Source: an uncultured marine group III euryarchaeote
GTDB taxonomy: Archaea > Thermoplasmatota > Poseidoniia > MGIII > CG-Epi1
Assembly (NCBI GenBank): GCA_902533295.1
Contig: CACALG010000001.1
Coordinates: 19,048 to 83,047, forward strand
Length of the DNA stretch: 64,000 nucleotides
Direction: 5' to 3'
The position numbers were made by a program, and so were the translations under genes. Below are positions 1-64,000 of the stretch, piece by piece; within the stretch, counting starts at the first letter, position 1; each line of letters begins with the position of its first letter. Under the pieces are notes generated by a model. It was not told the origin of the DNA, did no database searches, and saw only the letters and a list, made by a program, of their open reading frames with translations.

Positions 1-477
1 TCTAAAAATACTGAGTTTACAAAGTTAGTTAATGTACTTCAAGAGAAATTGATTCATCCTGGTAAAGTTGGGCGTGTGCATAACCTTTTCTTGCTTTCAA
101 AATCAGGTATTGTTATTAGCAACCTATCTGCTAATGATGTTGAAGAGACTGATGCAGATATATTAGGTGGAATGTTTACAGCTGTAAAGAATTTCATGGA
201 AGATGCGTTTAGTGCACGCAGTGATTCATCATTGAATGATATACAATTTGGTAATTTCCACATAACATTTGCTTCTGGAGCTTATTCAGAATTGGCAGTT
301 GTATATACAGGAATAATTAATCAAGCCTCAGAAGATGCTATTGCAGATACATTAATCGCTTTTGAATTAGAACATATGGCGGTTTTGGAAAATTGGGATG
401 GTGATCTTTCAAAATTAGCAAATTCAGCAGATTATTTGGAAAAACTTTTTTCAGATATTGATAAGGATAAAAGTTAA
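1..477 (+). CDS. 3' end of a gene running in from upstream of the window; Roadblock/LC7-like domain homologous to the cytoplasmic C-terminus of the 1720-aa surface protein
   Basis: Frame is open from nt 1 with no stop, so the first listed start (TTG at 49) is unlikely to be the true start. Translated sequence aligns with the C-terminal tail of ORF 16966..22128 (DADILGGMFTAVKNFMEDAF vs DTDIMSGMLTAINDFVQDSF; NWDGD vs NWNGD). Confidence 0.4.
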   Translation, partial: SKNTEFTKLVNVLQEKLIHPGKVGRVHNLFLLSKSGIVISNLSANDVEETDADILGGMFTAVKNFMEDAFSARSDSSLNDIQFGNFHITFASGAYSELAVVYTGIINQASEDAIADTLIAFELEHMAVLENWDGDLSKLANSADYLEKLFSDIDKDKS

Positions 478-1358
478 TCCTTTTTTAGTCTTGCAATTAT
501 ATGGCTGGTACTCGGTCCGTAGAATTTCACTCTTTCAAATTTTTCTACAGTAAATCTCTTTGTACCCATTAATTTAGAGAATTTTTCAGGAACTGTTCCC
601 CAGTCACTTCTACTTTTGAATCCTAACCAGTTATTTCGATATGCTTCATGAAAGATAACCGTCCCCTTATCATTTAAGCAGCTGTAAGCGTGTTCTAAGA
701 AATCGATGGTGTTCCCAATATATCCTAAATGTATTACGTCTGCTTTCGTTTCAATATTTCTGCAATCATCATTGATTATTTCCATATTTTCGATGGCATT
801 ATTTTTAGCGTTTAAGGAAAGATATTCAATAGATTTTGGGTTCTTGTCAATTGCAATTATTTCCGCTTCAGGATATCCCTTTGCCATTTGAATTGAAAAG
901 TATCCAATTCCAGCAAAATAATCTATAATTGTCTTAGGTTTGTCAAACGTATAAAATTCGGAAATTTTTTCTGGACCAGACAAAGCAGATCTCCATCCTG
1001 TATTTCCTGGAGACCACATAATCTCAGCTAAATCTAATTTGTATTTTATTCCATATTCTGAGATTTCTGTAACAGTTTCCTTTCCGTATAAAATTTTAGT
1101 ATCTTCTGGCTTTCGTAGTTCACCTGATATCTTATTCTTCTGTATTATGCTCTTTGCGTTAAGAACTTGTGCATAAATTTCAGCTATATTTTCTTTTTCT
1201 TTCTTAATATTAGATAAATCTAGAATCACTATATCTCCTATTTTCTTCCATTTTCTTGGTAGATTGTTGTGTAATTCTGAATCAATTTTACTTGTTATTT
1301 GTTCAAAAGGTTTCATTCTTCGGCTAACTTTCTTAGTACGGCTATTTCTGGTTTCCAC
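474..1358 (-). CDS. class I SAM-dependent tRNA methyltransferase, Trm5/Taw2 (Met-10+) family
   Basis: SAM-binding motif region IIDYFAGIGYFSIQ...IIAIDKNP typical of Trm5/Tyw2 family. An alternative start at the M at codon 15 (nt 1316) would reduce the 46-nt overlap with nfo to about 2 nt. Confidence 0.55.
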   Translation of the reverse strand: METRNSRTKKVSRRMKPFEQITSKIDSELHNNLPRKWKKIGDIVILDLSNIKKEKENIAEIYAQVLNAKSIIQKNKISGELRKPEDTKILYGKETVTEISEYGIKYKLDLAEIMWSPGNTGWRSALSGPEKISEFYTFDKPKTIIDYFAGIGYFSIQMAKGYPEAEIIAIDKNPKSIEYLSLNAKNNAIENMEIINDDCRNIETKADVIHLGYIGNTIDFLEHAYSCLNDKGTVIFHEAYRNNWLGFKSRSDWGTVPEKFSKLMGTKRFTVEKFERVKFYGPSTSHIIARLKKD

Positions 1359-2185
1359 ATATCAGGACCTCCTGGTGTTTCTAGGTATCCTGCTAAATGT
1401 TCTAGCCTTTTTTCCTGCATGAAACTCTTGAAAGTTTCTTTACCTAATTTTCCCATTCCAATATTATCATGTCTATCTACTCTAGATCCTAGTTCACTTT
1501 TTGAATCATTAAGGTGTAGAGCTACTAAATATTCCATTCCAACTATATCTTCAAAATCGTCCCAAATATTATCAAAATTATTTCTCCAATCATAACCAGA
1601 TGCCCACGCATGTTGTGTGTCTATGCATACACCAACCCTTTTCTTATCATCAATATGATCTATAATTTTCCTTATCTCTTCAAATTTAATACCCACATTA
1701 GTCCCTTGTCCTGCAGCATTTTCAATAACTAATTTTGATTCGTATCCTTTTGTTTCGTCTAGTGTTTTGTTCATATGGTGTGCTATTCTCTCAAGGGATT
1801 CATTTCTTGTTTGTTCATCATCCCTCATGCTTTTTTTTGGATGAGTATGTGAACCTGGGTGGAAATTTAGATAGGCAACACCTAAGGCCTCACAGCGATG
1901 ATATTCTTCTAGGAATGCAACTTGAGCTCTTTTTCCTTTGGCTTCATCTGGGCTTCCCATATTGATTAAGTAAGAATCATGGATCATTAGAGGCCCTAGA
2001 TCTGTTTTTGATAGAGGTTCTTTGAACCCCTTTATCTCCTCATCTGTGAGTGGTTTAGCAATCCATTGTCTTTGATTTTTACTGAACATTTGGAAAGTAT
2101 CAGCTTCTATTTCTAATGCCCAAGGTATTGCATTCTGCAGGCCTCCAGCAACACTTACGTGAGCTCCTAGTCTCATTATTTCCAA
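1313..2185 (-). CDS. nfo: endonuclease IV (AP endonuclease, xylose-isomerase-like TIM barrel)
   Basis: Conserved Nfo metal-binding motifs HPGSHTHP, NAAGQGTNVG, CIDTQHAWASGYD, LHLNDS. Confidence 0.85.
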   Translation of the reverse strand: MEIMRLGAHVSVAGGLQNAIPWALEIEADTFQMFSKNQRQWIAKPLTDEEIKGFKEPLSKTDLGPLMIHDSYLINMGSPDEAKGKRAQVAFLEEYHRCEALGVAYLNFHPGSHTHPKKSMRDDEQTRNESLERIAHHMNKTLDETKGYESKLVIENAAGQGTNVGIKFEEIRKIIDHIDDKKRVGVCIDTQHAWASGYDWRNNFDNIWDDFEDIVGMEYLVALHLNDSKSELGSRVDRHDNIGMGKLGKETFKSFMQEKRLEHLAGYLETPGGPDMWKPEIAVLRKLAEE

Positions 2186-2224
2186 TTCAAGCCTACCTTA
2201 ATAATAACTATTCGATAAGAGCCT

Positions 2225-3022
2225 GTGAAATTTTGCATAGTGGCTAACCCAAAACAGCCAAACATGAAAAAAATCTTAACAAAGGTTATTGGTTTTTTAG
2301 ATGACTTTGATTTGGAAGAAGAATCAGCCAAAATTGTTGGTTTGAAGGGGGAACCAATGGATCAATTAAAAGGTGAGATGGTAATTTCATTAGGGGGAGA
2401 TGGCACTTTATTATTCATACTAAATAATCTGAATAAGCCCGTTTTTGGAATTAATTGCGGTGGTGTGGGCTTTCTGACAGAAATAGAACATTCAGATGAT
2501 ATGTTCAATGCTTTTAAGCGGTTGCAATCAAAAAATTATCAATTACAGAAGTTAGGTAGAATTGATGCTTTTATCAATGATTTAAAGGTTGGAACTGCCC
2601 TGAATGAAGTAGTTTTACACTCTTCAAGAGTAGCTAAAATCCAAGGTTTCGAAATTGAGATAGATGGTTCAGTTGCAGATAGTTTTAGAGGTGATGGAGT
2701 TATTGTTGCTACGCCCACCGGATCAACAAGTTATGCAATGTCAGTAGGGGCGCCAATTCTATATCCAACAATGGATTCACATATTGTAGTTCCAATGGCA
2801 GCTTACCGTATTGGTGCTAGACCATTAGTTGTACCTTCTAAATATGATATTACAGCCAGAATCACGGGCCATCCTGAGGCTGTTATGGTAATTGATGGGC
2901 AAGATGAAATTATGATTAATAAGGATGATAAGATACAATTTAAAAAGTCTAAAGAGTCAGTAGAATTAGTTAGATTTGGTGACAATTTCTTTGACAAAGT
3001 TCGAAAAAAATTGAGGTTATAA
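2225..3022 (+). CDS. nadK: NAD+ kinase
   Basis: GGDGTLL and NxGxVGFL motifs; C-terminal DGVIVATPTGSTSYAMSVGAP motif; GTG start. Confidence 0.85.
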   Translation: MKFCIVANPKQPNMKKILTKVIGFLDDFDLEEESAKIVGLKGEPMDQLKGEMVISLGGDGTLLFILNNLNKPVFGINCGGVGFLTEIEHSDDMFNAFKRLQSKNYQLQKLGRIDAFINDLKVGTALNEVVLHSSRVAKIQGFEIEIDGSVADSFRGDGVIVATPTGSTSYAMSVGAPILYPTMDSHIVVPMAAYRIGARPLVVPSKYDITARITGHPEAVMVIDGQDEIMINKDDKIQFKKSKESVELVRFGDNFFDKVRKKLRL

Positions 3023-3023
3023 T

Positions 3024-4502
3024 TTGAAAAAACGTAAGGCAAGATTAAGAGGAACTAAAACAGCAGCTAAATTTGAGCAAAAGAAGTTGATGTCTCGTAT
3101 TAAAGAATTGAAGGAAAATCCAAAAATATTGATACCTAAAACTCCTCCAGGTAGTGAAGCTGAGAAGGTTTATTCAAGAGTTCTAAAAGAAATGGAACTA
3201 GCTAAAGAACAATATGAGAACCCACCTGGTTTCTTTTCAAGAATGATGGGAAATAGGGTTAAGGATCCTTTAGCAAAGGCATATGGTGCAACTCTCACAG
3301 TTTTAGACTCAGGTGCTCCAGTAATGGCAATTGCACGTTTCCCTCATGGTGAAGTAAATTATGTTATGAGAGGATCGGGGTTATCCAAAGAAAAATTGAT
3401 TGGTGTGCAAAATCATCACCATAGATTATGGTCACGTTTTGCGCATTTAGATTATGTGAAAAAGTATAAATTTTTCATGTATGCTTTAGACAAAGGCCTT
3501 GTTTGTACAGGAACTTCACCTAAATATCCAAAAGCTTTGTGGGAAGAGGCGTGTAGAACTCTTAAAATTAAAAAGGGTGGTAATGGTATAGAAGGAATTC
3601 AGATTCGCTGTAAATCATTGAACGAATTAGCAGTTTTACCTGTGAAGAAAGTCTCGAAATCTAAAGAAAATAGTTATAGCCATTTTCTTAGAAATCAAGT
3701 AGCTTTTGAACAGGATTTAGATTTTGAGATTACTGTTTCAACCTTCCTCTCTGAAATTATTGATGATATTCCTAAAGAATTATTTTCGGGTTATTTGACA
3801 GGCACTGCTACTGATTCAGATTTATGGAATGCAGTAGTTAGTTTTCAAAAGGAAAAAGTAAAAGCATTAGATGAGCAATATTTCATTATATCAAATACTA
3901 TTGTAGATAGTAAGGAATTAATCAATAAGATTAGTAGTAATAAGATTGATCAGGCAATTATAGAGGATATCCTGAAAGATTGCAAAGACACTATAGTAAT
4001 AGATAATTTTACACTATCAGCATTTACAGAATATACCTGGGAGTCTGCAGGAAGAGAAATAGTTAATAGCATAGATTCAAAGAAATTAGAGGATTATAAT
4101 GGAGAAAACTCGCTAGAATTATTAAGAGATTTGTACAATAAAATTGTCAAAGATAGTTTGACCAGTGATTATCCAAGATTCAAATCTCTCAGTGAACCAT
4201 TAAAGTTGATAGACGATGTCGTAAGGATGTTGAAATCAGGAGAAAAAGATAGTGCTATCAAGGCAATAGAGAGTCTTTCATCAAATAATAATATGACTAA
4301 ATCAGTGTCATGGGCTACATTGATATGTCTTAATGCTACATCTAGTAGGGCCTGGAAATATAGTAAGGAAGAGCAATCTCTTGGTGAATCACTTAAAGAA
4401 TTAGTACAAAGTTTAATTGATAGTCAACCATCTAAATATTTAGTAATATTAGAAGAGATATCGTCAAGAATAGGACTTGGTAATAAATTGGAAGTTATTT
4501 AA
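3024..4502 (+). CDS. hypothetical protein (492 aa; TTG start, a later ATG start is possible)
   Basis: Long ORF with no recognisable family motifs; basic N-terminus. Confidence 0.35.
   Translation: MKKRKARLRGTKTAAKFEQKKLMSRIKELKENPKILIPKTPPGSEAEKVYSRVLKEMELAKEQYENPPGFFSRMMGNRVKDPLAKAYGATLTVLDSGAPVMAIARFPHGEVNYVMRGSGLSKEKLIGVQNHHHRLWSRFAHLDYVKKYKFFMYALDKGLVCTGTSPKYPKALWEEACRTLKIKKGGNGIEGIQIRCKSLNELAVLPVKKVSKSKENSYSHFLRNQVAFEQDLDFEITVSTFLSEIIDDIPKELFSGYLTGTATDSDLWNAVVSFQKEKVKALDEQYFIISNTIVDSKELINKISSNKIDQAIIEDILKDCKDTIVIDNFTLSAFTEYTWESAGREIVNSIDSKKLEDYNGENSLELLRDLYNKIVKDSLTSDYPRFKSLSEPLKLIDDVVRMLKSGEKDSAIKAIESLSSNNNMTKSVSWATLICLNATSSRAWKYSKEEQSLGESLKELVQSLIDSQPSKYLVILEEISSRIGLGNKLEVI
4494..4502 (+). 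promoter_or_regulatory. TATA-like element (TTATTTAAA) about 27 nt upstream of tRNA-Val
   Basis: AT-rich TATA-like box at the typical archaeal distance from the tRNA 5' end; lies inside the 3' end of the upstream CDS. Confidence 0.25.
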
Positions 4503-4528
4503 AACGGGCTTAACTGGAGAAACTCTCT

Positions 4529-4605
4529 GGGTCCGTGGTCTAGTTGGTTATGACGTCGCCTTGACATGGCGGAGATCCCCGGTTCGAATCCGGGCGGACC
4601 CACCA
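4529..4605 (+). tRNA. tRNA-Val (anticodon GAC), CCA encoded
   Basis: Hand-folded cloverleaf: acceptor GGGTCCG/CGGACCC, anticodon loop TTGACAT with U33, T-arm CCCGG-TTCGAAT-CCGGG, discriminator A followed by CCA. Confidence 0.85.
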
Positions 4606-4606
4606 C

Positions 4607-5035
4607 TTATTTTCCTTCTTTCCATCTACGATATTCTTCACTGTCATGTGATATAGGCCCGTCATTAGGTTTAGTTTCAGTTTTCATGGATGATAACTTA
4701 GGTTGTACCGTAGTACTTTCCTTATCTTCATTGATGGTAGCACCAATTAAAATAGCACCAATAGTGAGTAATATGATTGGAATAAATAGTACAAAATAGA
4801 TTTGAAAAACAATAAAAACAATAAATATTACAAGGCCACATATAGCTAAAATCCAGCCAGCGGCTTTATGTCCATTGAGGCTATCATTAATTAAAATAGC
4901 ACCAATAGTGAGTAATAGGATTGGAATAAATAGTAAAAAAAAGAGTCCAACGAGAAGAAAAACAATGAATTGTATGAGGCCAATTATAGCTAAAATCCAG
5001 CCAACTACTTTACGCCCTTTGGCCTCTTGATCCAT
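4607..5035 (-). CDS. small membrane protein with an internal tandem duplication of a ~50-aa TM hairpin
   Basis: Two near-identical segments (GWILAI.GL..FIVF...LFIPIILLTIGAILI) at protein and DNA level (~4720-4800 vs ~4870-4950). Confidence 0.4.
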   Translation of the reverse strand: MDQEAKGRKVVGWILAIIGLIQFIVFLLVGLFFLLFIPILLLTIGAILINDSLNGHKAAGWILAICGLVIFIVFIVFQIYFVLFIPIILLTIGAILIGATINEDKESTTVQPKLSSMKTETKPNDGPISHDSEEYRRWKEGK

Positions 5036-6319
5036 TTATGGAGTCATCCGAGTCCTATCTCTAGGAAACAAAACACATTCTCTTACATTTTTTGCACCTG
5101 CAAAAATCATTGACAATCTATCCAATCCTAATCCCCATCCAGCATGAGGTGGCATACCATATCTAAATGGATCCAAATAATGATTAAATCCATCGGGTTC
5201 TAAACCTTGTTTTTTCAATCTTTCTCTAAGCATATTGACGTCATGAACTCTTTGTCCTCCAGATGTCATCTCGACTTCATTATACATAAAATCAAAGCCT
5301 TTACTGTATTTCGGATCATCATCTGGGAGTATGTAGAATGGTTTGAGCGATAATGGCCATTTTGTTATGAAATAGAAACCATTCATCTGCTGAGCAATTT
5401 CTCTTGTAGCTTCCATAGATAAATCTTCACCCCATTCCGCTTTTCCGTTTGACATTTCTACAGCTTCATCGTATGTTATTCGTGGCAAAGGTAATTCAAG
5501 CTCAATAGGCTCAATTCCAAGCGTTTCTAGGGCTTCTATCTCTTTTGCAACAGCTCTTGCTGCACTATCTACTAATCTCTCCATTACTCCCATTACTACA
5601 TCATCATCAGCAAACGACATTTCTATATCAATTGAGATAAATTCATTCAAGTGTCTGGGTGTGTTATGTTCTTCAGCCCTAAATGCAGGTCCTATTTCGT
5701 ATACTCTCTCTAAACCACCTCCCATTAACATTTGCTTGTATAATTGAGGAGATTGAGCAAGATATGCAGGTTTATCAAAATATTTCATTTCAAATAATGA
5801 AGTTCCACCTTCAGTTGCCGAAGCAATAATTTTTGGAGTTTGAACCTCAAGGAATTTTTCTCTTCTTAGATGTTTATGTACTGCGCCTGAGACAGCTGCG
5901 CGAATCTGGAAATTTGCAGCTATCTCACTTTTCCTTAGATCAAGATATCTGGCATTTAATCTAGTTTCAATTTCACTATCTATCTTATCAATCACACCTA
6001 AAGGAAGTGGTGTTTCAGCTTCATTCAATATTTCTATATTGTCTGGTAACATTTCAACACCTCCTGGTGCTTCTTTGTTTTCTTTGACAATGCCTCTGAC
6101 TAATACTATTGATTCTCTATTGATATTTGTCCATTTCTTGTAATTCTCAGCATCTAATTTCTTTTTTAATAATGTTAATTGAATTACTCCAGTGATATCT
6201 CTTAGTTGAAGGAAAGCAATACCTCCTAAATTACGTGTATCTTGCAACCATCCACATAGCGTTTGCTCAGAGCCGAAGTCTGATTCTTCGATTTCACCAC
6301 ATTTTCGAGTGTAAAACAT
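5036..6319 (-). CDS. aspS: aspartyl-tRNA synthetase, archaeal/eukaryotic class IIb type
   Basis: Class II motifs: FRAE in motif 2, GGGLERV, GLGLDRL in motif 3; QSPQLYKQ aspartate-recognition loop; N-terminal OB anticodon-binding domain; 427 aa. Confidence 0.8.
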   Translation of the reverse strand: MFYTRKCGEIEESDFGSEQTLCGWLQDTRNLGGIAFLQLRDITGVIQLTLLKKKLDAENYKKWTNINRESIVLVRGIVKENKEAPGGVEMLPDNIEILNEAETPLPLGVIDKIDSEIETRLNARYLDLRKSEIAANFQIRAAVSGAVHKHLRREKFLEVQTPKIIASATEGGTSLFEMKYFDKPAYLAQSPQLYKQMLMGGGLERVYEIGPAFRAEEHNTPRHLNEFISIDIEMSFADDDVVMGVMERLVDSAARAVAKEIEALETLGIEPIELELPLPRITYDEAVEMSNGKAEWGEDLSMEATREIAQQMNGFYFITKWPLSLKPFYILPDDDPKYSKGFDFMYNEVEMTSGGQRVHDVNMLRERLKKQGLEPDGFNHYLDPFRYGMPPHAGWGLGLDRLSMIFAGAKNVRECVLFPRDRTRMTP

Positions 6320-6323
6320 AGTT

Positions 6324-7442
6324 CTAACTTATTGGATACCTCAGTATCGCAGCCAGCCCTCCAAAAGCTTTCTGTAAGGAAACGCCTTCTTCACTTTCAG
6401 TAGATACTATCGTAATTTCTGCTTTGCTTTTTTCAGCTAGTTCTCCTAATTTTTTTACAGTCCCTTCTTCCACATTAGCCATTTTTTCCAGACCTTCAGA
6501 AATCATTAATTGATTTACTGCTCCCATTGTCAGAGCCATTTCAACTTGTTTCATGCCGTAAGTAGCTAATGTTCCTTTTGGAGATAATATTTCTTTCATA
6601 AATTTATCCATAAGTTTTTTCTCTTTTACTAATTGCATTTCTGCTAATCTTCCAGAACCTCTAGTAACTAATTCTCTCAATCCAGTCTCATCAGTATAAC
6701 CTGTATCAAAGGAATCGATAACTATTTTCTGTAATTCATGATTCAAATATTCTCTTTTTATAAAATATTCTTTAGTAGCTCCAGGTCCACCGATCAAAAT
6801 ACCTTCTACGTTATTCCCAAGAAAACATTCGGTAGCTGAGTGTGCCACCTTCTTGTACCATTCATGTGCTGCCTCCTCTATCAAACGTTCAAAACGTTGT
6901 TTAGATTGTCCACCTTTTCCATGTTTTGATGGAACTTGTGAATACATGTGTTTAAGCGTTGTAATTGTAGCCCCCCTAAGAATTCCTAGAGCTGCTTCAG
7001 ATCTATCTATAACTATCAATCCAAATTGAGTTTTGGTTTCACCAAGACCTTCTAATGGTTCTAAAAAGAAACCTGAATCACAACGATAAAGAAATGTAGG
7101 TAATGGTTCTGGAGGTACTACTACTTCTTGGACCATGGTAGTTTGATTTCCTCCTTTTGATACATGGCCAACAAAGAAAACCACTCCATTTTCAGGAGGA
7201 GTTTTGAACATTTTTAATCTAGACATTATTGATTCAATTGCTGCACTGACATTCTTTCTTGTGGATTTAGATTTTATGTTTGCAGATTGTGAAGCTTCAT
7301 TCCTAAGGTATGATTGCACATCATAAATTTTGCGATCAGGAGGAATATACAGGCTAACGAGTTCTGTAGCATGTCCTCTATAATTCTTGAGACGTTCAAG
7401 GGATTGCTTGAATTCATATTTTTGTAGAGACTCAGAACTCAT
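6324..7442 (-). CDS. prf1: peptide chain release factor aRF1
   Basis: NIKS motif (ANIKSKS) and GGQ motif (GGQSKQRFERL). Confidence 0.85.
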   Translation of the reverse strand: MSSESLQKYEFKQSLERLKNYRGHATELVSLYIPPDRKIYDVQSYLRNEASQSANIKSKSTRKNVSAAIESIMSRLKMFKTPPENGVVFFVGHVSKGGNQTTMVQEVVVPPEPLPTFLYRCDSGFFLEPLEGLGETKTQFGLIVIDRSEAALGILRGATITTLKHMYSQVPSKHGKGGQSKQRFERLIEEAAHEWYKKVAHSATECFLGNNVEGILIGGPGATKEYFIKREYLNHELQKIVIDSFDTGYTDETGLRELVTRGSGRLAEMQLVKEKKLMDKFMKEILSPKGTLATYGMKQVEMALTMGAVNQLMISEGLEKMANVEEGTVKKLGELAEKSKAEITIVSTESEEGVSLQKAFGGLAAILRYPIS

Positions 7443-7521
7443 TGATTTTGTTAATGCAGGACCTTTTTATGATATTGGTCTCGGTTTATACTCATTTTAT
7501 GCAAAACCAAAATCATCTTCA

Positions 7522-8112
7522 TTATTTGCCGTCATCCTCTGCATAATAATCAAAATCCAAATAGTAATTAAATATGATACAGTTCGAATCTTCCCAATTT
7601 AAGCTTGTATGGCATATATCTACAGGCGCCGCATGATCAATGAAGTATGGCCTTACCACCTCTTCGGATTCATATGATGTTCTATAATCCCAATCTATTA
7701 CAAAAAAGTAATTACTTGGTGAAAAATACGTTCCTTTCTTATCATCATGCACCATATATTCATTTTTCTCTACTATTAAATCAAAATTATTTACACCAAA
7801 TACTTCTCCATTTAGGTAATCATTATAATTAGAATAATCGAGAATAAATACCTCTTTTTCAAACTGACTTGGGAAATTTAAATAATATTCTAGCTCGCCA
7901 TGCCCTTCAATATATCCTATCTCACATGAAAAGAAACCTATATCTTTATTCAGATAAAATGGATAATCTGAACCATCACCATTTTGATAACTGAAATCTT
8001 TATTACAATATTCAGTAGTATAATCTCTCAATAAGCCTCCACTAGGTATTGCAGAACCTAAAATAATAACAGCTACAAAAACAATTACGATGTCATTTTT
8101 TATATTTAACAT
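7522..8112 (-). CDS. secreted hypothetical protein
   Basis: N-terminal signal peptide/TM (IVIVFVAVIILGSAIPSGG); Tyr/Asn/Asp-rich, no known motifs. Confidence 0.35.
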   Translation of the reverse strand: MLNIKNDIVIVFVAVIILGSAIPSGGLLRDYTTEYCNKDFSYQNGDGSDYPFYLNKDIGFFSCEIGYIEGHGELEYYLNFPSQFEKEVFILDYSNYNDYLNGEVFGVNNFDLIVEKNEYMVHDDKKGTYFSPSNYFFVIDWDYRTSYESEEVVRPYFIDHAAPVDICHTSLNWEDSNCIIFNYYLDFDYYAEDDGK

Positions 8113-8114
8113 AT

Positions 8115-8357
8115 CTAGTTTTTCCTCCTTTTTGCAGATAAGGAAATAATCGCAAATGATATAAGATAATATATTAGAGCAAATACAAGTATTGTATTAC
8201 CGTAATCGAATCCTAATTTTGCGTATTCTCTTAGTATAGGTATGTACATTAAATGGGATGAAAATAAAAGCAAAATAAAAGTAAAGATATTAAATTTAAT
8301 AGATGCAAATAGAGTTCTGGAGGCCAATGGTGTTGAATCTTCCACTGATAACGCCAT
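8115..8357 (-). CDS. small hypothetical membrane protein
   Basis: 80-aa ORF with 2 predicted TM helices; start overlaps the upstream ORF stop. Confidence 0.3.
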   Translation of the reverse strand: MALSVEDSTPLASRTLFASIKFNIFTFILLLFSSHLMYIPILREYAKLGFDYGNTILVFALIYYLISFAIISLSAKRRKN

Positions 8358-9151
8358 TATTCACCACCTTTCTCTTGATTGTCTAAATTAAATTCCTCAG
8401 AAAAATACTCATCTTCATTTTCTTCAGCAAAGTCTCTGATTGCTCTACCCTCGTCTTCATCAAATTCATCAATAGACTCAGCCTCAAGAACAATGTTTTC
8501 ATCAATTTGAGCCTCAAAGCCTTTAATATTAGTAGATGGGACTATTCTCCAAAGCCCATATGGTAAAACATAAACTAGGATGAAATCTCCAAATTTCCTT
8601 CCTTCTGATTTTTCCATCATAGGTTCGTTTCCGATAACTCCTAAGAGGTGAAATAATAGGAAAAAATTAATGAAGAAAACAACTAAAGATATAGAATTAT
8701 TGATAATATATTTTTCTTGAGATATTTGGAATGAGATTCCTTTAATTAAGGACAATATACCAACATAAATCATACAAGATCCAAGAAATACGGAGAATTC
8801 TGAATCAGATAAAAATAATAGAATTGCTCCAAACATTATAAAAATTAGGCCAAAAACAGCGAAACTGATAGCCCAGTTACGTTTTTCTTCAGCAACCAAA
8901 ACTTCTGGAGTTTTTTCTTCTTCTATTATCTCTTCTTCATCCTCTACATCATGACTTATATTATAACCAGAATTTGGGGCATCCAGACTATCTATAGTAC
9001 CTTCAAGTAATTCCAAATCTATATTTTGGTTTTGATTTGTCGCCTTTGGTCTTCCAAAATAGATAGTTATTGAAACAAGAAGAAGCGAAGCTAAAATAAG
9101 CCAAAAATATAATTCAAGAAGATAATTCCATCCAGAATAGTATGCCAACAC
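8357..9151 (-). CDS. hypothetical membrane protein with acidic cytoplasmic segments
   Basis: Multiple hydrophobic helices, Glu/Asp-rich N- and C-terminal regions. Confidence 0.4.
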   Translation of the reverse strand: MLAYYSGWNYLLELYFWLILASLLLVSITIYFGRPKATNQNQNIDLELLEGTIDSLDAPNSGYNISHDVEDEEEIIEEEKTPEVLVAEEKRNWAISFAVFGLIFIMFGAILLFLSDSEFSVFLGSCMIYVGILSLIKGISFQISQEKYIINNSISLVVFFINFFLLFHLLGVIGNEPMMEKSEGRKFGDFILVYVLPYGLWRIVPSTNIKGFEAQIDENIVLEAESIDEFDEDEGRAIRDFAEENEDEYFSEEFNLDNQEKGGE

Positions 9152-9163
9152 AGAAATACAAGT

Positions 9164-9191
9164 AAGAGGTAGATATTACAATCTACCTCTT
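9164..9191 (-). terminator. perfect 11-bp hairpin (AAGAGGTAGAT/ATCTACCTCTT) between the 16S 3' end and the next gene; flanked by A/T-rich sequence
   Basis: Inverted repeat seen directly; could be a 16S terminator or part of the downstream gene's promoter region. Confidence 0.25.
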
Positions 9192-9240
9192 ATTTTTATT
9201 CGAAATCAATTTAGCGCTAGGCAGCCAACCCTAAATCTTA

Positions 9241-10707
<1,467 letters not shown>

Positions 10708-10989
10708 TTTTTTCCTTTCGAATGCACACTATGAGTTTATAAATTTACTAGAATTGTCGGATTGACTGCACTAGTTTCGCTTAGATTTCGAATGTCAGAT
10801 GATAGCCCAAACTAGGGTTGTTATCATCTCCATAACATTGTCTGCAATAACGGAATAGGTCCATCATAAAATCAGGAATTCGCCGAAGTCATTGCAACCG
10901 CTTACACGGTACCTGGTGACAGTTTTACCTGTTCAGGAGCTTCATCACTTAAAATGGTCTATTTAAGAAAAACGCCATATTTATCATAG

Positions 10990-13900
10990 TTAAACCTTAA
11001 CTTGAAATTGTTGCCCAGGCTGTAATCCAGCAGGTATTGCAACAGTTACAACACGACCATCTGGTGCCTTAATTTGAATCTGCTGTCCTGGTTGTGCTCC
11101 AGCAGGTACTGCTACATTCAGAACGGTTCCTCCAGGAGCTGGTGCAGGCGGAGCTGCAGGTTCAGGGGCAGGTGGTTGTTCTGGAACTGGTGCAGGAGGT
11201 GCTGCTGCAGGTTCAGGGACTGGTGGTTGTTCTGGAACTGGTGCAGGAGGTGCTGCTGCAGGTTCAGGGACTGGTGGTTGTTCTGGAATTGGTGCAGGAG
11301 GTGCTGCTGGTGGTTGCTCAGTTATTGGAGGTGCAGCAGGCGGTTGTTCTGGTAATTCACCACCGAAAGCATCCAGTGAATCTCCAGAAGACTTAGATCT
11401 AGAATAGAAAAAGTATCCAGCTCCAGCTCCAACTAATACTACAGCTCCTGCCCCGGCTAAAACGATTGGATTAAATGATTCTGATGATCCTCCCCCTGTA
11501 ACTTCACTTTCTTTGAGTGTTCCTGAAACAGCTATTTTTACGATTTCAGAATCATCATTTAGAGCATCCTGTGGGCCCAATGCAGGTATTACACTATCTC
11601 TGTTAATTCTAACTTTTAGAGTTAGTTCACCATCATAAGGATCTGGTAATATATGTATTATTTGAACTTCAAGTGAACCAAAACCATCTATTGTAAAGTT
11701 TCCATCATTACCAGGATAAGTATCATCGTCCAAAGTGACTACAGAACCAAATTCTAACAATTCAAGAGTTCCACTAGCTGAAGCTCCCCCTTCGTTTGCC
11801 AAAAATATTTTTAGAGTAACCTCATCTCCTTCGCCAGCATTCATAGGAATTGCCATGAGACTTGTGATTGCGAGACTTGGTGGAGTGGAAATTTCCACTC
11901 TATTATTTGTATCAGAGAAAATAAGTTCCTCTGAATCCCAAAATTGCTCTCCACTATTTTTAGCATTGATATCTCTGATTGATAACTCAAATGTCCAGAA
12001 GCCTGTAAAATCAGAATTTCCACCAGATAGGAAAGAAACTGAAGGATAATTCTCATTAAAAGTGATTATTGTCTCTTCATTAGCAGGTAATTCTATGGAA
12101 CCATAACTGTCAACAATACCTGCAAAATTAACTTGGAGGTCTTTTCCAGATTTTGTAAGGCTAATTTCAGCATTTGCAGTTACATCAAAAGAACCTTCAT
12201 TCATTACATGGATTTTTGCATAAGCAATTGAACCATCACTAAATGAGACAAGTTCATTGCCATTCTCATCCTCCCAAACAATCTGAGTAACTATCAAATT
12301 AGGCAATTTTTTAATATCAATATCAACTTCTTCATCAAACAGTACACCTTCTTCAGAATCTTCTAACATTATATACAATTTTTCTACATTAGCAGTAGGT
12401 GTGATCTCTCCTTGGAAAGTTTTTGTCTCATCTACATCAACTTTTGTTTGAGGCTCAATAGTTATGATATTGTCTTCATCATCACTATCATCCCAATACA
12501 AAGTAGTTGTAATCTCTCCATATTTTTCACCATCATTCTCAATTTCTAAACTCCATGTATTCGCTATTCCTTCAACAAGCATATCTCCAAATTCAATATT
12601 GTAAGTAATATCGGGAGATGCAGATGAAACCAATATTGATTGTGAAACACTATCTTCGGCACCCTGACTACTGTCTTCTGGTAAAGAATCTACAATTTCT
12701 GCAGTTATTGTGTGTTCTCCCTCAGGTATATCTCTCCAGGTTGTAGTCACTGTTTTAGATTCCCCTCCTGTTACTCCATCTATATTAGCTGTAGCAATCA
12801 AATCCCCTCCATTTCTGAATTCTACGGTTACTCTTGCATCACCTTCCCCGTCATTTGATATGACTGCTGAAATAATTACATCATTACCTTCCACTAATTC
12901 TCCGGAAAATGATAGATCATCTATTGATAAATCTGCATCAGTAGTCAAGATATTTAGATCAGTAAGTTTTACTCTTCCAGGAGTTTCAGAATTTAATTTT
13001 AGTATTGCTTCAGCTTCCAAATCATCACTATTCTCTATCACTGCATTAAGTGCACTGACTAGCCCATTTGTACTGACGTGAATCACGGCATCATATTCAA
13101 TACTCAATTCACTAAAACCTACAGTACCTTTAGATGAACTACCCACAGTCATTACAATTTCAGTCATTTCTACACCATATTCATCAACAATAGTGTCACC
13201 ATTGTCTATTGCATCTTGTAATGCTTCTTGTAGGGCATTTTTCAAAGATTTTATTCCACCGGATTCACCCCATGTTTGCGGAGAATTTTCACTGTTTAAT
13301 TCACCAGCCCATTCCCAATCATTATTATTTGTAATTTTAATGTATGGATCCTCTGGGTAATCATCACTAAGAGTGCTTCTTACATAGATATTTTTGTCCG
13401 TATCCTCGCCACCAGAAATATCTGTTTCTTCAGTAAATGCAAAGTATGTTTTATCTCCAACTACCATATCCATGCGGTGATATTTTGCAACTAGTTGCTC
13501 ATTGTCATAATCAGTAATCTCGAAGCTGTCAGACCATGAACCTCCATCATCCTGGGTAAAAGCGAAATAGTAATCATACGAGCCTCCGGAAGCATATTGA
13601 TATGAAATATATGTAAAACCAGAACCACTAGCAATACTTGGTAATGCAAGCGTAGTACTAGTATCGGTATCTATTGCAATTGTAACATCGTTCCATGTTT
13701 CTCCATTGTCATTGGATACTGCCCAAACAATATCATAATCACTTGAACCATCTCCATCATAATCTCCACTGTCTACCCAAGCTACATACAATTTTGATCC
13801 TTCAGCACTAATAACGGGAGTATATGAGTAATAAGCAGTTGTTCCTTCATTTAAATAGACTAAATCAGCCCAGGAACTTCCATCAGTACTATATGTGTAA

Positions 13901-16197
13901 TACAAAGATTCACCATATGATGAATCACTCCAAACTAAATGGAATTTTCCTTCATTATATAATATTTCAGGCATATAATTTAGGCCAGTTGTGTCTCCAC
14001 TTACCAGGATAGCATCATCCCATGAGCCACCACCATTAGTTGAACTGACTGTGTAAATATCATATGTATACGTATTTGTCCATGAAGCAACAATATTATT
14101 ATCATCATCTGATGTAATAGTTAAACCATATTTTACTCCCGTGTTTCCACTATCTATTTTTTCAGGTGATGTCCAATCTTTACCATTATTTGTTGATTTT
14201 GTGTAGTAAATTGAGGATACACCAGTATATCCGTTATAATCTGTCCACGCCACATGTACATCATCTCCAGATGCAGTGATATCGGCTCTATATTGTAATG
14301 TTGTTGAAGAATAATCTAAATCTGTAGCATGATCATCATCAAAATTAGAGAGAACACTAAGTTCTTCCCATGATTCTCCACCATCATCCGATCTTGTGAA
14401 ATATACATCACCATCTCTTGTAGACTGATCACAACCGTTTGTGTCATCTTCCTGATCTAAATCACCATTATCAAGATAAACAAGATACAAATAATCATTA
14501 GAGTAAGCGATACTTGGACTACCAGAGTCTGCCTCATAATAATGTTCGGAAATATCCTCTATATCAGACCATGTAGAACCATCATTACTACTAACAGAAT
14601 AAACTATATCTTGGTCGTTTGAAGCACCACTTCCATCATATTCATCTGACCAAACTACAAGAACTTCATCAGAATTTGCAGTGATAGTGGGTGATGCTCT
14701 AAACTCATTCACATCGCCATTACTAATTCCGTCAACATTAACTGGTGAATTCCATGAACTTCCTGAATTCGCACTCCGTACAGACATTATTTTACGTGGA
14801 GAATTAATATCGTCGATATCCATCCATGTCATATAGAAATTATTGCTCCCATCATTGTCAGATCCTAAAAATGAAAAACTGGATCCATCTGCTGCTTGAA
14901 TCACATTTTCAGAACCAAAACTTGTGCCAGAATTAGATGATGTTTTAGATTTTATTGCATAACCATCTCCTGTAAGTTCAAGCCATCCAATAATAACATT
15001 AGATCCTTGTGCAGAAATTGTTGTTTCAGTGACAGTCTCATCTGAACTTATAGTGCCTGGCGAGCCAAAAGTTTCGCCTCCATCTGTAGAACGTGCATAT
15101 TCTGCTGCATAGTAAGATTGAGATTCATAGTATTGTTCCCAGCTGATGTGTACATTGTTTCCGCTAAGGGCTATTTGAGCACCAATACTACTTGAACTAT
15201 CTGCATCTGAAATTAATATTTCATCGTCCCAAGATTGCCCTAAATCATCTGATTTTTGATAATAGATGTGGTATTCATCATTACTACTCTCTTTGAGAGC
15301 AGACCAAACAATATGAATGGTCCCATCACTACTTACAGCTCCATCGTAATCATAGATAATGTAATGCGAACTACCTGGTTCTATTTGCTGTCCAGTAGAC
15401 CATGTTTCTCCCTCATCATCACTATAGGAAGCTTCAATGACTTCACCACCTGTGTCTGATATCCAGGCAATAACGGCATGATCATCATTTGCATGAATGA
15501 GAACATCGCTAAGAATAGCGCTTGTTTCAGCTCCATTTGTAGCAATAAGTACTATATCATCCCAATTACCATCATAATATCTAAACTTAACAGAATCAAT
15601 AGTTGTATCTCTATCGGTCAAGTCTCCATCATCAATCCATGCTACATAGTAATCATCATCTAGCATAGATACTACTGGTGCACTCGAAGTAGAACCGCCA
15701 TTTGTGCCTATTGAGGCTTTATTATAGTCATTTAATTCACCAGATCCATAAGGTAAACCAGTTATTTTGATAGAGGCCTCATTGATTGTAGTATTCGTAG
15801 GAAGATATAGTGATACCTCTTCTTCACCACTGCCTGCAAACCTTGCGGATGCACCTTTAGCATTACTAGAAAATTTTTCCTGATAGCCTAAAGCCCCATA
15901 TCCAGTTCCATCATATTTCCATTCGTAATTTTTAACACCTAATGATAACCCTTCAGGATATGAACCATCACTATCAGGCATACCTGAAAGGCCAATATTA
16001 GCTTCTAAAACTTCTGTAGCAGGAAATTTAACAGAAACACTAGAATCCTCATTTTCACCATCTAAAGTAACTGTCTTTTCATCACTGCCATTACCTTCTT
16101 TGTAATAGGTTGTTGAGGTTTCCCCAAATACAGATGAAGTACTACTGAGCAAGAGAAGTGTCACGGCGAAAGCCACGACTTTGTTTTCAAACATCAT
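10990..16197 (-). CDS. giant secreted surface protein (1735 aa) with many BNR/Asp-box (SxDxGxTW) repeats, a C-terminal TM anchor and a proline-rich cytoplasmic tail
   Basis: Signal peptide; at least 12 Asp-box motifs (SDDEGETWS, SDDLGQSW, STDGGETF, SNDGSTW, SDDGGESW, STNNGKDW ...); TM IVLAGAGAVVLVGAGAGYFFY followed by 17-aa Pro-rich repeats. Confidence 0.6.
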   Translation of the reverse strand: MMFENKVVAFAVTLLLLSSTSSVFGETSTTYYKEGNGSDEKTVTLDGENEDSSVSVKFPATEVLEANIGLSGMPDSDGSYPEGLSLGVKNYEWKYDGTGYGALGYQEKFSSNAKGASARFAGSGEEEVSLYLPTNTTINEASIKITGLPYGSGELNDYNKASIGTNGGSTSSAPVVSMLDDDYYVAWIDDGDLTDRDTTIDSVKFRYYDGNWDDIVLIATNGAETSAILSDVLIHANDDHAVIAWISDTGGEVIEASYSDDEGETWSTGQQIEPGSSHYIIYDYDGAVSSDGTIHIVWSALKESSNDEYHIYYQKSDDLGQSWDDEILISDADSSSSIGAQIALSGNNVHISWEQYYESQSYYAAEYARSTDGGETFGSPGTISSDETVTETTISAQGSNVIIGWLELTGDGYAIKSKTSSNSGTSFGSENVIQAADGSSFSFLGSDNDGSNNFYMTWMDIDDINSPRKIMSVRSANSGSSWNSPVNVDGISNGDVNEFRASPTITANSDEVLVVWSDEYDGSGASNDQDIVYSVSSNDGSTWSDIEDISEHYYEADSGSPSIAYSNDYLYLVYLDNGDLDQEDDTNGCDQSTRDGDVYFTRSDDGGESWEELSVLSNFDDDHATDLDYSSTTLQYRADITASGDDVHVAWTDYNGYTGVSSIYYTKSTNNGKDWTSPEKIDSGNTGVKYGLTITSDDDNNIVASWTNTYTYDIYTVSSTNGGGSWDDAILVSGDTTGLNYMPEILYNEGKFHLVWSDSSYGESLYYTYSTDGSSWADLVYLNEGTTAYYSYTPVISAEGSKLYVAWVDSGDYDGDGSSDYDIVWAVSNDNGETWNDVTIAIDTDTSTTLALPSIASGSGFTYISYQYASGGSYDYYFAFTQDDGGSWSDSFEITDYDNEQLVAKYHRMDMVVGDKTYFAFTEETDISGGEDTDKNIYVRSTLSDDYPEDPYIKITNNNDWEWAGELNSENSPQTWGESGGIKSLKNALQEALQDAIDNGDTIVDEYGVEMTEIVMTVGSSSKGTVGFSELSIEYDAVIHVSTNGLVSALNAVIENSDDLEAEAILKLNSETPGRVKLTDLNILTTDADLSIDDLSFSGELVEGNDVIISAVISNDGEGDARVTVEFRNGGDLIATANIDGVTGGESKTVTTTWRDIPEGEHTITAEIVDSLPEDSSQGAEDSVSQSILVSSASPDITYNIEFGDMLVEGIANTWSLEIENDGEKYGEITTTLYWDDSDDEDNIITIEPQTKVDVDETKTFQGEITPTANVEKLYIMLEDSEEGVLFDEEVDIDIKKLPNLIVTQIVWEDENGNELVSFSDGSIAYAKIHVMNEGSFDVTANAEISLTKSGKDLQVNFAGIVDSYGSIELPANEETIITFNENYPSVSFLSGGNSDFTGFWTFELSIRDINAKNSGEQFWDSEELIFSDTNNRVEISTPPSLAITSLMAIPMNAGEGDEVTLKIFLANEGGASASGTLELLEFGSVVTLDDDTYPGNDGNFTIDGFGSLEVQIIHILPDPYDGELTLKVRINRDSVIPALGPQDALNDDSEIVKIAVSGTLKESEVTGGGSSESFNPIVLAGAGAVVLVGAGAGYFFYSRSKSSGDSLDAFGGELPEQPPAAPPITEQPPAAPPAPIPEQPPVPEPAAAPPAPVPEQPPVPEPAAAPPAPVPEQPPAPEPAAPPAPAPGGTVLNVAVPAGAQPGQQIQIKAPDGRVVTVAIPAGLQPGQQFQVKV
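11130..11335. repeat. tandem 51-bp repeat (~3.5 copies) encoding a 17-aa Pro-rich unit (PVPEQPPVPEPAAAPPA) in the cytoplasmic tail of the 1735-aa protein
   Basis: Direct repeats ctggaactggtgcaggaggtgctgctgcaggttcagggactggtggttgtt with period 51. Confidence 0.7.
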
Positions 16198-16248
16198 AAT
16201 CCTAATAAGAAGCTAGTACTTTAATATAGTTTCACTAATGAGAATTAG

Positions 16249-16986
16249 ATGACTGAACAATACCACATGAATTCCCATGAAGGCACATATACTAGGGAAT
16301 TTGAGGCTAAAGTAGAGGCTACATTCCCAGGCATCATCGAACTAGATAAGACTGCATTCTATCCATTGGGAGGGGGCCAACCCTCAGATATTGGAACAAT
16401 AACTTGGAATGAAGGAGATGCAAATGTTACTGATGTGAGGAAAAAAAATCGAATTAGGCACATTGTAGAAGGAGATTTACCAGAAGTTGGAGATTCCATA
16501 AAAGGTAATCTTGACTGGTCACGAAGATATTCACATATGAGAATGCATACTTCTCAACATTTAGTTTCTGCTGTAGTGAATGAAATATATGGTTCAGATA
16601 CCGTAGGAAATCAGATAGGAAATGAGAAGTCTAGAATAGATTTTAAGCCTTTAAAAATAAACCAAACTGAGCTTAATGAAGTAGAGGACAAAGTCAATGA
16701 TTACATATCTAAAGACTTGAAAGTTACTATATCTGAGGAATTACGGTCCAATTTAGAAAATAATCCAGATATCCGTTCAAGTATGTCTAGTGGTCTTTGG
16801 AAAATGTTACCGAAAAGTGTTACAGAATTAAGAGTAATAACCATAGGTGATATCGATGTTTGTCCATGCGCAGGCACTCATGTAAAAAGCTTAAAGGAAA
16901 TAGGTAATGTTTCTTTTATTAAAAGAGATAATAAGGGTTCTGAAAAATTAAGATTAACATATAATCTAGGCGATATCGACTCTTGA
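16249..16986 (+). CDS. alaX: alanyl-tRNA editing protein AlaX (AlaRS editing-domain homolog)
   Basis: Zn-binding HxxxH (HTSQH) and CxxxH (CAGTH) editing-domain motifs; 245 aa. Confidence 0.65.
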   Translation: MTEQYHMNSHEGTYTREFEAKVEATFPGIIELDKTAFYPLGGGQPSDIGTITWNEGDANVTDVRKKNRIRHIVEGDLPEVGDSIKGNLDWSRRYSHMRMHTSQHLVSAVVNEIYGSDTVGNQIGNEKSRIDFKPLKINQTELNEVEDKVNDYISKDLKVTISEELRSNLENNPDIRSSMSSGLWKMLPKSVTELRVITIGDIDVCPCAGTHVKSLKEIGNVSFIKRDNKGSEKLRLTYNLGDIDS

Positions 16987-19900
16987 ATTTGTAAGGCCCT
17001 CTCTGTCCTTTTGTTCATACATCATTTTAATTTCTACAGAAGTTGCAGCATTACTTTTTTGTTGCATTTTTAGTTTAAATTGTACTTCGTTATATGAAGA
17101 TATATCACCCACAATAAACGAGTTATCTGAGAATGAATAATATACATCTGGATCTATACCTACTAATCCTAAGATGCTACTATTGAATTCTGGACTTATT
17201 TTACAACTACTAATAGTTTCAGATGAATAATTACTGAGATTTACGTTCAAAGTTATATTTGTACCGAGTTTTTCGTATGATGATGTAATAACAATTTCTT
17301 TTTCAGTGAAGTAATTGTCAACCATTTCTCTTGTAGATGCAATTGTTTCATCAATTATTGGGTTCAGATAAATTTTTACCTGCTTTACACTCTCGGCATC
17401 TCCATTCCAATTTGCTAGGGTTGGATTAATTGTTTCTATAGCTCTAACGGCATTAATCAGCTTCCCTTTGAACATATTATCTATTTCTCCATAAATTACA
17501 GCAGCAAGATAGGAATGTTCTCCTCTCTGTAGAATGATTTTATTATTACCATAGTCTATGGAACCCAGATCTCCTTCAGTTTGAAATGAGTCTTGAACAA
17601 AATCATTGATTGCTGTGAGCATCCCGCTCATGATATCTGTATCAGTTTTAACTTCAACAGCACTAACATTTCTAAGAAGCCTTCCATCTTTGTAAATTAA
17701 ATATAATTCTTCAACTTTATACTTAGCAATAGGTTTTGATTCAATAATAGATACATTTTCATCTAATTCTTCTTTCCTAGATCGGTATAGTAAAACACCA
17801 CCAAACATTAAGAAAAGAAGACTTATACCTATAGTAGCAGGTAAAATTTCTTTCATTCCAAATTGATCAGTTTCTGTACCTGAGGAACTATATAATTTGA
17901 CTACTTCTTCCATACTTACTGTTTCATTATTAGAATTGCTAATGTGACCGAATTCATCTTCTATTGTGATTCTATAAAAATAATCTCTGTCTGGACTTGG
18001 ATTCTTATGAATCCATTCATAATAACCTTGTTTACAGGAAGTTTCCATACCAACTCCTATTATTTCTTGTGTGAACCATCCACTATCTGAAGCAGGTAAT
18101 TCATCAGCTACCATTTGTACTTTACAAATAGCGGCATCTTCAGGAATAACAAAACCTAAAACCAATTCTGTAGCATTAGTATGCGATATTGCAACATTTG
18201 TAGCTTTCTGAGGGTCCTCTGTAAATACTTCAAAAGTTAAATGAACTCCTGAATAATCAATTTTTATGTTGTTATTACCTGTAATATCCTCAGTTGGTAC
18301 AAAACCTCCATTTGAAGTTCCACCAAATTGAATAGTCTTATTGATTATATCTAAATAATATTCATCTACTAACAATTTATTTTTGTTCATTCCTCTAACT
18401 AATGCTTTTTCATATATTCCATCTAAATCATTATCTACACTAACATTAAACCAATGGATATCATTAATTGCTGGAATATATTTCAAATTGAAACTTTGAT
18501 CATATTGCCCATTGGAACTGAAATATTCAGTAGTATCTAGTGGATTCTCAAGATTGCCTGCAAGATCACGACTTTCAGCATACAGGAAATATCGTGTATT
18601 ATCTTGCAAGTCCTGTAATTTAATTTTATCATCAGAGATATCATGAGGTAATAAATACCAAGTTAATAGATCATTACCTTTCTCTATAGTCTGTATTGCA
18701 ATATATATCTTATAATCTAGATTTAGATTATCTGTATCTATGAAGATTTCTAGATAATCATATCCCCATTTTTGAGGTACATTTGAGAAAGAAATGGTAT
18801 CTACTTTCGATGCATAATTCATTATTATATCATATTCTTCTTTATCCTCACTATTTCCGGCATAATCACTAGCCAGAATTTTAAATGCATAATGACCTAA
18901 TTCATCAAATTCATAAATATAGTGCGTGTCTCCATAAATATTTATTGAATCCAGAGCTGTCCAAGTAACTGAATTAGGATCTAAATTAGCATTTGTAAAA
19001 TTAGAATAGGAAACCTCTAGAGTATTATACGCAATATCATCTGCACTATTCTTCCACGATAAATCTATTTGACTATTGCCTATGAAATAATAATCCTCTT
19101 CAAAATTCAAAAGTTCGGTGGAAGGTATGGATGTATCAATCTTAACTTGATACTCGTAATTATTCTTATTCTCTGTGTTTCCATAAATATCTCTAGCTAA
19201 TGATCTAAACCGATATTCCTTACCATCTTCGCCAGTAAACAATACAATTGATTCTGTAAACGTGCCATATTCTTCCCATTGGGCAAATTTATCATTTACT
19301 ATATACTCAATAATATATTCTTTGAAATCATTATCATCATTCAAAAGAGATATTTGTAACTCAATAGATTCTGAATTAATTAATCCAGTTCCGGGAATTA
19401 TCTCTGATTGTGGTGATGTTGTATCCAATAATGCTAAAAGTGTGTGATTATAGGATAAATTTTTGTATATTTCTACCATAATGTCATTATTATAATAAAT
19501 AATTCTTATGGGATTATAATTAATTTCATTTTGATCGGCAGCTTTGCTAATTACATTTATCATATAATAATCGGAAAAACCATAGTTATCAGTTTGTGAA
19601 TCAACCAGTTTACTTCCAAAAGAATTTTCGATATCAAAACCATGCTCTCTTGAACCAGTGCCCCGCTCATCAGCTATATTAATTTGCAAATTGTAGCGGA
19701 TCAAATAATCAGTATCACGACAATTAAAATCATTGTTTTGTAAAGTAGAATCACTGTCAATTAAGTCCAAACAAAAATCTCCTTCTGAGAATATATTATT
19801 ATCTATTGATATAGTACTATTAAATGAATAAATAGCTTTTTCAAAATCGTTAAAGACATTGTTTAAAATATTTATATCTGATCTATAAGAGCTTACTGAT

Positions 19901-22128
19901 TGTGTATTATTCGTTAATATATTATTTGAAATTCTTCCTTCACTATTATTTGCAGTTATAGCTATTTCCGAAAAATTAATAATATTGTCTTCTAAGTCAA
20001 AATCTGCAAGAACGACAGTTATAGATTCTCTAAAATTCGTTATTATATTATCACTAACTTCGACTTCACCTTCCTGCGAAAAAATACCTACTGCAGCAAC
20101 TTTTTGTAAATAAAGAACATCACATCTATCATGTGTGCATAATCCGGTTACATTATTATTAACTATTTTACTATATGTCCTGTTACTAAGAATACCATAA
20201 TCATTTACATGCAATATATTATCTTCAATAAGTATAGGAAACGTACTATCCTCAAATCCTCCTACTTCGATACCCACTGCCGAACTTAATGTATTATTTT
20301 TAATTATAGTTTTTGGAATATAATATGCATAAATTCCTGATAATTGTGATTCAGGACTCATGTTTGTTTGAACTGTATTATTTGCAATATATCCTTCTTC
20401 AACATCTCTGAACATTATGCCAGCACCATCGATAGAATGAACAAGATTATTTGTTACATGTATATTATCAATTGTAAATGCTGAACCAAACTGAGTATAT
20501 GCAGATATTCCATTATATTTTATATTTTTGAGTGTGTTATTAGCGACAATACCATTTGATATGTCGCCAAAACCATTATCATATATCCAAATTCCTATAG
20601 ACGCATTATCAATATAATTATCCACTATAGTAAAATTTTTGTAGAAATTCCAAACCGTTATTGCTCTTGCTGATGTATTAGTAATATAATTTGAAATTAT
20701 ATGATTATCAGTTCCTACATCATTATATACATTTTCAAAATCAAGCGCTATTGGAAAGTCATTATCATTGATGGTATTATTTATTATATAATTTCCAGAA
20801 GGTGATATACCTCCTTCAGGCCAACCCCAAAGTCCTATAGCTTGCCATCCTATTTCAAAATTATTATTTCTTATAGTATTATTGTTCTGAAATGAATTAA
20901 TAAAAATAGCAATTGTGTAATTTTCAAAGTAATTATTTTCGATTAAATGACCTCCACCATAATATTCATCTGTATCAAAATCCCAGAACCAGAAAATCAT
21001 ACAACTATGCCCCCAATAGGGTTGTTTAGACCCGCAATTTATGAATGTATTATTACTGTATTCATTTCTATTTCCTGCACGATCCATAAGATTGTGCCAA
21101 TATACGCCAGAAACATTGAATATGTTGCGGCTAATTATATTGTCATCTGTAGCTTGTAGAGACATATCATGTATTGTATTATTTAGAAATTGGTTATCAA
21201 TTATTGTATGATTACTGCCTTGAGTTATAGTAAGCGTACCTCTGCCTCCCTGTCCATTATCCTTGTAAATATAATCTCTAAAGATGTTACCACTAATTAG
21301 ATTATAATTCCCATAGGAAATAGTTACACCTAATGTACCGTTAATGAAAGTATTATTTTGTATTAAGGCGTTCTCTCCTGAGACAAACAAGTCATAGAAT
21401 ATGTAACTATTATAAATCGTGTTATTAATAAATCTAAAATTATCAGTATAAGCACTAATTATTCCAATCATATCAAATGTGGAATTAGTTATGTAAGATC
21501 CAGCTCCAGTAAATCTTAATGCCTTTACATACTCAAAATCAGAATTCTCAATAATTACCCTAGTATTAGGAATTCCTGAGCCTGGCTGATTATTTACTAA
21601 TCTGCCTACTTGAACAGTATAATCTAACCTCTCTGTGTAATTCCCTTTACCAATTATATTAGATTTAATAACGGAACGATCATTACTAGTTGTCGGATTC
21701 AAATCATAATCTGTAACAATTAGTACAGAATTCTCATTTAAATCAAGACAATTAGCAGTTATTTCACTATTCTTTTGAATAGAATCAAGTATTAATTCAG
21801 AATTAATTATGGTCAGTGTACTGTATAATGATATATTGTCACCATGTGAATCTTGTTCATGAAATACTGTAGAATTAATCCATCTGGTTTCTCCTCTAAT
21901 TTCAATGAAACCTTTTGATGATAGAGAAACGTTTTCAAGTTTCAAAGTCTTACCAAAATTAACGACAATATCTTTGACTGAGACGTCCTCATCCCAAACA
22001 TGCGTGTCTTGAGTGATAATCCAATCCTGACCCTCTTGGGGTGCATTTCCATTTGAACCTGCTGAAGCATTTCCAGTACTGATTACTATCGCAGTAATTG
22101 CGATTAAAAGAAATGCTGTTTTCTTCAT
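16966..22128 (-). CDS. giant secreted surface protein (1720 aa) with parallel beta-helix repeats, a C-terminal TM anchor and a cytoplasmic Roadblock/LC7-like domain
   Basis: Signal peptide; long run of N-rich beta-helix-like repeats (NNT..N..I); TM ILPATIGISLLFLMFGGVLLY near residue 1350; C-terminal ~130 aa homologous to ORF 1..477. Confidence 0.6.
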   Translation of the reverse strand: MKKTAFLLIAITAIVISTGNASAGSNGNAPQEGQDWIITQDTHVWDEDVSVKDIVVNFGKTLKLENVSLSSKGFIEIRGETRWINSTVFHEQDSHGDNISLYSTLTIINSELILDSIQKNSEITANCLDLNENSVLIVTDYDLNPTTSNDRSVIKSNIIGKGNYTERLDYTVQVGRLVNNQPGSGIPNTRVIIENSDFEYVKALRFTGAGSYITNSTFDMIGIISAYTDNFRFINNTIYNSYIFYDLFVSGENALIQNNTFINGTLGVTISYGNYNLISGNIFRDYIYKDNGQGGRGTLTITQGSNHTIIDNQFLNNTIHDMSLQATDDNIISRNIFNVSGVYWHNLMDRAGNRNEYSNNTFINCGSKQPYWGHSCMIFWFWDFDTDEYYGGGHLIENNYFENYTIAIFINSFQNNNTIRNNNFEIGWQAIGLWGWPEGGISPSGNYIINNTINDNDFPIALDFENVYNDVGTDNHIISNYITNTSARAITVWNFYKNFTIVDNYIDNASIGIWIYDNGFGDISNGIVANNTLKNIKYNGISAYTQFGSAFTIDNIHVTNNLVHSIDGAGIMFRDVEEGYIANNTVQTNMSPESQLSGIYAYYIPKTIIKNNTLSSAVGIEVGGFEDSTFPILIEDNILHVNDYGILSNRTYSKIVNNNVTGLCTHDRCDVLYLQKVAAVGIFSQEGEVEVSDNIITNFRESITVVLADFDLEDNIINFSEIAITANNSEGRISNNILTNNTQSVSSYRSDINILNNVFNDFEKAIYSFNSTISIDNNIFSEGDFCLDLIDSDSTLQNNDFNCRDTDYLIRYNLQINIADERGTGSREHGFDIENSFGSKLVDSQTDNYGFSDYYMINVISKAADQNEINYNPIRIIYYNNDIMVEIYKNLSYNHTLLALLDTTSPQSEIIPGTGLINSESIELQISLLNDDNDFKEYIIEYIVNDKFAQWEEYGTFTESIVLFTGEDGKEYRFRSLARDIYGNTENKNNYEYQVKIDTSIPSTELLNFEEDYYFIGNSQIDLSWKNSADDIAYNTLEVSYSNFTNANLDPNSVTWTALDSINIYGDTHYIYEFDELGHYAFKILASDYAGNSEDKEEYDIIMNYASKVDTISFSNVPQKWGYDYLEIFIDTDNLNLDYKIYIAIQTIEKGNDLLTWYLLPHDISDDKIKLQDLQDNTRYFLYAESRDLAGNLENPLDTTEYFSSNGQYDQSFNLKYIPAINDIHWFNVSVDNDLDGIYEKALVRGMNKNKLLVDEYYLDIINKTIQFGGTSNGGFVPTEDITGNNNIKIDYSGVHLTFEVFTEDPQKATNVAISHTNATELVLGFVIPEDAAICKVQMVADELPASDSGWFTQEIIGVGMETSCKQGYYEWIHKNPSPDRDYFYRITIEDEFGHISNSNNETVSMEEVVKLYSSSGTETDQFGMKEILPATIGISLLFLMFGGVLLYRSRKEELDENVSIIESKPIAKYKVEELYLIYKDGRLLRNVSAVEVKTDTDIMSGMLTAINDFVQDSFQTEGDLGSIDYGNNKIILQRGEHSYLAAVIYGEIDNMFKGKLINAVRAIETINPTLANWNGDAESVKQVKIYLNPIIDETIASTREMVDNYFTEKEIVITSSYEKLGTNITLNVNLSNYSSETISSCKISPEFNSSILGLVGIDPDVYYSFSDNSFIVGDISSYNEVQFKLKMQQKSNAATSVEIKMMYEQKDREGLTNSRVDIA

Positions 22129-22220
22129 CTTGCTTATAGAGATAGTTATCTGTTAATAAAATAAACCGAAGATTTATACAATACAATAATTTTAAATTAG
22201 TCAATGAATCAAGATAATTA

Positions 22221-23555
22221 ATGGTTCTTGAAAAATTAGGAGATGCACTAAGAGAAACTCTTAGAAAAATAGCCGGTGCCAGCCACATTTCTCCTGAATT
22301 AATTAAAGAATTAGTAAGAGATATACAAAGAGCACTATTACAATCAGATGTTAATGTAAGACTCGCCCTAGATTTGAGTAAAAGAATAGAAACTAGAGCT
22401 TTAGATGAAAAAGCGCCGGCTGGAATGACAGGGCGTGAACATGTTGTTAGAATTGTGCATCAAGAACTAGTATCTGCATTAGGTGAACCAAGATCTCTTA
22501 AATTAGAAAAACAAAGAATTATGTTAGTAGGTCTTTATGGCCAAGGTAAAACTACTACTACAGGAAAACTAGCAAAGTACCTTAAGAAAAAGGGTTTGAG
22601 CCTAGGATTAATTGCAGCTGATGTCCATAGACCTGCAGCATATGACCAATTATCTCAAATTGGCGAACAAATAGATATTCCTGTATTCGGAAGTTCAAAA
22701 AACACTGACGCAGTAAAAGTGGTAAAAGAAGGATTAAAAGAATTTGAAGAACTAGATATTGTGATTGTTGATACTGCAGGTCGTCATGCTTTAGATGATG
22801 ATCTAATATCTGAAATGGAATCAATTTCTAAAGTAGTCAAACCAGATGAAATATTCCTTGTCATGGATGCAACTGTTGGACAGCAGGCTGGACCACAAGC
22901 AGAAGCTTTCCACGAAGCCGTTGGTGTTTCTGGTGTCATATTAACTAAATTAGATGGTTCTGCTAAAGGTGGAGGTGCATTATCTGCAGTTTCAGTAACA
23001 AATGCCCCAATTATATTTGTAGGAACTGGGGAAAGTTTAGAAAGTTTAGAAACATTGGATCCAGATAGATTTATTTCACGCCTTCTTGGAATGGGAGACC
23101 TACAAACTCTTCTTGAAAGAGCTGAAGAAGTTATAGATGCTAGTACAGCTGAAGATACTGCAAAGAAAATGCTCTCAGGTAAATTTACCTTAATTGATAT
23201 GAGAGAACAAATGGAAGCCATGAATAAAATGGGTTCATTAGATAAAATCATGGAAATGATTCCTGGCATGTCTTCAATGATGAACAAAGGCCAAATGGAA
23301 GAGACTGAGGGTAGATTAGAAAAATTTAAAGTTTTGATGAATTCAATGACTCATGAAGAACTAGAAAATCCAAAATTAATAAAACGTTCTAGGATTGAAA
23401 GAATTGCCAAAGGTTCAGGTTCCGACCCCCAAGAAATCAGAGAATTATTGAAACATTATAATAAAAGTAGAAAAATGATGTCCAATCTTGGTGGAAACAG
23501 AAGAATGCAACAAAGAATGATGAAACAATTTGGAAAGGGTGAACTAAAACTATAG
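22221..23555 (+). CDS. srp54: signal recognition particle protein SRP54
   Basis: GTPase motifs GLYGQGKTTTTGKLA, DTAGRH, TKLDG; Met-rich M domain. Confidence 0.9.
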   Translation: MVLEKLGDALRETLRKIAGASHISPELIKELVRDIQRALLQSDVNVRLALDLSKRIETRALDEKAPAGMTGREHVVRIVHQELVSALGEPRSLKLEKQRIMLVGLYGQGKTTTTGKLAKYLKKKGLSLGLIAADVHRPAAYDQLSQIGEQIDIPVFGSSKNTDAVKVVKEGLKEFEELDIVIVDTAGRHALDDDLISEMESISKVVKPDEIFLVMDATVGQQAGPQAEAFHEAVGVSGVILTKLDGSAKGGGALSAVSVTNAPIIFVGTGESLESLETLDPDRFISRLLGMGDLQTLLERAEEVIDASTAEDTAKKMLSGKFTLIDMREQMEAMNKMGSLDKIMEMIPGMSSMMNKGQMEETEGRLEKFKVLMNSMTHEELENPKLIKRSRIERIAKGSGSDPQEIRELLKHYNKSRKMMSNLGGNRRMQQRMMKQFGKGELKL

Positions 23556-23592
23556 CCCCAAAATACAAATACATAGACTTAGAGTATAACTT

Positions 23593-23943
23593 ATGTCGAG
23601 TTTCGAAATTAAGCGTGGACACGGTAAAACGTTGGAAGATGGTGGACTGAAATCACTAATGACCGAAGAATTTGGTGATATAACTGAGGAAAATAATCAT
23701 TTTACTGCATCTTTTAAAGCACTAAAGCAAATCAATGTAGAATTTGTATCAATTACAGAAATCCGGGTAAAAACTGAAATGGATCCTGATGCATCTTTAG
23801 AAGATGCAACAGAATCTCATCAAGCATACAATAGGTTCATGGAAGCTGCAACTAGTTTCAATGCTAAACAAAGAGTAGATAGGGCGAAAGCCAGGGCAAA
23901 AAAAGAAGCTAAGGCTGCTGCTGAAAAGGAAATGCAATCTTAA
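23593..23943 (+). CDS. hypothetical small protein with a basic Lys/Ala-rich C-terminus
   Basis: 116-aa ORF between srp54 and a kinase gene; no known motifs. Confidence 0.3.
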   Translation: MSSFEIKRGHGKTLEDGGLKSLMTEEFGDITEENNHFTASFKALKQINVEFVSITEIRVKTEMDPDASLEDATESHQAYNRFMEAATSFNAKQRVDRAKARAKKEAKAAAEKEMQS

Positions 23944-24449
23944 TGCAAAAATATGCCCTAACTGGAACACCAGGAACGGGCAAAACCTCAGTATCTAAGC
24001 TATTAAATGAAAAGGTAATCTCTCTTTCAAATTATTATAAGAAAGCCTCAGAAGGGAAAACAAAAGATGGAGAATGGCTTGTAGATATTGGAAAATTAAA
24101 TCAGATTCTTGAAACTTCAAATTCAAATCTTTTTGAGGGAAATTTTGCTCACAAACTAGATAATATAGATAAGATAATCGTTCTAAGATGCGACCCGAAT
24201 ATACTAAAAAAAAGATTAGAGGAAAGAGGATACAACAAAGAAAAGGTAATGGAAAATATTGAGGCAGAAGCTATTGGTTTAATTTTCTCAGAATCAATAG
24301 ATTATGTAGGGAAAAATAATGTTATTCAATTAGACACAAGTAATACTGATGTTGAAAGTATATCAAATATTATAGGAAAATATTTGGACGGGAAGATTAA
24401 AGTAGAAGAAGAAATTGATTACTCAGAAAGAATATTGGATTGGTACTAA
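23943..24449 (+). CDS. putative nucleoside monophosphate/adenylate kinase, Fap7/AK6-like
   Basis: P-loop ALTGTPGTGKTS at N-terminus, ~170 aa, typical of archaeal Fap7/AK6 homologs. Confidence 0.5.
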   Translation: MQKYALTGTPGTGKTSVSKLLNEKVISLSNYYKKASEGKTKDGEWLVDIGKLNQILETSNSNLFEGNFAHKLDNIDKIIVLRCDPNILKKRLEERGYNKEKVMENIEAEAIGLIFSESIDYVGKNNVIQLDTSNTDVESISNIIGKYLDGKIKVEEEIDYSERILDWY

Positions 24450-24450
24450 G

Positions 24451-25053
24451 ATGGTAGCTGACGATTACAGAGATTTTGGAACAAAATTACTTGATCCTAT
24501 AGCAGAAAAAATACCTCTTGGGCCAATGGGAATAAGTTTTTTATCGTTATTAACTGCAATTGGTGCAGGATATTCCTTTTTTATTATAGAAGATAATTTG
24601 TCAAATAAAGAATGGTTACTAATTGGTTCTGGACTCGTATTTCTAACAGCTGTTCTCGATGCACTTGATGGTATAGTTGCACGAAAAAGAAACTTATCTA
24701 GTAAGAGAGGAGACTTGGTAGATCATACACTTGATAGAGTTGCAGACATTCTAATTATTGGAGGTATTGCTTTTGGAGCCCTTGTAAATATCGAAATTGG
24801 TTTTGCTGCGATTATTGGAATTCTAATGTTATCTTATATGGGAACACAAGCTCAAGCAGTGGGGGCTGGCAGAGAATATGCAGGTTTACTTGGTAGAGCA
24901 GACAGATTAATCGTACTGATGCTCATTCCAATATTTCATTACTTTAATCAAGAATATAATTATATGGAGTTAATGTGCTATGCATTTGCAATTATTTGTA
25001 CATTATCTGCCATTTATCGGTTTCAAAAAATCTGGATTGAATTAGAAGAATAG
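24451..25053 (+). CDS. CDP-alcohol phosphatidyltransferase family protein
   Basis: Signature D-G-x2-A-R-x8-G-x3-D-x3-D (DALDGIVARKRNLSSKRGDLVDHTLDRVAD); multiple TM helices; ATG immediately after the upstream stop (an alternative in-frame start at 24415 overlaps). Confidence 0.7.
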   Translation: MVADDYRDFGTKLLDPIAEKIPLGPMGISFLSLLTAIGAGYSFFIIEDNLSNKEWLLIGSGLVFLTAVLDALDGIVARKRNLSSKRGDLVDHTLDRVADILIIGGIAFGALVNIEIGFAAIIGILMLSYMGTQAQAVGAGREYAGLLGRADRLIVLMLIPIFHYFNQEYNYMELMCYAFAIICTLSAIYRFQKIWIELEE

Positions 25054-25225
25054 TGGTGGGAGCACTGGGATTTGAACCCAGATCGGCGGGTCTCACCTAT
25101 TGAGCCGGAGCCCATAGTTTGCACAGGTCATAGCTCCAATCATTCATCACGACATCAGCAGACCCTGTAGCAATCATTCCTGTATAATTGGAGCCCGCAA
25201 TGCTGCCAGGTTACACCATGCTCCC
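25054..25225 (-). tRNA. tRNA-Trp (anticodon CCA) with a ~96-nt intron in the anticodon loop; intron contains box C/D-like motifs
   Basis: Hand fold: acceptor GGGAGCA/TGCTCCC, D-arm GTGT-AACCTGGCA-GCAT, anticodon stem GCGGG/CCCGC, loop CTCCAA|A, T-arm CTGGG-TTCAAAT-CCCAG, ACCA end. Intron ~25092..25187 contains GTGATGA (box C-like) and CTGA (box D-like). Confidence 0.7.
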
Positions 25226-25307
25226 CAATATAGGCTGATTAGAACACTACAATAAAAAGTCTCTGATGAGTAACGTTAATAACGTATGCTTTATCGAGTA
25301 TACATAA

Positions 25308-25745
25308 ATGAGCTCAGATGAAGAAACCGAAGAGGAGGTTTTGAATGAGCACAATCCTGCACCTCCTACTGAAAGAATTTGGATGCCCGTTTATCAGGAT
25401 GAAGATAAAAAACTAGCTAAACATGATTGGTGTTTAGATACTGGAATTATTAAGAATCTTAGTGGAGAAGAAGCAAAGCCTAAAGGTTTCTATGTTTCAG
25501 TTCTAAACAAAATGAAATACATTCTGGAACATGATTTAGGACACAGTAGAGGTGCTCCAAAATTTCCAGCTTCACAAATTAAACTAATTATAAAAGATTT
25601 AGATAATATAGATGGCTTCTATGATAAATGGTGGAGAACTGAATCTTCTCAATTGGAAGCCTTTATTCGTGTAGTTCAAAATAGAAGGGCTGACTTATCA
25701 CAAAGATTTATTATAGATTCGGTAACGAGGACTCTACGTGGTTGA
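25308..25745 (+). CDS. hypothetical protein
   Basis: 145-aa ORF, acidic N-terminus, no recognised motifs. Confidence 0.3.
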   Translation: MSSDEETEEEVLNEHNPAPPTERIWMPVYQDEDKKLAKHDWCLDTGIIKNLSGEEAKPKGFYVSVLNKMKYILEHDLGHSRGAPKFPASQIKLIIKDLDNIDGFYDKWWRTESSQLEAFIRVVQNRRADLSQRFIIDSVTRTLRG

Positions 25746-26361
25746 AATTGCACCATCAATGTTGGGGGCTGATTTCGGAGATATGCGGCGAGCTGCTGAA
25801 TTAGTTGCTCCAGAATCTGGCTATTTACATATGGATGTTATGGATGGTCATTTTGTGCCTAATCTCACCATGGGTTCTGATTTAGTTAAATCTCTGAAAG
25901 GTATTGCTCCCTTAGATGTTCATCTGATGATTACGGACCCTTGTGATTTCATAGATGATTTTAGTGAAGCAGGAGCTGAAATAATATCGATACATATAGA
26001 AGCGAATAATCCAAGTAAAGCAATTGATATTATTAAAGAAAAAAACATAAAAGCTGGGATTGCACTTAATCCTTCGACACCTGTGGATGCAATTGATTTC
26101 GTTGTAGATAAAGTGGATCTGATTCTCGTAATGTCAGTGGAACCAGGATATTGCGGTCAATCCTTTCATGAGACTTCTATTGAACGTGTAAGAAATTATA
26201 AAGAAAAATACCCTGATAAATTGATTGAAGTAGATGGAGGTGTGAGTACTTCTAATTCAAAAAAACTTATTGAAGCAGGAGCGGATATTTTAGTAGCTGG
26301 AAGTGCTGTTTTCAACTCAGAAGATCCAATTCAGACGATAAATCAAATGAAACAGGGTTAA
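25738..26361 (+). CDS. rpe: ribulose-phosphate 3-epimerase
   Basis: HMDVMDGHFVPNLTMG motif and C-terminal VDGG...VAGSAVF; GTG start. Confidence 0.85.
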   Translation: MVEIAPSMLGADFGDMRRAAELVAPESGYLHMDVMDGHFVPNLTMGSDLVKSLKGIAPLDVHLMITDPCDFIDDFSEAGAEIISIHIEANNPSKAIDIIKEKNIKAGIALNPSTPVDAIDFVVDKVDLILVMSVEPGYCGQSFHETSIERVRNYKEKYPDKLIEVDGGVSTSNSKKLIEAGADILVAGSAVFNSEDPIQTINQMKQG

Positions 26362-26385
26362 ACTTATTAATTAGAAAGGGATATA

Positions 26386-28719
26386 ATGAATGTGAGAAAA
26401 GTCTTTGTTATTGGATTAGCTTTGCTTCTAAGCGTCAATTTAGTTAAAATTGACACAAGTGCAGAATTACCTGTAGAAGATTTTACACATGCAGTTTTTG
26501 GAGAAGAATTTACTGCCACATGGTGTGTTTATTGCCCTAGTGCTGCAGAAAACCTGATGAAGGTTTATGATGACATACCAAACGAACCATATTATCATGA
26601 TAAATTTTTCTTTGTTGCCCTAATAACTGATGTTAATGATAAAGCAGATGAAAGGATGGATGATTATCCTGATGTAACTGGATATCCTACTGTTATATTT
26701 GATGGGAATGATGAAAAGGTTTCTGGAGGACAATCAGATACTGCTAATTATGAACAAGCAATAGATAGTTGTGGGCAACGTGACGATACAGATATATCAT
26801 TGGATATTGAAATGAATCATCTAGGGGCAGACCAATTAGAAGTAAGTGTGAAAATGACTTGGAATGAAGATGCTTCGCTTGGAGACCCCACTTTCAATGG
26901 TTATGTTCGAGCCTATATTGTAGAAAAGGTTTCTAGATACAATAATTATGATGGAGATCCATACCATTTTGGGTTCTTAGATTATGCCTTTGAGGAAAAC
27001 GTTGAATTAGAACCTCATGAAGAAACTGTATTGAATACTGTATGGATTGGGGGAGACCATGAAGATAAGAATGGAAATGATTTTTCAGATATCGATTATG
27101 AAAATATTAATATTTTCGTAGCTTTTTTCAATGATGAATCTGCTACAACTGACAAATATGTTTTAGAAACTGCTTTTGCAATACCTCCTGAACTGAGTGT
27201 GAGTGTTCCTGAGGGATTATTAAGTGGTAACATTGAAATTGAAGGAACTGCAGTTAGTGAAAAATCAGAAATTGAAAATGTATATTATAGATGGGACAAA
27301 ACAGAATGGATCAACACCGATTTATCTTCTTTTAATGGTAATTTTAATTTTGAACTGGATACTTCTGAAATGACAAACGGAGAACATGAATTGGATATCA
27401 AAGTTGTTGATAGAGGAGCGAGTATGATTAAAACACTCAATCTTGAAATCCTAAATGATGAAAATCCTCCTTCCATCCAGATAATATCACCCGAAGAAGG
27501 TGATACCTTAGAAAGTATAGCTATTCTGGAAGTCGAAGCTACAGATGATAACCAAATTTCAGAAGTTGATTATCGAGTAAACCAAGGAGATTGGAGAAAA
27601 ATGTATTACAATGAAGGAGACTCCTATATTGCTAGTTGGAATACACAAGAAGCAGGGGCTGGTAATGGAGATCATCAGATATCATTCAGAGCTATAGATA
27701 TGAATTCTAATGAGATAAGTCAAACAATAGAGATTACTGTTCTCAATGAAGAAGATATTACTTATCCATACTTAAAAATCAACGAACCTAAAGAGGAAAT
27801 TTACAATAATAGAGTGAATATTAATGTAAAATCATCTGATCCTGATGGGATTGAAAAGGTCCAATATCGTGTTGATAATGGCACTTGGAGAGATATGTCA
27901 CTAGAAGGAAATGAGATTTTCACTGACACCTGGACACCAACTTGGGACGGATGGCATTGGTTAGATGTTAGAACAGTTGATAACCAAGAATATGAGACCT
28001 TCCAAGGAATTCGATTTGAGACCGATAGTACTCCTCCATCACTAATCCTAGATTCCTTCTCAAATGATATTACTGCAATAGCTGAATTCGATCTCCAAGT
28101 TTATGATTATAGTAGTCTTCAGACACTAAAATATAGAATCAAACCATATGGTTCAATTTGGCAAGATTGGAATGAACTAGAACCAAGTGGAGAACAGGTT
28201 GCATTCGGTTGGGATTCAACAAAGTATGAAGATGGAGAATGTCTGTTAGAAATAGAATGTACAGATGAGTGGGGTGGAGTAAGCACATTATATCGGAACC
28301 TAGATGTGAAGAATCAAGATTTAGTTTATTCAATTCCTCCTTCAAATATTGAGACTAATACAGTTACAAAAATAACATCAATAGTTGATTATGAAAACCC
28401 AATTAGTGTTAATATGATAGTAGCTAAAATTGATGCAGATGTTTTGGCTGAAGGACAGAAAATACCAATGAAAAAAGATGGTAATTATTATATTGGTGAA
28501 TTATACTTTGAGAATTCAGGAAATTATGTTTATAGCATAGAAGTTGATACAGGTCATGGAAAATTAACTTCGTATGAGCAGAATATAATTGTTTCTGATA
28601 AACAAATGGTTACTTCCTCAGGTGAAGAAAATAATTCTCTGATGAGTCCTAATATTGTGCCTGTAATTGTTATTTTAGTAGTTGTGGCATTCCAAAGAAA
28701 ACGCTTATTTTCTAGATAG
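26386..28719 (+). CDS. secreted surface protein with N-terminal thioredoxin-like CxxC domain, Ig-like repeats and C-terminal TM anchor
   Basis: Signal peptide; TATWCVYCP redox-like motif; repeated ~90-aa modules (VQYRVDNGTWRDM / VDYRVNQGDWRKM); C-terminal TM IVPVIVILVVVAF + QRKR. Confidence 0.5.
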   Translation: MNVRKVFVIGLALLLSVNLVKIDTSAELPVEDFTHAVFGEEFTATWCVYCPSAAENLMKVYDDIPNEPYYHDKFFFVALITDVNDKADERMDDYPDVTGYPTVIFDGNDEKVSGGQSDTANYEQAIDSCGQRDDTDISLDIEMNHLGADQLEVSVKMTWNEDASLGDPTFNGYVRAYIVEKVSRYNNYDGDPYHFGFLDYAFEENVELEPHEETVLNTVWIGGDHEDKNGNDFSDIDYENINIFVAFFNDESATTDKYVLETAFAIPPELSVSVPEGLLSGNIEIEGTAVSEKSEIENVYYRWDKTEWINTDLSSFNGNFNFELDTSEMTNGEHELDIKVVDRGASMIKTLNLEILNDENPPSIQIISPEEGDTLESIAILEVEATDDNQISEVDYRVNQGDWRKMYYNEGDSYIASWNTQEAGAGNGDHQISFRAIDMNSNEISQTIEITVLNEEDITYPYLKINEPKEEIYNNRVNINVKSSDPDGIEKVQYRVDNGTWRDMSLEGNEIFTDTWTPTWDGWHWLDVRTVDNQEYETFQGIRFETDSTPPSLILDSFSNDITAIAEFDLQVYDYSSLQTLKYRIKPYGSIWQDWNELEPSGEQVAFGWDSTKYEDGECLLEIECTDEWGGVSTLYRNLDVKNQDLVYSIPPSNIETNTVTKITSIVDYENPISVNMIVAKIDADVLAEGQKIPMKKDGNYYIGELYFENSGNYVYSIEVDTGHGKLTSYEQNIIVSDKQMVTSSGEENNSLMSPNIVPVIVILVVVAFQRKRLFSR

Positions 28720-30075
28720 GACTTTTGATATACACAAACCCAAATCAGTTGGTAAAAAACCAGCCCCATATTCTTCGTAACATAGTTCTCCTGCCCTTCC
28801 TAATACATATGCACCTAAACGTCCTGCTTCGAATGATGACAAACCTTTAGCCATTAAACCTCCACAGAGTCCGGACAATAAGTCTCCAGTTCCTCCTACT
28901 GCCATTCTAGGATGTCCTGTAGTATTTATCTTAAAAGAAATCCCATTTGTGATAAAATCTCTTTCACCTTTTAATAATAAAGATATATGGTTAAAACTTG
29001 CAAATTTCATTAAACCAGATCTATTATTCTCGACCTTTAACCGTGCCAATTCCCCTGAATGAGGCGTGAGTAAGATATTATTTTTTCTAAAACTATAGAT
29101 ATCTATTGCATCAGCATCGATTACTACATTTTCAAAATTATCTATTATACCCTGAACGGCTTCAATAGAATCCTCGTGTTTACCCATGCCAGGACCTATA
29201 ACAACACTATCAAATTTATTTCCACCTATTGATGCTAAAACCTCTTTATTAATCCTATTTCCTTCCAATTTATGTACTATAAGTTCAGGTGCAAATGAAG
29301 AAACTTGTTCATATGAAACTTCTGGGACAAAAACATGAACCAAATCCACTCCACTTCTGTACGCACCAATAGCTGCTAGAGCAGGCGCCCCTGAATATTC
29401 TCCACCTCCTACTATTGCCACTTTACCATTTTGACCCTTGTACTTCTTTGAATCAAATTTAGGAAATAACAATAATTCCCCCGGTCCTGTTAATTCATCA
29501 ATATCAGAAGGAAAACCTACGTCAACAACAATAATTTCTCCACAATTAGTTTGGTTCATCCCTATTTTTTTCTCATGGAAAGTGATGGTTTGTGAAGGTT
29601 TCACAGATTTAGGCGTCCCAAACCCTGATGGAACATCAACAGATATTACATTTTCAAACTGATCGACTTTTCCTATTATTTCTTTGTAAGGTGGACGTGG
29701 TTGACCAATTATGCCAGATCCTAATAAACAATCAACTATTATTACTGATTTCTCGCCGAAATCACTCAGCTTTGTAATTTTCTTTATATTCCCATTATAA
29801 TTATCTAAGGCTCTCTTAGACGTTTCTGTTTTAGGTTCTTTTACATAATATACTTCTACATCAAATCCTTCATCTTTTAAAATTCCTGCAGCCACAAAAC
29901 CATCACCTCCATTATTACCATGCCCACAAATGAATTTTAGTGGAATTGTGTGCTCTATATTCTCAGATATGTGTTTAGCTACTTGAACTCCTGCATTCGT
30001 CATCAATTCAAAAAAATCAAGGCCATAATACTCTGCATTAATGTCTAAAATCTGGAACTCTACTAATTTTCTCAT
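28705..30075 (-). CDS. nnr: bifunctional NAD(P)H-hydrate repair enzyme Nnr (epimerase + ADP-dependent dehydratase)
   Basis: YjeF-N domain at N-terminus; C-terminal carbohydrate-kinase-like domain with GGTGDLLSGL motif. Confidence 0.8.
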   Translation of the reverse strand: MRKLVEFQILDINAEYYGLDFFELMTNAGVQVAKHISENIEHTIPLKFICGHGNNGGDGFVAAGILKDEGFDVEVYYVKEPKTETSKRALDNYNGNIKKITKLSDFGEKSVIIVDCLLGSGIIGQPRPPYKEIIGKVDQFENVISVDVPSGFGTPKSVKPSQTITFHEKKIGMNQTNCGEIIVVDVGFPSDIDELTGPGELLLFPKFDSKKYKGQNGKVAIVGGGEYSGAPALAAIGAYRSGVDLVHVFVPEVSYEQVSSFAPELIVHKLEGNRINKEVLASIGGNKFDSVVIGPGMGKHEDSIEAVQGIIDNFENVVIDADAIDIYSFRKNNILLTPHSGELARLKVENNRSGLMKFASFNHISLLLKGERDFITNGISFKINTTGHPRMAVGGTGDLLSGLCGGLMAKGLSSFEAGRLGAYVLGRAGELCYEEYGAGFLPTDLGLCISKVLSRK

Positions 30076-30998
30076 ATAACTGTTAACTGATAAATAAAGA
30101 ATAAAAAGAAAGCAAACAGTAGTGAACCACTTAGTCTATTTAATGGAATACGAATTAAACCGAAAGTAACCAAAGTTAAGATAATCAGTAATGGGAGAGT
30201 TTGCTCAACAACAAAATCTTGGACTGCTATAGGATTAATTAGTGACAATATACCCATAACTAGAAAGATATTTGCTATATTCGATCCAATAACATTTCCT
30301 ACAGCTATTTCTTTATGTCCCATCCTTGCGGCAGATATAGTTCCTGCTAATTCTGGTAAACTAGTTCCTACTGCTACAACACTCAAACCAATTACAATTT
30401 CAGGAATGCCAATTGCTATCGCAATCTCCACTGCTGAATCAACTGTTAATTGAGCTCCAATCAGCAATGCAATAAGACCTCCTAACAAGTAAATATACGA
30501 TGTCTTAGAATCATCAGAATTGACTTCATCTCCTTTTGTTCTATTGTAAAGCCAAAAAATATAAATTATGTAAAGTGAGAAAAATACGCCACCCTCAAAT
30601 TGAGATATTGATTTATCCATTGCAAAGAAATATAACATCAATACAGCCAATAGCATTACATAACTGTCATTATTTGCATCTTTATCTGGCAAAATATCAG
30701 TTTTAAGGACATAATAAAAAATGAAGGTCGAGACGGATAATACTAAACCTATATTTGATATATTAGAACCAACAATATTGCCTAATGCTAGGTCGTTGTA
30801 ATTATTTATTGATGATATGATTGAAACTAGCAACTCAGGTAAACTAGTCCCAAAAGCAACAATGGTGACGCCTACAACATGTGGTGAAATTCCTTTTTCC
30901 TCAGCAAAAGATGCTGAATTTTCAATAAAGTAGTCAGCTCCTTTAGTTAACAAAATAAATCCTACAATCAAAAGTAAGACTGCTAAAATTAAACTCAT
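30072..30998 (-). CDS. Na+/Ca2+ exchanger (CaCA family) membrane protein
   Basis: Two alpha-repeat signatures GTSLPEL in each half; ~10 TM helices. Confidence 0.7.
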   Translation of the reverse strand: MSLILAVLLLIVGFILLTKGADYFIENSASFAEEKGISPHVVGVTIVAFGTSLPELLVSIISSINNYNDLALGNIVGSNISNIGLVLSVSTFIFYYVLKTDILPDKDANNDSYVMLLAVLMLYFFAMDKSISQFEGGVFFSLYIIYIFWLYNRTKGDEVNSDDSKTSYIYLLGGLIALLIGAQLTVDSAVEIAIAIGIPEIVIGLSVVAVGTSLPELAGTISAARMGHKEIAVGNVIGSNIANIFLVMGILSLINPIAVQDFVVEQTLPLLIILTLVTFGLIRIPLNRLSGSLLFAFFLFFIYQLTVI

Positions 30999-32305
30999 CT
31001 GAGGCTCTCCATGTGATTTATTCTCTTTTGTATTAATTCTGATTTTCCTATATCATGCCTAGTAAATAAATTCTTACCAGAAACAAATGATAAACCAGTT
31101 TCACATTTTTCTTCAGCCTCCTTGATAGACTTCCCTGTAGAAACAATTGCAGCCGCTCTAGAACTTGTTGTAGTTATAATTCCATCTTTATTCAAATTTA
31201 CTGCAGCATAATAGAGATCTGAATATTTACTATAAGAATCATCAACAATCAGAGTCGCATCTTTTGCTGGATTACTTCCATATCCTTTTGGAACCACGTA
31301 CTTACACACTGAAGCATAATTGCTAAAATTTACAGAAGTCAAATTACCTTCTACAATATCATTACATATTGAAGCCAAATCTGTTTTTAACAAAGATAAA
31401 AGATTCATCGCCTCAGGGTCGCCAAAACGTGCATTATATTCTATCAATTTAACTCCATTAGCTGTTGCCATAAACCCACCATAAAGAATTCCTCGATATG
31501 GTTCACCAGTATGATCAAACAAAGCTTGGGCAACTCGTTCATTTATCTCTCTTGCCTCCGAAATTTCAGTATCATTTAAGAATGGTAGGGAATGGTTACT
31601 ATCTGAATAACACCCCATACCTCCTGTATTTGGCCCAACGTCTCCATCATATGCTCTTTTGTGATCCTGTATAGCAGGCATATGAGCTAGATTTTTACCA
31701 TCACAAAAACTCATTAATGAAAATTCTTCCCCTATTAATTTTTCCTCAATAACAAATATACCTTTCCGAGAAATAATGTCTTTACAATAACCTAGCCCCT
31801 CATCTATATTATCCAAATGTTCCCCTGATACTTTAACGCCTTTACCACCCATCAAACCATCAAATTTGACTACATAATTTTCTGACAACAACTCAATAAA
31901 TTCTTTTACACCTCCCATACTATCAAACCGTTTGTACAAAGGAGATGAATCTATGTTATATTTAGTCAATAAATCTCTGGTGAAACCTTTGCTAGTTTCT
32001 ATTTGCGCTAAAATCCTAAGAGGGCCTACAACAGGAAATCCTTTTTTCCAGAACAAATCTGAAAAACCATGCGCTAGAGGATCCTCAGGTCCAATAACTA
32101 CACAATCAATTCTATTTTCTACAGAAAAATCGATTATTTTTTTTTGCTCATTCACAAAATTATTAACAGGTAATGTCTTTTCAGAAATTGATATCAATCC
32201 AGGGTTAGAATTTGTTATAATTGAAAAAACAGTTGCCCCTGATTGTGACAATTTCTCACCTATTATATGCTCTCGAGCACCGCTTCCCATAACTAAAAAA
32301 TTCAT
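30995..32305 (-). CDS. purD: phosphoribosylamine--glycine ligase
   Basis: ATP-grasp fold; conserved GPEDPLAHG and GGMGCY motifs; 436 aa. Confidence 0.85.
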   Translation of the reverse strand: MNFLVMGSGAREHIIGEKLSQSGATVFSIITNSNPGLISISEKTLPVNNFVNEQKKIIDFSVENRIDCVVIGPEDPLAHGFSDLFWKKGFPVVGPLRILAQIETSKGFTRDLLTKYNIDSSPLYKRFDSMGGVKEFIELLSENYVVKFDGLMGGKGVKVSGEHLDNIDEGLGYCKDIISRKGIFVIEEKLIGEEFSLMSFCDGKNLAHMPAIQDHKRAYDGDVGPNTGGMGCYSDSNHSLPFLNDTEISEAREINERVAQALFDHTGEPYRGILYGGFMATANGVKLIEYNARFGDPEAMNLLSLLKTDLASICNDIVEGNLTSVNFSNYASVCKYVVPKGYGSNPAKDATLIVDDSYSKYSDLYYAAVNLNKDGIITTTSSRAAAIVSTGKSIKEAEEKCETGLSFVSGKNLFTRHDIGKSELIQKRINHMESLR

Positions 32306-32832
32306 TAATCCACCAAATCAGATATTTTAATTAAACTTCTATAATCCAAATTAAAAGGATTTATCTTTTCTTCAGCACCTTCTTCTCTATCGACAACAAC
32401 CATCACCTGAATAACTTCCACTCCTTCATCTACTAACGATTTAATCGATTCAACGTTAGAGCCACCTGTTGTTGCTACATCATCAACAAGAATTGCTTTA
32501 CCCTCACTTGGCCCTTCAATACGTGAGCCGGTCCCATGTTCACGAGCCGTCTTTCGTATCATTGAATAAGGAATTCCTGTTTCTAAGGAAAGTGCTACTG
32601 CTAAAGGAACAGCTCCTAATTCCATACCTGCTATGAAATCTACTTCATCTGATATGTGTTTAGCGAATTCTTTTGCTATACAGCCTAAAATATCAGGATC
32701 AGTAGATGCCAATTTCATATCTACATAAAACTTGGATTTCTTACCTGATGTCAAAGTAAAATCTCCAAATTTTACAGCTTGACAATCTAACAATTTTTGC
32801 TTTAAGATATCCAATGAGGAAGGGCCCTGCAT
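32305..32832 (-). CDS. pyrE: orotate phosphoribosyltransferase
   Basis: PRPP-binding motif ILVDDVATTGGS; ~175 aa type-I PRTase. Confidence 0.75.
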   Translation of the reverse strand: MQGPSSLDILKQKLLDCQAVKFGDFTLTSGKKSKFYVDMKLASTDPDILGCIAKEFAKHISDEVDFIAGMELGAVPLAVALSLETGIPYSMIRKTAREHGTGSRIEGPSEGKAILVDDVATTGGSNVESIKSLVDEGVEVIQVMVVVDREEGAEEKINPFNLDYRSLIKISDLVD

Positions 32833-32867
32833 ATCTCGTTATAGAATGCCTTAAAAAATTAGTATCC

Positions 32868-33905
32868 CTAATTAAAAACCTTAATAGCAGATGGTAAAAC
32901 CTTGATATCTATTGGAGTTGTCCCCAAATTTTCTCCATCAATATTTATTGAAGTTGGTTCATCTGTCTCAATACGTAATGTCTTGAATCTATAAAATTCT
33001 ACATTAGGATTCCATACATGGGAACCTTGAGCTTTTAATTGATTAAATAACTTGAGAATTTTGAATCTACCGATATGATAAATTATACCAAGATCCATCT
33101 TTCCATCATCAATCTGAGCTTTTGGTGCCAACCTAAGTCTATCACCACCTGTGCATGTATTTTGTATCAAAAGTAAAACAAAATCCGACTCAATGAGATG
33201 TCCATCGATGAAACATTTGGCTTTCCTTACTTTACCTCTTATAATACTAAGAAGGACACCAATATCATACCTTAAGGGTCCAAGGAAGCGCATTTTTTCT
33301 GCTAGGATGTTAGAATCTACACCCAGCCCCCATCCTACAAGATTATGAGAATATCTTAATACTTCCTTATCATCCTCTAAAAAACGAGTTTCAGCAATAT
33401 CCATCAACCTTACTCTTCCTTTAGTAATTCTCTCGACAGCATCCATGTAATCTGATATTTCCATATCATTAGCTTGACTATTTCCAGTTCCTGCAGGAAC
33501 AATAGCTAATGGAATATTGGGAGCCTCTTCTGTACGACTCATAAAACCAGATATGACTTCACAAAAGGTTCCGTCACCTCCAACAGTGACTATTGTATCA
33601 CCATCATTCAAATCTATATTTCTTGCAATTTCTATTGCATGTTCAGGTCTTTCAGTAACATATAATACAACTTCTATTTTGGAATTAGTTAATTCCTCTT
33701 TGACAAAATTGCCTACAGTAATTCCTTTTTTCTTTCCCGAATAAGGATTAACAATGACATGTGCTTTAGTTACATTATACTGCTCTTTGAATTGTAAATT
33801 AGAAAAATGAGAGACTTTATTAGGAGGTGAAAAATATTTGCTACCGAAGAAACCTCTTTGCACTTCTGGCTCTTCAAATATTACTTTCTCAGGGCCTTCA
33901 ACCAT
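32868..33905 (-). CDS. diacylglycerol-kinase-catalytic-domain lipid kinase (YegS/BmrU-like)
   Basis: DAGK_cat motifs: VTVGGDGT and PAGTGN; ~345 aa. Confidence 0.55.
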   Translation of the reverse strand: MVEGPEKVIFEEPEVQRGFFGSKYFSPPNKVSHFSNLQFKEQYNVTKAHVIVNPYSGKKKGITVGNFVKEELTNSKIEVVLYVTERPEHAIEIARNIDLNDGDTIVTVGGDGTFCEVISGFMSRTEEAPNIPLAIVPAGTGNSQANDMEISDYMDAVERITKGRVRLMDIAETRFLEDDKEVLRYSHNLVGWGLGVDSNILAEKMRFLGPLRYDIGVLLSIIRGKVRKAKCFIDGHLIESDFVLLLIQNTCTGGDRLRLAPKAQIDDGKMDLGIIYHIGRFKILKLFNQLKAQGSHVWNPNVEFYRFKTLRIETDEPTSINIDGENLGTTPIDIKVLPSAIKVFN

Positions 33906-33999
33906 TACAAAACTATTGTATTAACCTTTATAAGGTAGCTTCTGTCGAGACAAATACGGGAATGTGGCGAAAGCTGAACCCTAGAAGTGAGGAATCGCG

Positions 34000-34620
34000 A
34001 TGAGTAAATCATTATACAACTACGTAAGAGACCAATGGAAATCTCCATCTGGTGATGTAAAAAAATTACACAAAACAAGGCTAGTGCAGTATCGTGGAGA
34101 AGACGCTACTACTAAAATTGAAAGACCAACCAGAATTGATAGAGCAAGGGCCTTGGGTTATAGGGCAAAACAAGGATATGTTTTAGCACGTACTAGAATA
34201 AGAAGAGGAGGTATGCGAAAGCATGCTATAACTTCTGGCCGTAGAGCAAAGCGTGCGGGTATATCTAAAATAACAATGGGGAAAAATTTGCAAATGATTG
34301 CAGAAGAAAGAACTTCTAAAAAATATCCAAACTTAGAGATATTAAATTCATATTGGGTTGCAGAAGATGGACGTTACAAATGGTATGAAATGATAATGGT
34401 TGATCCAAACCATCCAGTCATAATGGCTGATCCAAAAATAAACTGGATTTGTAATAGAGCTCAAAAAGGAAGAGTTCATAGAGCTTTAACATCTGCAGGG
34501 AAAAAATCTAGAGGATTGATGAATAAAGGTAAGGGTGCTGAAAAATTAAGGCCAAGTCGCCGTAAGCACATGGTAAGAACCAAACAGAGCCGCACACCAC
34601 ACCCTCCAAGAAAAACCTAA
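34000..34620 (+). CDS. rpl15e: 50S ribosomal protein L15e
   Basis: N-terminus MSKSLYNYVRDQWKSP matches L15e family; highly basic, ~200 aa. Confidence 0.85.
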   Translation: MSKSLYNYVRDQWKSPSGDVKKLHKTRLVQYRGEDATTKIERPTRIDRARALGYRAKQGYVLARTRIRRGGMRKHAITSGRRAKRAGISKITMGKNLQMIAEERTSKKYPNLEILNSYWVAEDGRYKWYEMIMVDPNHPVIMADPKINWICNRAQKGRVHRALTSAGKKSRGLMNKGKGAEKLRPSRRKHMVRTKQSRTPHPPRKT

Positions 34621-34660
34621 GGAAGTTGATAAAATCGCCTACAATCGTAAAAATCCATTC

Positions 34661-35770
34661 ATGGCCACTGTAGTGGATGCACACTGCATATCTGAAGGTT
34701 CATACAAAGAAACAAACCACTATGCAGTATCCATAAGAGGAAGTGGAATCAGGTACAAACCTGGAGACTCTATGGGTTTTTATCCTAGTAATGATGAGGA
34801 CTTAGCAAAACAAACACTAAGAGCTATTGGCGCAAAAAAGAACGTTATTGTTGAAACTAAAGAAACTGGGAAAATAGAACTTTTTGATGCATTACTGAAT
34901 CGGTTCACAATTCATAGAGCTGGAAAGAAATTTTTAAGCGCAGTAGTTTCTAAAATGAAAAAAGGAAAAGAGAAAGACGAATTAACCAAAATACTAGAAG
35001 ATCGTGATAAGACTGAAAAATATTTGTTCACAAGAGACTGTATAGATATTCTAAATGAACATCTGGTTCATTTTGAACCACAGGAATTCATAGATACTTT
35101 ATCGCCTATAACTCCAAGATTGTATTCTATTAGTTCTTCACCTAAATTACATCCTGGTGAAATACATTTAACTATTGCAATAGTAAAATACAATAATTTT
35201 GATAGAGATAGATACGGTTTAGCAACAGGTCACTTAGCAAAAGAAGTAGATGTAAATAAAACAAATATTCCCGTCTATGTACAACCAACAAAAGAATTTA
35301 TTCTTCCAAAGGATAAATCTAAAGATATTATTATGGTTGGGCCTGGAACTGGTATTGCACCATTTAGAGCATTTATTGAACACCGGAAAGCTACTGAAGC
35401 AACAGGAAGAAATTGGTTATTCTTCGGTGAAGTAAATCAAGATTCTACCTTCTTTTACAACGATGAATGGGCTGAATACATGAAAGGTGGAAACTTAGAC
35501 AAACTAACTACTGCATTTTCCAGAGATCAAGAAGATAAAATATACGTGCAACATAGATTACTAAGTAATGCTAAGGAAATATGGGAATGGTTAGACAATG
35601 GTGCTTATTTCTATGTTTGTGGTGACAAACAATACATGGCTAAAGATGTTCATAAAGCCTTAATAGAAATTGCTGAGAAAGAAGGTAAAATGAAAAAGAA
35701 AGATGCTGAGAATTACATTAATCAAACATTAATGAAAGATGAACATAGATATCTCAGAGACATTTACTGA
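34661..35770 (+). CDS. FAD/NAD(P)-binding oxidoreductase (FNR-like module of the sulfite reductase flavoprotein CysJ / cytochrome P450 reductase type, without a flavodoxin domain)
   Basis: FAD-binding RLYSISSSP and NAD(P)-binding GPGTGIAPFRAF motifs; C-terminal YVCGD. Confidence 0.65.
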   Translation: MATVVDAHCISEGSYKETNHYAVSIRGSGIRYKPGDSMGFYPSNDEDLAKQTLRAIGAKKNVIVETKETGKIELFDALLNRFTIHRAGKKFLSAVVSKMKKGKEKDELTKILEDRDKTEKYLFTRDCIDILNEHLVHFEPQEFIDTLSPITPRLYSISSSPKLHPGEIHLTIAIVKYNNFDRDRYGLATGHLAKEVDVNKTNIPVYVQPTKEFILPKDKSKDIIMVGPGTGIAPFRAFIEHRKATEATGRNWLFFGEVNQDSTFFYNDEWAEYMKGGNLDKLTTAFSRDQEDKIYVQHRLLSNAKEIWEWLDNGAYFYVCGDKQYMAKDVHKALIEIAEKEGKMKKKDAENYINQTLMKDEHRYLRDIY

Positions 35771-35872
35771 TTTTTTTCTTTTCTTCGTCCATTTAATCAT
35801 TCAAAAGATGTTCATCCTGTTTGGAACAAACCAATAGAGAAGACCAAATAATCTCCTCATAATTATCTACAA

Positions 35873-38437
35873 CTAATCCTTTTCCTTTCCACCCTGCTGA
35901 ATTATTTCACCAGTTTGTGAATCATAAGTATTACCAGTTACTGGATCATATCTAAAACCAGATTGTTTACTTGGAATCTGATTAGTGGAAGAAGTACCTG
36001 TATCATAATCATCAAAATAATCACCACCATCACCTAAGCGACTGTAAGCAAATATTCCAAGGCCTGCAACAGTTAAAACACCTAATGGAATCCAAATCAA
36101 AGGTTGATTAATTAATGAATCTTCTTCTTCTTCTTCCACCTCAATAATTTCTATCTCTTCCTCTACAGCAACCGTAACTTCTGCGGAAACGCGATTATCT
36201 AATTCATTAAACTCATCAATTATATTATCAGGATCAATCACTGCTTCGATGTAATAAAGTCCAGGTTCAGTGGGTTTCCAATAGAAAACTCTCACTTCCT
36301 CACCATTGACACGTCCCAAAGGTTTTGTTTGATATATATCAACTAATTCACCATCAATAAAGAGAGAAATTTCAGCTCCAATACACTCTTCTGAAGAGTT
36401 ATCAAAAGAAATACCAAATGGACATTCACAACAAATTTCAGGACCGAAATTTATAGCACTAATTTCTATCTCCAAAGTTTGATTCAAATATATCATACTT
36501 GGAATGTCTCCCATCTCGACAGATAATTGGAAATTTCGTGGTTTAACATTGATTGATAAATTTATTTTATTATCTGTTAAATTCAAATCTTCAAAGTCGC
36601 TGTTTGTTATCACTGCCTCTATTGTAATATTGTGAAGACCATCCATTGTTGTTGTCCTCCAGAAGACAGTTACAAATCGAATTTCTTCATAAGCTAAATT
36701 TTCTTGGGGAACATTGTAGATTGCATTACCTTCAAAATCATAAGTCTGTACTTCAGGTGAAGTGGAATTATCCAAGTAAACCAATAAATGGAATGATGGA
36801 ATTTTAGCCATATTATTCCTTACCTGAACAACCATTTCAACATTATCTCCACGAAATACAGTATCAACAGCATCAACAGATACTAAGGTCAAATCATAGT
36901 CCGGAGCGGCTACGTTGATTAGCATAGATTTTACATTATTAGAATCATCTAATTCTTCAATCTCCTTCGCTGAATCTGCATGCCCTGCTACGCTTGGTTG
37001 CTGCTCATCCCAAGTATATTCACCCGTAATATTGTAAAATTCCCCTTCATTCAAATTTAGAATCCAAGAATCAATAACTTCTCCATCAATTCTCAACTCA
37101 ATAGGGCAATTAGTGATATCCTGTGCTCCTTTGTTAAAGGCTGTAATTATTATATCCGAAGGCATACCTCTAACAGCTTGACCTACTACTGAAATCTCAT
37201 GGATGGTGATATCTGGTTTAGATTCTAGAACGACTAAGCTAAAAGTAAAATTATTATCTTCTTCATCCCATTCTTCAATTTCATTCAAAGGGTCAATTCT
37301 TATAATAATTGTATGGTTACCGATAATCTCTGTACCAGAACCTGCATCCCATGTTACAGTAGCTGGTTCAGTTGCAGATACTATCTCTTCTCCTACCCTT
37401 GTAGCATTATCCATATTACTAATGATACTATAACCAATTAGTGACTCAGCACCTCCCTCTGGTATATCATAAAACCCTACACGTACATTCTCAGCTCCAA
37501 CAACATAATCATCATTAAAAATATGAACTGTTAATTTAACAGAATGTTGGTCAAATACATCTTCCAACCAAGTGTCATCAGGATTTATTGTAATATTACG
37601 AGATTCATCTAAGGTTAACTCAGGTGTGTGTGCTCTGACTTGAACTGTAGCCTCATAAGTGTTGTCATCTTCCACAAATTCATCAATATCGTCATCAGAA
37701 TCTAGAACAATCGTAATCGTAAATTCTCCTATTCCATCAGGTTGCCATGTTATATTGTACTGACCAGAATCACCAGCCCCAATTATAGTTCTAACTTGGG
37801 GATTAGAAATTGTATTTGTTTGACCATCAAGTGTTTGACGAAATTCAATATTGAAATTTGTACAATCATCACGGCCATTATTATCAAAAAGAACTAAAAT
37901 ATCAACTGAATCTCCCTCTGCGGGATTTTCAGGTGTAAACATGATATTCAATTCCGCAGGTAGTGGTCTAAGATTTGCTAGAGGACCAGGAGGCACAGGA
38001 TATATGGTATATTCATATACGATTTTGTTATTATCTTCATCTGTTTCAATAATCTCGTCATCATAGTCCACAGAGATAGTCAAGACACGATCGCCAAATC
38101 CGCCGCACTCACTTGCACCACAAGTAATATCAATTATCGCAATCCTTTCATTACCAATAACTGGCTCAGTTTGTTCATGGATAGGAATACATTCATCTTC
38201 TGGATCACATTCAGAGGTACTATTCCATACAATAATTTTTACATCAGTAGCAGGATTTATAGGATCATGATTGACAACTTCGAAATATATTTCTAATTCT
38301 TCTCCTTGAAGAGGAAAATCTGGTGAAAACGTAAAATTAACTGGTTCTAGGTCTATAGCTTCGGCATCTCCTGTAAATAAGAACAGAACCAATACAGCCC
38401 CAAAAACGGTCACAATTGCACTCGTCAACCTTTTCAT
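35873..38437 (-). CDS. secreted surface protein (854 aa) with CARDB/Ig-like repeats, a C-terminal TM anchor and a short cytoplasmic tail
   Basis: Signal peptide; repeated acidic beta-rich modules; TM PLIWIPLGVLTVAGLGIFAY near C-terminus. Confidence 0.5.
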   Translation of the reverse strand: MKRLTSAIVTVFGAVLVLFLFTGDAEAIDLEPVNFTFSPDFPLQGEELEIYFEVVNHDPINPATDVKIIVWNSTSECDPEDECIPIHEQTEPVIGNERIAIIDITCGASECGGFGDRVLTISVDYDDEIIETDEDNNKIVYEYTIYPVPPGPLANLRPLPAELNIMFTPENPAEGDSVDILVLFDNNGRDDCTNFNIEFRQTLDGQTNTISNPQVRTIIGAGDSGQYNITWQPDGIGEFTITIVLDSDDDIDEFVEDDNTYEATVQVRAHTPELTLDESRNITINPDDTWLEDVFDQHSVKLTVHIFNDDYVVGAENVRVGFYDIPEGGAESLIGYSIISNMDNATRVGEEIVSATEPATVTWDAGSGTEIIGNHTIIIRIDPLNEIEEWDEEDNNFTFSLVVLESKPDITIHEISVVGQAVRGMPSDIIITAFNKGAQDITNCPIELRIDGEVIDSWILNLNEGEFYNITGEYTWDEQQPSVAGHADSAKEIEELDDSNNVKSMLINVAAPDYDLTLVSVDAVDTVFRGDNVEMVVQVRNNMAKIPSFHLLVYLDNSTSPEVQTYDFEGNAIYNVPQENLAYEEIRFVTVFWRTTTMDGLHNITIEAVITNSDFEDLNLTDNKINLSINVKPRNFQLSVEMGDIPSMIYLNQTLEIEISAINFGPEICCECPFGISFDNSSEECIGAEISLFIDGELVDIYQTKPLGRVNGEEVRVFYWKPTEPGLYYIEAVIDPDNIIDEFNELDNRVSAEVTVAVEEEIEIIEVEEEEEDSLINQPLIWIPLGVLTVAGLGIFAYSRLGDGGDYFDDYDTGTSSTNQIPSKQSGFRYDPVTGNTYDSQTGEIIQQGGKEKD

Positions 38438-38484
38438 TGTTATTACCGTTATAGTTTTGTTATATAAAAGAATGCCAAAAAAGT

Positions 38485-39864
38485 TTGGAAAAAAGAAACG
38501 CAGAGTTTATAATGGGCAGTTTTTGCGAACACATGGACCCAGTAAGTGTGCTTGACTACAGATACGGCACAGAGCAAATGAGAACTATATTTCGTGCTAA
38601 TTCATATTTACAAGCATTACTGGAAGTAGAAGCGACACTTGCCGAAGTACAAGAAGAGAAAGATATAATTCCTAAAGGAACCTCTTCCCAAATCCGTAAT
38701 GGAATCAGTGCAGTAAAACGTGAAAGAGTAGAAGAAATAGAATCTCAAATAAATCATGATGTCATGGCTGTTGTCAAAGCTCTCGAAGAACAATCTGGTG
38801 ATGCAGGGAAATGGATTCATTTTGGAGCAACCAGTTATGATATAGTAGATACTGCAAGAGCTTTACAGCATAAAAGTGCTATTACGTTATTGGAAGTTGC
38901 AATTGATAAATTAATAAATTCTTTAGCTCATTTAGCAAAAGAACATAAAAAAACAGTTATGTTAGGCAGAACACATGGCCAATGGGCAACACCAATTACT
39001 TTCGGCCTAAAAATGGCTGTTTTTACATCTGAACTGAAGAGACACAGAGATAGACTTATTGAATTAAAACCTAGAATATTAACAGGGAAATTTCTGGGTG
39101 CTGTAGGTTCTGGAGCTGCAATGGCACCACATACTCTAGAAGTTCAAAGTGCTATTTGCAAAAAATTAAGTCTCAATGAACCATTAGCTACAACACAAAT
39201 ACTCGGTCGAGATCGAATTGCAGAGTTGATAGCTTGGGGTTCTAATCTAGCAGTAAGTTTAGAAAAATTCACTACAGAAGTACGTAACCTACAAAGAAGT
39301 GATATTGGTGAAGTAGCTGAAGCCTTTGATCGTGAAAAACAGGTTGGATCTTCTACTATGGCTCAAAAAAAGAACCCAATTACATCTGAGAATATTGGCG
39401 GATTAGCAAGAGTTGTTAGATCTATGCTCTATACTTCTTATGAGAATAATTTGCAGTGGCATGAAAGGGATTTAGCCAATTCCAGTGCAGAGAGAATAAT
39501 TTTGCCTCAATTCTACATATTATTAGAATATATTTTAGTCAAATCTGACAATGTTTTCTCAAACCTCTATGTTAATAAAAAAAGGATGAAAGAAAATCTA
39601 GACAATGCTGGTGGTTTACCTATGGCAGAGGCTTTTGTTATCGCACTAGGAAAAACAGATTTAGGAAGACAAGAAGCCCATGAACTCGTCAGAACTATCA
39701 CAATGGAAGCTGAGAAGTCAAATATATCATTTTCTCAAGCAATAGAAGAGAATAAAGAAGTTTTAAATTATTTAAATCAGAAAGAAATAAGTTATTGTTT
39801 AGATCCTCAAAATTACACGGGCCACTCTGAAGAAATCATTGACAAAGTTTTGGGTTCATTATAA
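38485..39864 (+). CDS. purB: adenylosuccinate lyase
   Basis: Fumarate-lyase signature GSSTMAQKKNP; 459 aa. Confidence 0.85.
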   Translation: MEKRNAEFIMGSFCEHMDPVSVLDYRYGTEQMRTIFRANSYLQALLEVEATLAEVQEEKDIIPKGTSSQIRNGISAVKRERVEEIESQINHDVMAVVKALEEQSGDAGKWIHFGATSYDIVDTARALQHKSAITLLEVAIDKLINSLAHLAKEHKKTVMLGRTHGQWATPITFGLKMAVFTSELKRHRDRLIELKPRILTGKFLGAVGSGAAMAPHTLEVQSAICKKLSLNEPLATTQILGRDRIAELIAWGSNLAVSLEKFTTEVRNLQRSDIGEVAEAFDREKQVGSSTMAQKKNPITSENIGGLARVVRSMLYTSYENNLQWHERDLANSSAERIILPQFYILLEYILVKSDNVFSNLYVNKKRMKENLDNAGGLPMAEAFVIALGKTDLGRQEAHELVRTITMEAEKSNISFSQAIEENKEVLNYLNQKEISYCLDPQNYTGHSEEIIDKVLGSL

Positions 39865-40304
39865 TGCAAGGATTTGCAATAAGCAATTTAACGAATAAGA
39901 ATCTTAAACAAAAAGCAAACAAAATTGTACTTGATTTAGTCAAAAAAGGGCTAAAAGTAAAATACAAAATCTTTGGGAAATATATATATTTAGAATCAAA
40001 AAATGAAATAACTCAAAAAAATTTGAATAAAAATATCTATCATGCAAAAATGAGCACAGATAAAAAAGATGAGATTTTCACATCTATAAGTGGGTTAATA
40101 GACGGTACAAAAGAACCTGCAGATTTTGCAGTAAGAGTCAATCGAAAAGGTGAACATAAATACACTTCAACTGAATTAGCTAAAGAAGTAGCCGGGGCTG
40201 CATTTGAAGAATGGCCAAATATTAAAGTAAATCTAGACAAACCCTCATTAGAAATTAATATTCAAATTATTAATAATCGGAGTATTATATACTTAAGAAA
40301 CTAA
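39864..40304 (+). CDS. THUMP-domain-like small protein (putative RNA-binding)
   Basis: C-terminal region FAVRVNRKGEHKYTSTELAKEVAG resembles the THUMP core (fsvrvkRrG.h.ftS.e.a.evG). Confidence 0.35.
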   Translation: MQGFAISNLTNKNLKQKANKIVLDLVKKGLKVKYKIFGKYIYLESKNEITQKNLNKNIYHAKMSTDKKDEIFTSISGLIDGTKEPADFAVRVNRKGEHKYTSTELAKEVAGAAFEEWPNIKVNLDKPSLEINIQIINNRSIIYLRN

Positions 40305-41191
40305 TGGACATTACAATAGTTGGAGCTGGCGCATTGGGGAATATGCTTGCCACTAAACTTTCGAGGAATAACAAAGTAAAGTTAATAGTAAAGTCAAAGC
40401 ATACTGGATTGATTGAAAACCAAGAAATACTATTCAGAGATATTGAAGGAAATATTATAAAATCTAAAATTAAGATAGGGACGAATATAGAAAATTGTGA
40501 TTTAATTATATTATGTGTAAAAAGTTATGATGCAGAAATATTAATACAAGAATTATCTAGATTAGATACTCCAATATTATTATGCCAAAATGGTTTGAAA
40601 ATTATGAATTATGCTTTAAAGAATATAGATGAGAAAAGAATATCATATCTAGTAACTGGTAACGGAATTTCTAAGATAAAAACAGGCATATCTGAACATA
40701 AAGGTCTAGGATTTACTTATTTAGGGAATTTATCTAAATCAAAATCAAATCTCTTGCATAGCATATCTAATAATCTAAAAGAACAAGATATGGATTGTAG
40801 TATTGTAGAAAATATAGAAGAATTTGTATGGCTAAAAACAGTAATCAATAGTGCAATAAACCCAATAGCTACACTGGCTGAAGTAAAAAATGGAAAACTA
40901 GGGAATCCAGAACTTAATGATGAAGTAAAGAAATTGTGTGAAGAGAGTAGTAATATTGCATCATCCAACGGCATTACATTACCATTAGATCCTTGGAGAG
41001 AAATAAACAAGATAATTGAAAAAACCGCTGATAACAAGTGTAGTATGTTACAGGACTTAGAAAACAATCAACAAACTGAAATTGATGCAATCAATGGAGA
41101 ATTGATTAGAATAGGAAAGAAACTCTCCATAAATACAATTTATAATCAGCAAATTTTTTCAGAGATAGAAAAATTATCAGTCTATTCCTAA
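40304..41191 (+). CDS. panE: 2-dehydropantoate 2-reductase (ketopantoate reductase family)
   Basis: N-terminal Rossmann motif IVGAGALG; C-terminal KPR motif SMLQDLENNQQTEIDAINGELI. Confidence 0.6.
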   Translation: MDITIVGAGALGNMLATKLSRNNKVKLIVKSKHTGLIENQEILFRDIEGNIIKSKIKIGTNIENCDLIILCVKSYDAEILIQELSRLDTPILLCQNGLKIMNYALKNIDEKRISYLVTGNGISKIKTGISEHKGLGFTYLGNLSKSKSNLLHSISNNLKEQDMDCSIVENIEEFVWLKTVINSAINPIATLAEVKNGKLGNPELNDEVKKLCEESSNIASSNGITLPLDPWREINKIIEKTADNKCSMLQDLENNQQTEIDAINGELIRIGKKLSINTIYNQQIFSEIEKLSVYS

Positions 41192-42211
41192 TGCTTTATT
41201 TGTCTTCAAAATAGATTTCATATTATCTGCTTCCAGATTAAACATTGCTCTTATAGCATCAATATTTTCAGGTATCACGTCAGATTCTTGATGTATAGCT
41301 TGGTAATAATACAATTTCTTTCCAAATGCATGAACTCCATCTTTCCAGACTGCAATTTGATTTAAGTCCCCTCGAGTATACAATGCGTCACGAGCTAATT
41401 CCATTATCTCTGCTGTACCTGGTAAATTACGTATTTTATTACCATCTGAATTCAAAAATCCTTCTAATAAATTTACACGAGGTGTTGAATCCCACATAGA
41501 TAATATCTCATCAACATCAGGTTCATTATCTAATTCAGCTATAATACAATGAACATGCATAATAGTTGTAGGTACTTTAACTGCCATAGTTTGTATGTTT
41601 ATACCCTCAATAACTGTTTGAACATCAGGGCCATGGTGACTCGGAACTGAAAGAACTGGTTCTATTGAATTCAGGGGGCCTCTATCACTATCTTTAGGAT
41701 CTCCACTTCTTCTAACCATAACTGCTTGGACATTATCAATACCATACTTCTGAAGTACTGGAAATAACGTCCTTGCAAGCCCTGTTGTATTGCAGGAAAC
41801 AACTCTGACAAAATCTTCATTTATAGATGAAGAATAATTTGTTAGAGCGTTAAAACTTACACCGATAGGTGCATGTTTTTCACCACCTTGCCAGATAGCC
41901 TTAGTACCTGCTTTTTTGTACATTTCCATATTATTTACACCTAATTTTCCAGGTGTACAATCTATGATAACATCCGAAATTTTGACTAAGTCTTCTGTCA
42001 CACCAGAAACTTCCACGCCTTTTTCCTCAAAGAACGGTATTTTTGATTTTGTAGAAGCAAAAACTGGAAAACCAGCATCGAGAGCTCCTCTTAATTCATA
42101 TGTTGGTTTTGTTTTAACTATACCAACTATTTCCATGTCATCTTGAAGTGTAACAGCTTCAGCAACACGCTTTCCAATCGTGCCATAGCCATTGATCCCA
42201 ACCTTAATCAT
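41177..42211 (-). CDS. gap: glyceraldehyde-3-phosphate dehydrogenase, archaeal type
   Basis: Archaeal GAPDH active-site motif VSCNTTGL; N-terminal Rossmann motif GINGYGTIG. Confidence 0.85.
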   Translation of the reverse strand: MIKVGINGYGTIGKRVAEAVTLQDDMEIVGIVKTKPTYELRGALDAGFPVFASTKSKIPFFEEKGVEVSGVTEDLVKISDVIIDCTPGKLGVNNMEMYKKAGTKAIWQGGEKHAPIGVSFNALTNYSSSINEDFVRVVSCNTTGLARTLFPVLQKYGIDNVQAVMVRRSGDPKDSDRGPLNSIEPVLSVPSHHGPDVQTVIEGINIQTMAVKVPTTIMHVHCIIAELDNEPDVDEILSMWDSTPRVNLLEGFLNSDGNKIRNLPGTAEIMELARDALYTRGDLNQIAVWKDGVHAFGKKLYYYQAIHQESDVIPENIDAIRAMFNLEADNMKSILKTNKALGID

Positions 42212-42238
42212 ATTTCTTTATTTGATAGTGCTATTTAA

Positions 42239-44332
42239 CTAATTTTCTTTATCATCACTCATTTTTTTTCTGAGCTGTTCAACAGAAACCGAAATTTTCT
42301 TTTCAGGAATGGATTCTGCGCCTTGGGTAAATTCTTCAACCTCTTCAACTTCCTCATTAAAATCACCAACGTCTTCAATATCTGATGAATCATCATCAAA
42401 AACTTCAACCGCTGACTCAGCGACATCCTCTTCTCCAATATTTTTAGAAATAGCATAATCTCCATCACTACCTTGTCCCACAGCAATATCCCCGCTTTCG
42501 ATATCCTCTGCCAATTGCATGCGCTTTTCTGAACTAGCATCATCCACTATTTCCTCTAACAATTCCTCTGGTGAAAGCTCCTCCTCCACTTCTGGAAATT
42601 CCTCATCTTCTGTCTCAATAAGTTCATCTAAATCTAATTCAACTTCCTCATTATACAAGAATTCTGGCATTTCAGGAGCTACCGCACCTGGTGTAGCTAT
42701 TGCATCATAAAATTCAAAAGCCGTCCTCTCAACCTCTTCCACAAATTCTTCTAAATCTTCTTCCCCTATTCTAGAATAGATAGTAGCCATTCTATCTGCA
42801 ATGAATGCAAAGTAATTCGGTGCAACTTCAAATGCTTTTTCAGTCCATGTAAATGGAATCCATGCCATAACTTGCTTATTTTTAGGATCTACTGTTATTT
42901 TTAATTGAGGACCAGGATAAATTATACCACCGCAGGAAACATCATAATTATTCATATATGCTAAAACTTTGTACACATCTTCTTGTTTTGGTGTTTCAGT
43001 TAAATTATATTTGGCCTCAAAATAGAAATTGACTTTCTTATAATTCATGAAAATTTCAGGCCTTCCTGAACCCTGAACAGGATTGGTCTTAGTGTCTGAT
43101 TCAGCAAAAAGTGAACCCATTATTGAATCGCTCCAGCCTTGCCTTACTTGTTCTGGTGCATCATATTTCAATACTACATCTTTATTTTTAGATCTAAACT
43201 CACGAAGTGATTTAGCATGTGCACTTAATTTTAATCCTGATGCCATCTCACAGAGAATCCATAGAGCATAAATATCTGTCATCTTTTGTGTCTGTACAAG
43301 TACTGTTTCTTCATAATATGATTGGTACTCATCTAAAAACTCTCTCCACAAAGGGGGCAATTCTCTGTAAGAACGATTTCTACTCCAAGTTTTAGCTTCG
43401 ATAAGTGCTTCTCTATTAATTAAACGCTGCTCTTTACGAGTAGCCTTAGCAGTAGGTATTAATTCTGCTAATTTCCCATCACCTAAGACCTGTTTATGGA
43501 ATTTACATGCCATATCTAACTTATCCAATTGCTCCTTAACTGAATCATTAGGGGGCTGATATTCTTTGCCATAAATTGCAGACCAAGCTTTCTTTTCCCT
43601 TTCTCTTCTATCCATTTCATCTCTAAAAAAGATAGCTTCAATGAAAACTTCCATATGGAATTTTACAAGAAGGATGTTAGTGGGTGTACTCCATCTCCTC
43701 TTTCGGATATCTGTTACATGAGCAGTAGCATATTCTGTACCTTTTTGAGCACGAGCAAGAGCCGTTTTTTGCCACCTTACTGCACCCCTTATCTGGGATT
43801 TCATAGTCTTTCTTTCAACTTCTACTTTGTAAGTGTAAGCTCCTTTTCGGATATCATTTGTAACTTTCAACAATTTTCCAGAAAATTCTAATAATTGTTC
43901 AATATTAAGTAATATTTTCTCCTCTTCAATTGATGATGTCCCACCAGGATACATGTCTTCGGGCGGATCATCGGCTCCAGAATTCTTAACCAAATCAGGA
44001 ATATGAACATCTCGTAATTCTTTGAAGCTCTCATAATCTAACATCTTAGGAGCTATCACAACTTCTAGCTTGTTTGAAACCGAACTTCCATCTTTACTGT
44101 GCAAACTTATAGTGTTAGTTCCAATATAGTCTGGCACTACAAACTGTAGAGAATGTGTTGTATTTGATCTAACTGGAGGTAATGAATCAACTTTAGCACT
44201 ACCTACTCTGATATGCACATCTTCTAATGCCTTGAAAGCATTAACATTCAACATAACTGATTCACCCTCAGTCAAATTCTCAGAATGACCCTCTGGTAAT
44301 CTGAGATCTATAGTTGCATCTGGTAAACTCAT
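42239..44332 (-). CDS. McrC-like PD-(D/E)xK nuclease-family protein with a long acidic C-terminal tail
   Basis: Candidate catalytic motif RPEIFMNYKKVNFYFEAKY (E-x13-E-A-K-Y, cf. E. coli McrC D-x12-DAKY); start 1 nt after the stop of the upstream McrB-like gene; last ~170 aa about 40% Asp/Glu. Confidence 0.5.
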   Translation of the reverse strand: MSLPDATIDLRLPEGHSENLTEGESVMLNVNAFKALEDVHIRVGSAKVDSLPPVRSNTTHSLQFVVPDYIGTNTISLHSKDGSSVSNKLEVVIAPKMLDYESFKELRDVHIPDLVKNSGADDPPEDMYPGGTSSIEEEKILLNIEQLLEFSGKLLKVTNDIRKGAYTYKVEVERKTMKSQIRGAVRWQKTALARAQKGTEYATAHVTDIRKRRWSTPTNILLVKFHMEVFIEAIFFRDEMDRREREKKAWSAIYGKEYQPPNDSVKEQLDKLDMACKFHKQVLGDGKLAELIPTAKATRKEQRLINREALIEAKTWSRNRSYRELPPLWREFLDEYQSYYEETVLVQTQKMTDIYALWILCEMASGLKLSAHAKSLREFRSKNKDVVLKYDAPEQVRQGWSDSIMGSLFAESDTKTNPVQGSGRPEIFMNYKKVNFYFEAKYNLTETPKQEDVYKVLAYMNNYDVSCGGIIYPGPQLKITVDPKNKQVMAWIPFTWTEKAFEVAPNYFAFIADRMATIYSRIGEEDLEEFVEEVERTAFEFYDAIATPGAVAPEMPEFLYNEEVELDLDELIETEDEEFPEVEEELSPEELLEEIVDDASSEKRMQLAEDIESGDIAVGQGSDGDYAISKNIGEEDVAESAVEVFDDDSSDIEDVGDFNEEVEEVEEFTQGAESIPEKKISVSVEQLRKKMSDDKEN

Positions 44333-44333
44333 A

Positions 44334-47243
44334 TCAACCGAATACGCTTAAACCTGGTGAATCAACCATTTTCTCTAAGGTATTGCTTATGCCGTGGTCT
44401 TGACCAAGAACTTCTTGAGCTTTTAGCATTAAACATTTTAGCTCATTTCTTTCCAATCCTTCCAATGCAGGCATTATATTGGATTTAATTACATCCTCTA
44501 ATGCTCTATCTAAATCATATTGCCCTCGAGAATTAAAGACAGTCAACATTGAATCTATAATTACTGCAGGACCAATCTTTCTATAAGTTCTAACACCTCT
44601 TGCAATTTCATCATCTCTAGATTGAGGTAACTCTTCTTCCTCCAAGAAATTCATAAATTTATTGAATGCTTTGAACATTGTCCCATCATCATCATAAAAG
44701 TCAAACATTTCTTTGGCATACCAATCCTCCTCTTCACTGTCCTCAGGCCTATCAGGTGCAATTCCCAACTTATTCAGTTTATTGAACACAAATATAGGCA
44801 TACGTCTGTACTCATCATCTCTATCAGGAAGACCAATTTCAACGAAAGCAAATCTTCTCATTAAAGCGTGACCCACATTGAAAAGAGTATTCTTATCTTG
44901 AGTATTCATAGTTCCAATTATTCTGAATTCTGGTGGCATCATAAACGGAGCCCCGCCAGTCTCTTTTGCTGTAAGAAGTGCTTGCTTGTCCCTGTACTCA
45001 AACACCGTAAATAATTTACCAAAAGCTTCATCGATATTTGCTCTATTAAACTCATCGATTACTAAATAATGAGGTTTGCCATCCTCTTGCATTGTTTTTT
45101 CACAACTCTTTGCAGCATCTGCAACATAACCATCTTTGAAAAAATAACCTCCTGAATCATCTGGTGAGATACCACCAATAACTTCGAAATTAGACCATTC
45201 TGCATTTGCAGTTACAATGGTGTAATTAGGAATAGGACTGCCGTCTTTTCCCTCTTTGACTCCACATATTTGACTCAGCAAAAGATTAGCTAATGCTGTT
45301 TTACCAGTACCTGGATCTCCATACAACATTATGTTTCTACCAGATTTAAGGTGTGTTACTGTCTGATTAATAGTATCTTCAGTCGTTGAATAATATTTTG
45401 ATAATTCTTCATAGTCAACATTGTAATCGACTTTCATTGCTTTTCGAATCTTTGGAGATTCAGCTAATTCTTCTTTCAAATCCTTTTCTAAATCATCTAA
45501 GTGAGAAAGATCAGCTCCATAATTTTCATCCTCTGTTGGCTTGATGTCTATTGTTGCTTCAGGAAATTCTGAAAGAAGCCTATCCATTGCATCTTCTAAA
45601 CTAATTTCTTTAGGTGTTGATGATGATGGAGTTTCGTCAGATTTTGGCCCATCTTCTGCCTCAAAAGAAGAATCGAAGGGATCTGAGGAAGGGGGACTAG
45701 ATAATTGCATTTCCATCATTTTATCTCTGAATTTCTCTGCACCAAATTGCCAACCATACCATATAGCACCTCCAGAAACTATGAGTGGAATTAGAAACAT
45801 AGCCCATTCTTCACTCGATTCAGGAGATGAAATATCTGAACCTGAAAGTAAAGCAGGAGCAATCATTGTTGCGAATAAAGTGCCTATTCCTGCTACAAAT
45901 AATCCAAAATAAGCAAACCCTTCCATGCTTTCTTCGGATTTCCTTTTCCGGTAAAATAAGAATACACCCAAAAATGTAATAACCATAAACAAAACAGTAA
46001 GAATCCAGTCTCCCTGTTCAAAATAAAAATTAGCCCCATTACGTAATAAATTCCATAACAATACAATGTACTGGAATCCAAGACCAAACAATATGAAGAA
46101 GAAATATTTTGCTTCTTCCATATCTTTCAAACGAATTGTTTGAAGAATATAGGCTGCAATACCTATCAAAAGAGCTAAAACACCAAGCATTAAAACTAGC
46201 ATTTCACCCGCTTGAAGATTAAGCATCACTGTTGCAGTTCCCATTGGTGGGTCTGCGGATGCACAAGCAGATTGAAGATCTGGGATTGTACTATCGTATG
46301 ATCCAACTGCGTCACATGAAGCCCATGGTCCACGCACCCAATTATGGTGTATAGATCCAAATACTAATGAACCGGCTCCCACAAAGGAATAAATTGTACT
46401 CAGTGGAGCCTCTCCAATGTCTTTTCCAGTTACTGCATACAAAAATACGATATAAGATACAATAATTATTATTAGAGAAGACGTCGCTCCTAGAGATGAA
46501 TAAAATCCATCTAGTGCACCTTTTGGATATGTCTCATTAATGAATGACTCACCTTCTGTAAGCTTTTCATCATTTGCGCTAGAATATCCACCGCCTACAT
46601 AAACATAAATAATAAGCATCACAAAAACACACAGAATTAATGGAGCCATGATATTACTATCATTAATCCGTCTTGCTTGTATCATAATTAATAGAGCAAG
46701 GAGCGTAAGCAAACCAAAAACAGACTGAAATTGATGAGTATCTACTTTGAAATCGGATGTATCAAAATTATCTCCTTCACCGACACGACCCCCCGGTCCA
46801 TTATTCAAAACCAACGGACATCCATCTTTATCTCCACGAACATCTATATCCGACCAACCTGGACACACAAGTGGGTTATTATCATCAGTCCAACCAAGTA
46901 AAGTCAACTGCGCTTTTTCTTCATCAGTTAACTCTTGTTCTATCTCGCTATTTGACTCTGGAGCCTCATCATTGTAATGTGGGATGTCTCCTGTTGTATA
47001 ATACAAAATCAAACCTAAGAGGGCAACAGCAATCAAAAATTGTAAAGCTGGCAAGTAAAAACTAGGTTTAGTTTTGATTAAAGGTGGTTTAGAAGTTGCA
47101 GCAGGCTTACCTTCAGATTTAGAAACTGGTGTCTCCACTTGAGAAGGACCTGAATCCTTAGCTCCAGACAGATTTACACCGCAAATATTACAGAATGGTG
47201 CATTATCTTCAACATCTACAGCACAGACTGGGCACTTTTTCAT
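44334..47243 (-). CDS. McrB-family AAA+ GTPase fused to an N-terminal zinc ribbon and a polytopic (~9 TM) membrane domain
   Basis: N-terminal CPVC...CNIC zinc ribbon; multiple hydrophobic helices across residues ~60-580; C-terminal AAA+ domain with Walker A LYGDPGTGKT and McrB-signature motifs VIDEFNRANIDEAFGKLF and IIGTMNTQDKN...ALMRRFAFVEI (cf. E. coli McrB IDEINRAN, IGLMNTADRS, ALRRRF). Confidence 0.65.
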   Translation of the reverse strand: MKKCPVCAVDVEDNAPFCNICGVNLSGAKDSGPSQVETPVSKSEGKPAATSKPPLIKTKPSFYLPALQFLIAVALLGLILYYTTGDIPHYNDEAPESNSEIEQELTDEEKAQLTLLGWTDDNNPLVCPGWSDIDVRGDKDGCPLVLNNGPGGRVGEGDNFDTSDFKVDTHQFQSVFGLLTLLALLIMIQARRINDSNIMAPLILCVFVMLIIYVYVGGGYSSANDEKLTEGESFINETYPKGALDGFYSSLGATSSLIIIIVSYIVFLYAVTGKDIGEAPLSTIYSFVGAGSLVFGSIHHNWVRGPWASCDAVGSYDSTIPDLQSACASADPPMGTATVMLNLQAGEMLVLMLGVLALLIGIAAYILQTIRLKDMEEAKYFFFILFGLGFQYIVLLWNLLRNGANFYFEQGDWILTVLFMVITFLGVFLFYRKRKSEESMEGFAYFGLFVAGIGTLFATMIAPALLSGSDISSPESSEEWAMFLIPLIVSGGAIWYGWQFGAEKFRDKMMEMQLSSPPSSDPFDSSFEAEDGPKSDETPSSSTPKEISLEDAMDRLLSEFPEATIDIKPTEDENYGADLSHLDDLEKDLKEELAESPKIRKAMKVDYNVDYEELSKYYSTTEDTINQTVTHLKSGRNIMLYGDPGTGKTALANLLLSQICGVKEGKDGSPIPNYTIVTANAEWSNFEVIGGISPDDSGGYFFKDGYVADAAKSCEKTMQEDGKPHYLVIDEFNRANIDEAFGKLFTVFEYRDKQALLTAKETGGAPFMMPPEFRIIGTMNTQDKNTLFNVGHALMRRFAFVEIGLPDRDDEYRRMPIFVFNKLNKLGIAPDRPEDSEEEDWYAKEMFDFYDDDGTMFKAFNKFMNFLEEEELPQSRDDEIARGVRTYRKIGPAVIIDSMLTVFNSRGQYDLDRALEDVIKSNIMPALEGLERNELKCLMLKAQEVLGQDHGISNTLEKMVDSPGLSVFG

Positions 47244-47282
47244 TAATGGACAGTTAAGAGTATTGGTTAAAAGCTTTTGATT

Positions 47283-47972
47283 ATGGCAAACGTTCTTAAC
47301 AACCTTTTCAATGCGAAAATAATGTCTAATGATTTAATGACTCTAAGAGATTTAAGAGTCCAAACTTTAAAGGAAAGAAGAGAAGGAAGATTAACCAAAC
47401 TTCCCTCTCATTTCTACAGAAGAGTATACCAATTAGAAGCAAATATTAGGATGTTTATAGAGGATTCAAAAGATAACCCACAAAAACTTGGGAAGGCAAA
47501 CGCAGATGTAAGGAAATTTTTAGACATGAAATTAGAATTACACAAACATAGGGAAAGAAAGTTGACAGATTTAGCCAGAGAACGGATCAATGGCCAGAAT
47601 CCTAATACAGATAATGTTCACAAAAATGAACAGGAATATCTCACATCACTCTGCGAAGTTATTGAAAATCATAGAAAGAAAACACTTCTGAGTAAAGATA
47701 ATGGAGAAAGTGAAGAACCGGAAATTAAAGAAACAAAACTCGAAGAAAAAGTAGAAGAAGAAATTATCGAAGAAGAACCTGTAGAAGAAAAGAAAGAAAT
47801 CGCAGACGAATATATAGAAGTAGAAGTTCTTGAAGATTTACCTACATTTACAGGAATGGATGCAAAAAATTATACTTTAAAAAATAACAAAAAAGAAATT
47901 ATTCCAATATACAATGCCAAGATATTGAGTGATGCAGGAAAAGTAAAAATTATTACTGAGGTGAAGGCCTGA
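47283..47972 (+). CDS. GINS complex subunit, Gins51 (Psf1-like) candidate
   Basis: N-terminal helical A-domain pattern (LRDL..ERREGRLTKLPSHFYRRV) and C-terminal B-domain-like segment (VLEDLPTFTGMDAKNYTLKNNKKEIIPIYNAKILSDAGKV); ATG at 47283 preferred over the in-frame TTG at 47277. Confidence 0.4.
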   Translation: MANVLNNLFNAKIMSNDLMTLRDLRVQTLKERREGRLTKLPSHFYRRVYQLEANIRMFIEDSKDNPQKLGKANADVRKFLDMKLELHKHRERKLTDLARERINGQNPNTDNVHKNEQEYLTSLCEVIENHRKKTLLSKDNGESEEPEIKETKLEEKVEEEIIEEEPVEEKKEIADEYIEVEVLEDLPTFTGMDAKNYTLKNNKKEIIPIYNAKILSDAGKVKIITEVKA

Positions 47973-48154
47973 CCTACAAAACCACCGATAAGGGCATATT
48001 AATTACAGACGAAAGATTAGCTGCACAAATATACAATAAAGGAAAAACAGGAACTACCCAGGAAAAAGGTAACCTGTTATTAAGGCCTGAAGAAGCATTA
48101 TATTGCGATTATCGAGGTGATTTTGAGCTTTCAGATAACGAGAGAAAGAAATTC

Positions 48155-48706
48155 ATGTCAAATAATTATACAGTTTACAGAGATCTAAAAGAACGTGGTT
48201 TAATAGTAAAAATTGATGATTTTGGCCTAAGAGTTTATGACCGAAAAACTGAAACTAAAGGACAAGCATCTGCAATTGTTTTGCCTAAAAATTTCGACGA
48301 AAAAATAGATTTTAGCAATATTTTTAATGAACTGGAAAAGGGACTTGAGAGAAGAGTCCAAATTGGAATAATAGATTCTGACAATGATGTAGTATATTAT
48401 GTGATTAAAGGCATCAAATGGGATGAAACTAAACTAAAAGAAGGTCAAAAAAGTACAATTACAGACAAGGAAGTTCAAGAACTACTCGAGAAAGGATACC
48501 AAATAAATTCTGGATTAAAATTTGGAACACATTACAGAGTCTACAACTATGAGTCAAATCATGCCCCTTGGCTAATACACGTCATAAAAGAAGGAATTAA
48601 TTGGTTAGATATTGCAAGAATGGTACGTGTAGGTCATGGTGTCAATAAGACAATAGTTTTAGCATACAAACAGAAATGGCTTAGTATTGAATGGATTAAA
48701 CCTTGA
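48155..48706 (+). CDS. endA: tRNA-splicing endonuclease EndA (catalytic repeat plus degenerate repeat); probably begins upstream near 47960 without a canonical start codon
   Basis: C-terminal catalytic domain GYQINSGLKFGTHYRVYNYESNHAPWLIHV; preceding degenerate repeat VYRDLKERGLIVKIDDFGLRVYD; an EndA N-terminal-domain-like segment (GILITDERL...EEALYC) continues in-frame upstream of the ATG. Confidence 0.65.
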   Translation: MSNNYTVYRDLKERGLIVKIDDFGLRVYDRKTETKGQASAIVLPKNFDEKIDFSNIFNELEKGLERRVQIGIIDSDNDVVYYVIKGIKWDETKLKEGQKSTITDKEVQELLEKGYQINSGLKFGTHYRVYNYESNHAPWLIHVIKEGINWLDIARMVRVGHGVNKTIVLAYKQKWLSIEWIKP

Positions 48707-49416
48707 TAGTTGGACTCTACACCAAAGATTTTGCTTTACTTAACAATATCACAAATAAGATAAAAGATCAAAAAATTAAACTTCGCCACCTAGATAATCT
48801 TTCAAATTTAGGAAAGGATTTGCAAATAATTATTTCTAAAAGAAGAATTAAGAATTGTAAAATACCTCAAATACAACCTGAAAATTTGGACGTTCTAGAA
48901 TTGAAATTAAGATGTAAACTATATACCTGTTCTGGTTTAGTAATAGGAATAGATCCTGGTGGCATGATTGGCCTATCTGCAATAGGTACTGGTAGAATAT
49001 TGTTCATGAATACTTATGATAATCCTAATGATTTAGCCATAATTGTTAAATCTATATATTTAGAAATAGGGCTAAAAGCGATTAAGATTGGATTAGGGTC
49101 TCCACCTGAGAGAACAAGAATATTAGACGTACTCAAAGAATATTCAAGTATCATTCAATTAGTCAATGAGCAAAATAGTGGAAGTGGGAGTCATACTGAA
49201 GCTGCAACAATAATTGCTTTGCGCCAAGGTAAATATAATTTAGATGAAAAATACAGACCTAAGGATGGAGAAATATCATGGATTCAGAAGGAATCAAGAA
49301 GATTATCAAAAGGATTAGTTACAATAGACAAAGAACTTGCTCATGAAATACTAATTGGGGAAAAGACTATGGATGAAGCCATAAAAATTTACACAAAAAA
49401 AATGAAACTTCGGTAA
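48703..49416 (+). CDS. putative RNase H-fold nuclease (RuvC/YqgF-like)
   Basis: GIDPGGMIGLSAIG resembles the first catalytic-Asp strand of RuvC/YqgF; C-terminal HTEAATIIAL resembles the RuvC terminal catalytic helix; low similarity. Confidence 0.3.
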   Translation: MIVGLYTKDFALLNNITNKIKDQKIKLRHLDNLSNLGKDLQIIISKRRIKNCKIPQIQPENLDVLELKLRCKLYTCSGLVIGIDPGGMIGLSAIGTGRILFMNTYDNPNDLAIIVKSIYLEIGLKAIKIGLGSPPERTRILDVLKEYSSIIQLVNEQNSGSGSHTEAATIIALRQGKYNLDEKYRPKDGEISWIQKESRRLSKGLVTIDKELAHEILIGEKTMDEAIKIYTKKMKLR

Positions 49417-49472
49417 ATTAGGCACTTGATTGAGAATACTTATATAGACAAATAATAACAAGGAGATACGAT

Positions 49473-50205
49473 ATGGCATTACTAGAAGTTAAAGAGCTAA
49501 AAAGAGGCTTTGGATCCAAGACCTTTGGCACTCGAATTGAGGTTCTTAAGGGCGTTAATTTAGAAATAAAAAAGGGTGAACTAGTTGCGTTAATGGGACC
49601 GTCTGGATGTGGAAAATCTACCTTATTGAATATAATTGGAGGATTGCTAAAAGGAGATTCCGGAAAAATAAGTATTACTTCTCAAGAAAATAATTATAAT
49701 TATGGAACTAAGAATCCTAATCGTGTTGTAGATGTAAGAAGAAATGGTGTAGGATGGATATTTCAAGATTTTCACTTAATCGAACATTTAACTGCTATAG
49801 ACAACGTTGCATTATCACTTGAAATTTCAGGATTAACGGAGAGAGAAGCTGAGGAAAAAGCTAGATTAGCACTTACTAAAGTTGGTCTCAGGGATAGGAT
49901 AGACTTTGGTGTAGAGCAACTTTCAGGAGGTCAACGTCAACGAGTTGCTGTTGCAAGAGCTATTGCTGGTTCTAGACCGCTACTATTAGCAGACGAGCCA
50001 ACGGGAAATCTAGATATTGAGAGCGGAAATGATGTCATAAAATTGTTTAAGATGCTTACAAAATCTGAAAAAACCAATCTCAGTACTAATGGTTACACAT
50101 GATCCTAATCTAGCCAGTCAAGCCGATCGTATGTTATTGTTAAAAGACGGACTTGTGGCTGCGAGTGATATAAAATCTGCATGGGGAATAGGAGGAAAGA
50201 AATGA
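49473..50205 (+). pseudogene. ABC transporter ATP-binding protein (LolD/MacB-type) interrupted by a +1 frameshift at an A6 run (50068..50073)
   Basis: Walker A GPSGCGKST, signature LSGGQRQRVA and Walker B LLLADEPT lie in frame 0. The H-loop segment LMVTHDPNLASQADRMLLLKDG continues in frame +1 after the A-run; deleting one A restores a ~245-aa protein ending TGA 50203-50205. Confidence 0.6.
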
Positions 50206-51734
50206 AGAAAAGAATAATAAAATGGAAAAATAAATTCCGAGATCTTCCTGATAATTTAAGAATAGCTGGCCTTAGTTCATGGCGTGACAAGGAAAGAGGA
50301 TTAGCTGTATTCGCAGGAGTTTTCCTCGCAAGTTTAGTAATTACTTTAGTATTAGTATACGGAGTTGGGCTTTCACAAGCTTTCTTAGAAGAATCATTAG
50401 AACAAACAGTTTTTGATTCAAAAATAGAATTTAAAAATGCTCCAGCTCAGGGTTCTACTGGATGGACAAACAACACTACTATTTTACAAAATATGTGTGA
50501 TGAAGTTACACTAAAGGAAGAATTTAGTGATTGCACAGTAATATTGGGTAAAAGTGGGATACATAGTGAGTTGAGCTTTTCTAATGATGCTGCATTTTAC
50601 GCATCTCCACTCTTTTTGAAGGAAATCGAATCTTCTGATAATGACAGAGACTGGGATCAAGAGGATTTATGGGATTATGAATACACGACAGGACCTCCTG
50701 TTGTAAACATAAGAGCTATTTCATTTTTGGGCCCTGAAGCTTTTGATGGTGAAATCTCAGAACGCTTATCTAAAAAAACATAATTTATGAAATGGGCGAA
50801 TGGAAAACTCATGAAGAGGTCCATGCTGAAAGAGGCATATACATTCCATTAGATATTGCATCTACTACTGGTGCGGAAGTAGGAGATAAAATAGAACATC
50901 TAACATTTACTTACACTTCTGAAAGAAGCCTTCCAGGAGGGATGTCTGAAGAAGATTGTGCTGGTGAGATAATTGAAGGTGAAGAATTCAGGCTTATGTA
51001 TTGCCAAATTCCCCTAACTCTTGATAATGTCACAATTCTAGGAATATATGAACCATGGCCACAAGGTAATCCAGTTCTTGCTGCTAATCCTATATACACA
51101 ACATGGACTATACTTGATGAAAAGCAGCAAACTACTCTGATTGATAATGACCATGTATACCTTGGTGTAACTGTAGATCGCACTCTATTACCAACATCAT
51201 CTATCTCAGCTGCAGAAGATTGGTTAGAAATTGTTGCAAATGATATGCAAAAAACAAACTTACGATGATGGAAATGTAAAGATATTCTATGTAGATATAA
51301 TAAGTAGCAGTATTTTGTGGCTTGAATTTTTCCTTGGATTCGTTCAAGTATTCGATTATATTTTAATGATACCTGTGGTTATTCTTTCCCTATACTTACT
51401 AATTTATGGACTAGAACTTTCATTAGAACAAAGAAGAAGAGAAATAAGTATTCATAGAGCCATTGGTGCAACAGCAGAAAAACTTAAGGGAATGGTTCTC
51501 TTTGAACTGTTTATAATCTCTACAGTTGCTTGGTTAGGTGGATATTTGCTTGCCCTTATTGCAGTTCCTTTTGTCCTATCTATTGTTGGTTTTATGGAAT
51601 TTGAGGCATTGGAAATCGATGTTAATCCAAGTCTGAGCTTTGGCGCTACATTCTTCACCATTCTTACCACCCTGGGATTAGCTTTAATTTTCGGTAATTC
51701 TCGCACGAAAAGCTTCCTAGAGATGGAAAATTGA
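50202..51734 (+). pseudogene. MacB/FtsX-type ABC transporter permease split across three frames by frameshifts at A7 (50772..50778) and A6 (51249..51254) runs
   Basis: The pieces 50202..50783 (TM1 + periplasmic domain), 50792..51268 (periplasmic domain) and 51231..51734 (FtsX TM2-4 with EISIHRAIGAT) are contiguous in sequence logic. A one-A change at each homopolymer joins them into a single ~500-aa permease. Confidence 0.5.
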
Positions 51735-51780
51735 TGAGGGGGTCAGAAAGACAAAGGAGACAGGTAAACCAAGAGTTTGG

Positions 51781-53778
51781 TTGCATTGGACTATGTTTGG
51801 CATAGGAGCCATAGGTGCAATAGATACTTGGCAAGAATTGAATACAACCGGTGAAGGAATAATAACCAACTGGTTTGTAGGTGGCTTAATTAATATTTTT
51901 GGACCTTTCTTATTATGGATAGGTGGGGCTTTGTTGCTTTCAAGATTAGGTGCAGCCGGACCTTCTATAATGCTTAAATTCTTCAGAAAAACCCCATTGC
52001 TTTCTGATGTAAAGAGAGGTCTTGAATCGACTGGAACAAGTGAATCTACAGGTAGACTATCAACAATTATGCTATTGACATTATCAATAGTAACTCTCGC
52101 AGCCGTACAAGGATATACAGGTTCTCTTGTCGATGAAAGAACAGCGGATTTAGATATTGGTAGCGACATCAAAGTTTATGCTGTTGAACCAATGACTTCA
52201 ATTGAAGTAGAACAAGCAATCACTAATATCAGCTCTAAAGACCTTACTGTAAATGCAGTAAATGTACCGATTATTCCCTTGATATCTGAGGATGGGACGG
52301 ACGTTAATGCATATGTACTAATGAATGAAAGTACCGAGATACTCAAATGGTTTCCTCAAGCCGTTCCTGGAAAAGATATTTCTGAAGCAATGATTGCATA
52401 CAAAGATGGAGGATTCACAGCAGGCGAAGATATAGCATTTACATTGGATTTATGGGGTTCTGGCCGTTACGGTGATTCAGAAGACATATTACTAGATAAA
52501 AGCAATAAGAACTCAGAAAATTTGAATTTAACATGGGAAGAAACTATTGTTACCTTTACAGGTGAGGAAAATGAAGAACTAGATCCAATGATGGCGATAG
52601 TGTTGTATACTGGGTTCATGGAAAAGAATTGGTCAAATATTGACCTATCTAACCAGGATATAAGCAGCCGGAATTTTACACAAACTGACTTTTCGAATAC
52701 AAATTTATCTGGTGCCAATTTAGCTAATTCAGATTTATCAGAATCGATATTCTTCAACGTTGATCTAAGGGGTGCTAATCTAACTGGTGCAAATCTAAAC
52801 AATACTGTATTTGTGATACAACCACAAAACATTGTCGGTGCAAACTTTACAGGTGCAAATCTGAGAGGGGCCTTTGAATATACTGGATTTGTTAATTTGT
52901 CAAACGAGGAAATAAGTGGTGCTATTTGCCCTGATGGAACTATACAAACTAATGATAATAATTGTTCCACTGGATTTAGTACAATACCTCCCCCCTTACT
53001 GGCACCTTTCTTTATTCCTGCAACAGTTGAATTTGAAGTGATTCCACATGAAACAACTATACGATACATTGGAGTTCATGAATTCATTCCTGGTGTTGCT
53101 ACAAATGACATGAATAATTATTTAGTAATAAATGAGCTAGCATATAGAGAATTACGAGGAAATCAATTCGTTGATAGTGAAACTTCAACTACTTGGATTG
53201 TAGATATAGATGGGCTCAATAATGATGAATTACAAGTATTGGCCCTGCTAATAGCTGCAGATTCTCGTTTTGAAAGTGCCGATGATTGGGAAACATCACA
53301 TGAAAATGTTGAGAGAAATGGAGGAATTATATTCGGAACACAGGGTCTTTTCACACTACAATATCTTGTTGCAAGTGTTGCTGCAATAGCCTCATCATTT
53401 GTTTTCTTATCATTAGTTTTAAATCAAAAGAAGAAAGAATTGGCTATTTTACAAGCAATAGGAGCTAGTCCAAATCAGATTATCAGACTCGTTTTATTCG
53501 AGATTCTATCTATAGTATTTGTTTCTATGATTTTAGGAGTTATACTCGGTATTGGTTTGGCTTTATCCTTTAACGGACTGTTTGATATCTTTGGATTCTT
53601 ATTCCAGTTGTTTTCTGGAACTGGAGAATCATCAGTAATTACAAGAGTACTACAGTGGCCTTGGTGGGTTATAATCAAGGTCACATTAGGTGTACTATCT
53701 GTGGTTGTCTTGGCTTTAATTATGACCACCAGAAGGGCATTACGTGCCGATTTAGCCGTTGTTTTAAAGGGAGAATAA
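51781..53778 (+). CDS. FtsX-family ABC transporter permease with a large extracytoplasmic domain containing pentapeptide repeats
   Basis: TM1 RLSTIMLLTLSIVTLAAV; extracytoplasmic A(N/D)LxG pentapeptide tract (FSNTNLSGANLANSDLSESIFFNVDLRGANLTGANLNNTVF...GANFTGANLRGAF); C-terminal FtsX domain ELAILQAIGASPNQII + 3 TM. TTG start; could be fused to the upstream permease via a further frameshift near 51725. Confidence 0.55.
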   Translation: MHWTMFGIGAIGAIDTWQELNTTGEGIITNWFVGGLINIFGPFLLWIGGALLLSRLGAAGPSIMLKFFRKTPLLSDVKRGLESTGTSESTGRLSTIMLLTLSIVTLAAVQGYTGSLVDERTADLDIGSDIKVYAVEPMTSIEVEQAITNISSKDLTVNAVNVPIIPLISEDGTDVNAYVLMNESTEILKWFPQAVPGKDISEAMIAYKDGGFTAGEDIAFTLDLWGSGRYGDSEDILLDKSNKNSENLNLTWEETIVTFTGEENEELDPMMAIVLYTGFMEKNWSNIDLSNQDISSRNFTQTDFSNTNLSGANLANSDLSESIFFNVDLRGANLTGANLNNTVFVIQPQNIVGANFTGANLRGAFEYTGFVNLSNEEISGAICPDGTIQTNDNNCSTGFSTIPPPLLAPFFIPATVEFEVIPHETTIRYIGVHEFIPGVATNDMNNYLVINELAYRELRGNQFVDSETSTTWIVDIDGLNNDELQVLALLIAADSRFESADDWETSHENVERNGGIIFGTQGLFTLQYLVASVAAIASSFVFLSLVLNQKKKELAILQAIGASPNQIIRLVLFEILSIVFVSMILGVILGIGLALSFNGLFDIFGFLFQLFSGTGESSVITRVLQWPWWVIIKVTLGVLSVVVLALIMTTRRALRADLAVVLKGE

Positions 53779-53780
53779 AT

Positions 53781-54872
53781 ATGAGTGAAGAACTATTTGA
53801 ACATACAACGGGACAAGGAAAAGAAAATGAAGAATCAAAGCAGCAAATGGAAGCTGCTCAATTCTCAGAGAATTTATATGACAACAAAATAGACAAAAAT
53901 GCTATCTTACAAGCTATAGCATTATATCATGTTTATCAATCTACTGCTGAAGATGGAAATGTTGTTGCTTTGAGAGGATTAAATGTAACTGTTAAGAAAG
54001 GAGAAGCTGTAGCCATTGTTGGTCCTTCTGGTTCTGGTAAATCAACCTTATTGAAATGTCTTGGAGTTTTAATGAAGCCCTCAGCAGGAGGGGTTATCCT
54101 AAACGGAACGCCAACTACACGTAAGACTGGACTTGAACTAGTAAAAATGAGACAAGAAACAGTTTCATTTATTTTCCAAGAAGGGAATCTATTGCCTGAT
54201 CTAAATGCCCTCGATAACGTAGCTCAACCACTACGCCACAGAGATGTAAGCCCATATGAAGCAAAAGAAAAAGCACGTGAATTATTAATTGAATTAGGCT
54301 TAGAAGAAAGAATATATGGATTTCCTGAAACACTTTCAGGTGGTGAACAGCAAAGGGTCGCAATTGCACGGGCGTTAGTAACAAATCCAAAACTGATTCT
54401 AGCCGATGAACCTACGGGGGCACTAGATCCTATAACCAGTAGAGAAGTACTAGAATTATTTGGAAAATTACACAAGGAAAGAGGTGTAGCATTCTTAATT
54501 GTAACACATAGTGCAGAAGTAGCAGCTTTTTGTGATCGTAGCTTAGAATTACGTGATGGCAGATTTGTCGCCGAACATGGAACAAACTTAGAAATAGAAG
54601 ATTTAGAAGAATCTCGTGAACTAATAATTGATGATTTAGGAACATTATCATTTCCTCCTGAAGTATTGATGAGAATGGGTGGTTCTGGACGATTTGAAGT
54701 TGAGGAAGCTGCTGATGGAAAAATTACCTTGGTTGCTGCTGAGAGAAAAGAATCTATGATTAAAGGAAAGCAAAAACTGGCTGAGAAATGTCCTGCTTGT
54801 GAGTACAAATACAAGGACAATAGCCAAATGTGTCCTGAATGTGGTTCAAGCCGACCAATGATTAAATCATAA
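53781..54872 (+). CDS. ABC transporter ATP-binding protein with a C-terminal extension ending in a zinc ribbon
   Basis: Walker A GPSGSGKST, signature LSGGEQQRVA, Walker B LILADEPTGALD, H-loop VTHS; ~120-aa tail with CPACEYKYKDNSQMCPECG. ATG at 53781 directly follows the upstream stop (the ORF-track start at 53655 overlaps and is unlikely). Confidence 0.75.
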   Translation: MSEELFEHTTGQGKENEESKQQMEAAQFSENLYDNKIDKNAILQAIALYHVYQSTAEDGNVVALRGLNVTVKKGEAVAIVGPSGSGKSTLLKCLGVLMKPSAGGVILNGTPTTRKTGLELVKMRQETVSFIFQEGNLLPDLNALDNVAQPLRHRDVSPYEAKEKARELLIELGLEERIYGFPETLSGGEQQRVAIARALVTNPKLILADEPTGALDPITSREVLELFGKLHKERGVAFLIVTHSAEVAAFCDRSLELRDGRFVAEHGTNLEIEDLEESRELIIDDLGTLSFPPEVLMRMGGSGRFEVEEAADGKITLVAAERKESMIKGKQKLAEKCPACEYKYKDNSQMCPECGSSRPMIKS

Positions 54873-55425
54873 GTTTAATTCTAGGACTTTGACTATTTAC
54901 CTCAGGAATTTGATCTTTGCCTATAGGTTTCACAAATTTTTCGTACTCTTTTAAAAAATTAGATATATCTAAACCCATAAATTCATCCTGCCCAACTTGA
55001 GATAGAAGAGACATACCTGATTTTGATAGATTACGGGCACCTATCAAATCCTGAATTTGATAATTGGCCATTCTTATTTTTAGAAGTGCCGCACCACATT
55101 TAATTAGTCCTTGAAGAAAGCGATGCTCACTACTATTTCTTACAGCTGCAATCCATAGACCTTCCCATGCTTCATGGGCTTCCCAGTAATAGTGATAATT
55201 ATACAAATCAATTCCAAATAAATAATCTCCATTATCTTTCCACAAATCTGAATCCCATTTTTCATGGTCTTCATCATCATTTCCATAACTGTGACCCTCA
55301 GGACTATTCGTAGGATGTGGGTGCATACCGGGAACATATCGGTATGGTGGAAAATTCCTAGATGAATATCTTACCTTTCCAATATTCAATTCAGTTTCTG
55401 AATCTGCTAAAGGATAATCTGCCAT
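54862..55425 (-). CDS. DUF309-like protein
   Basis: Motif YLFGIDLYNYHYYWEAHEAWEGLW matches the DUF309 core (LFNxGxYWEAHExWE..W). Confidence 0.45.
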   Translation of the reverse strand: MADYPLADSETELNIGKVRYSSRNFPPYRYVPGMHPHPTNSPEGHSYGNDDEDHEKWDSDLWKDNGDYLFGIDLYNYHYYWEAHEAWEGLWIAAVRNSSEHRFLQGLIKCGAALLKIRMANYQIQDLIGARNLSKSGMSLLSQVGQDEFMGLDISNFLKEYEKFVKPIGKDQIPEVNSQSPRIKLMI

Positions 55426-56624
55426 TAGCTACTCAAAGTTTCTTCAATAGCATCTGTGAATTTTCTAATATCTGATTCATTATTGTAAAGATACGCACTA
55501 GCTCTTGCAGTACCTTCTATTCCTCGAGAATTAAACCAAGAATGAACACAATGCATACCACTTCTGATTGCAATGTTATATTTTTCATCTAAATGCATTG
55601 CTACTTCTGTTGGATCCCAACCTTCTATATTGAAAGAAAATATACCTCCTCGGTGAGAAACGTCTTCAGGACCTACTATAGATATTCCATCTAAATCCTT
55701 TAATTTATTTGACATTATAGTATTTAATTTGTTCTCATGTTCCCTAATATTGTCTCTTCCTACATTCATAACATAATCTGCTGCCACGCCTGAACCTATA
55801 GCCCCAGCATAATCCTGTAATCCTGCCTCAAAACATGAAGGAGGTGGTAACAACTTATAATCATCATAGGAAGTATTGACGACTGTGGAACCTCCAACAT
55901 ATGTTGGAATCAATTTCTCTAATTCTTCATATTTACCATACAAAGCACCCATACCACTAGGTCCACAAAATTTATGTGCACTGACTGCCGCAAAATCTAC
56001 ATCTAAATCAACTACATTAACTTCTTTGTGTGGTGCTGATTGTGCTGCATCCATCATAACTTTCACTCCCTTATCATGACATATTTCTATAATTTCTTTA
56101 GCAGGATTTGAGTGCCCATCCAAATTAGATGTATGGACAAAACTTACTAATTTTGTATCGGAAGTTATCCTATCTTTTAGTGCTTCTAAATTGAAATAAT
56201 AATTGTCTTTAGCCTCTAAAACTTCATATTTAATACCCTTATATTTTGCCAAATGATGCCATGGTACCACGTTAGCATTATGCTCTTTATCAGATGTTAG
56301 AACTTTATCTCCTTTTTTGAGATTTAAACCATTTGCCACAATATTCATACCTTCTGTAGCATTTTTTGTGAAAACTATTTCGGTTTGTTTTTCAGCCCCC
56401 ATAAAACGGCGAATTTGGTCTCTTGCAATTTCAAAATTTTCAGTAACCTGCCAACTTAACTTATGTACTGAACGACCTCCACATGCAGGATAATTTGTAT
56501 AATAATCCGTTAAAGCATCTATAACTGCCTGAGGTCTGAGAGTCATACAGGCACTATCTAGATAGATCGGATTATCGTCAGAATTTAACAATGGAAAATC
56601 CTTTCTAAATTTTGAAATGTCCAT
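55425..56624 (-). CDS. sufS: cysteine desulfurase (SufS/CsdA-like class V aminotransferase)
   Basis: PLP-lysine motif SAHKFCGPSGMGALY; catalytic Cys loop RSGMHCVHSW; 399 aa. Confidence 0.8.
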   Translation of the reverse strand: MDISKFRKDFPLLNSDDNPIYLDSACMTLRPQAVIDALTDYYTNYPACGGRSVHKLSWQVTENFEIARDQIRRFMGAEKQTEIVFTKNATEGMNIVANGLNLKKGDKVLTSDKEHNANVVPWHHLAKYKGIKYEVLEAKDNYYFNLEALKDRITSDTKLVSFVHTSNLDGHSNPAKEIIEICHDKGVKVMMDAAQSAPHKEVNVVDLDVDFAAVSAHKFCGPSGMGALYGKYEELEKLIPTYVGGSTVVNTSYDDYKLLPPPSCFEAGLQDYAGAIGSGVAADYVMNVGRDNIREHENKLNTIMSNKLKDLDGISIVGPEDVSHRGGIFSFNIEGWDPTEVAMHLDEKYNIAIRSGMHCVHSWFNSRGIEGTARASAYLYNNESDIRKFTDAIEETLSS

Positions 56625-56708
56625 AGTTGTCTAAACACATTATAATAATGGGATTTAAAGCCATATGACCAGAAGAAAATTTCTTAAAGGGGACGCAATG
56701 AAACAAAT

Positions 56709-57587
56709 ATGAGCTGTGTAGATGACTTATCCAAAATTGGCATGAACGATTTGAACTATACTTGTGCAACAGAAATAGCAAGTATGGGGCCTGTTGCAGC
56801 TTTACTTACTATACTCATTGGAATCCCTCTTGTAAGGCTGGTTTTGAGGTACCTAAAGAATATATTTGAGAAGTATGATTACATCGATGAAGGAATAGAA
56901 AATTTCCTTTTTAGAGCTACCAGCGTAGCTCTTTGGGCTGTTATTTTCTTGACAGCCGCAAATGAACTAGGAATAAATGTTACAGGAATTGTAGCAGCTC
57001 TTGGTATTGTTGGTTTAGCAATGGCTTTTGCAGCTCAAGATACTATAGAGAATATTATTGCAGGTATATTCCTAATGGTAGATAGACCATTCCGTGAAGG
57101 TGATCGAATATTATTACCGAAGAAAATTGGTAGTTTGTATTCAAGCTGGGGTGATGTAACTGAAGTTGGCCTTAGAACAACAAGAGTGCGCTCCACTGAT
57201 GGAGTTTTGCTTACAATACCAAACAAAAATTTGACAAAAGACACCATTGCTAATTTCAACCATAAAGATGACCGAAATCTCCGTGTAAGGATTAGATTAG
57301 GACTAGTGCCAACATGGGAAAATGTATCCAAAGGTGAAGAAATTGTAGAAAATATTGCTAAAAGTCATGAGGACATTTGCCAAGATAAACCAAAACCACC
57401 ACAGATAGTTTTGAGAGATTTTGGAGATCAAGAAGTAATCATGGAAATTAGATACTATGTCCCTAATGCACCTCTAATGAGAAGTACAAAATCATATTTT
57501 GTTAAAGAAATTCTAAAACAATTTGAAGAACAAGATGTTAGATTGGCATACCCAACTAGACTAATTATGAAGGAAGATATTGAATAA
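56709..57587 (+). CDS. mechanosensitive ion channel, MscS family
   Basis: TM3 Gly/Ala-rich helix (AALGIVGLAMAFAAQDTIENIIAGIFLM) followed by PFREGDRI motif and beta domain. Confidence 0.75.
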   Translation: MSCVDDLSKIGMNDLNYTCATEIASMGPVAALLTILIGIPLVRLVLRYLKNIFEKYDYIDEGIENFLFRATSVALWAVIFLTAANELGINVTGIVAALGIVGLAMAFAAQDTIENIIAGIFLMVDRPFREGDRILLPKKIGSLYSSWGDVTEVGLRTTRVRSTDGVLLTIPNKNLTKDTIANFNHKDDRNLRVRIRLGLVPTWENVSKGEEIVENIAKSHEDICQDKPKPPQIVLRDFGDQEVIMEIRYYVPNAPLMRSTKSYFVKEILKQFEEQDVRLAYPTRLIMKEDIE

Positions 57588-58631
57588 TTAAGGATTCAAA
57601 CCCTTTTCAAGTTCTTCTATTTCCTTACGCAGAGAATCTAAATCCTTATTGTCTTGCGTAGTTGTGGTAGGTGCTTCCGTTGTAGCTAACTGATGCTTAT
57701 ATGGATTGAACCAATTGACAAAATGATTTGCTGCCACTTTCAAAACAGTACTAACTTTGGCCATACCGCCATTGGTTTTAGATATATTGATATCACATGA
57801 CAGCACACCACAGTCAGCATTTGCATTATTAATTTCTGAATATGGGATAGTAACACCTGCACCACCACCGGCAAAAATTAGCCTATCCTGTAAAGCAGCC
57901 ATTGCATTTACAGGAATACCATCAATCTGTGTGTTAAGTTGTGCCTGGACAAGTGCATATACTGTATCCCCGGATTGCATCATACCTATAAGTGGAAAAA
58001 TCTGGGAATCATTATTAGTTACATAAAAACCATCTGGCAACTGTTTGAGCATTTCTCTAAAAAAGGCAAAATCGGCATTGTAAGGTACTCCTGAGATACC
58101 CTGAACCTGATTAGAAACTGGAGGTGTAACTGGAGGTGTAACTGGAGGTGCAGCTGGAGGTGTAGCTGGAGGTGTGCTAATATTAGCATCTTGATTTGTA
58201 GCTAACTGATGCTTATATGGATTGAACCAATTGACAAAATGATTTGCTGCCACTTTCAAAACAGTACTAACTTTGGCCATACCGCCATTAGTTTTAGATA
58301 TATTGATATCACAGGACATTACGCCACAGTCAGCATGTGCATTATTAATTTCTGAATAAGGGATAGTAACACCTGCACCACCACCGGCAAAAATTAGCCT
58401 GTCTTGTAAAGCAGCCATTGTATTTACAGGAATACCATCAATCTGTGTGTTAAGTTGTGCTGGCACTAGTGCATACACTGTGTCTCCAGGCTGCATCATA
58501 CTCATAAGTGGAAAAATCTGAGAATCATTAGTCGTTACATGAAAACCATCTGGCAACTGATTTAGCATTTGTCTAAAAAGAGCCAAATCAGCATTGTAAG
58601 GCACTCCTATTATATTACTCATAAATATCAA
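57588..58631 (-). CDS. hypothetical protein with two near-identical tandem ~150-aa domains of unknown function joined by a Pro/Thr linker; C-terminal coiled coil
   Basis: Domain copies (YNAD.A.FR.ML.QLPDGF.VT.NDSQIFPL...IFAGGGAGVTIPYSEINNA.ADCGV.SCDINISKTNGGMAKVSTVLKVAANHFVNWFNPYKHQLAT) separated by TPPATPPAAPPVTPPVTPPV; ends LRKEIEELEKGLNP. Confidence 0.5.
   Translation of the reverse strand: MIFMSNIIGVPYNADLALFRQMLNQLPDGFHVTTNDSQIFPLMSMMQPGDTVYALVPAQLNTQIDGIPVNTMAALQDRLIFAGGGAGVTIPYSEINNAHADCGVMSCDINISKTNGGMAKVSTVLKVAANHFVNWFNPYKHQLATNQDANISTPPATPPAAPPVTPPVTPPVSNQVQGISGVPYNADFAFFREMLKQLPDGFYVTNNDSQIFPLIGMMQSGDTVYALVQAQLNTQIDGIPVNAMAALQDRLIFAGGGAGVTIPYSEINNANADCGVLSCDINISKTNGGMAKVSTVLKVAANHFVNWFNPYKHQLATTEAPTTTTQDNKDLDSLRKEIEELEKGLNP
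57682..58610. repeat. ~420-bp direct tandem duplication (period ~516 bp, ~90% identical; copies at ~57682..58100 and ~58198..58610) inside CDS 57588..58631
   Basis: Both copies begin tgtagctaactgatgcttatatggattgaaccaattgacaaaatgatttgctgccactttcaaaacagtactaactttggccataccgccatt and stay collinear for ~420 nt. Confidence 0.75.
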
Positions 58632-58657
58632 AAGGTTAGCATATTATTTATTATTTA

Positions 58658-59113
58658 TTATTCATCTAGACTGGCTTCAAGTTCTTCGATTTCTTTCTGC
58701 AAACGCAACTTTTCGGCTGCTTTCACTTCTTCATCTTTTTTCATTAAGTATTCCTTTCTCTTTTGCAAAAGTTCTTCTCGTTCAGCTTGTTCTACTTTTG
58801 CCCTTTCCCGTTCTTGAGCTTCAGCGATAATTCTTGTTTCCTGAAACTGCCTTGCCATTTCCGCATGTGCCTCTAAATTCTCCTTATCCTGTATATTTTT
58901 AGCCCAAGCTACAAAAACCAACATTATTATGAAACTGATACAACAAATAACACTATCTTCCCCAAATTCTTCATCTTGCTTTTCACACTCTGGTGTCCAA
59001 TCAACGTCACAAGAATCATCAGGAGACTCTGAACCAAAAAAGAAAACACATGCGATGAGAAAAAATGTTATAGCAAGAAAATTCAACAGATTCTTCAAAA
59101 TTCCAGAAGCCAA
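58658..59113 (-). CDS. small membrane protein with Cys-rich extracytoplasmic loop and C-terminal coiled coil
   Basis: Two TM helices flanking a CDVDWTPECEK...VICC segment; Glu/Lys/Arg-rich coiled coil ending LQKEIEELEASLDE. Confidence 0.4.
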   Translation of the reverse strand: MASGILKNLLNFLAITFFLIACVFFFGSESPDDSCDVDWTPECEKQDEEFGEDSVICCISFIIMLVFVAWAKNIQDKENLEAHAEMARQFQETRIIAEAQERERAKVEQAEREELLQKRKEYLMKKDEEVKAAEKLRLQKEIEELEASLDE

Positions 59114-59161
59114 ATAATCACCCTATAACAACAAGAAAAACACTATTTAAAAAAATTTACC

Positions 59162-60100
59162 TTATTTAGAAAGCTTTTCCATCCTTTCTTCATATATCTT
59201 ATCATTAATCAATCCTTCAGCATGCAATTCTTTAAGTTGATCAATCTTAACTTGCAAAGAACCACTTGAAGCTTCTTTCTCAATATTTGATTTACTTACA
59301 ACACTATCTTTGATAATTGTGTCTCTGTCATCTACATAAGTTGTTGTTGTATCTCTATCATCTATATAATTTCCTTGAACAATTGTTGTAGGTGGTCCTG
59401 CACTCACTTGCATCTTACTCTTATTAACACGACGTATATCCTCTACCCTATCTAATTCTCTATACAAATCAAGTGCATGTTCATAATCTAATTGTCTCTC
59501 ATACTTCCTAGCTAATTCTAACTTCTTCGCTACCTTTCTATCTGCCTCCTCTCGCCTCTTTTTATCCTTTAATTCATTCTTAAGCTCAGCCTTCTTAGCT
59601 CTGAGTTTTTCCAATTCGGGATCAACAGATTTACTTGATGGTTCAACTTTTTCTCTAGGGTTGTTAAACTTTTGACTCGTATTTGGGATTTCATTTTTAA
59701 ATTCCTGATTAGTAGTGTCGTGAACATTTACAGGACACAGACCAAACAGAACTTGGGCATCTGTTTGCGATACAAAAGTAGAGGCTGCCATAAACTGATA
59801 TTTTTCTTGAGCATATCCATTGTCATAACTGAAATTAAAGAATTGCTTACCATTTCCAGTAATCCATTTTGTTCGCATTTTGATTAATTCAAAGGCCATT
59901 TGATTAGTGGCATCTCCACAGACCAAAAGTCTCGTATTAGTCAAAAAAATATTTGCCTTACTGTATATTGTATTTTTACCCAAATATGAATCTGTTGTAG
60001 TAATATTGTAAAATTTTTGAATTGTTACATTGGCTCCATTTCCTCCAGAAGACCAAACAATATGCTCATTAGCCTCAAGCAAAGGATTCGTATTAGGCAT
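59162..60100 (-). CDS. bacterial-PH-like (DUF304-type) domain protein with central coiled coil and C-terminal SHOCT domain
   Basis: N-terminal IVWSSGG...IFLTNTRLLV resembles bPH domains; charged coiled coil (LEKLRAKKAELKNELKDKKRREEADRK); C-terminal LKELHAEGLINDKIYEERMEKL matches the SHOCT pattern. Confidence 0.45.
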   Translation of the reverse strand: MPNTNPLLEANEHIVWSSGGNGANVTIQKFYNITTTDSYLGKNTIYSKANIFLTNTRLLVCGDATNQMAFELIKMRTKWITGNGKQFFNFSYDNGYAQEKYQFMAASTFVSQTDAQVLFGLCPVNVHDTTNQEFKNEIPNTSQKFNNPREKVEPSSKSVDPELEKLRAKKAELKNELKDKKRREEADRKVAKKLELARKYERQLDYEHALDLYRELDRVEDIRRVNKSKMQVSAGPPTTIVQGNYIDDRDTTTTYVDDRDTIIKDSVVSKSNIEKEASSGSLQVKIDQLKELHAEGLINDKIYEERMEKLSK

Positions 60101-60190
60101 ATCTAATTACTATAAGTGGAGTTTTAGAAACTTTCTCCAAAAGATTCATTCTATACACATAAATATAATAAATCCCTCACAGATAGAGCT

Positions 60191-60807
60191 ATGAGGAAAA
60201 AAATGTCATTTGAAGTACCTGATTTACCGTACGACTACAGCGCTCTTGAACCATACATAGATGAAGAAACTATGCGAATACATCATGACAAACATCATGC
60301 TGCATATGTTAACATGTTGAATGGTGCAGTTGAAGCTGCAGGAATAAAGGGAAAATCTGTAAAAGAATTAATCACAGACTTGGATTCTGTACCTGAAGCT
60401 CAAAGAGGAGCTGTTAGAAACCATGGTGGTGGGCACTTTAATCACTCACTATTTTGGGAAGTCATGGGTCCAGTTAATGGTGAAATGAGTTCCGATCTGA
60501 ACACAGCACTTTTGGAAGCATTTGGATCATTAGATGATTTTAAAGCTAAATTTCAGAACGCAGGAATGACACGCTTTGGCTCTGGATGGGCCTGGTTATG
60601 TTCAAATAATGGAAAATTGGAAATATGTTCTACTGCAAATCAAGATAATCCAATTATGGGTAACAAATACGGTGGAACTGATGGAGAGATACCAATCCTA
60701 GGAATTGATGTTTGGGAACATGCATATTATCTGAATTATCAAAATTTGAGGGCAGATTACATTTCAGCTTTCTTCAATGTTATTAATTGGGCTGAAGTCT
60801 CAAGGCG

Positions 60808-60826
<19 letters not shown>
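60191..60826 (+). CDS. sod: superoxide dismutase [Fe/Mn]
   Basis: Metal-ligand motifs HHDKHH and DVWEHAYY; 211 aa. Confidence 0.9.
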
Positions 60827-63086
<2,260 letters not shown>

Positions 63087-63105
63087 CTATAAAGATATCT
63101 TACGA

Positions 63106-64000
63106 TTATATAGCTAAAGAACCCATAGGATCCCAAGGAGGAAGACCTATTGGTTCAGTATTGTATAAATCTACTAATTTTTTTGTAAGATGCTTTTTGT
63201 GAACCACTACTTCATACATGAATTGATCAAACCACGGATCTGTCATAATGTCATATCCTTTTTCACCATGATCTGCCCCCCAACTATTCTCTACTCTCCA
63301 CTTGACAGGACTATTATTTTTCAAATCAACGCCTGTGAACAACATTGCATGCGTCATAACACTGTCACCATAATCTAGCCTTTCAGCCTTATCCATTCCA
63401 AAAGTAGTACCAAAGAACTTATCAAACTCAAATAAATTAGTATCCATTACTCCAAACTCACGTGTAAAGAATTTACCTACATCACACCCAAACCATACTG
63501 GATCATCGGCCTTAATCGACTTTATGGTATATTTTTTCAATTCTTCATTTTCCAAATTAAGATATCTAATTATATTTCCACCATAAACATTTCCTAAATA
63601 TTCTACAGTATATGTTTTGTTATATTCAGTGAATTGCCTTGGATCATTAATTAAACAGACGAAATCATTTAAATCAATATCAACATGTTTTTTGAAAAAC
63701 GTTTGAGGAGTCAAATCTGTAAATCTCCTGAATTTATCCTTCTTGTCCCGTATGGACCAATCAAATTTCTCAGGAGGAGTTCCCAAACTAATACACAACA
63801 TTTGATATACTATTGAAAGCATCTCATCCTTCATTTTGGATACCTCAGCCTTGGATTTTCCTTTATTCACGGCAGCTCTGAGTTCTTTAGCGCTCTCACG
63901 TAATTTTCTAGTTATTAGCTTGTTCATTTGAGCTGAATGACTGCTATGAAAACTTTCAGCCATCAATTTTTTGGGAACTGTGCCATATTTCATCAATAAA
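63106..64000 (-). CDS. pepC: aminopeptidase C / bleomycin-hydrolase-like C1 cysteine peptidase (C-terminal ~296 aa; N-terminus lies beyond the window end)
   Basis: Collinear with the C-terminal part of PepC/BLMH (KYGTVPKKLMAESFHSSHSAQMNKLITRKLRE; NSWG...KGY). The frame is open to nt 64000, so the catalytic-Cys region must be upstream of the window. Confidence 0.7.
   Translation of the reverse strand, partial: LLMKYGTVPKKLMAESFHSSHSAQMNKLITRKLRESAKELRAAVNKGKSKAEVSKMKDEMLSIVYQMLCISLGTPPEKFDWSIRDKKDKFRRFTDLTPQTFFKKHVDIDLNDFVCLINDPRQFTEYNKTYTVEYLGNVYGGNIIRYLNLENEELKKYTIKSIKADDPVWFGCDVGKFFTREFGVMDTNLFEFDKFFGTTFGMDKAERLDYGDSVMTHAMLFTGVDLKNNSPVKWRVENSWGADHGEKGYDIMTDPWFDQFMYEVVVHKKHLTKKLVDLYNTEPIGLPPWDPMGSLAI

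What the first reader, a model, noticed from the sequence alone, without database searches (positions are those of the whole stretch)
57588..60100. Three-gene minus-strand operon of coiled-coil proteins: bPH+SHOCT protein, Cys-rich membrane protein, and a tandem-duplicated unknown domain, sharing a C-terminal KEIEELE motif
The gene at 59162..60100 combines a bacterial-PH-like domain, a long charged coiled coil and a C-terminal SHOCT-like helix pair. The gene at 58658..59113 is a 2-TM protein with a Cys-rich loop and a coiled coil. The gene at 57588..58631 has two almost identical ~150-aa domains of unrecognised fold (IFAGGGAGVTIPYSEINNA.ADCGV.SCDINISKTNGG...) and a coiled coil. The last two both end in ...KEIEELE(K/A)... 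just before the stop. A shared C-terminal heptad suggests a common docking partner or hetero-oligomerisation. None of the three has an assignable function. The set looks like a self-contained membrane-associated module.
Basis: partly seen in the sequence, partly recalled or inferred. Interest (0 to 1): 0.6.

Follow-up and report, generated by a model that had tools for sequence, protein, structure and literature searches.

The report
Strain-variable PH/SHOCT membrane module in archaea
Three small genes present in only some strains of a marine archaeon encode a hub protein, a membrane protein and a double-domain protein; the last two share an identical C-terminal helix that probably docks them to the hub, but what the assembly does is still unknown.

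Summary
Three co-oriented genes lie at the stated coordinates.

- **A:** PH-like domain, long helix and a SHOCT-type C-terminus.
- **B:** a 2-TM protein with an acidic, Cys-containing loop and a coiled coil.
- **C:** two copies of one domain, 90% identical.
- B and C both end in ...KEIEELE..L...

New findings:
- The host is a Marine Group III archaeon. The 2.6-kb module is absent from 22 of 22 informative related genomes, where MscS abuts SOD.
- A then B is conserved in every divergent locus with readable downstream sequence, at only 46-56% identity. C is optional and has one or two domains.
- The C-terminal motif occurs only on neighbours of A-type genes.
- A's C-terminal third (TPR-like hairpin, DDRDT/DSVVS segment, SHOCT) is the constant tail of a family of about 490 clusters with variable heads. 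B-type and C-type heads occur fused to that tail elsewhere.

Best reading: a split, accessory sub-membrane complex in which the motif docks B and C to A. The physiological role is unknown. Moderately interesting; a new variant of a known kind.

The parts
59162..60100 (-). Gene A (312 aa): hub protein with a PH-like head, long helix, TPR-like hairpin, DDRDT/DSVVS segment and SHOCT-type end
   Evidence: ORF. 47 homologues, 11 of them full length at 43-99% identity. Structure model.
59735..60067 (-). A residues about 12-122: PH-like (GRAM/GLUE-type) domain
59408..59548 (-). A residues 185-231: nearly invariant helical hairpin (ARKYERQLDYEhALDLYRELDRVEDIRRVNK), TPR-like
   Evidence: Invariant columns in alignment A1. 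Detected at 24.6 bits (E 1.4e-6) by a hairpin HMM built without A-family rows. The hairpin profile's best PDB hits are consensus TPR, PPR, alpha-SNAP and PP5-TPR.
59282..59389 (-). A residues about 238-273: TTIVqGNYIDDRDt..YvDDRDTIIKDSVVSKSNI segment, conserved across the tail family; structure unknown
   Evidence: Alignments. Model pLDDT below 50 here. No Pfam family.
59168..59263 (-). A residues 280-311: SHOCT-type helix-turn-helix
   Evidence: Helices at 280-294 and 300-311 with pLDDT 83-89. PF09851 hit in 8 of 11 family members, but not in the window copy itself.
58658..59113 (-). Gene B (151 aa): 2-TM hairpin membrane protein with a cytoplasmic coiled coil and the C-terminal motif
   Evidence: ORF. 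Hydropathy. Orthologues follow A in L038-L043, L001, L002 and L041.
58952..59032 (-). B residues 28-54: acidic (net charge -11), Cys-containing loop, predicted to lie outside the cell. The L001-type orthologue has a true LDL-receptor class A module here.
   Evidence: Pfam Ldl_recept_a at 32.3 bits against a cut-off of 24.1 in the L001 orthologue. Four Cys conserved.
58661..58708 (-). B residues 136-151: C-terminal motif LRLQKEIEELEASLDE
   Evidence: K140-E146 are invariant in all B orthologues although the rest is 32-49% identical.
57588..58631 (-). Gene C (344/347 aa): two PH-like domains, a Pro/Thr linker and the C-terminal motif
   Evidence: Single-domain 172-aa alleles exist (L005; P0205, P0206).
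58197..58607 (-). C repeat 1 (residues 9-145), PH-like
57681..58091 (-). C repeat 2 (residues 181-317), PH-like
57591..57632 (-). C residues 334-347: C-terminal motif LRKEIEELEKGLNP
56709..57587 (+). Left flank: MscS-type mechanosensitive channel gene. Its stop codon abuts C's stop codon.
   Evidence: Pfam MS_channel domains. Anchor gene of 24 syntenic loci.
60191..60826 (+). Right flank: Fe/Mn superoxide dismutase gene, divergent from A
   Evidence: Synteny analysis. Sod_Fe Pfam annotation on the L009 orthologue.

Best explanation
The module is an accessory cassette of about 2.6 kb, present in some strains only, between the core genes MscS and SOD of some Marine Group III archaea. It encodes a split version of a protein type that is otherwise single-chain.

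In the wider family (about 490 clusters at 50% identity), a variable head is fused to a constant tail. The tail consists of a TPR-like hairpin, a DDRDT/DSVVS segment and a SHOCT domain.

In this module only A, with a PH-like head, keeps the tail. B is a 2-TM membrane hairpin with an outward-facing acidic Cys loop and a cytoplasmic coiled coil. C has one or two PH-like domains. Both have the same short acidic amphipathic C-terminal helix (LRKEIEELExxL) in place of the tail.

Most likely, this helix docks B and C non-covalently to A, either on A's invariant hairpin or on its PH domain. Three heads would then share one tail in a complex just beneath the membrane. The tail would provide membrane or oligomer attachment, as proposed in the literature for SHOCT.

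**Shown**
- The gene content.
- The PH-like folds.
- The presence/absence polymorphism.
- The conserved A then B order.
- The restriction of the motif to neighbours of A.
- The natural head-tail fusions.

**Inferred**
- Physical docking.
- Which surface of A receives the motif.
- The membrane topology of B.
- The physiological role. My guess is membrane-proximal sensing or scaffolding of an outside cue, possibly cations, rather than catalysis, because no enzymatic domain is present.
For: 1. **Cassette.** In 22 of the 22 informative loci (24 MGIII syntenic loci fetched), MscS is followed by SOD after about 25-70 bp with no A, B or C. This includes L013 and L014, whose flanking genes are 95-98% identical to the window's. 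GC content matches the surroundings.
2. **Linkage.** A then B is found in L038, L039, L040, L043, L001, L002, L041 and L042 with A only 46-56% identical. C follows in L038, L039 and L043. L039 and L040 lie next to SOD, as in the window.
3. **Motif specificity.** Among 1,261 ORFs of at least 50 aa in the window plus 43 loci, the C-terminal motif is found only on genes next to an A-type gene: B-like, C-like and a DUF805 membrane protein in L001 and L041. It is absent from L044 and L045, which hold many tail-family genes but no A-type gene.
4. **Conservation.** The motif is the invariant part of B, and A's hairpin is nearly invariant.
5. **Natural fusions.**
   - The B-type head is fused to the tail in P0020 (pairwise E 5e-14), P0021 and P0165.
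   - The LDL-A-type B head is fused to the tail in P0143 (E 1e-29 against the L001 B orthologue).
   - The C-type head is fused to the tail in P0002, P0004, P0005, P0006 and P0060.
   - B is colinear with these fusions and stops where their hairpin begins.
6. **Tail family.** 491 representatives at E <= 1e-3. Nearly all match only the tail, with heads ranging from 0-4 TM segments to zinc ribbons and GRAM-like PH domains.
7. **Literature.** SHOCT-like domains have been proposed to anchor disparate domains to the inner leaflet of the membrane (PMC11237479).
Against: - No interaction was computed or measured.
- An HMM of the family hairpin does not recognise the B/C motif (2-3 bits, noise). The idea that the motif is a remnant of hairpin helix A therefore rests only on positional colinearity.
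- SHOCT did not oligomerise a test construct in the one published experiment (PMC3581485). Its membrane role is itself only a prediction.
- The C-domain model is low confidence (pLDDT 45).
- Operon status is unknown. T-runs and AT-rich boxes between the genes could mean separate transcripts.
- The motif DNA is unusually similar across lineages. Recent exchange of 3' ends, or codon bias, may inflate the apparent protein-level constraint.
Confidence: 0.45

Rival explanations
1. The module is an anti-virus defence or abortive-infection cassette. A would be a cytoplasmic sensor. B would be a small membrane effector that depolarises or permeabilises the membrane when triggered. C would be a modulator.
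For: - Presence/absence polymorphism at a fixed site between core genes.
- A different cargo gene at the same site in L019.
- Very fast divergence of A and B (46-48%) compared with the flanks (84-92%).
- A sensor paired with a small TM protein is a common defence-system layout (my own knowledge).
Against: - No PADLOC hit apart from one trivial 19-residue match.
- No nuclease, NTPase or other effector domain.
- No neighbouring defence genes.
- No relatives in viral contigs and none in PHROGs.
- dN/dS of 0.15 between the C repeats shows ordinary purifying selection.
Confidence: 0.15
2. The shared motif is a short zipper that pairs B with C (and with DUF805 proteins) directly. A would be an independent neighbour whose tail works only with other tail-family proteins.
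For: In B the motif continues a long coiled coil. It has hydrophobic residues at i, i+4, i+7 and i+11 (sequence). Identical motifs could self-associate.
Against: - L040 has A and B but no C, so B keeps an invariant motif without C.
- The motif never appears away from an A-type gene.
- Fusions link both head types to the tail, not to each other.
Confidence: 0.15
3. The module is part of a replacement-type flexible islet that varies an exposed envelope component (B's outer loop). This could serve, for example, to escape virus or grazer recognition. The cytoplasmic parts would serve only to position B.
For: B's loop is the most variable part of the protein, ranging from a minimal C-x7-C loop to an LDL-A module. 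Divergent versions sit at the same site. MscS 3'-end variants suggest recombination breakpoints in the flanks.
Against: - The loop is only 27 residues long.
- Most related genomes have nothing at this site rather than an alternative allele.
- A and C are cytoplasmic, well conserved in their own right, and belong to a family with many non-membrane heads.
Confidence: 0.1
4. There is no functional link. Three unrelated hypothetical genes share a low-complexity charged ending by chance.
For: Glu/Lys-rich helices are common, and the motif is short.
Against: - The 21-nt motif occurs twice in the window, against 0 expected in 100 shuffles.
- The motif is restricted to neighbours of A among 1,261 ORFs.
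- Gene order is conserved across lineages at 46-56% identity.
Confidence: 0.03

Closest known systems
SHOCT-domain proteins (Pfam PF09851; Eberhardt et al. 2013, PMC3581485), including bacterial PH + SHOCT architectures
   Same: A has a short C-terminal helix-turn-helix that follows a variable globular domain. PH + SHOCT combinations were already listed in 2013 (nine proteins with PF03703). The function is equally unknown.
   Different: Here SHOCT is only the end of a longer, highly conserved tail (TPR-like hairpin plus DDRDT/DSVVS segment) that Pfam does not model. The family is greatly expanded in marine archaea, and the window's own copy falls below the Pfam threshold.
SHOCT-like domains in the membrane-associated networks described around the PSP envelope-stress system (PMC11237479)
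   Same: The proposed role is the same: tethering disparate, mostly non-catalytic domains beneath the membrane. Both co-occur with small TM proteins.
   Different: No PspA/ESCRT-III, PspC, Toastrack or LiaF partner is present in this window or in the related loci examined. The paper regards archaeal SHOCT as occasional transfers from bacteria, whereas here it is a large archaeal family.
Bacterial PH domains (Pfam bPH_3 PF14470) and GRAM / Vps36-GLUE PH domains
   Same: Fold-level match for both A's head and C's repeat. The 'l.lTn.Rlif' strand motif is typical of GRAM and bPH_3.
   Different: - A's head has no Pfam hit.
- C's repeat is just under the bPH_3 cut-off.
- The two heads are not detectably related to each other (hhalign probability 0.25%).
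- No ligand can be inferred.
TPR domains that bind C-terminal peptides (Hop/PP5 with EEVD) and MIT domains that bind MIM helices (Vps4 with ESCRT-III); functional analogies from my own knowledge
   Same: In both, a helical hairpin or bundle receives a short acidic C-terminal helix or peptide that is shared by several different client proteins.
   Different: - A has a single hairpin, not a three-repeat TPR clamp or a three-helix MIT domain.
- The MIT match is sub-threshold (25 bits against 30) and is seen only in two paralogues.
- No binding has been shown.
LDL-receptor class A modules
   Same: The B orthologue in L001 and L041 and the fused paralogue P0143 have a genuine LDL-A match in the outer loop. 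It includes the acidic Ca2+-binding-type DxSDE signature.
   Different: The window's B has only a minimal acidic loop with two Cys, plus the conserved Cys pair at the start of the adjoining TM2, and no LDL-A hit.

Membership tests
PH-like fold superfamily (A head) | Seven-stranded antiparallel beta-sandwich capped by a C-terminal helix | tested here: met
Pfam bPH_3 (PF14470) (C repeat) | Score at or above the gathering threshold (23 bits) | tested here: inconclusive
SHOCT (PF09851) | C-terminal bi-helical motif of about 28 residues matching the Pfam model | tested here: inconclusive
   The window's A gives no hit at E <= 0.1. 8 of 11 orthologues hit (best E 4.6e-6), and tail-family members score 22-33 bits against a cut-off of 27. 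The predicted helix pair at 280-311 has pLDDT 83-89.
TPR-like repeat (A residues 185-231) | Helix A, turn, helix B with the TPR sequence signature | tested here: inconclusive
   The family hairpin profile hits consensus-TPR designs (summed E 3e-8, about 13 bits per repeat), PPR, alpha-SNAP and PP5. No Pfam TPR hit. The monomer model draws one continuous helix.
MIT domain (PF04212) | Three-helix bundle scoring above 30 bits | tested here: not met
   Only P0043 and P0044 give 25 bits, covering 24 residues of the hairpin. A itself gives no hit.
LDL-receptor class A (PF00057) (B loop) | Cys-rich module of about 37 residues with an acidic Ca2+ cage | tested here: not met
   No hit for the window's B. 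Met by the L001 orthologue (32.3 bits against 24.1).
Known anti-phage defence systems (PADLOC-DB 2.0) | Match to any component model | tested here: not met
   A and B have no hits. C has one 19-residue match at E 9e-4.
Operon (single transcript) | Co-transcription of A, B and C | not testable with these tools
   Only co-orientation, short spacers and conserved gene order are shown. There are T-runs and AT boxes in the spacers. The promoter tool does not cover archaeal promoters.
Mobile element or prophage remnant | Integrase or transposase, flanking repeats, or viral homologues | tested here: not met
   No direct repeat of 9 nt or more at the junctions. No PHROG hits. No viral-contig relatives. 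GC content equals that of the flanks.

The most novel reading that the evidence does not exclude
Poseidoniia archaea (Marine Groups II and III) may possess a previously unrecognised modular assembly system. Hundreds of paralogues would share a constant tail (TPR-like hairpin, DDRDT/DSVVS segment, SHOCT) and co-assemble beneath the membrane. The KEIEELE helix would act as a portable docking tag that lets tail-less proteins (membrane hairpins, DUF805 proteins, PH-domain proteins) plug into an A-type hub. This would be a cytoplasmic, cohesin-dockerin-like logic used for strain-specific sensing or virus defence.
Probability: 0.2. Interest if true: 0.65.

Novelty: new variant of a known kind. Interest (0 to 1): 0.4.

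Why it matters
SHOCT and prokaryotic PH domains are widespread, yet they have no established function.

This locus offers a compact, testable case:
- one hub protein;
- two or three kinds of client proteins;
- a 12-15 residue tag that can be deleted or transplanted;
- natural single-chain fusions as controls.

If docking is confirmed, it would give the first partner-level function for this tail. It would also explain a large expansion of paralogues in the abundant, uncultured marine Group II and III archaea.

The presence/absence polymorphism at a fixed core-genome site also makes the module a convenient marker for strain-level ecology. If docking is not confirmed, it remains an ordinary accessory cassette of hypothetical proteins.

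Tried and rejected
- **C repeat against A head.** The profile-profile comparison found no relationship (hhalign probability 0.25%). The two PH-like heads are therefore treated as independent.
- **Motif as a remnant of hairpin helix A.** A hairpin HMM built without A rows finds A's hairpin (24.6 bits) but scores the motif at noise level (2-3 bits). The idea is kept only as positional colinearity.
- **PDB sequence searches.** Searches with both head profiles found nothing meaningful.
- **Known families.** NCBIfam, PADLOC and PHROGs gave nothing usable.
- **Genome representatives.** A scan of the 185,579 GTDB species-representative genomes with the A profile found no relative.
- **Viral sequences.** A viral-contig scan with the A profile, a scan with the motif DNA, and a BFVD fold search found no close relatives.
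- **Junctions.** No target-site or att-like repeats were found.
- **MIT idea.** Sub-threshold, so not adopted.
- **L019 insert.** Its C-terminus looked SHOCT-like by eye, but Pfam gives no hit, so no claim is made.
- **Resource limits.**
  - The afdb50 fold library was unavailable.
  - The profile search of 1.84 billion proteins was dominated by the tail, because fused paralogues were in the query alignment. It was informative about the tail family but gave little extra depth for the C domain.
- **Context of a fused B paralogue.** The P0021 locus (L046) was uninformative.
Full report
**1. Observation**

- A: 59162..60100, 312 aa.
- B: 58658..59113, 151 aa, TTG start.
- C: 57588..58631, 347 aa from TTG, or 344 aa from the ATG at 58622.

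The spacers are 48 nt and 26-35 nt. C's stop codon abuts the stop codon of the convergent MscS gene.

C contains two copies of a roughly 140-residue domain, about 90% identical in protein and 92% in DNA. They are joined by a Pro/Thr linker encoded by a 12-nt tandem repeat. Between the copies dN/dS is 0.15 and dS is 0.28, so both are maintained by selection.

B and C end in ...KEIEELE..L... The 21-nt coding stretch occurs exactly twice in the window, against none expected. No RNA family maps to the region.

**2. Anatomy of A**

An AlphaFold model built on 11 orthologues shows four parts:
- a beta-sandwich with a terminal helix at residues 14-121 (pLDDT about 80);
- a disordered linker;
- a long helix at 161-232, followed by a low-confidence stretch at 233-279;
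- a confident helix pair at 280-311.

Pfam gives nothing for the window copy. However, 8 of 11 orthologues hit SHOCT.

The most conserved stretch of the family is ARKYERQLDYExALDLYRELDRVEDIRRVNK.

**3. Anatomy of B**

- Two hydrophobic segments, at residues 9-27 and 55-71, flank a 27-residue loop with net charge -11.
- Four Cys are conserved: two in the loop and a CC pair at the start of TM2.
- A charged helix of about 80 residues follows, ending in the motif.
- Across orthologues that are only 32-49% identical, the motif K140-E146 is invariant.
- In the L001-type orthologue the loop is a genuine LDL-receptor class A module (32.3 bits against a cut-off of 24.1).
- The N-in/C-in topology is inferred, not tested.

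**4. Anatomy of C**

The repeat is not an unknown fold.
- Pfam bPH_3 scores 21.5 bits against a cut-off of 23.
- 6 of 8 relatives hit bPH_3.
- The model has the expected order of strands followed by a C-terminal helix, although its pLDDT is only 45.

C's repeat is not detectably related to A's head. C has no long coiled coil, only the terminal motif after a Thr-rich linker.

**5. Host and genomic context**

The window carries an archaeal 16S gene. Twenty-four syntenic loci found through the neighbouring MscS gene come from Marine Group III / Poseidoniia genomes.

| Loci | What lies between MscS and SOD |
|---|---|
| 22 of 24 | About 25-70 bp; no A, B or C |
| L019 | A different 324-aa multi-TM gene |
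| L028 | Uninformative; the contig ends |

The empty sites include L013 and L014, whose SufS, EamA and GDH genes are 94-98% identical to the window's. The module is therefore a presence/absence polymorphism among close relatives.

There are no flanking repeats, no integrase, no GC anomaly and no viral relatives. MscS 3'-end variants differ between lineages. This hints that exchange happens by recombination in the flanking genes.

**6. Conservation elsewhere**

Short metagenome contigs show the following arrangements:

| Loci | Arrangement |
|---|---|
| L003, L004 | Window type: SOD-A-B-C-MscS |
| L009-L012 | Variant with A 90%, B 95%, C 97% identical |
| L038, L039, L043 | Divergent A-B-C (A 48-56%, B 43-46%); in L039 the flanks are EamA 85% and SOD 84% identical |
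| L040 | A-B with no C, between SOD and MscS |
| L001, L002, L041, L042 (GC 45%) | DUF805, A, then B with an LDL-A loop |

C alleles with a single domain (172 aa) occur on at least four contigs (L005). So A plus B is the conserved core. C is optional and varies in copy number. The module diverges much faster than its flanks.

**7. Motif specificity**

Among 1,261 ORFs in the window and 43 loci, a C-terminal [..]E[IL]..[LM]E ending is found only on genes adjacent to an A-type gene. These are the B-like genes, the C-like genes and the DUF805 protein, which ends KKELEEEIRRMEDELDT.

The motif is absent from L044 and L045, which carry up to seven tail-family genes but no A-type gene.

The coding DNA of the motif is strikingly similar across lineages. 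This could reflect codon bias or exchange of 3' ends.

**8. The tail family and natural fusions**

A profile search of 1.84 billion cluster representatives returned 491 proteins at E <= 1e-3. Nearly all match only the tail, which has three parts:
- a hairpin, ..E+E.xLDYxxAIxxYEElGxxxEAxRVRKL;
- the segment VDQTVVHGDYVDDRDTIVKDSVxxxSNxG;
- a SHOCT domain.

The heads of these proteins are hypervariable: 0-4 TM segments, zinc ribbons, GRAM-like PH domains. Such genes form arrays (L044; the P0004 contig).

The hairpin profile hits consensus TPR, PPR, alpha-SNAP and PP5-TPR in the PDB. A hairpin HMM built without A rows finds A's residues 185-231 at 24.6 bits.

Both tail-less head types of this module exist elsewhere fused to the tail:
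- C-type heads in P0002, P0004, P0005, P0006 and P0060.
- B-type heads in P0020 (E 5e-14), P0021 and P0165.
- The LDL-A-type B head in P0143 (E 1e-29).

B aligns colinearly with these fusions and ends where their hairpin starts.

**9. Mechanism**

By the Rosetta-stone argument (proteins found fused in some genomes tend to work together in others), the B and C heads work with the tail that A carries here. The shared tag, found only next to A-type genes, is the obvious candidate for the non-covalent link.

I therefore favour a split sub-membrane complex. B would sit in the membrane, C would contribute one or two further PH-like modules, and A would act as the hub whose tail provides membrane or oligomer attachment. 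The literature proposes such a role for SHOCT-like domains (PMC11237479). The only experiment on SHOCT found no oligomerisation (PMC3581485).

Docking, the receiving surface on A and the physiological role are all inferences. The hairpin HMM does not recognise the motif, so I do not claim the motif is a hairpin remnant.

The rival readings are:
- a defence or abortive-infection cassette;
- direct pairing of B with C, without A;
- variation of an exposed envelope component;
- chance.

They are weighed in the structured sections of this report.

**10. Comparison and novelty**

The parts are of known kinds: PH-like domains, SHOCT, a TPR-like hairpin and an LDL-A-like loop. PH + SHOCT architectures were already listed in 2013.

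What I could not find described in the two relevant papers, or in a full-text search, is:
- the extended constant tail and its large archaeal family;
- the A/B(/C) cassette and its presence/absence polymorphism at a fixed site;
- the neighbour-specific C-terminal tag.

I rate this a new variant of a known kind, of moderate interest.

Noticed in passing
window 10990-16197 (-) and 16966-22128 (-): Two giant ORFs of 1735 and 1720 aa, with BNR_2 + CARDB and Beta_helix/NosD + Cohesin domains respectively. They are probably surface proteins. The second lies in the lowest-GC stretch of the window (0.29-0.30).
   Followed up: partly
window 9240-10707 (-): A complete archaeal 16S rRNA gene with no 23S rRNA anywhere in the 64-kb window, so the rRNA genes are unlinked. 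There is a single tRNA at 4529-4602.
   Followed up: no
L019 1776-2750 (-): In one MGIII genome the same MscS|SOD gap holds a different 324-aa multi-TM gene. The site therefore looks like a small hotspot for accessory genes. Its C-terminus resembles SHOCT by eye, but Pfam does not confirm this.
   Followed up: partly
L041 2786-5299; L044 4216-7272; L045 763-4802: In contigs with GC 45-48%, arrays of tail-family genes sit in a conserved neighbourhood. It includes a 165-aa + 335-aa gene pair with no Pfam hits, a 101-aa TM protein, a zinc-ribbon/TSP3/TM protein and a DUF805-like protein. The short 'DSVV(S/N)' motif of the tail recurs in the zinc-ribbon protein (GGISDSVVNIKND) and the DUF805-like protein (IGDTIQDSVVSGYK). 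This suggests a second shared linear motif.
   Followed up: partly
window 57540-57590 compared with L013 10820-10890: The last residues of MscS differ between lineages (...LIMKEDIE* against ...LIMKDTEQTWKI*). The difference does not follow overall similarity. This is consistent with recombination breakpoints at the edge of the variable site.
   Followed up: no
window 57606-57626 and 58676-58696; L001 7225-7242; L038 1551-1568 and others: The DNA encoding the motif (GAAATAGAAGAACTTGAA) is identical or nearly so between genes and lineages whose remaining sequence is only about 40% identical in protein, including the GC-45% loci. Possible causes are codon bias, gene conversion or a nucleotide-level constraint.
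   Followed up: partly
window 54862-55425 (-) and 55425-56624 (-): A DUF309 protein gene lies immediately downstream of a SufS-like aminotransferase (cysteine desulfurase-type) gene, and the two overlap by one base. The pair is conserved in 21 of the 24 MGIII loci.
   Followed up: no
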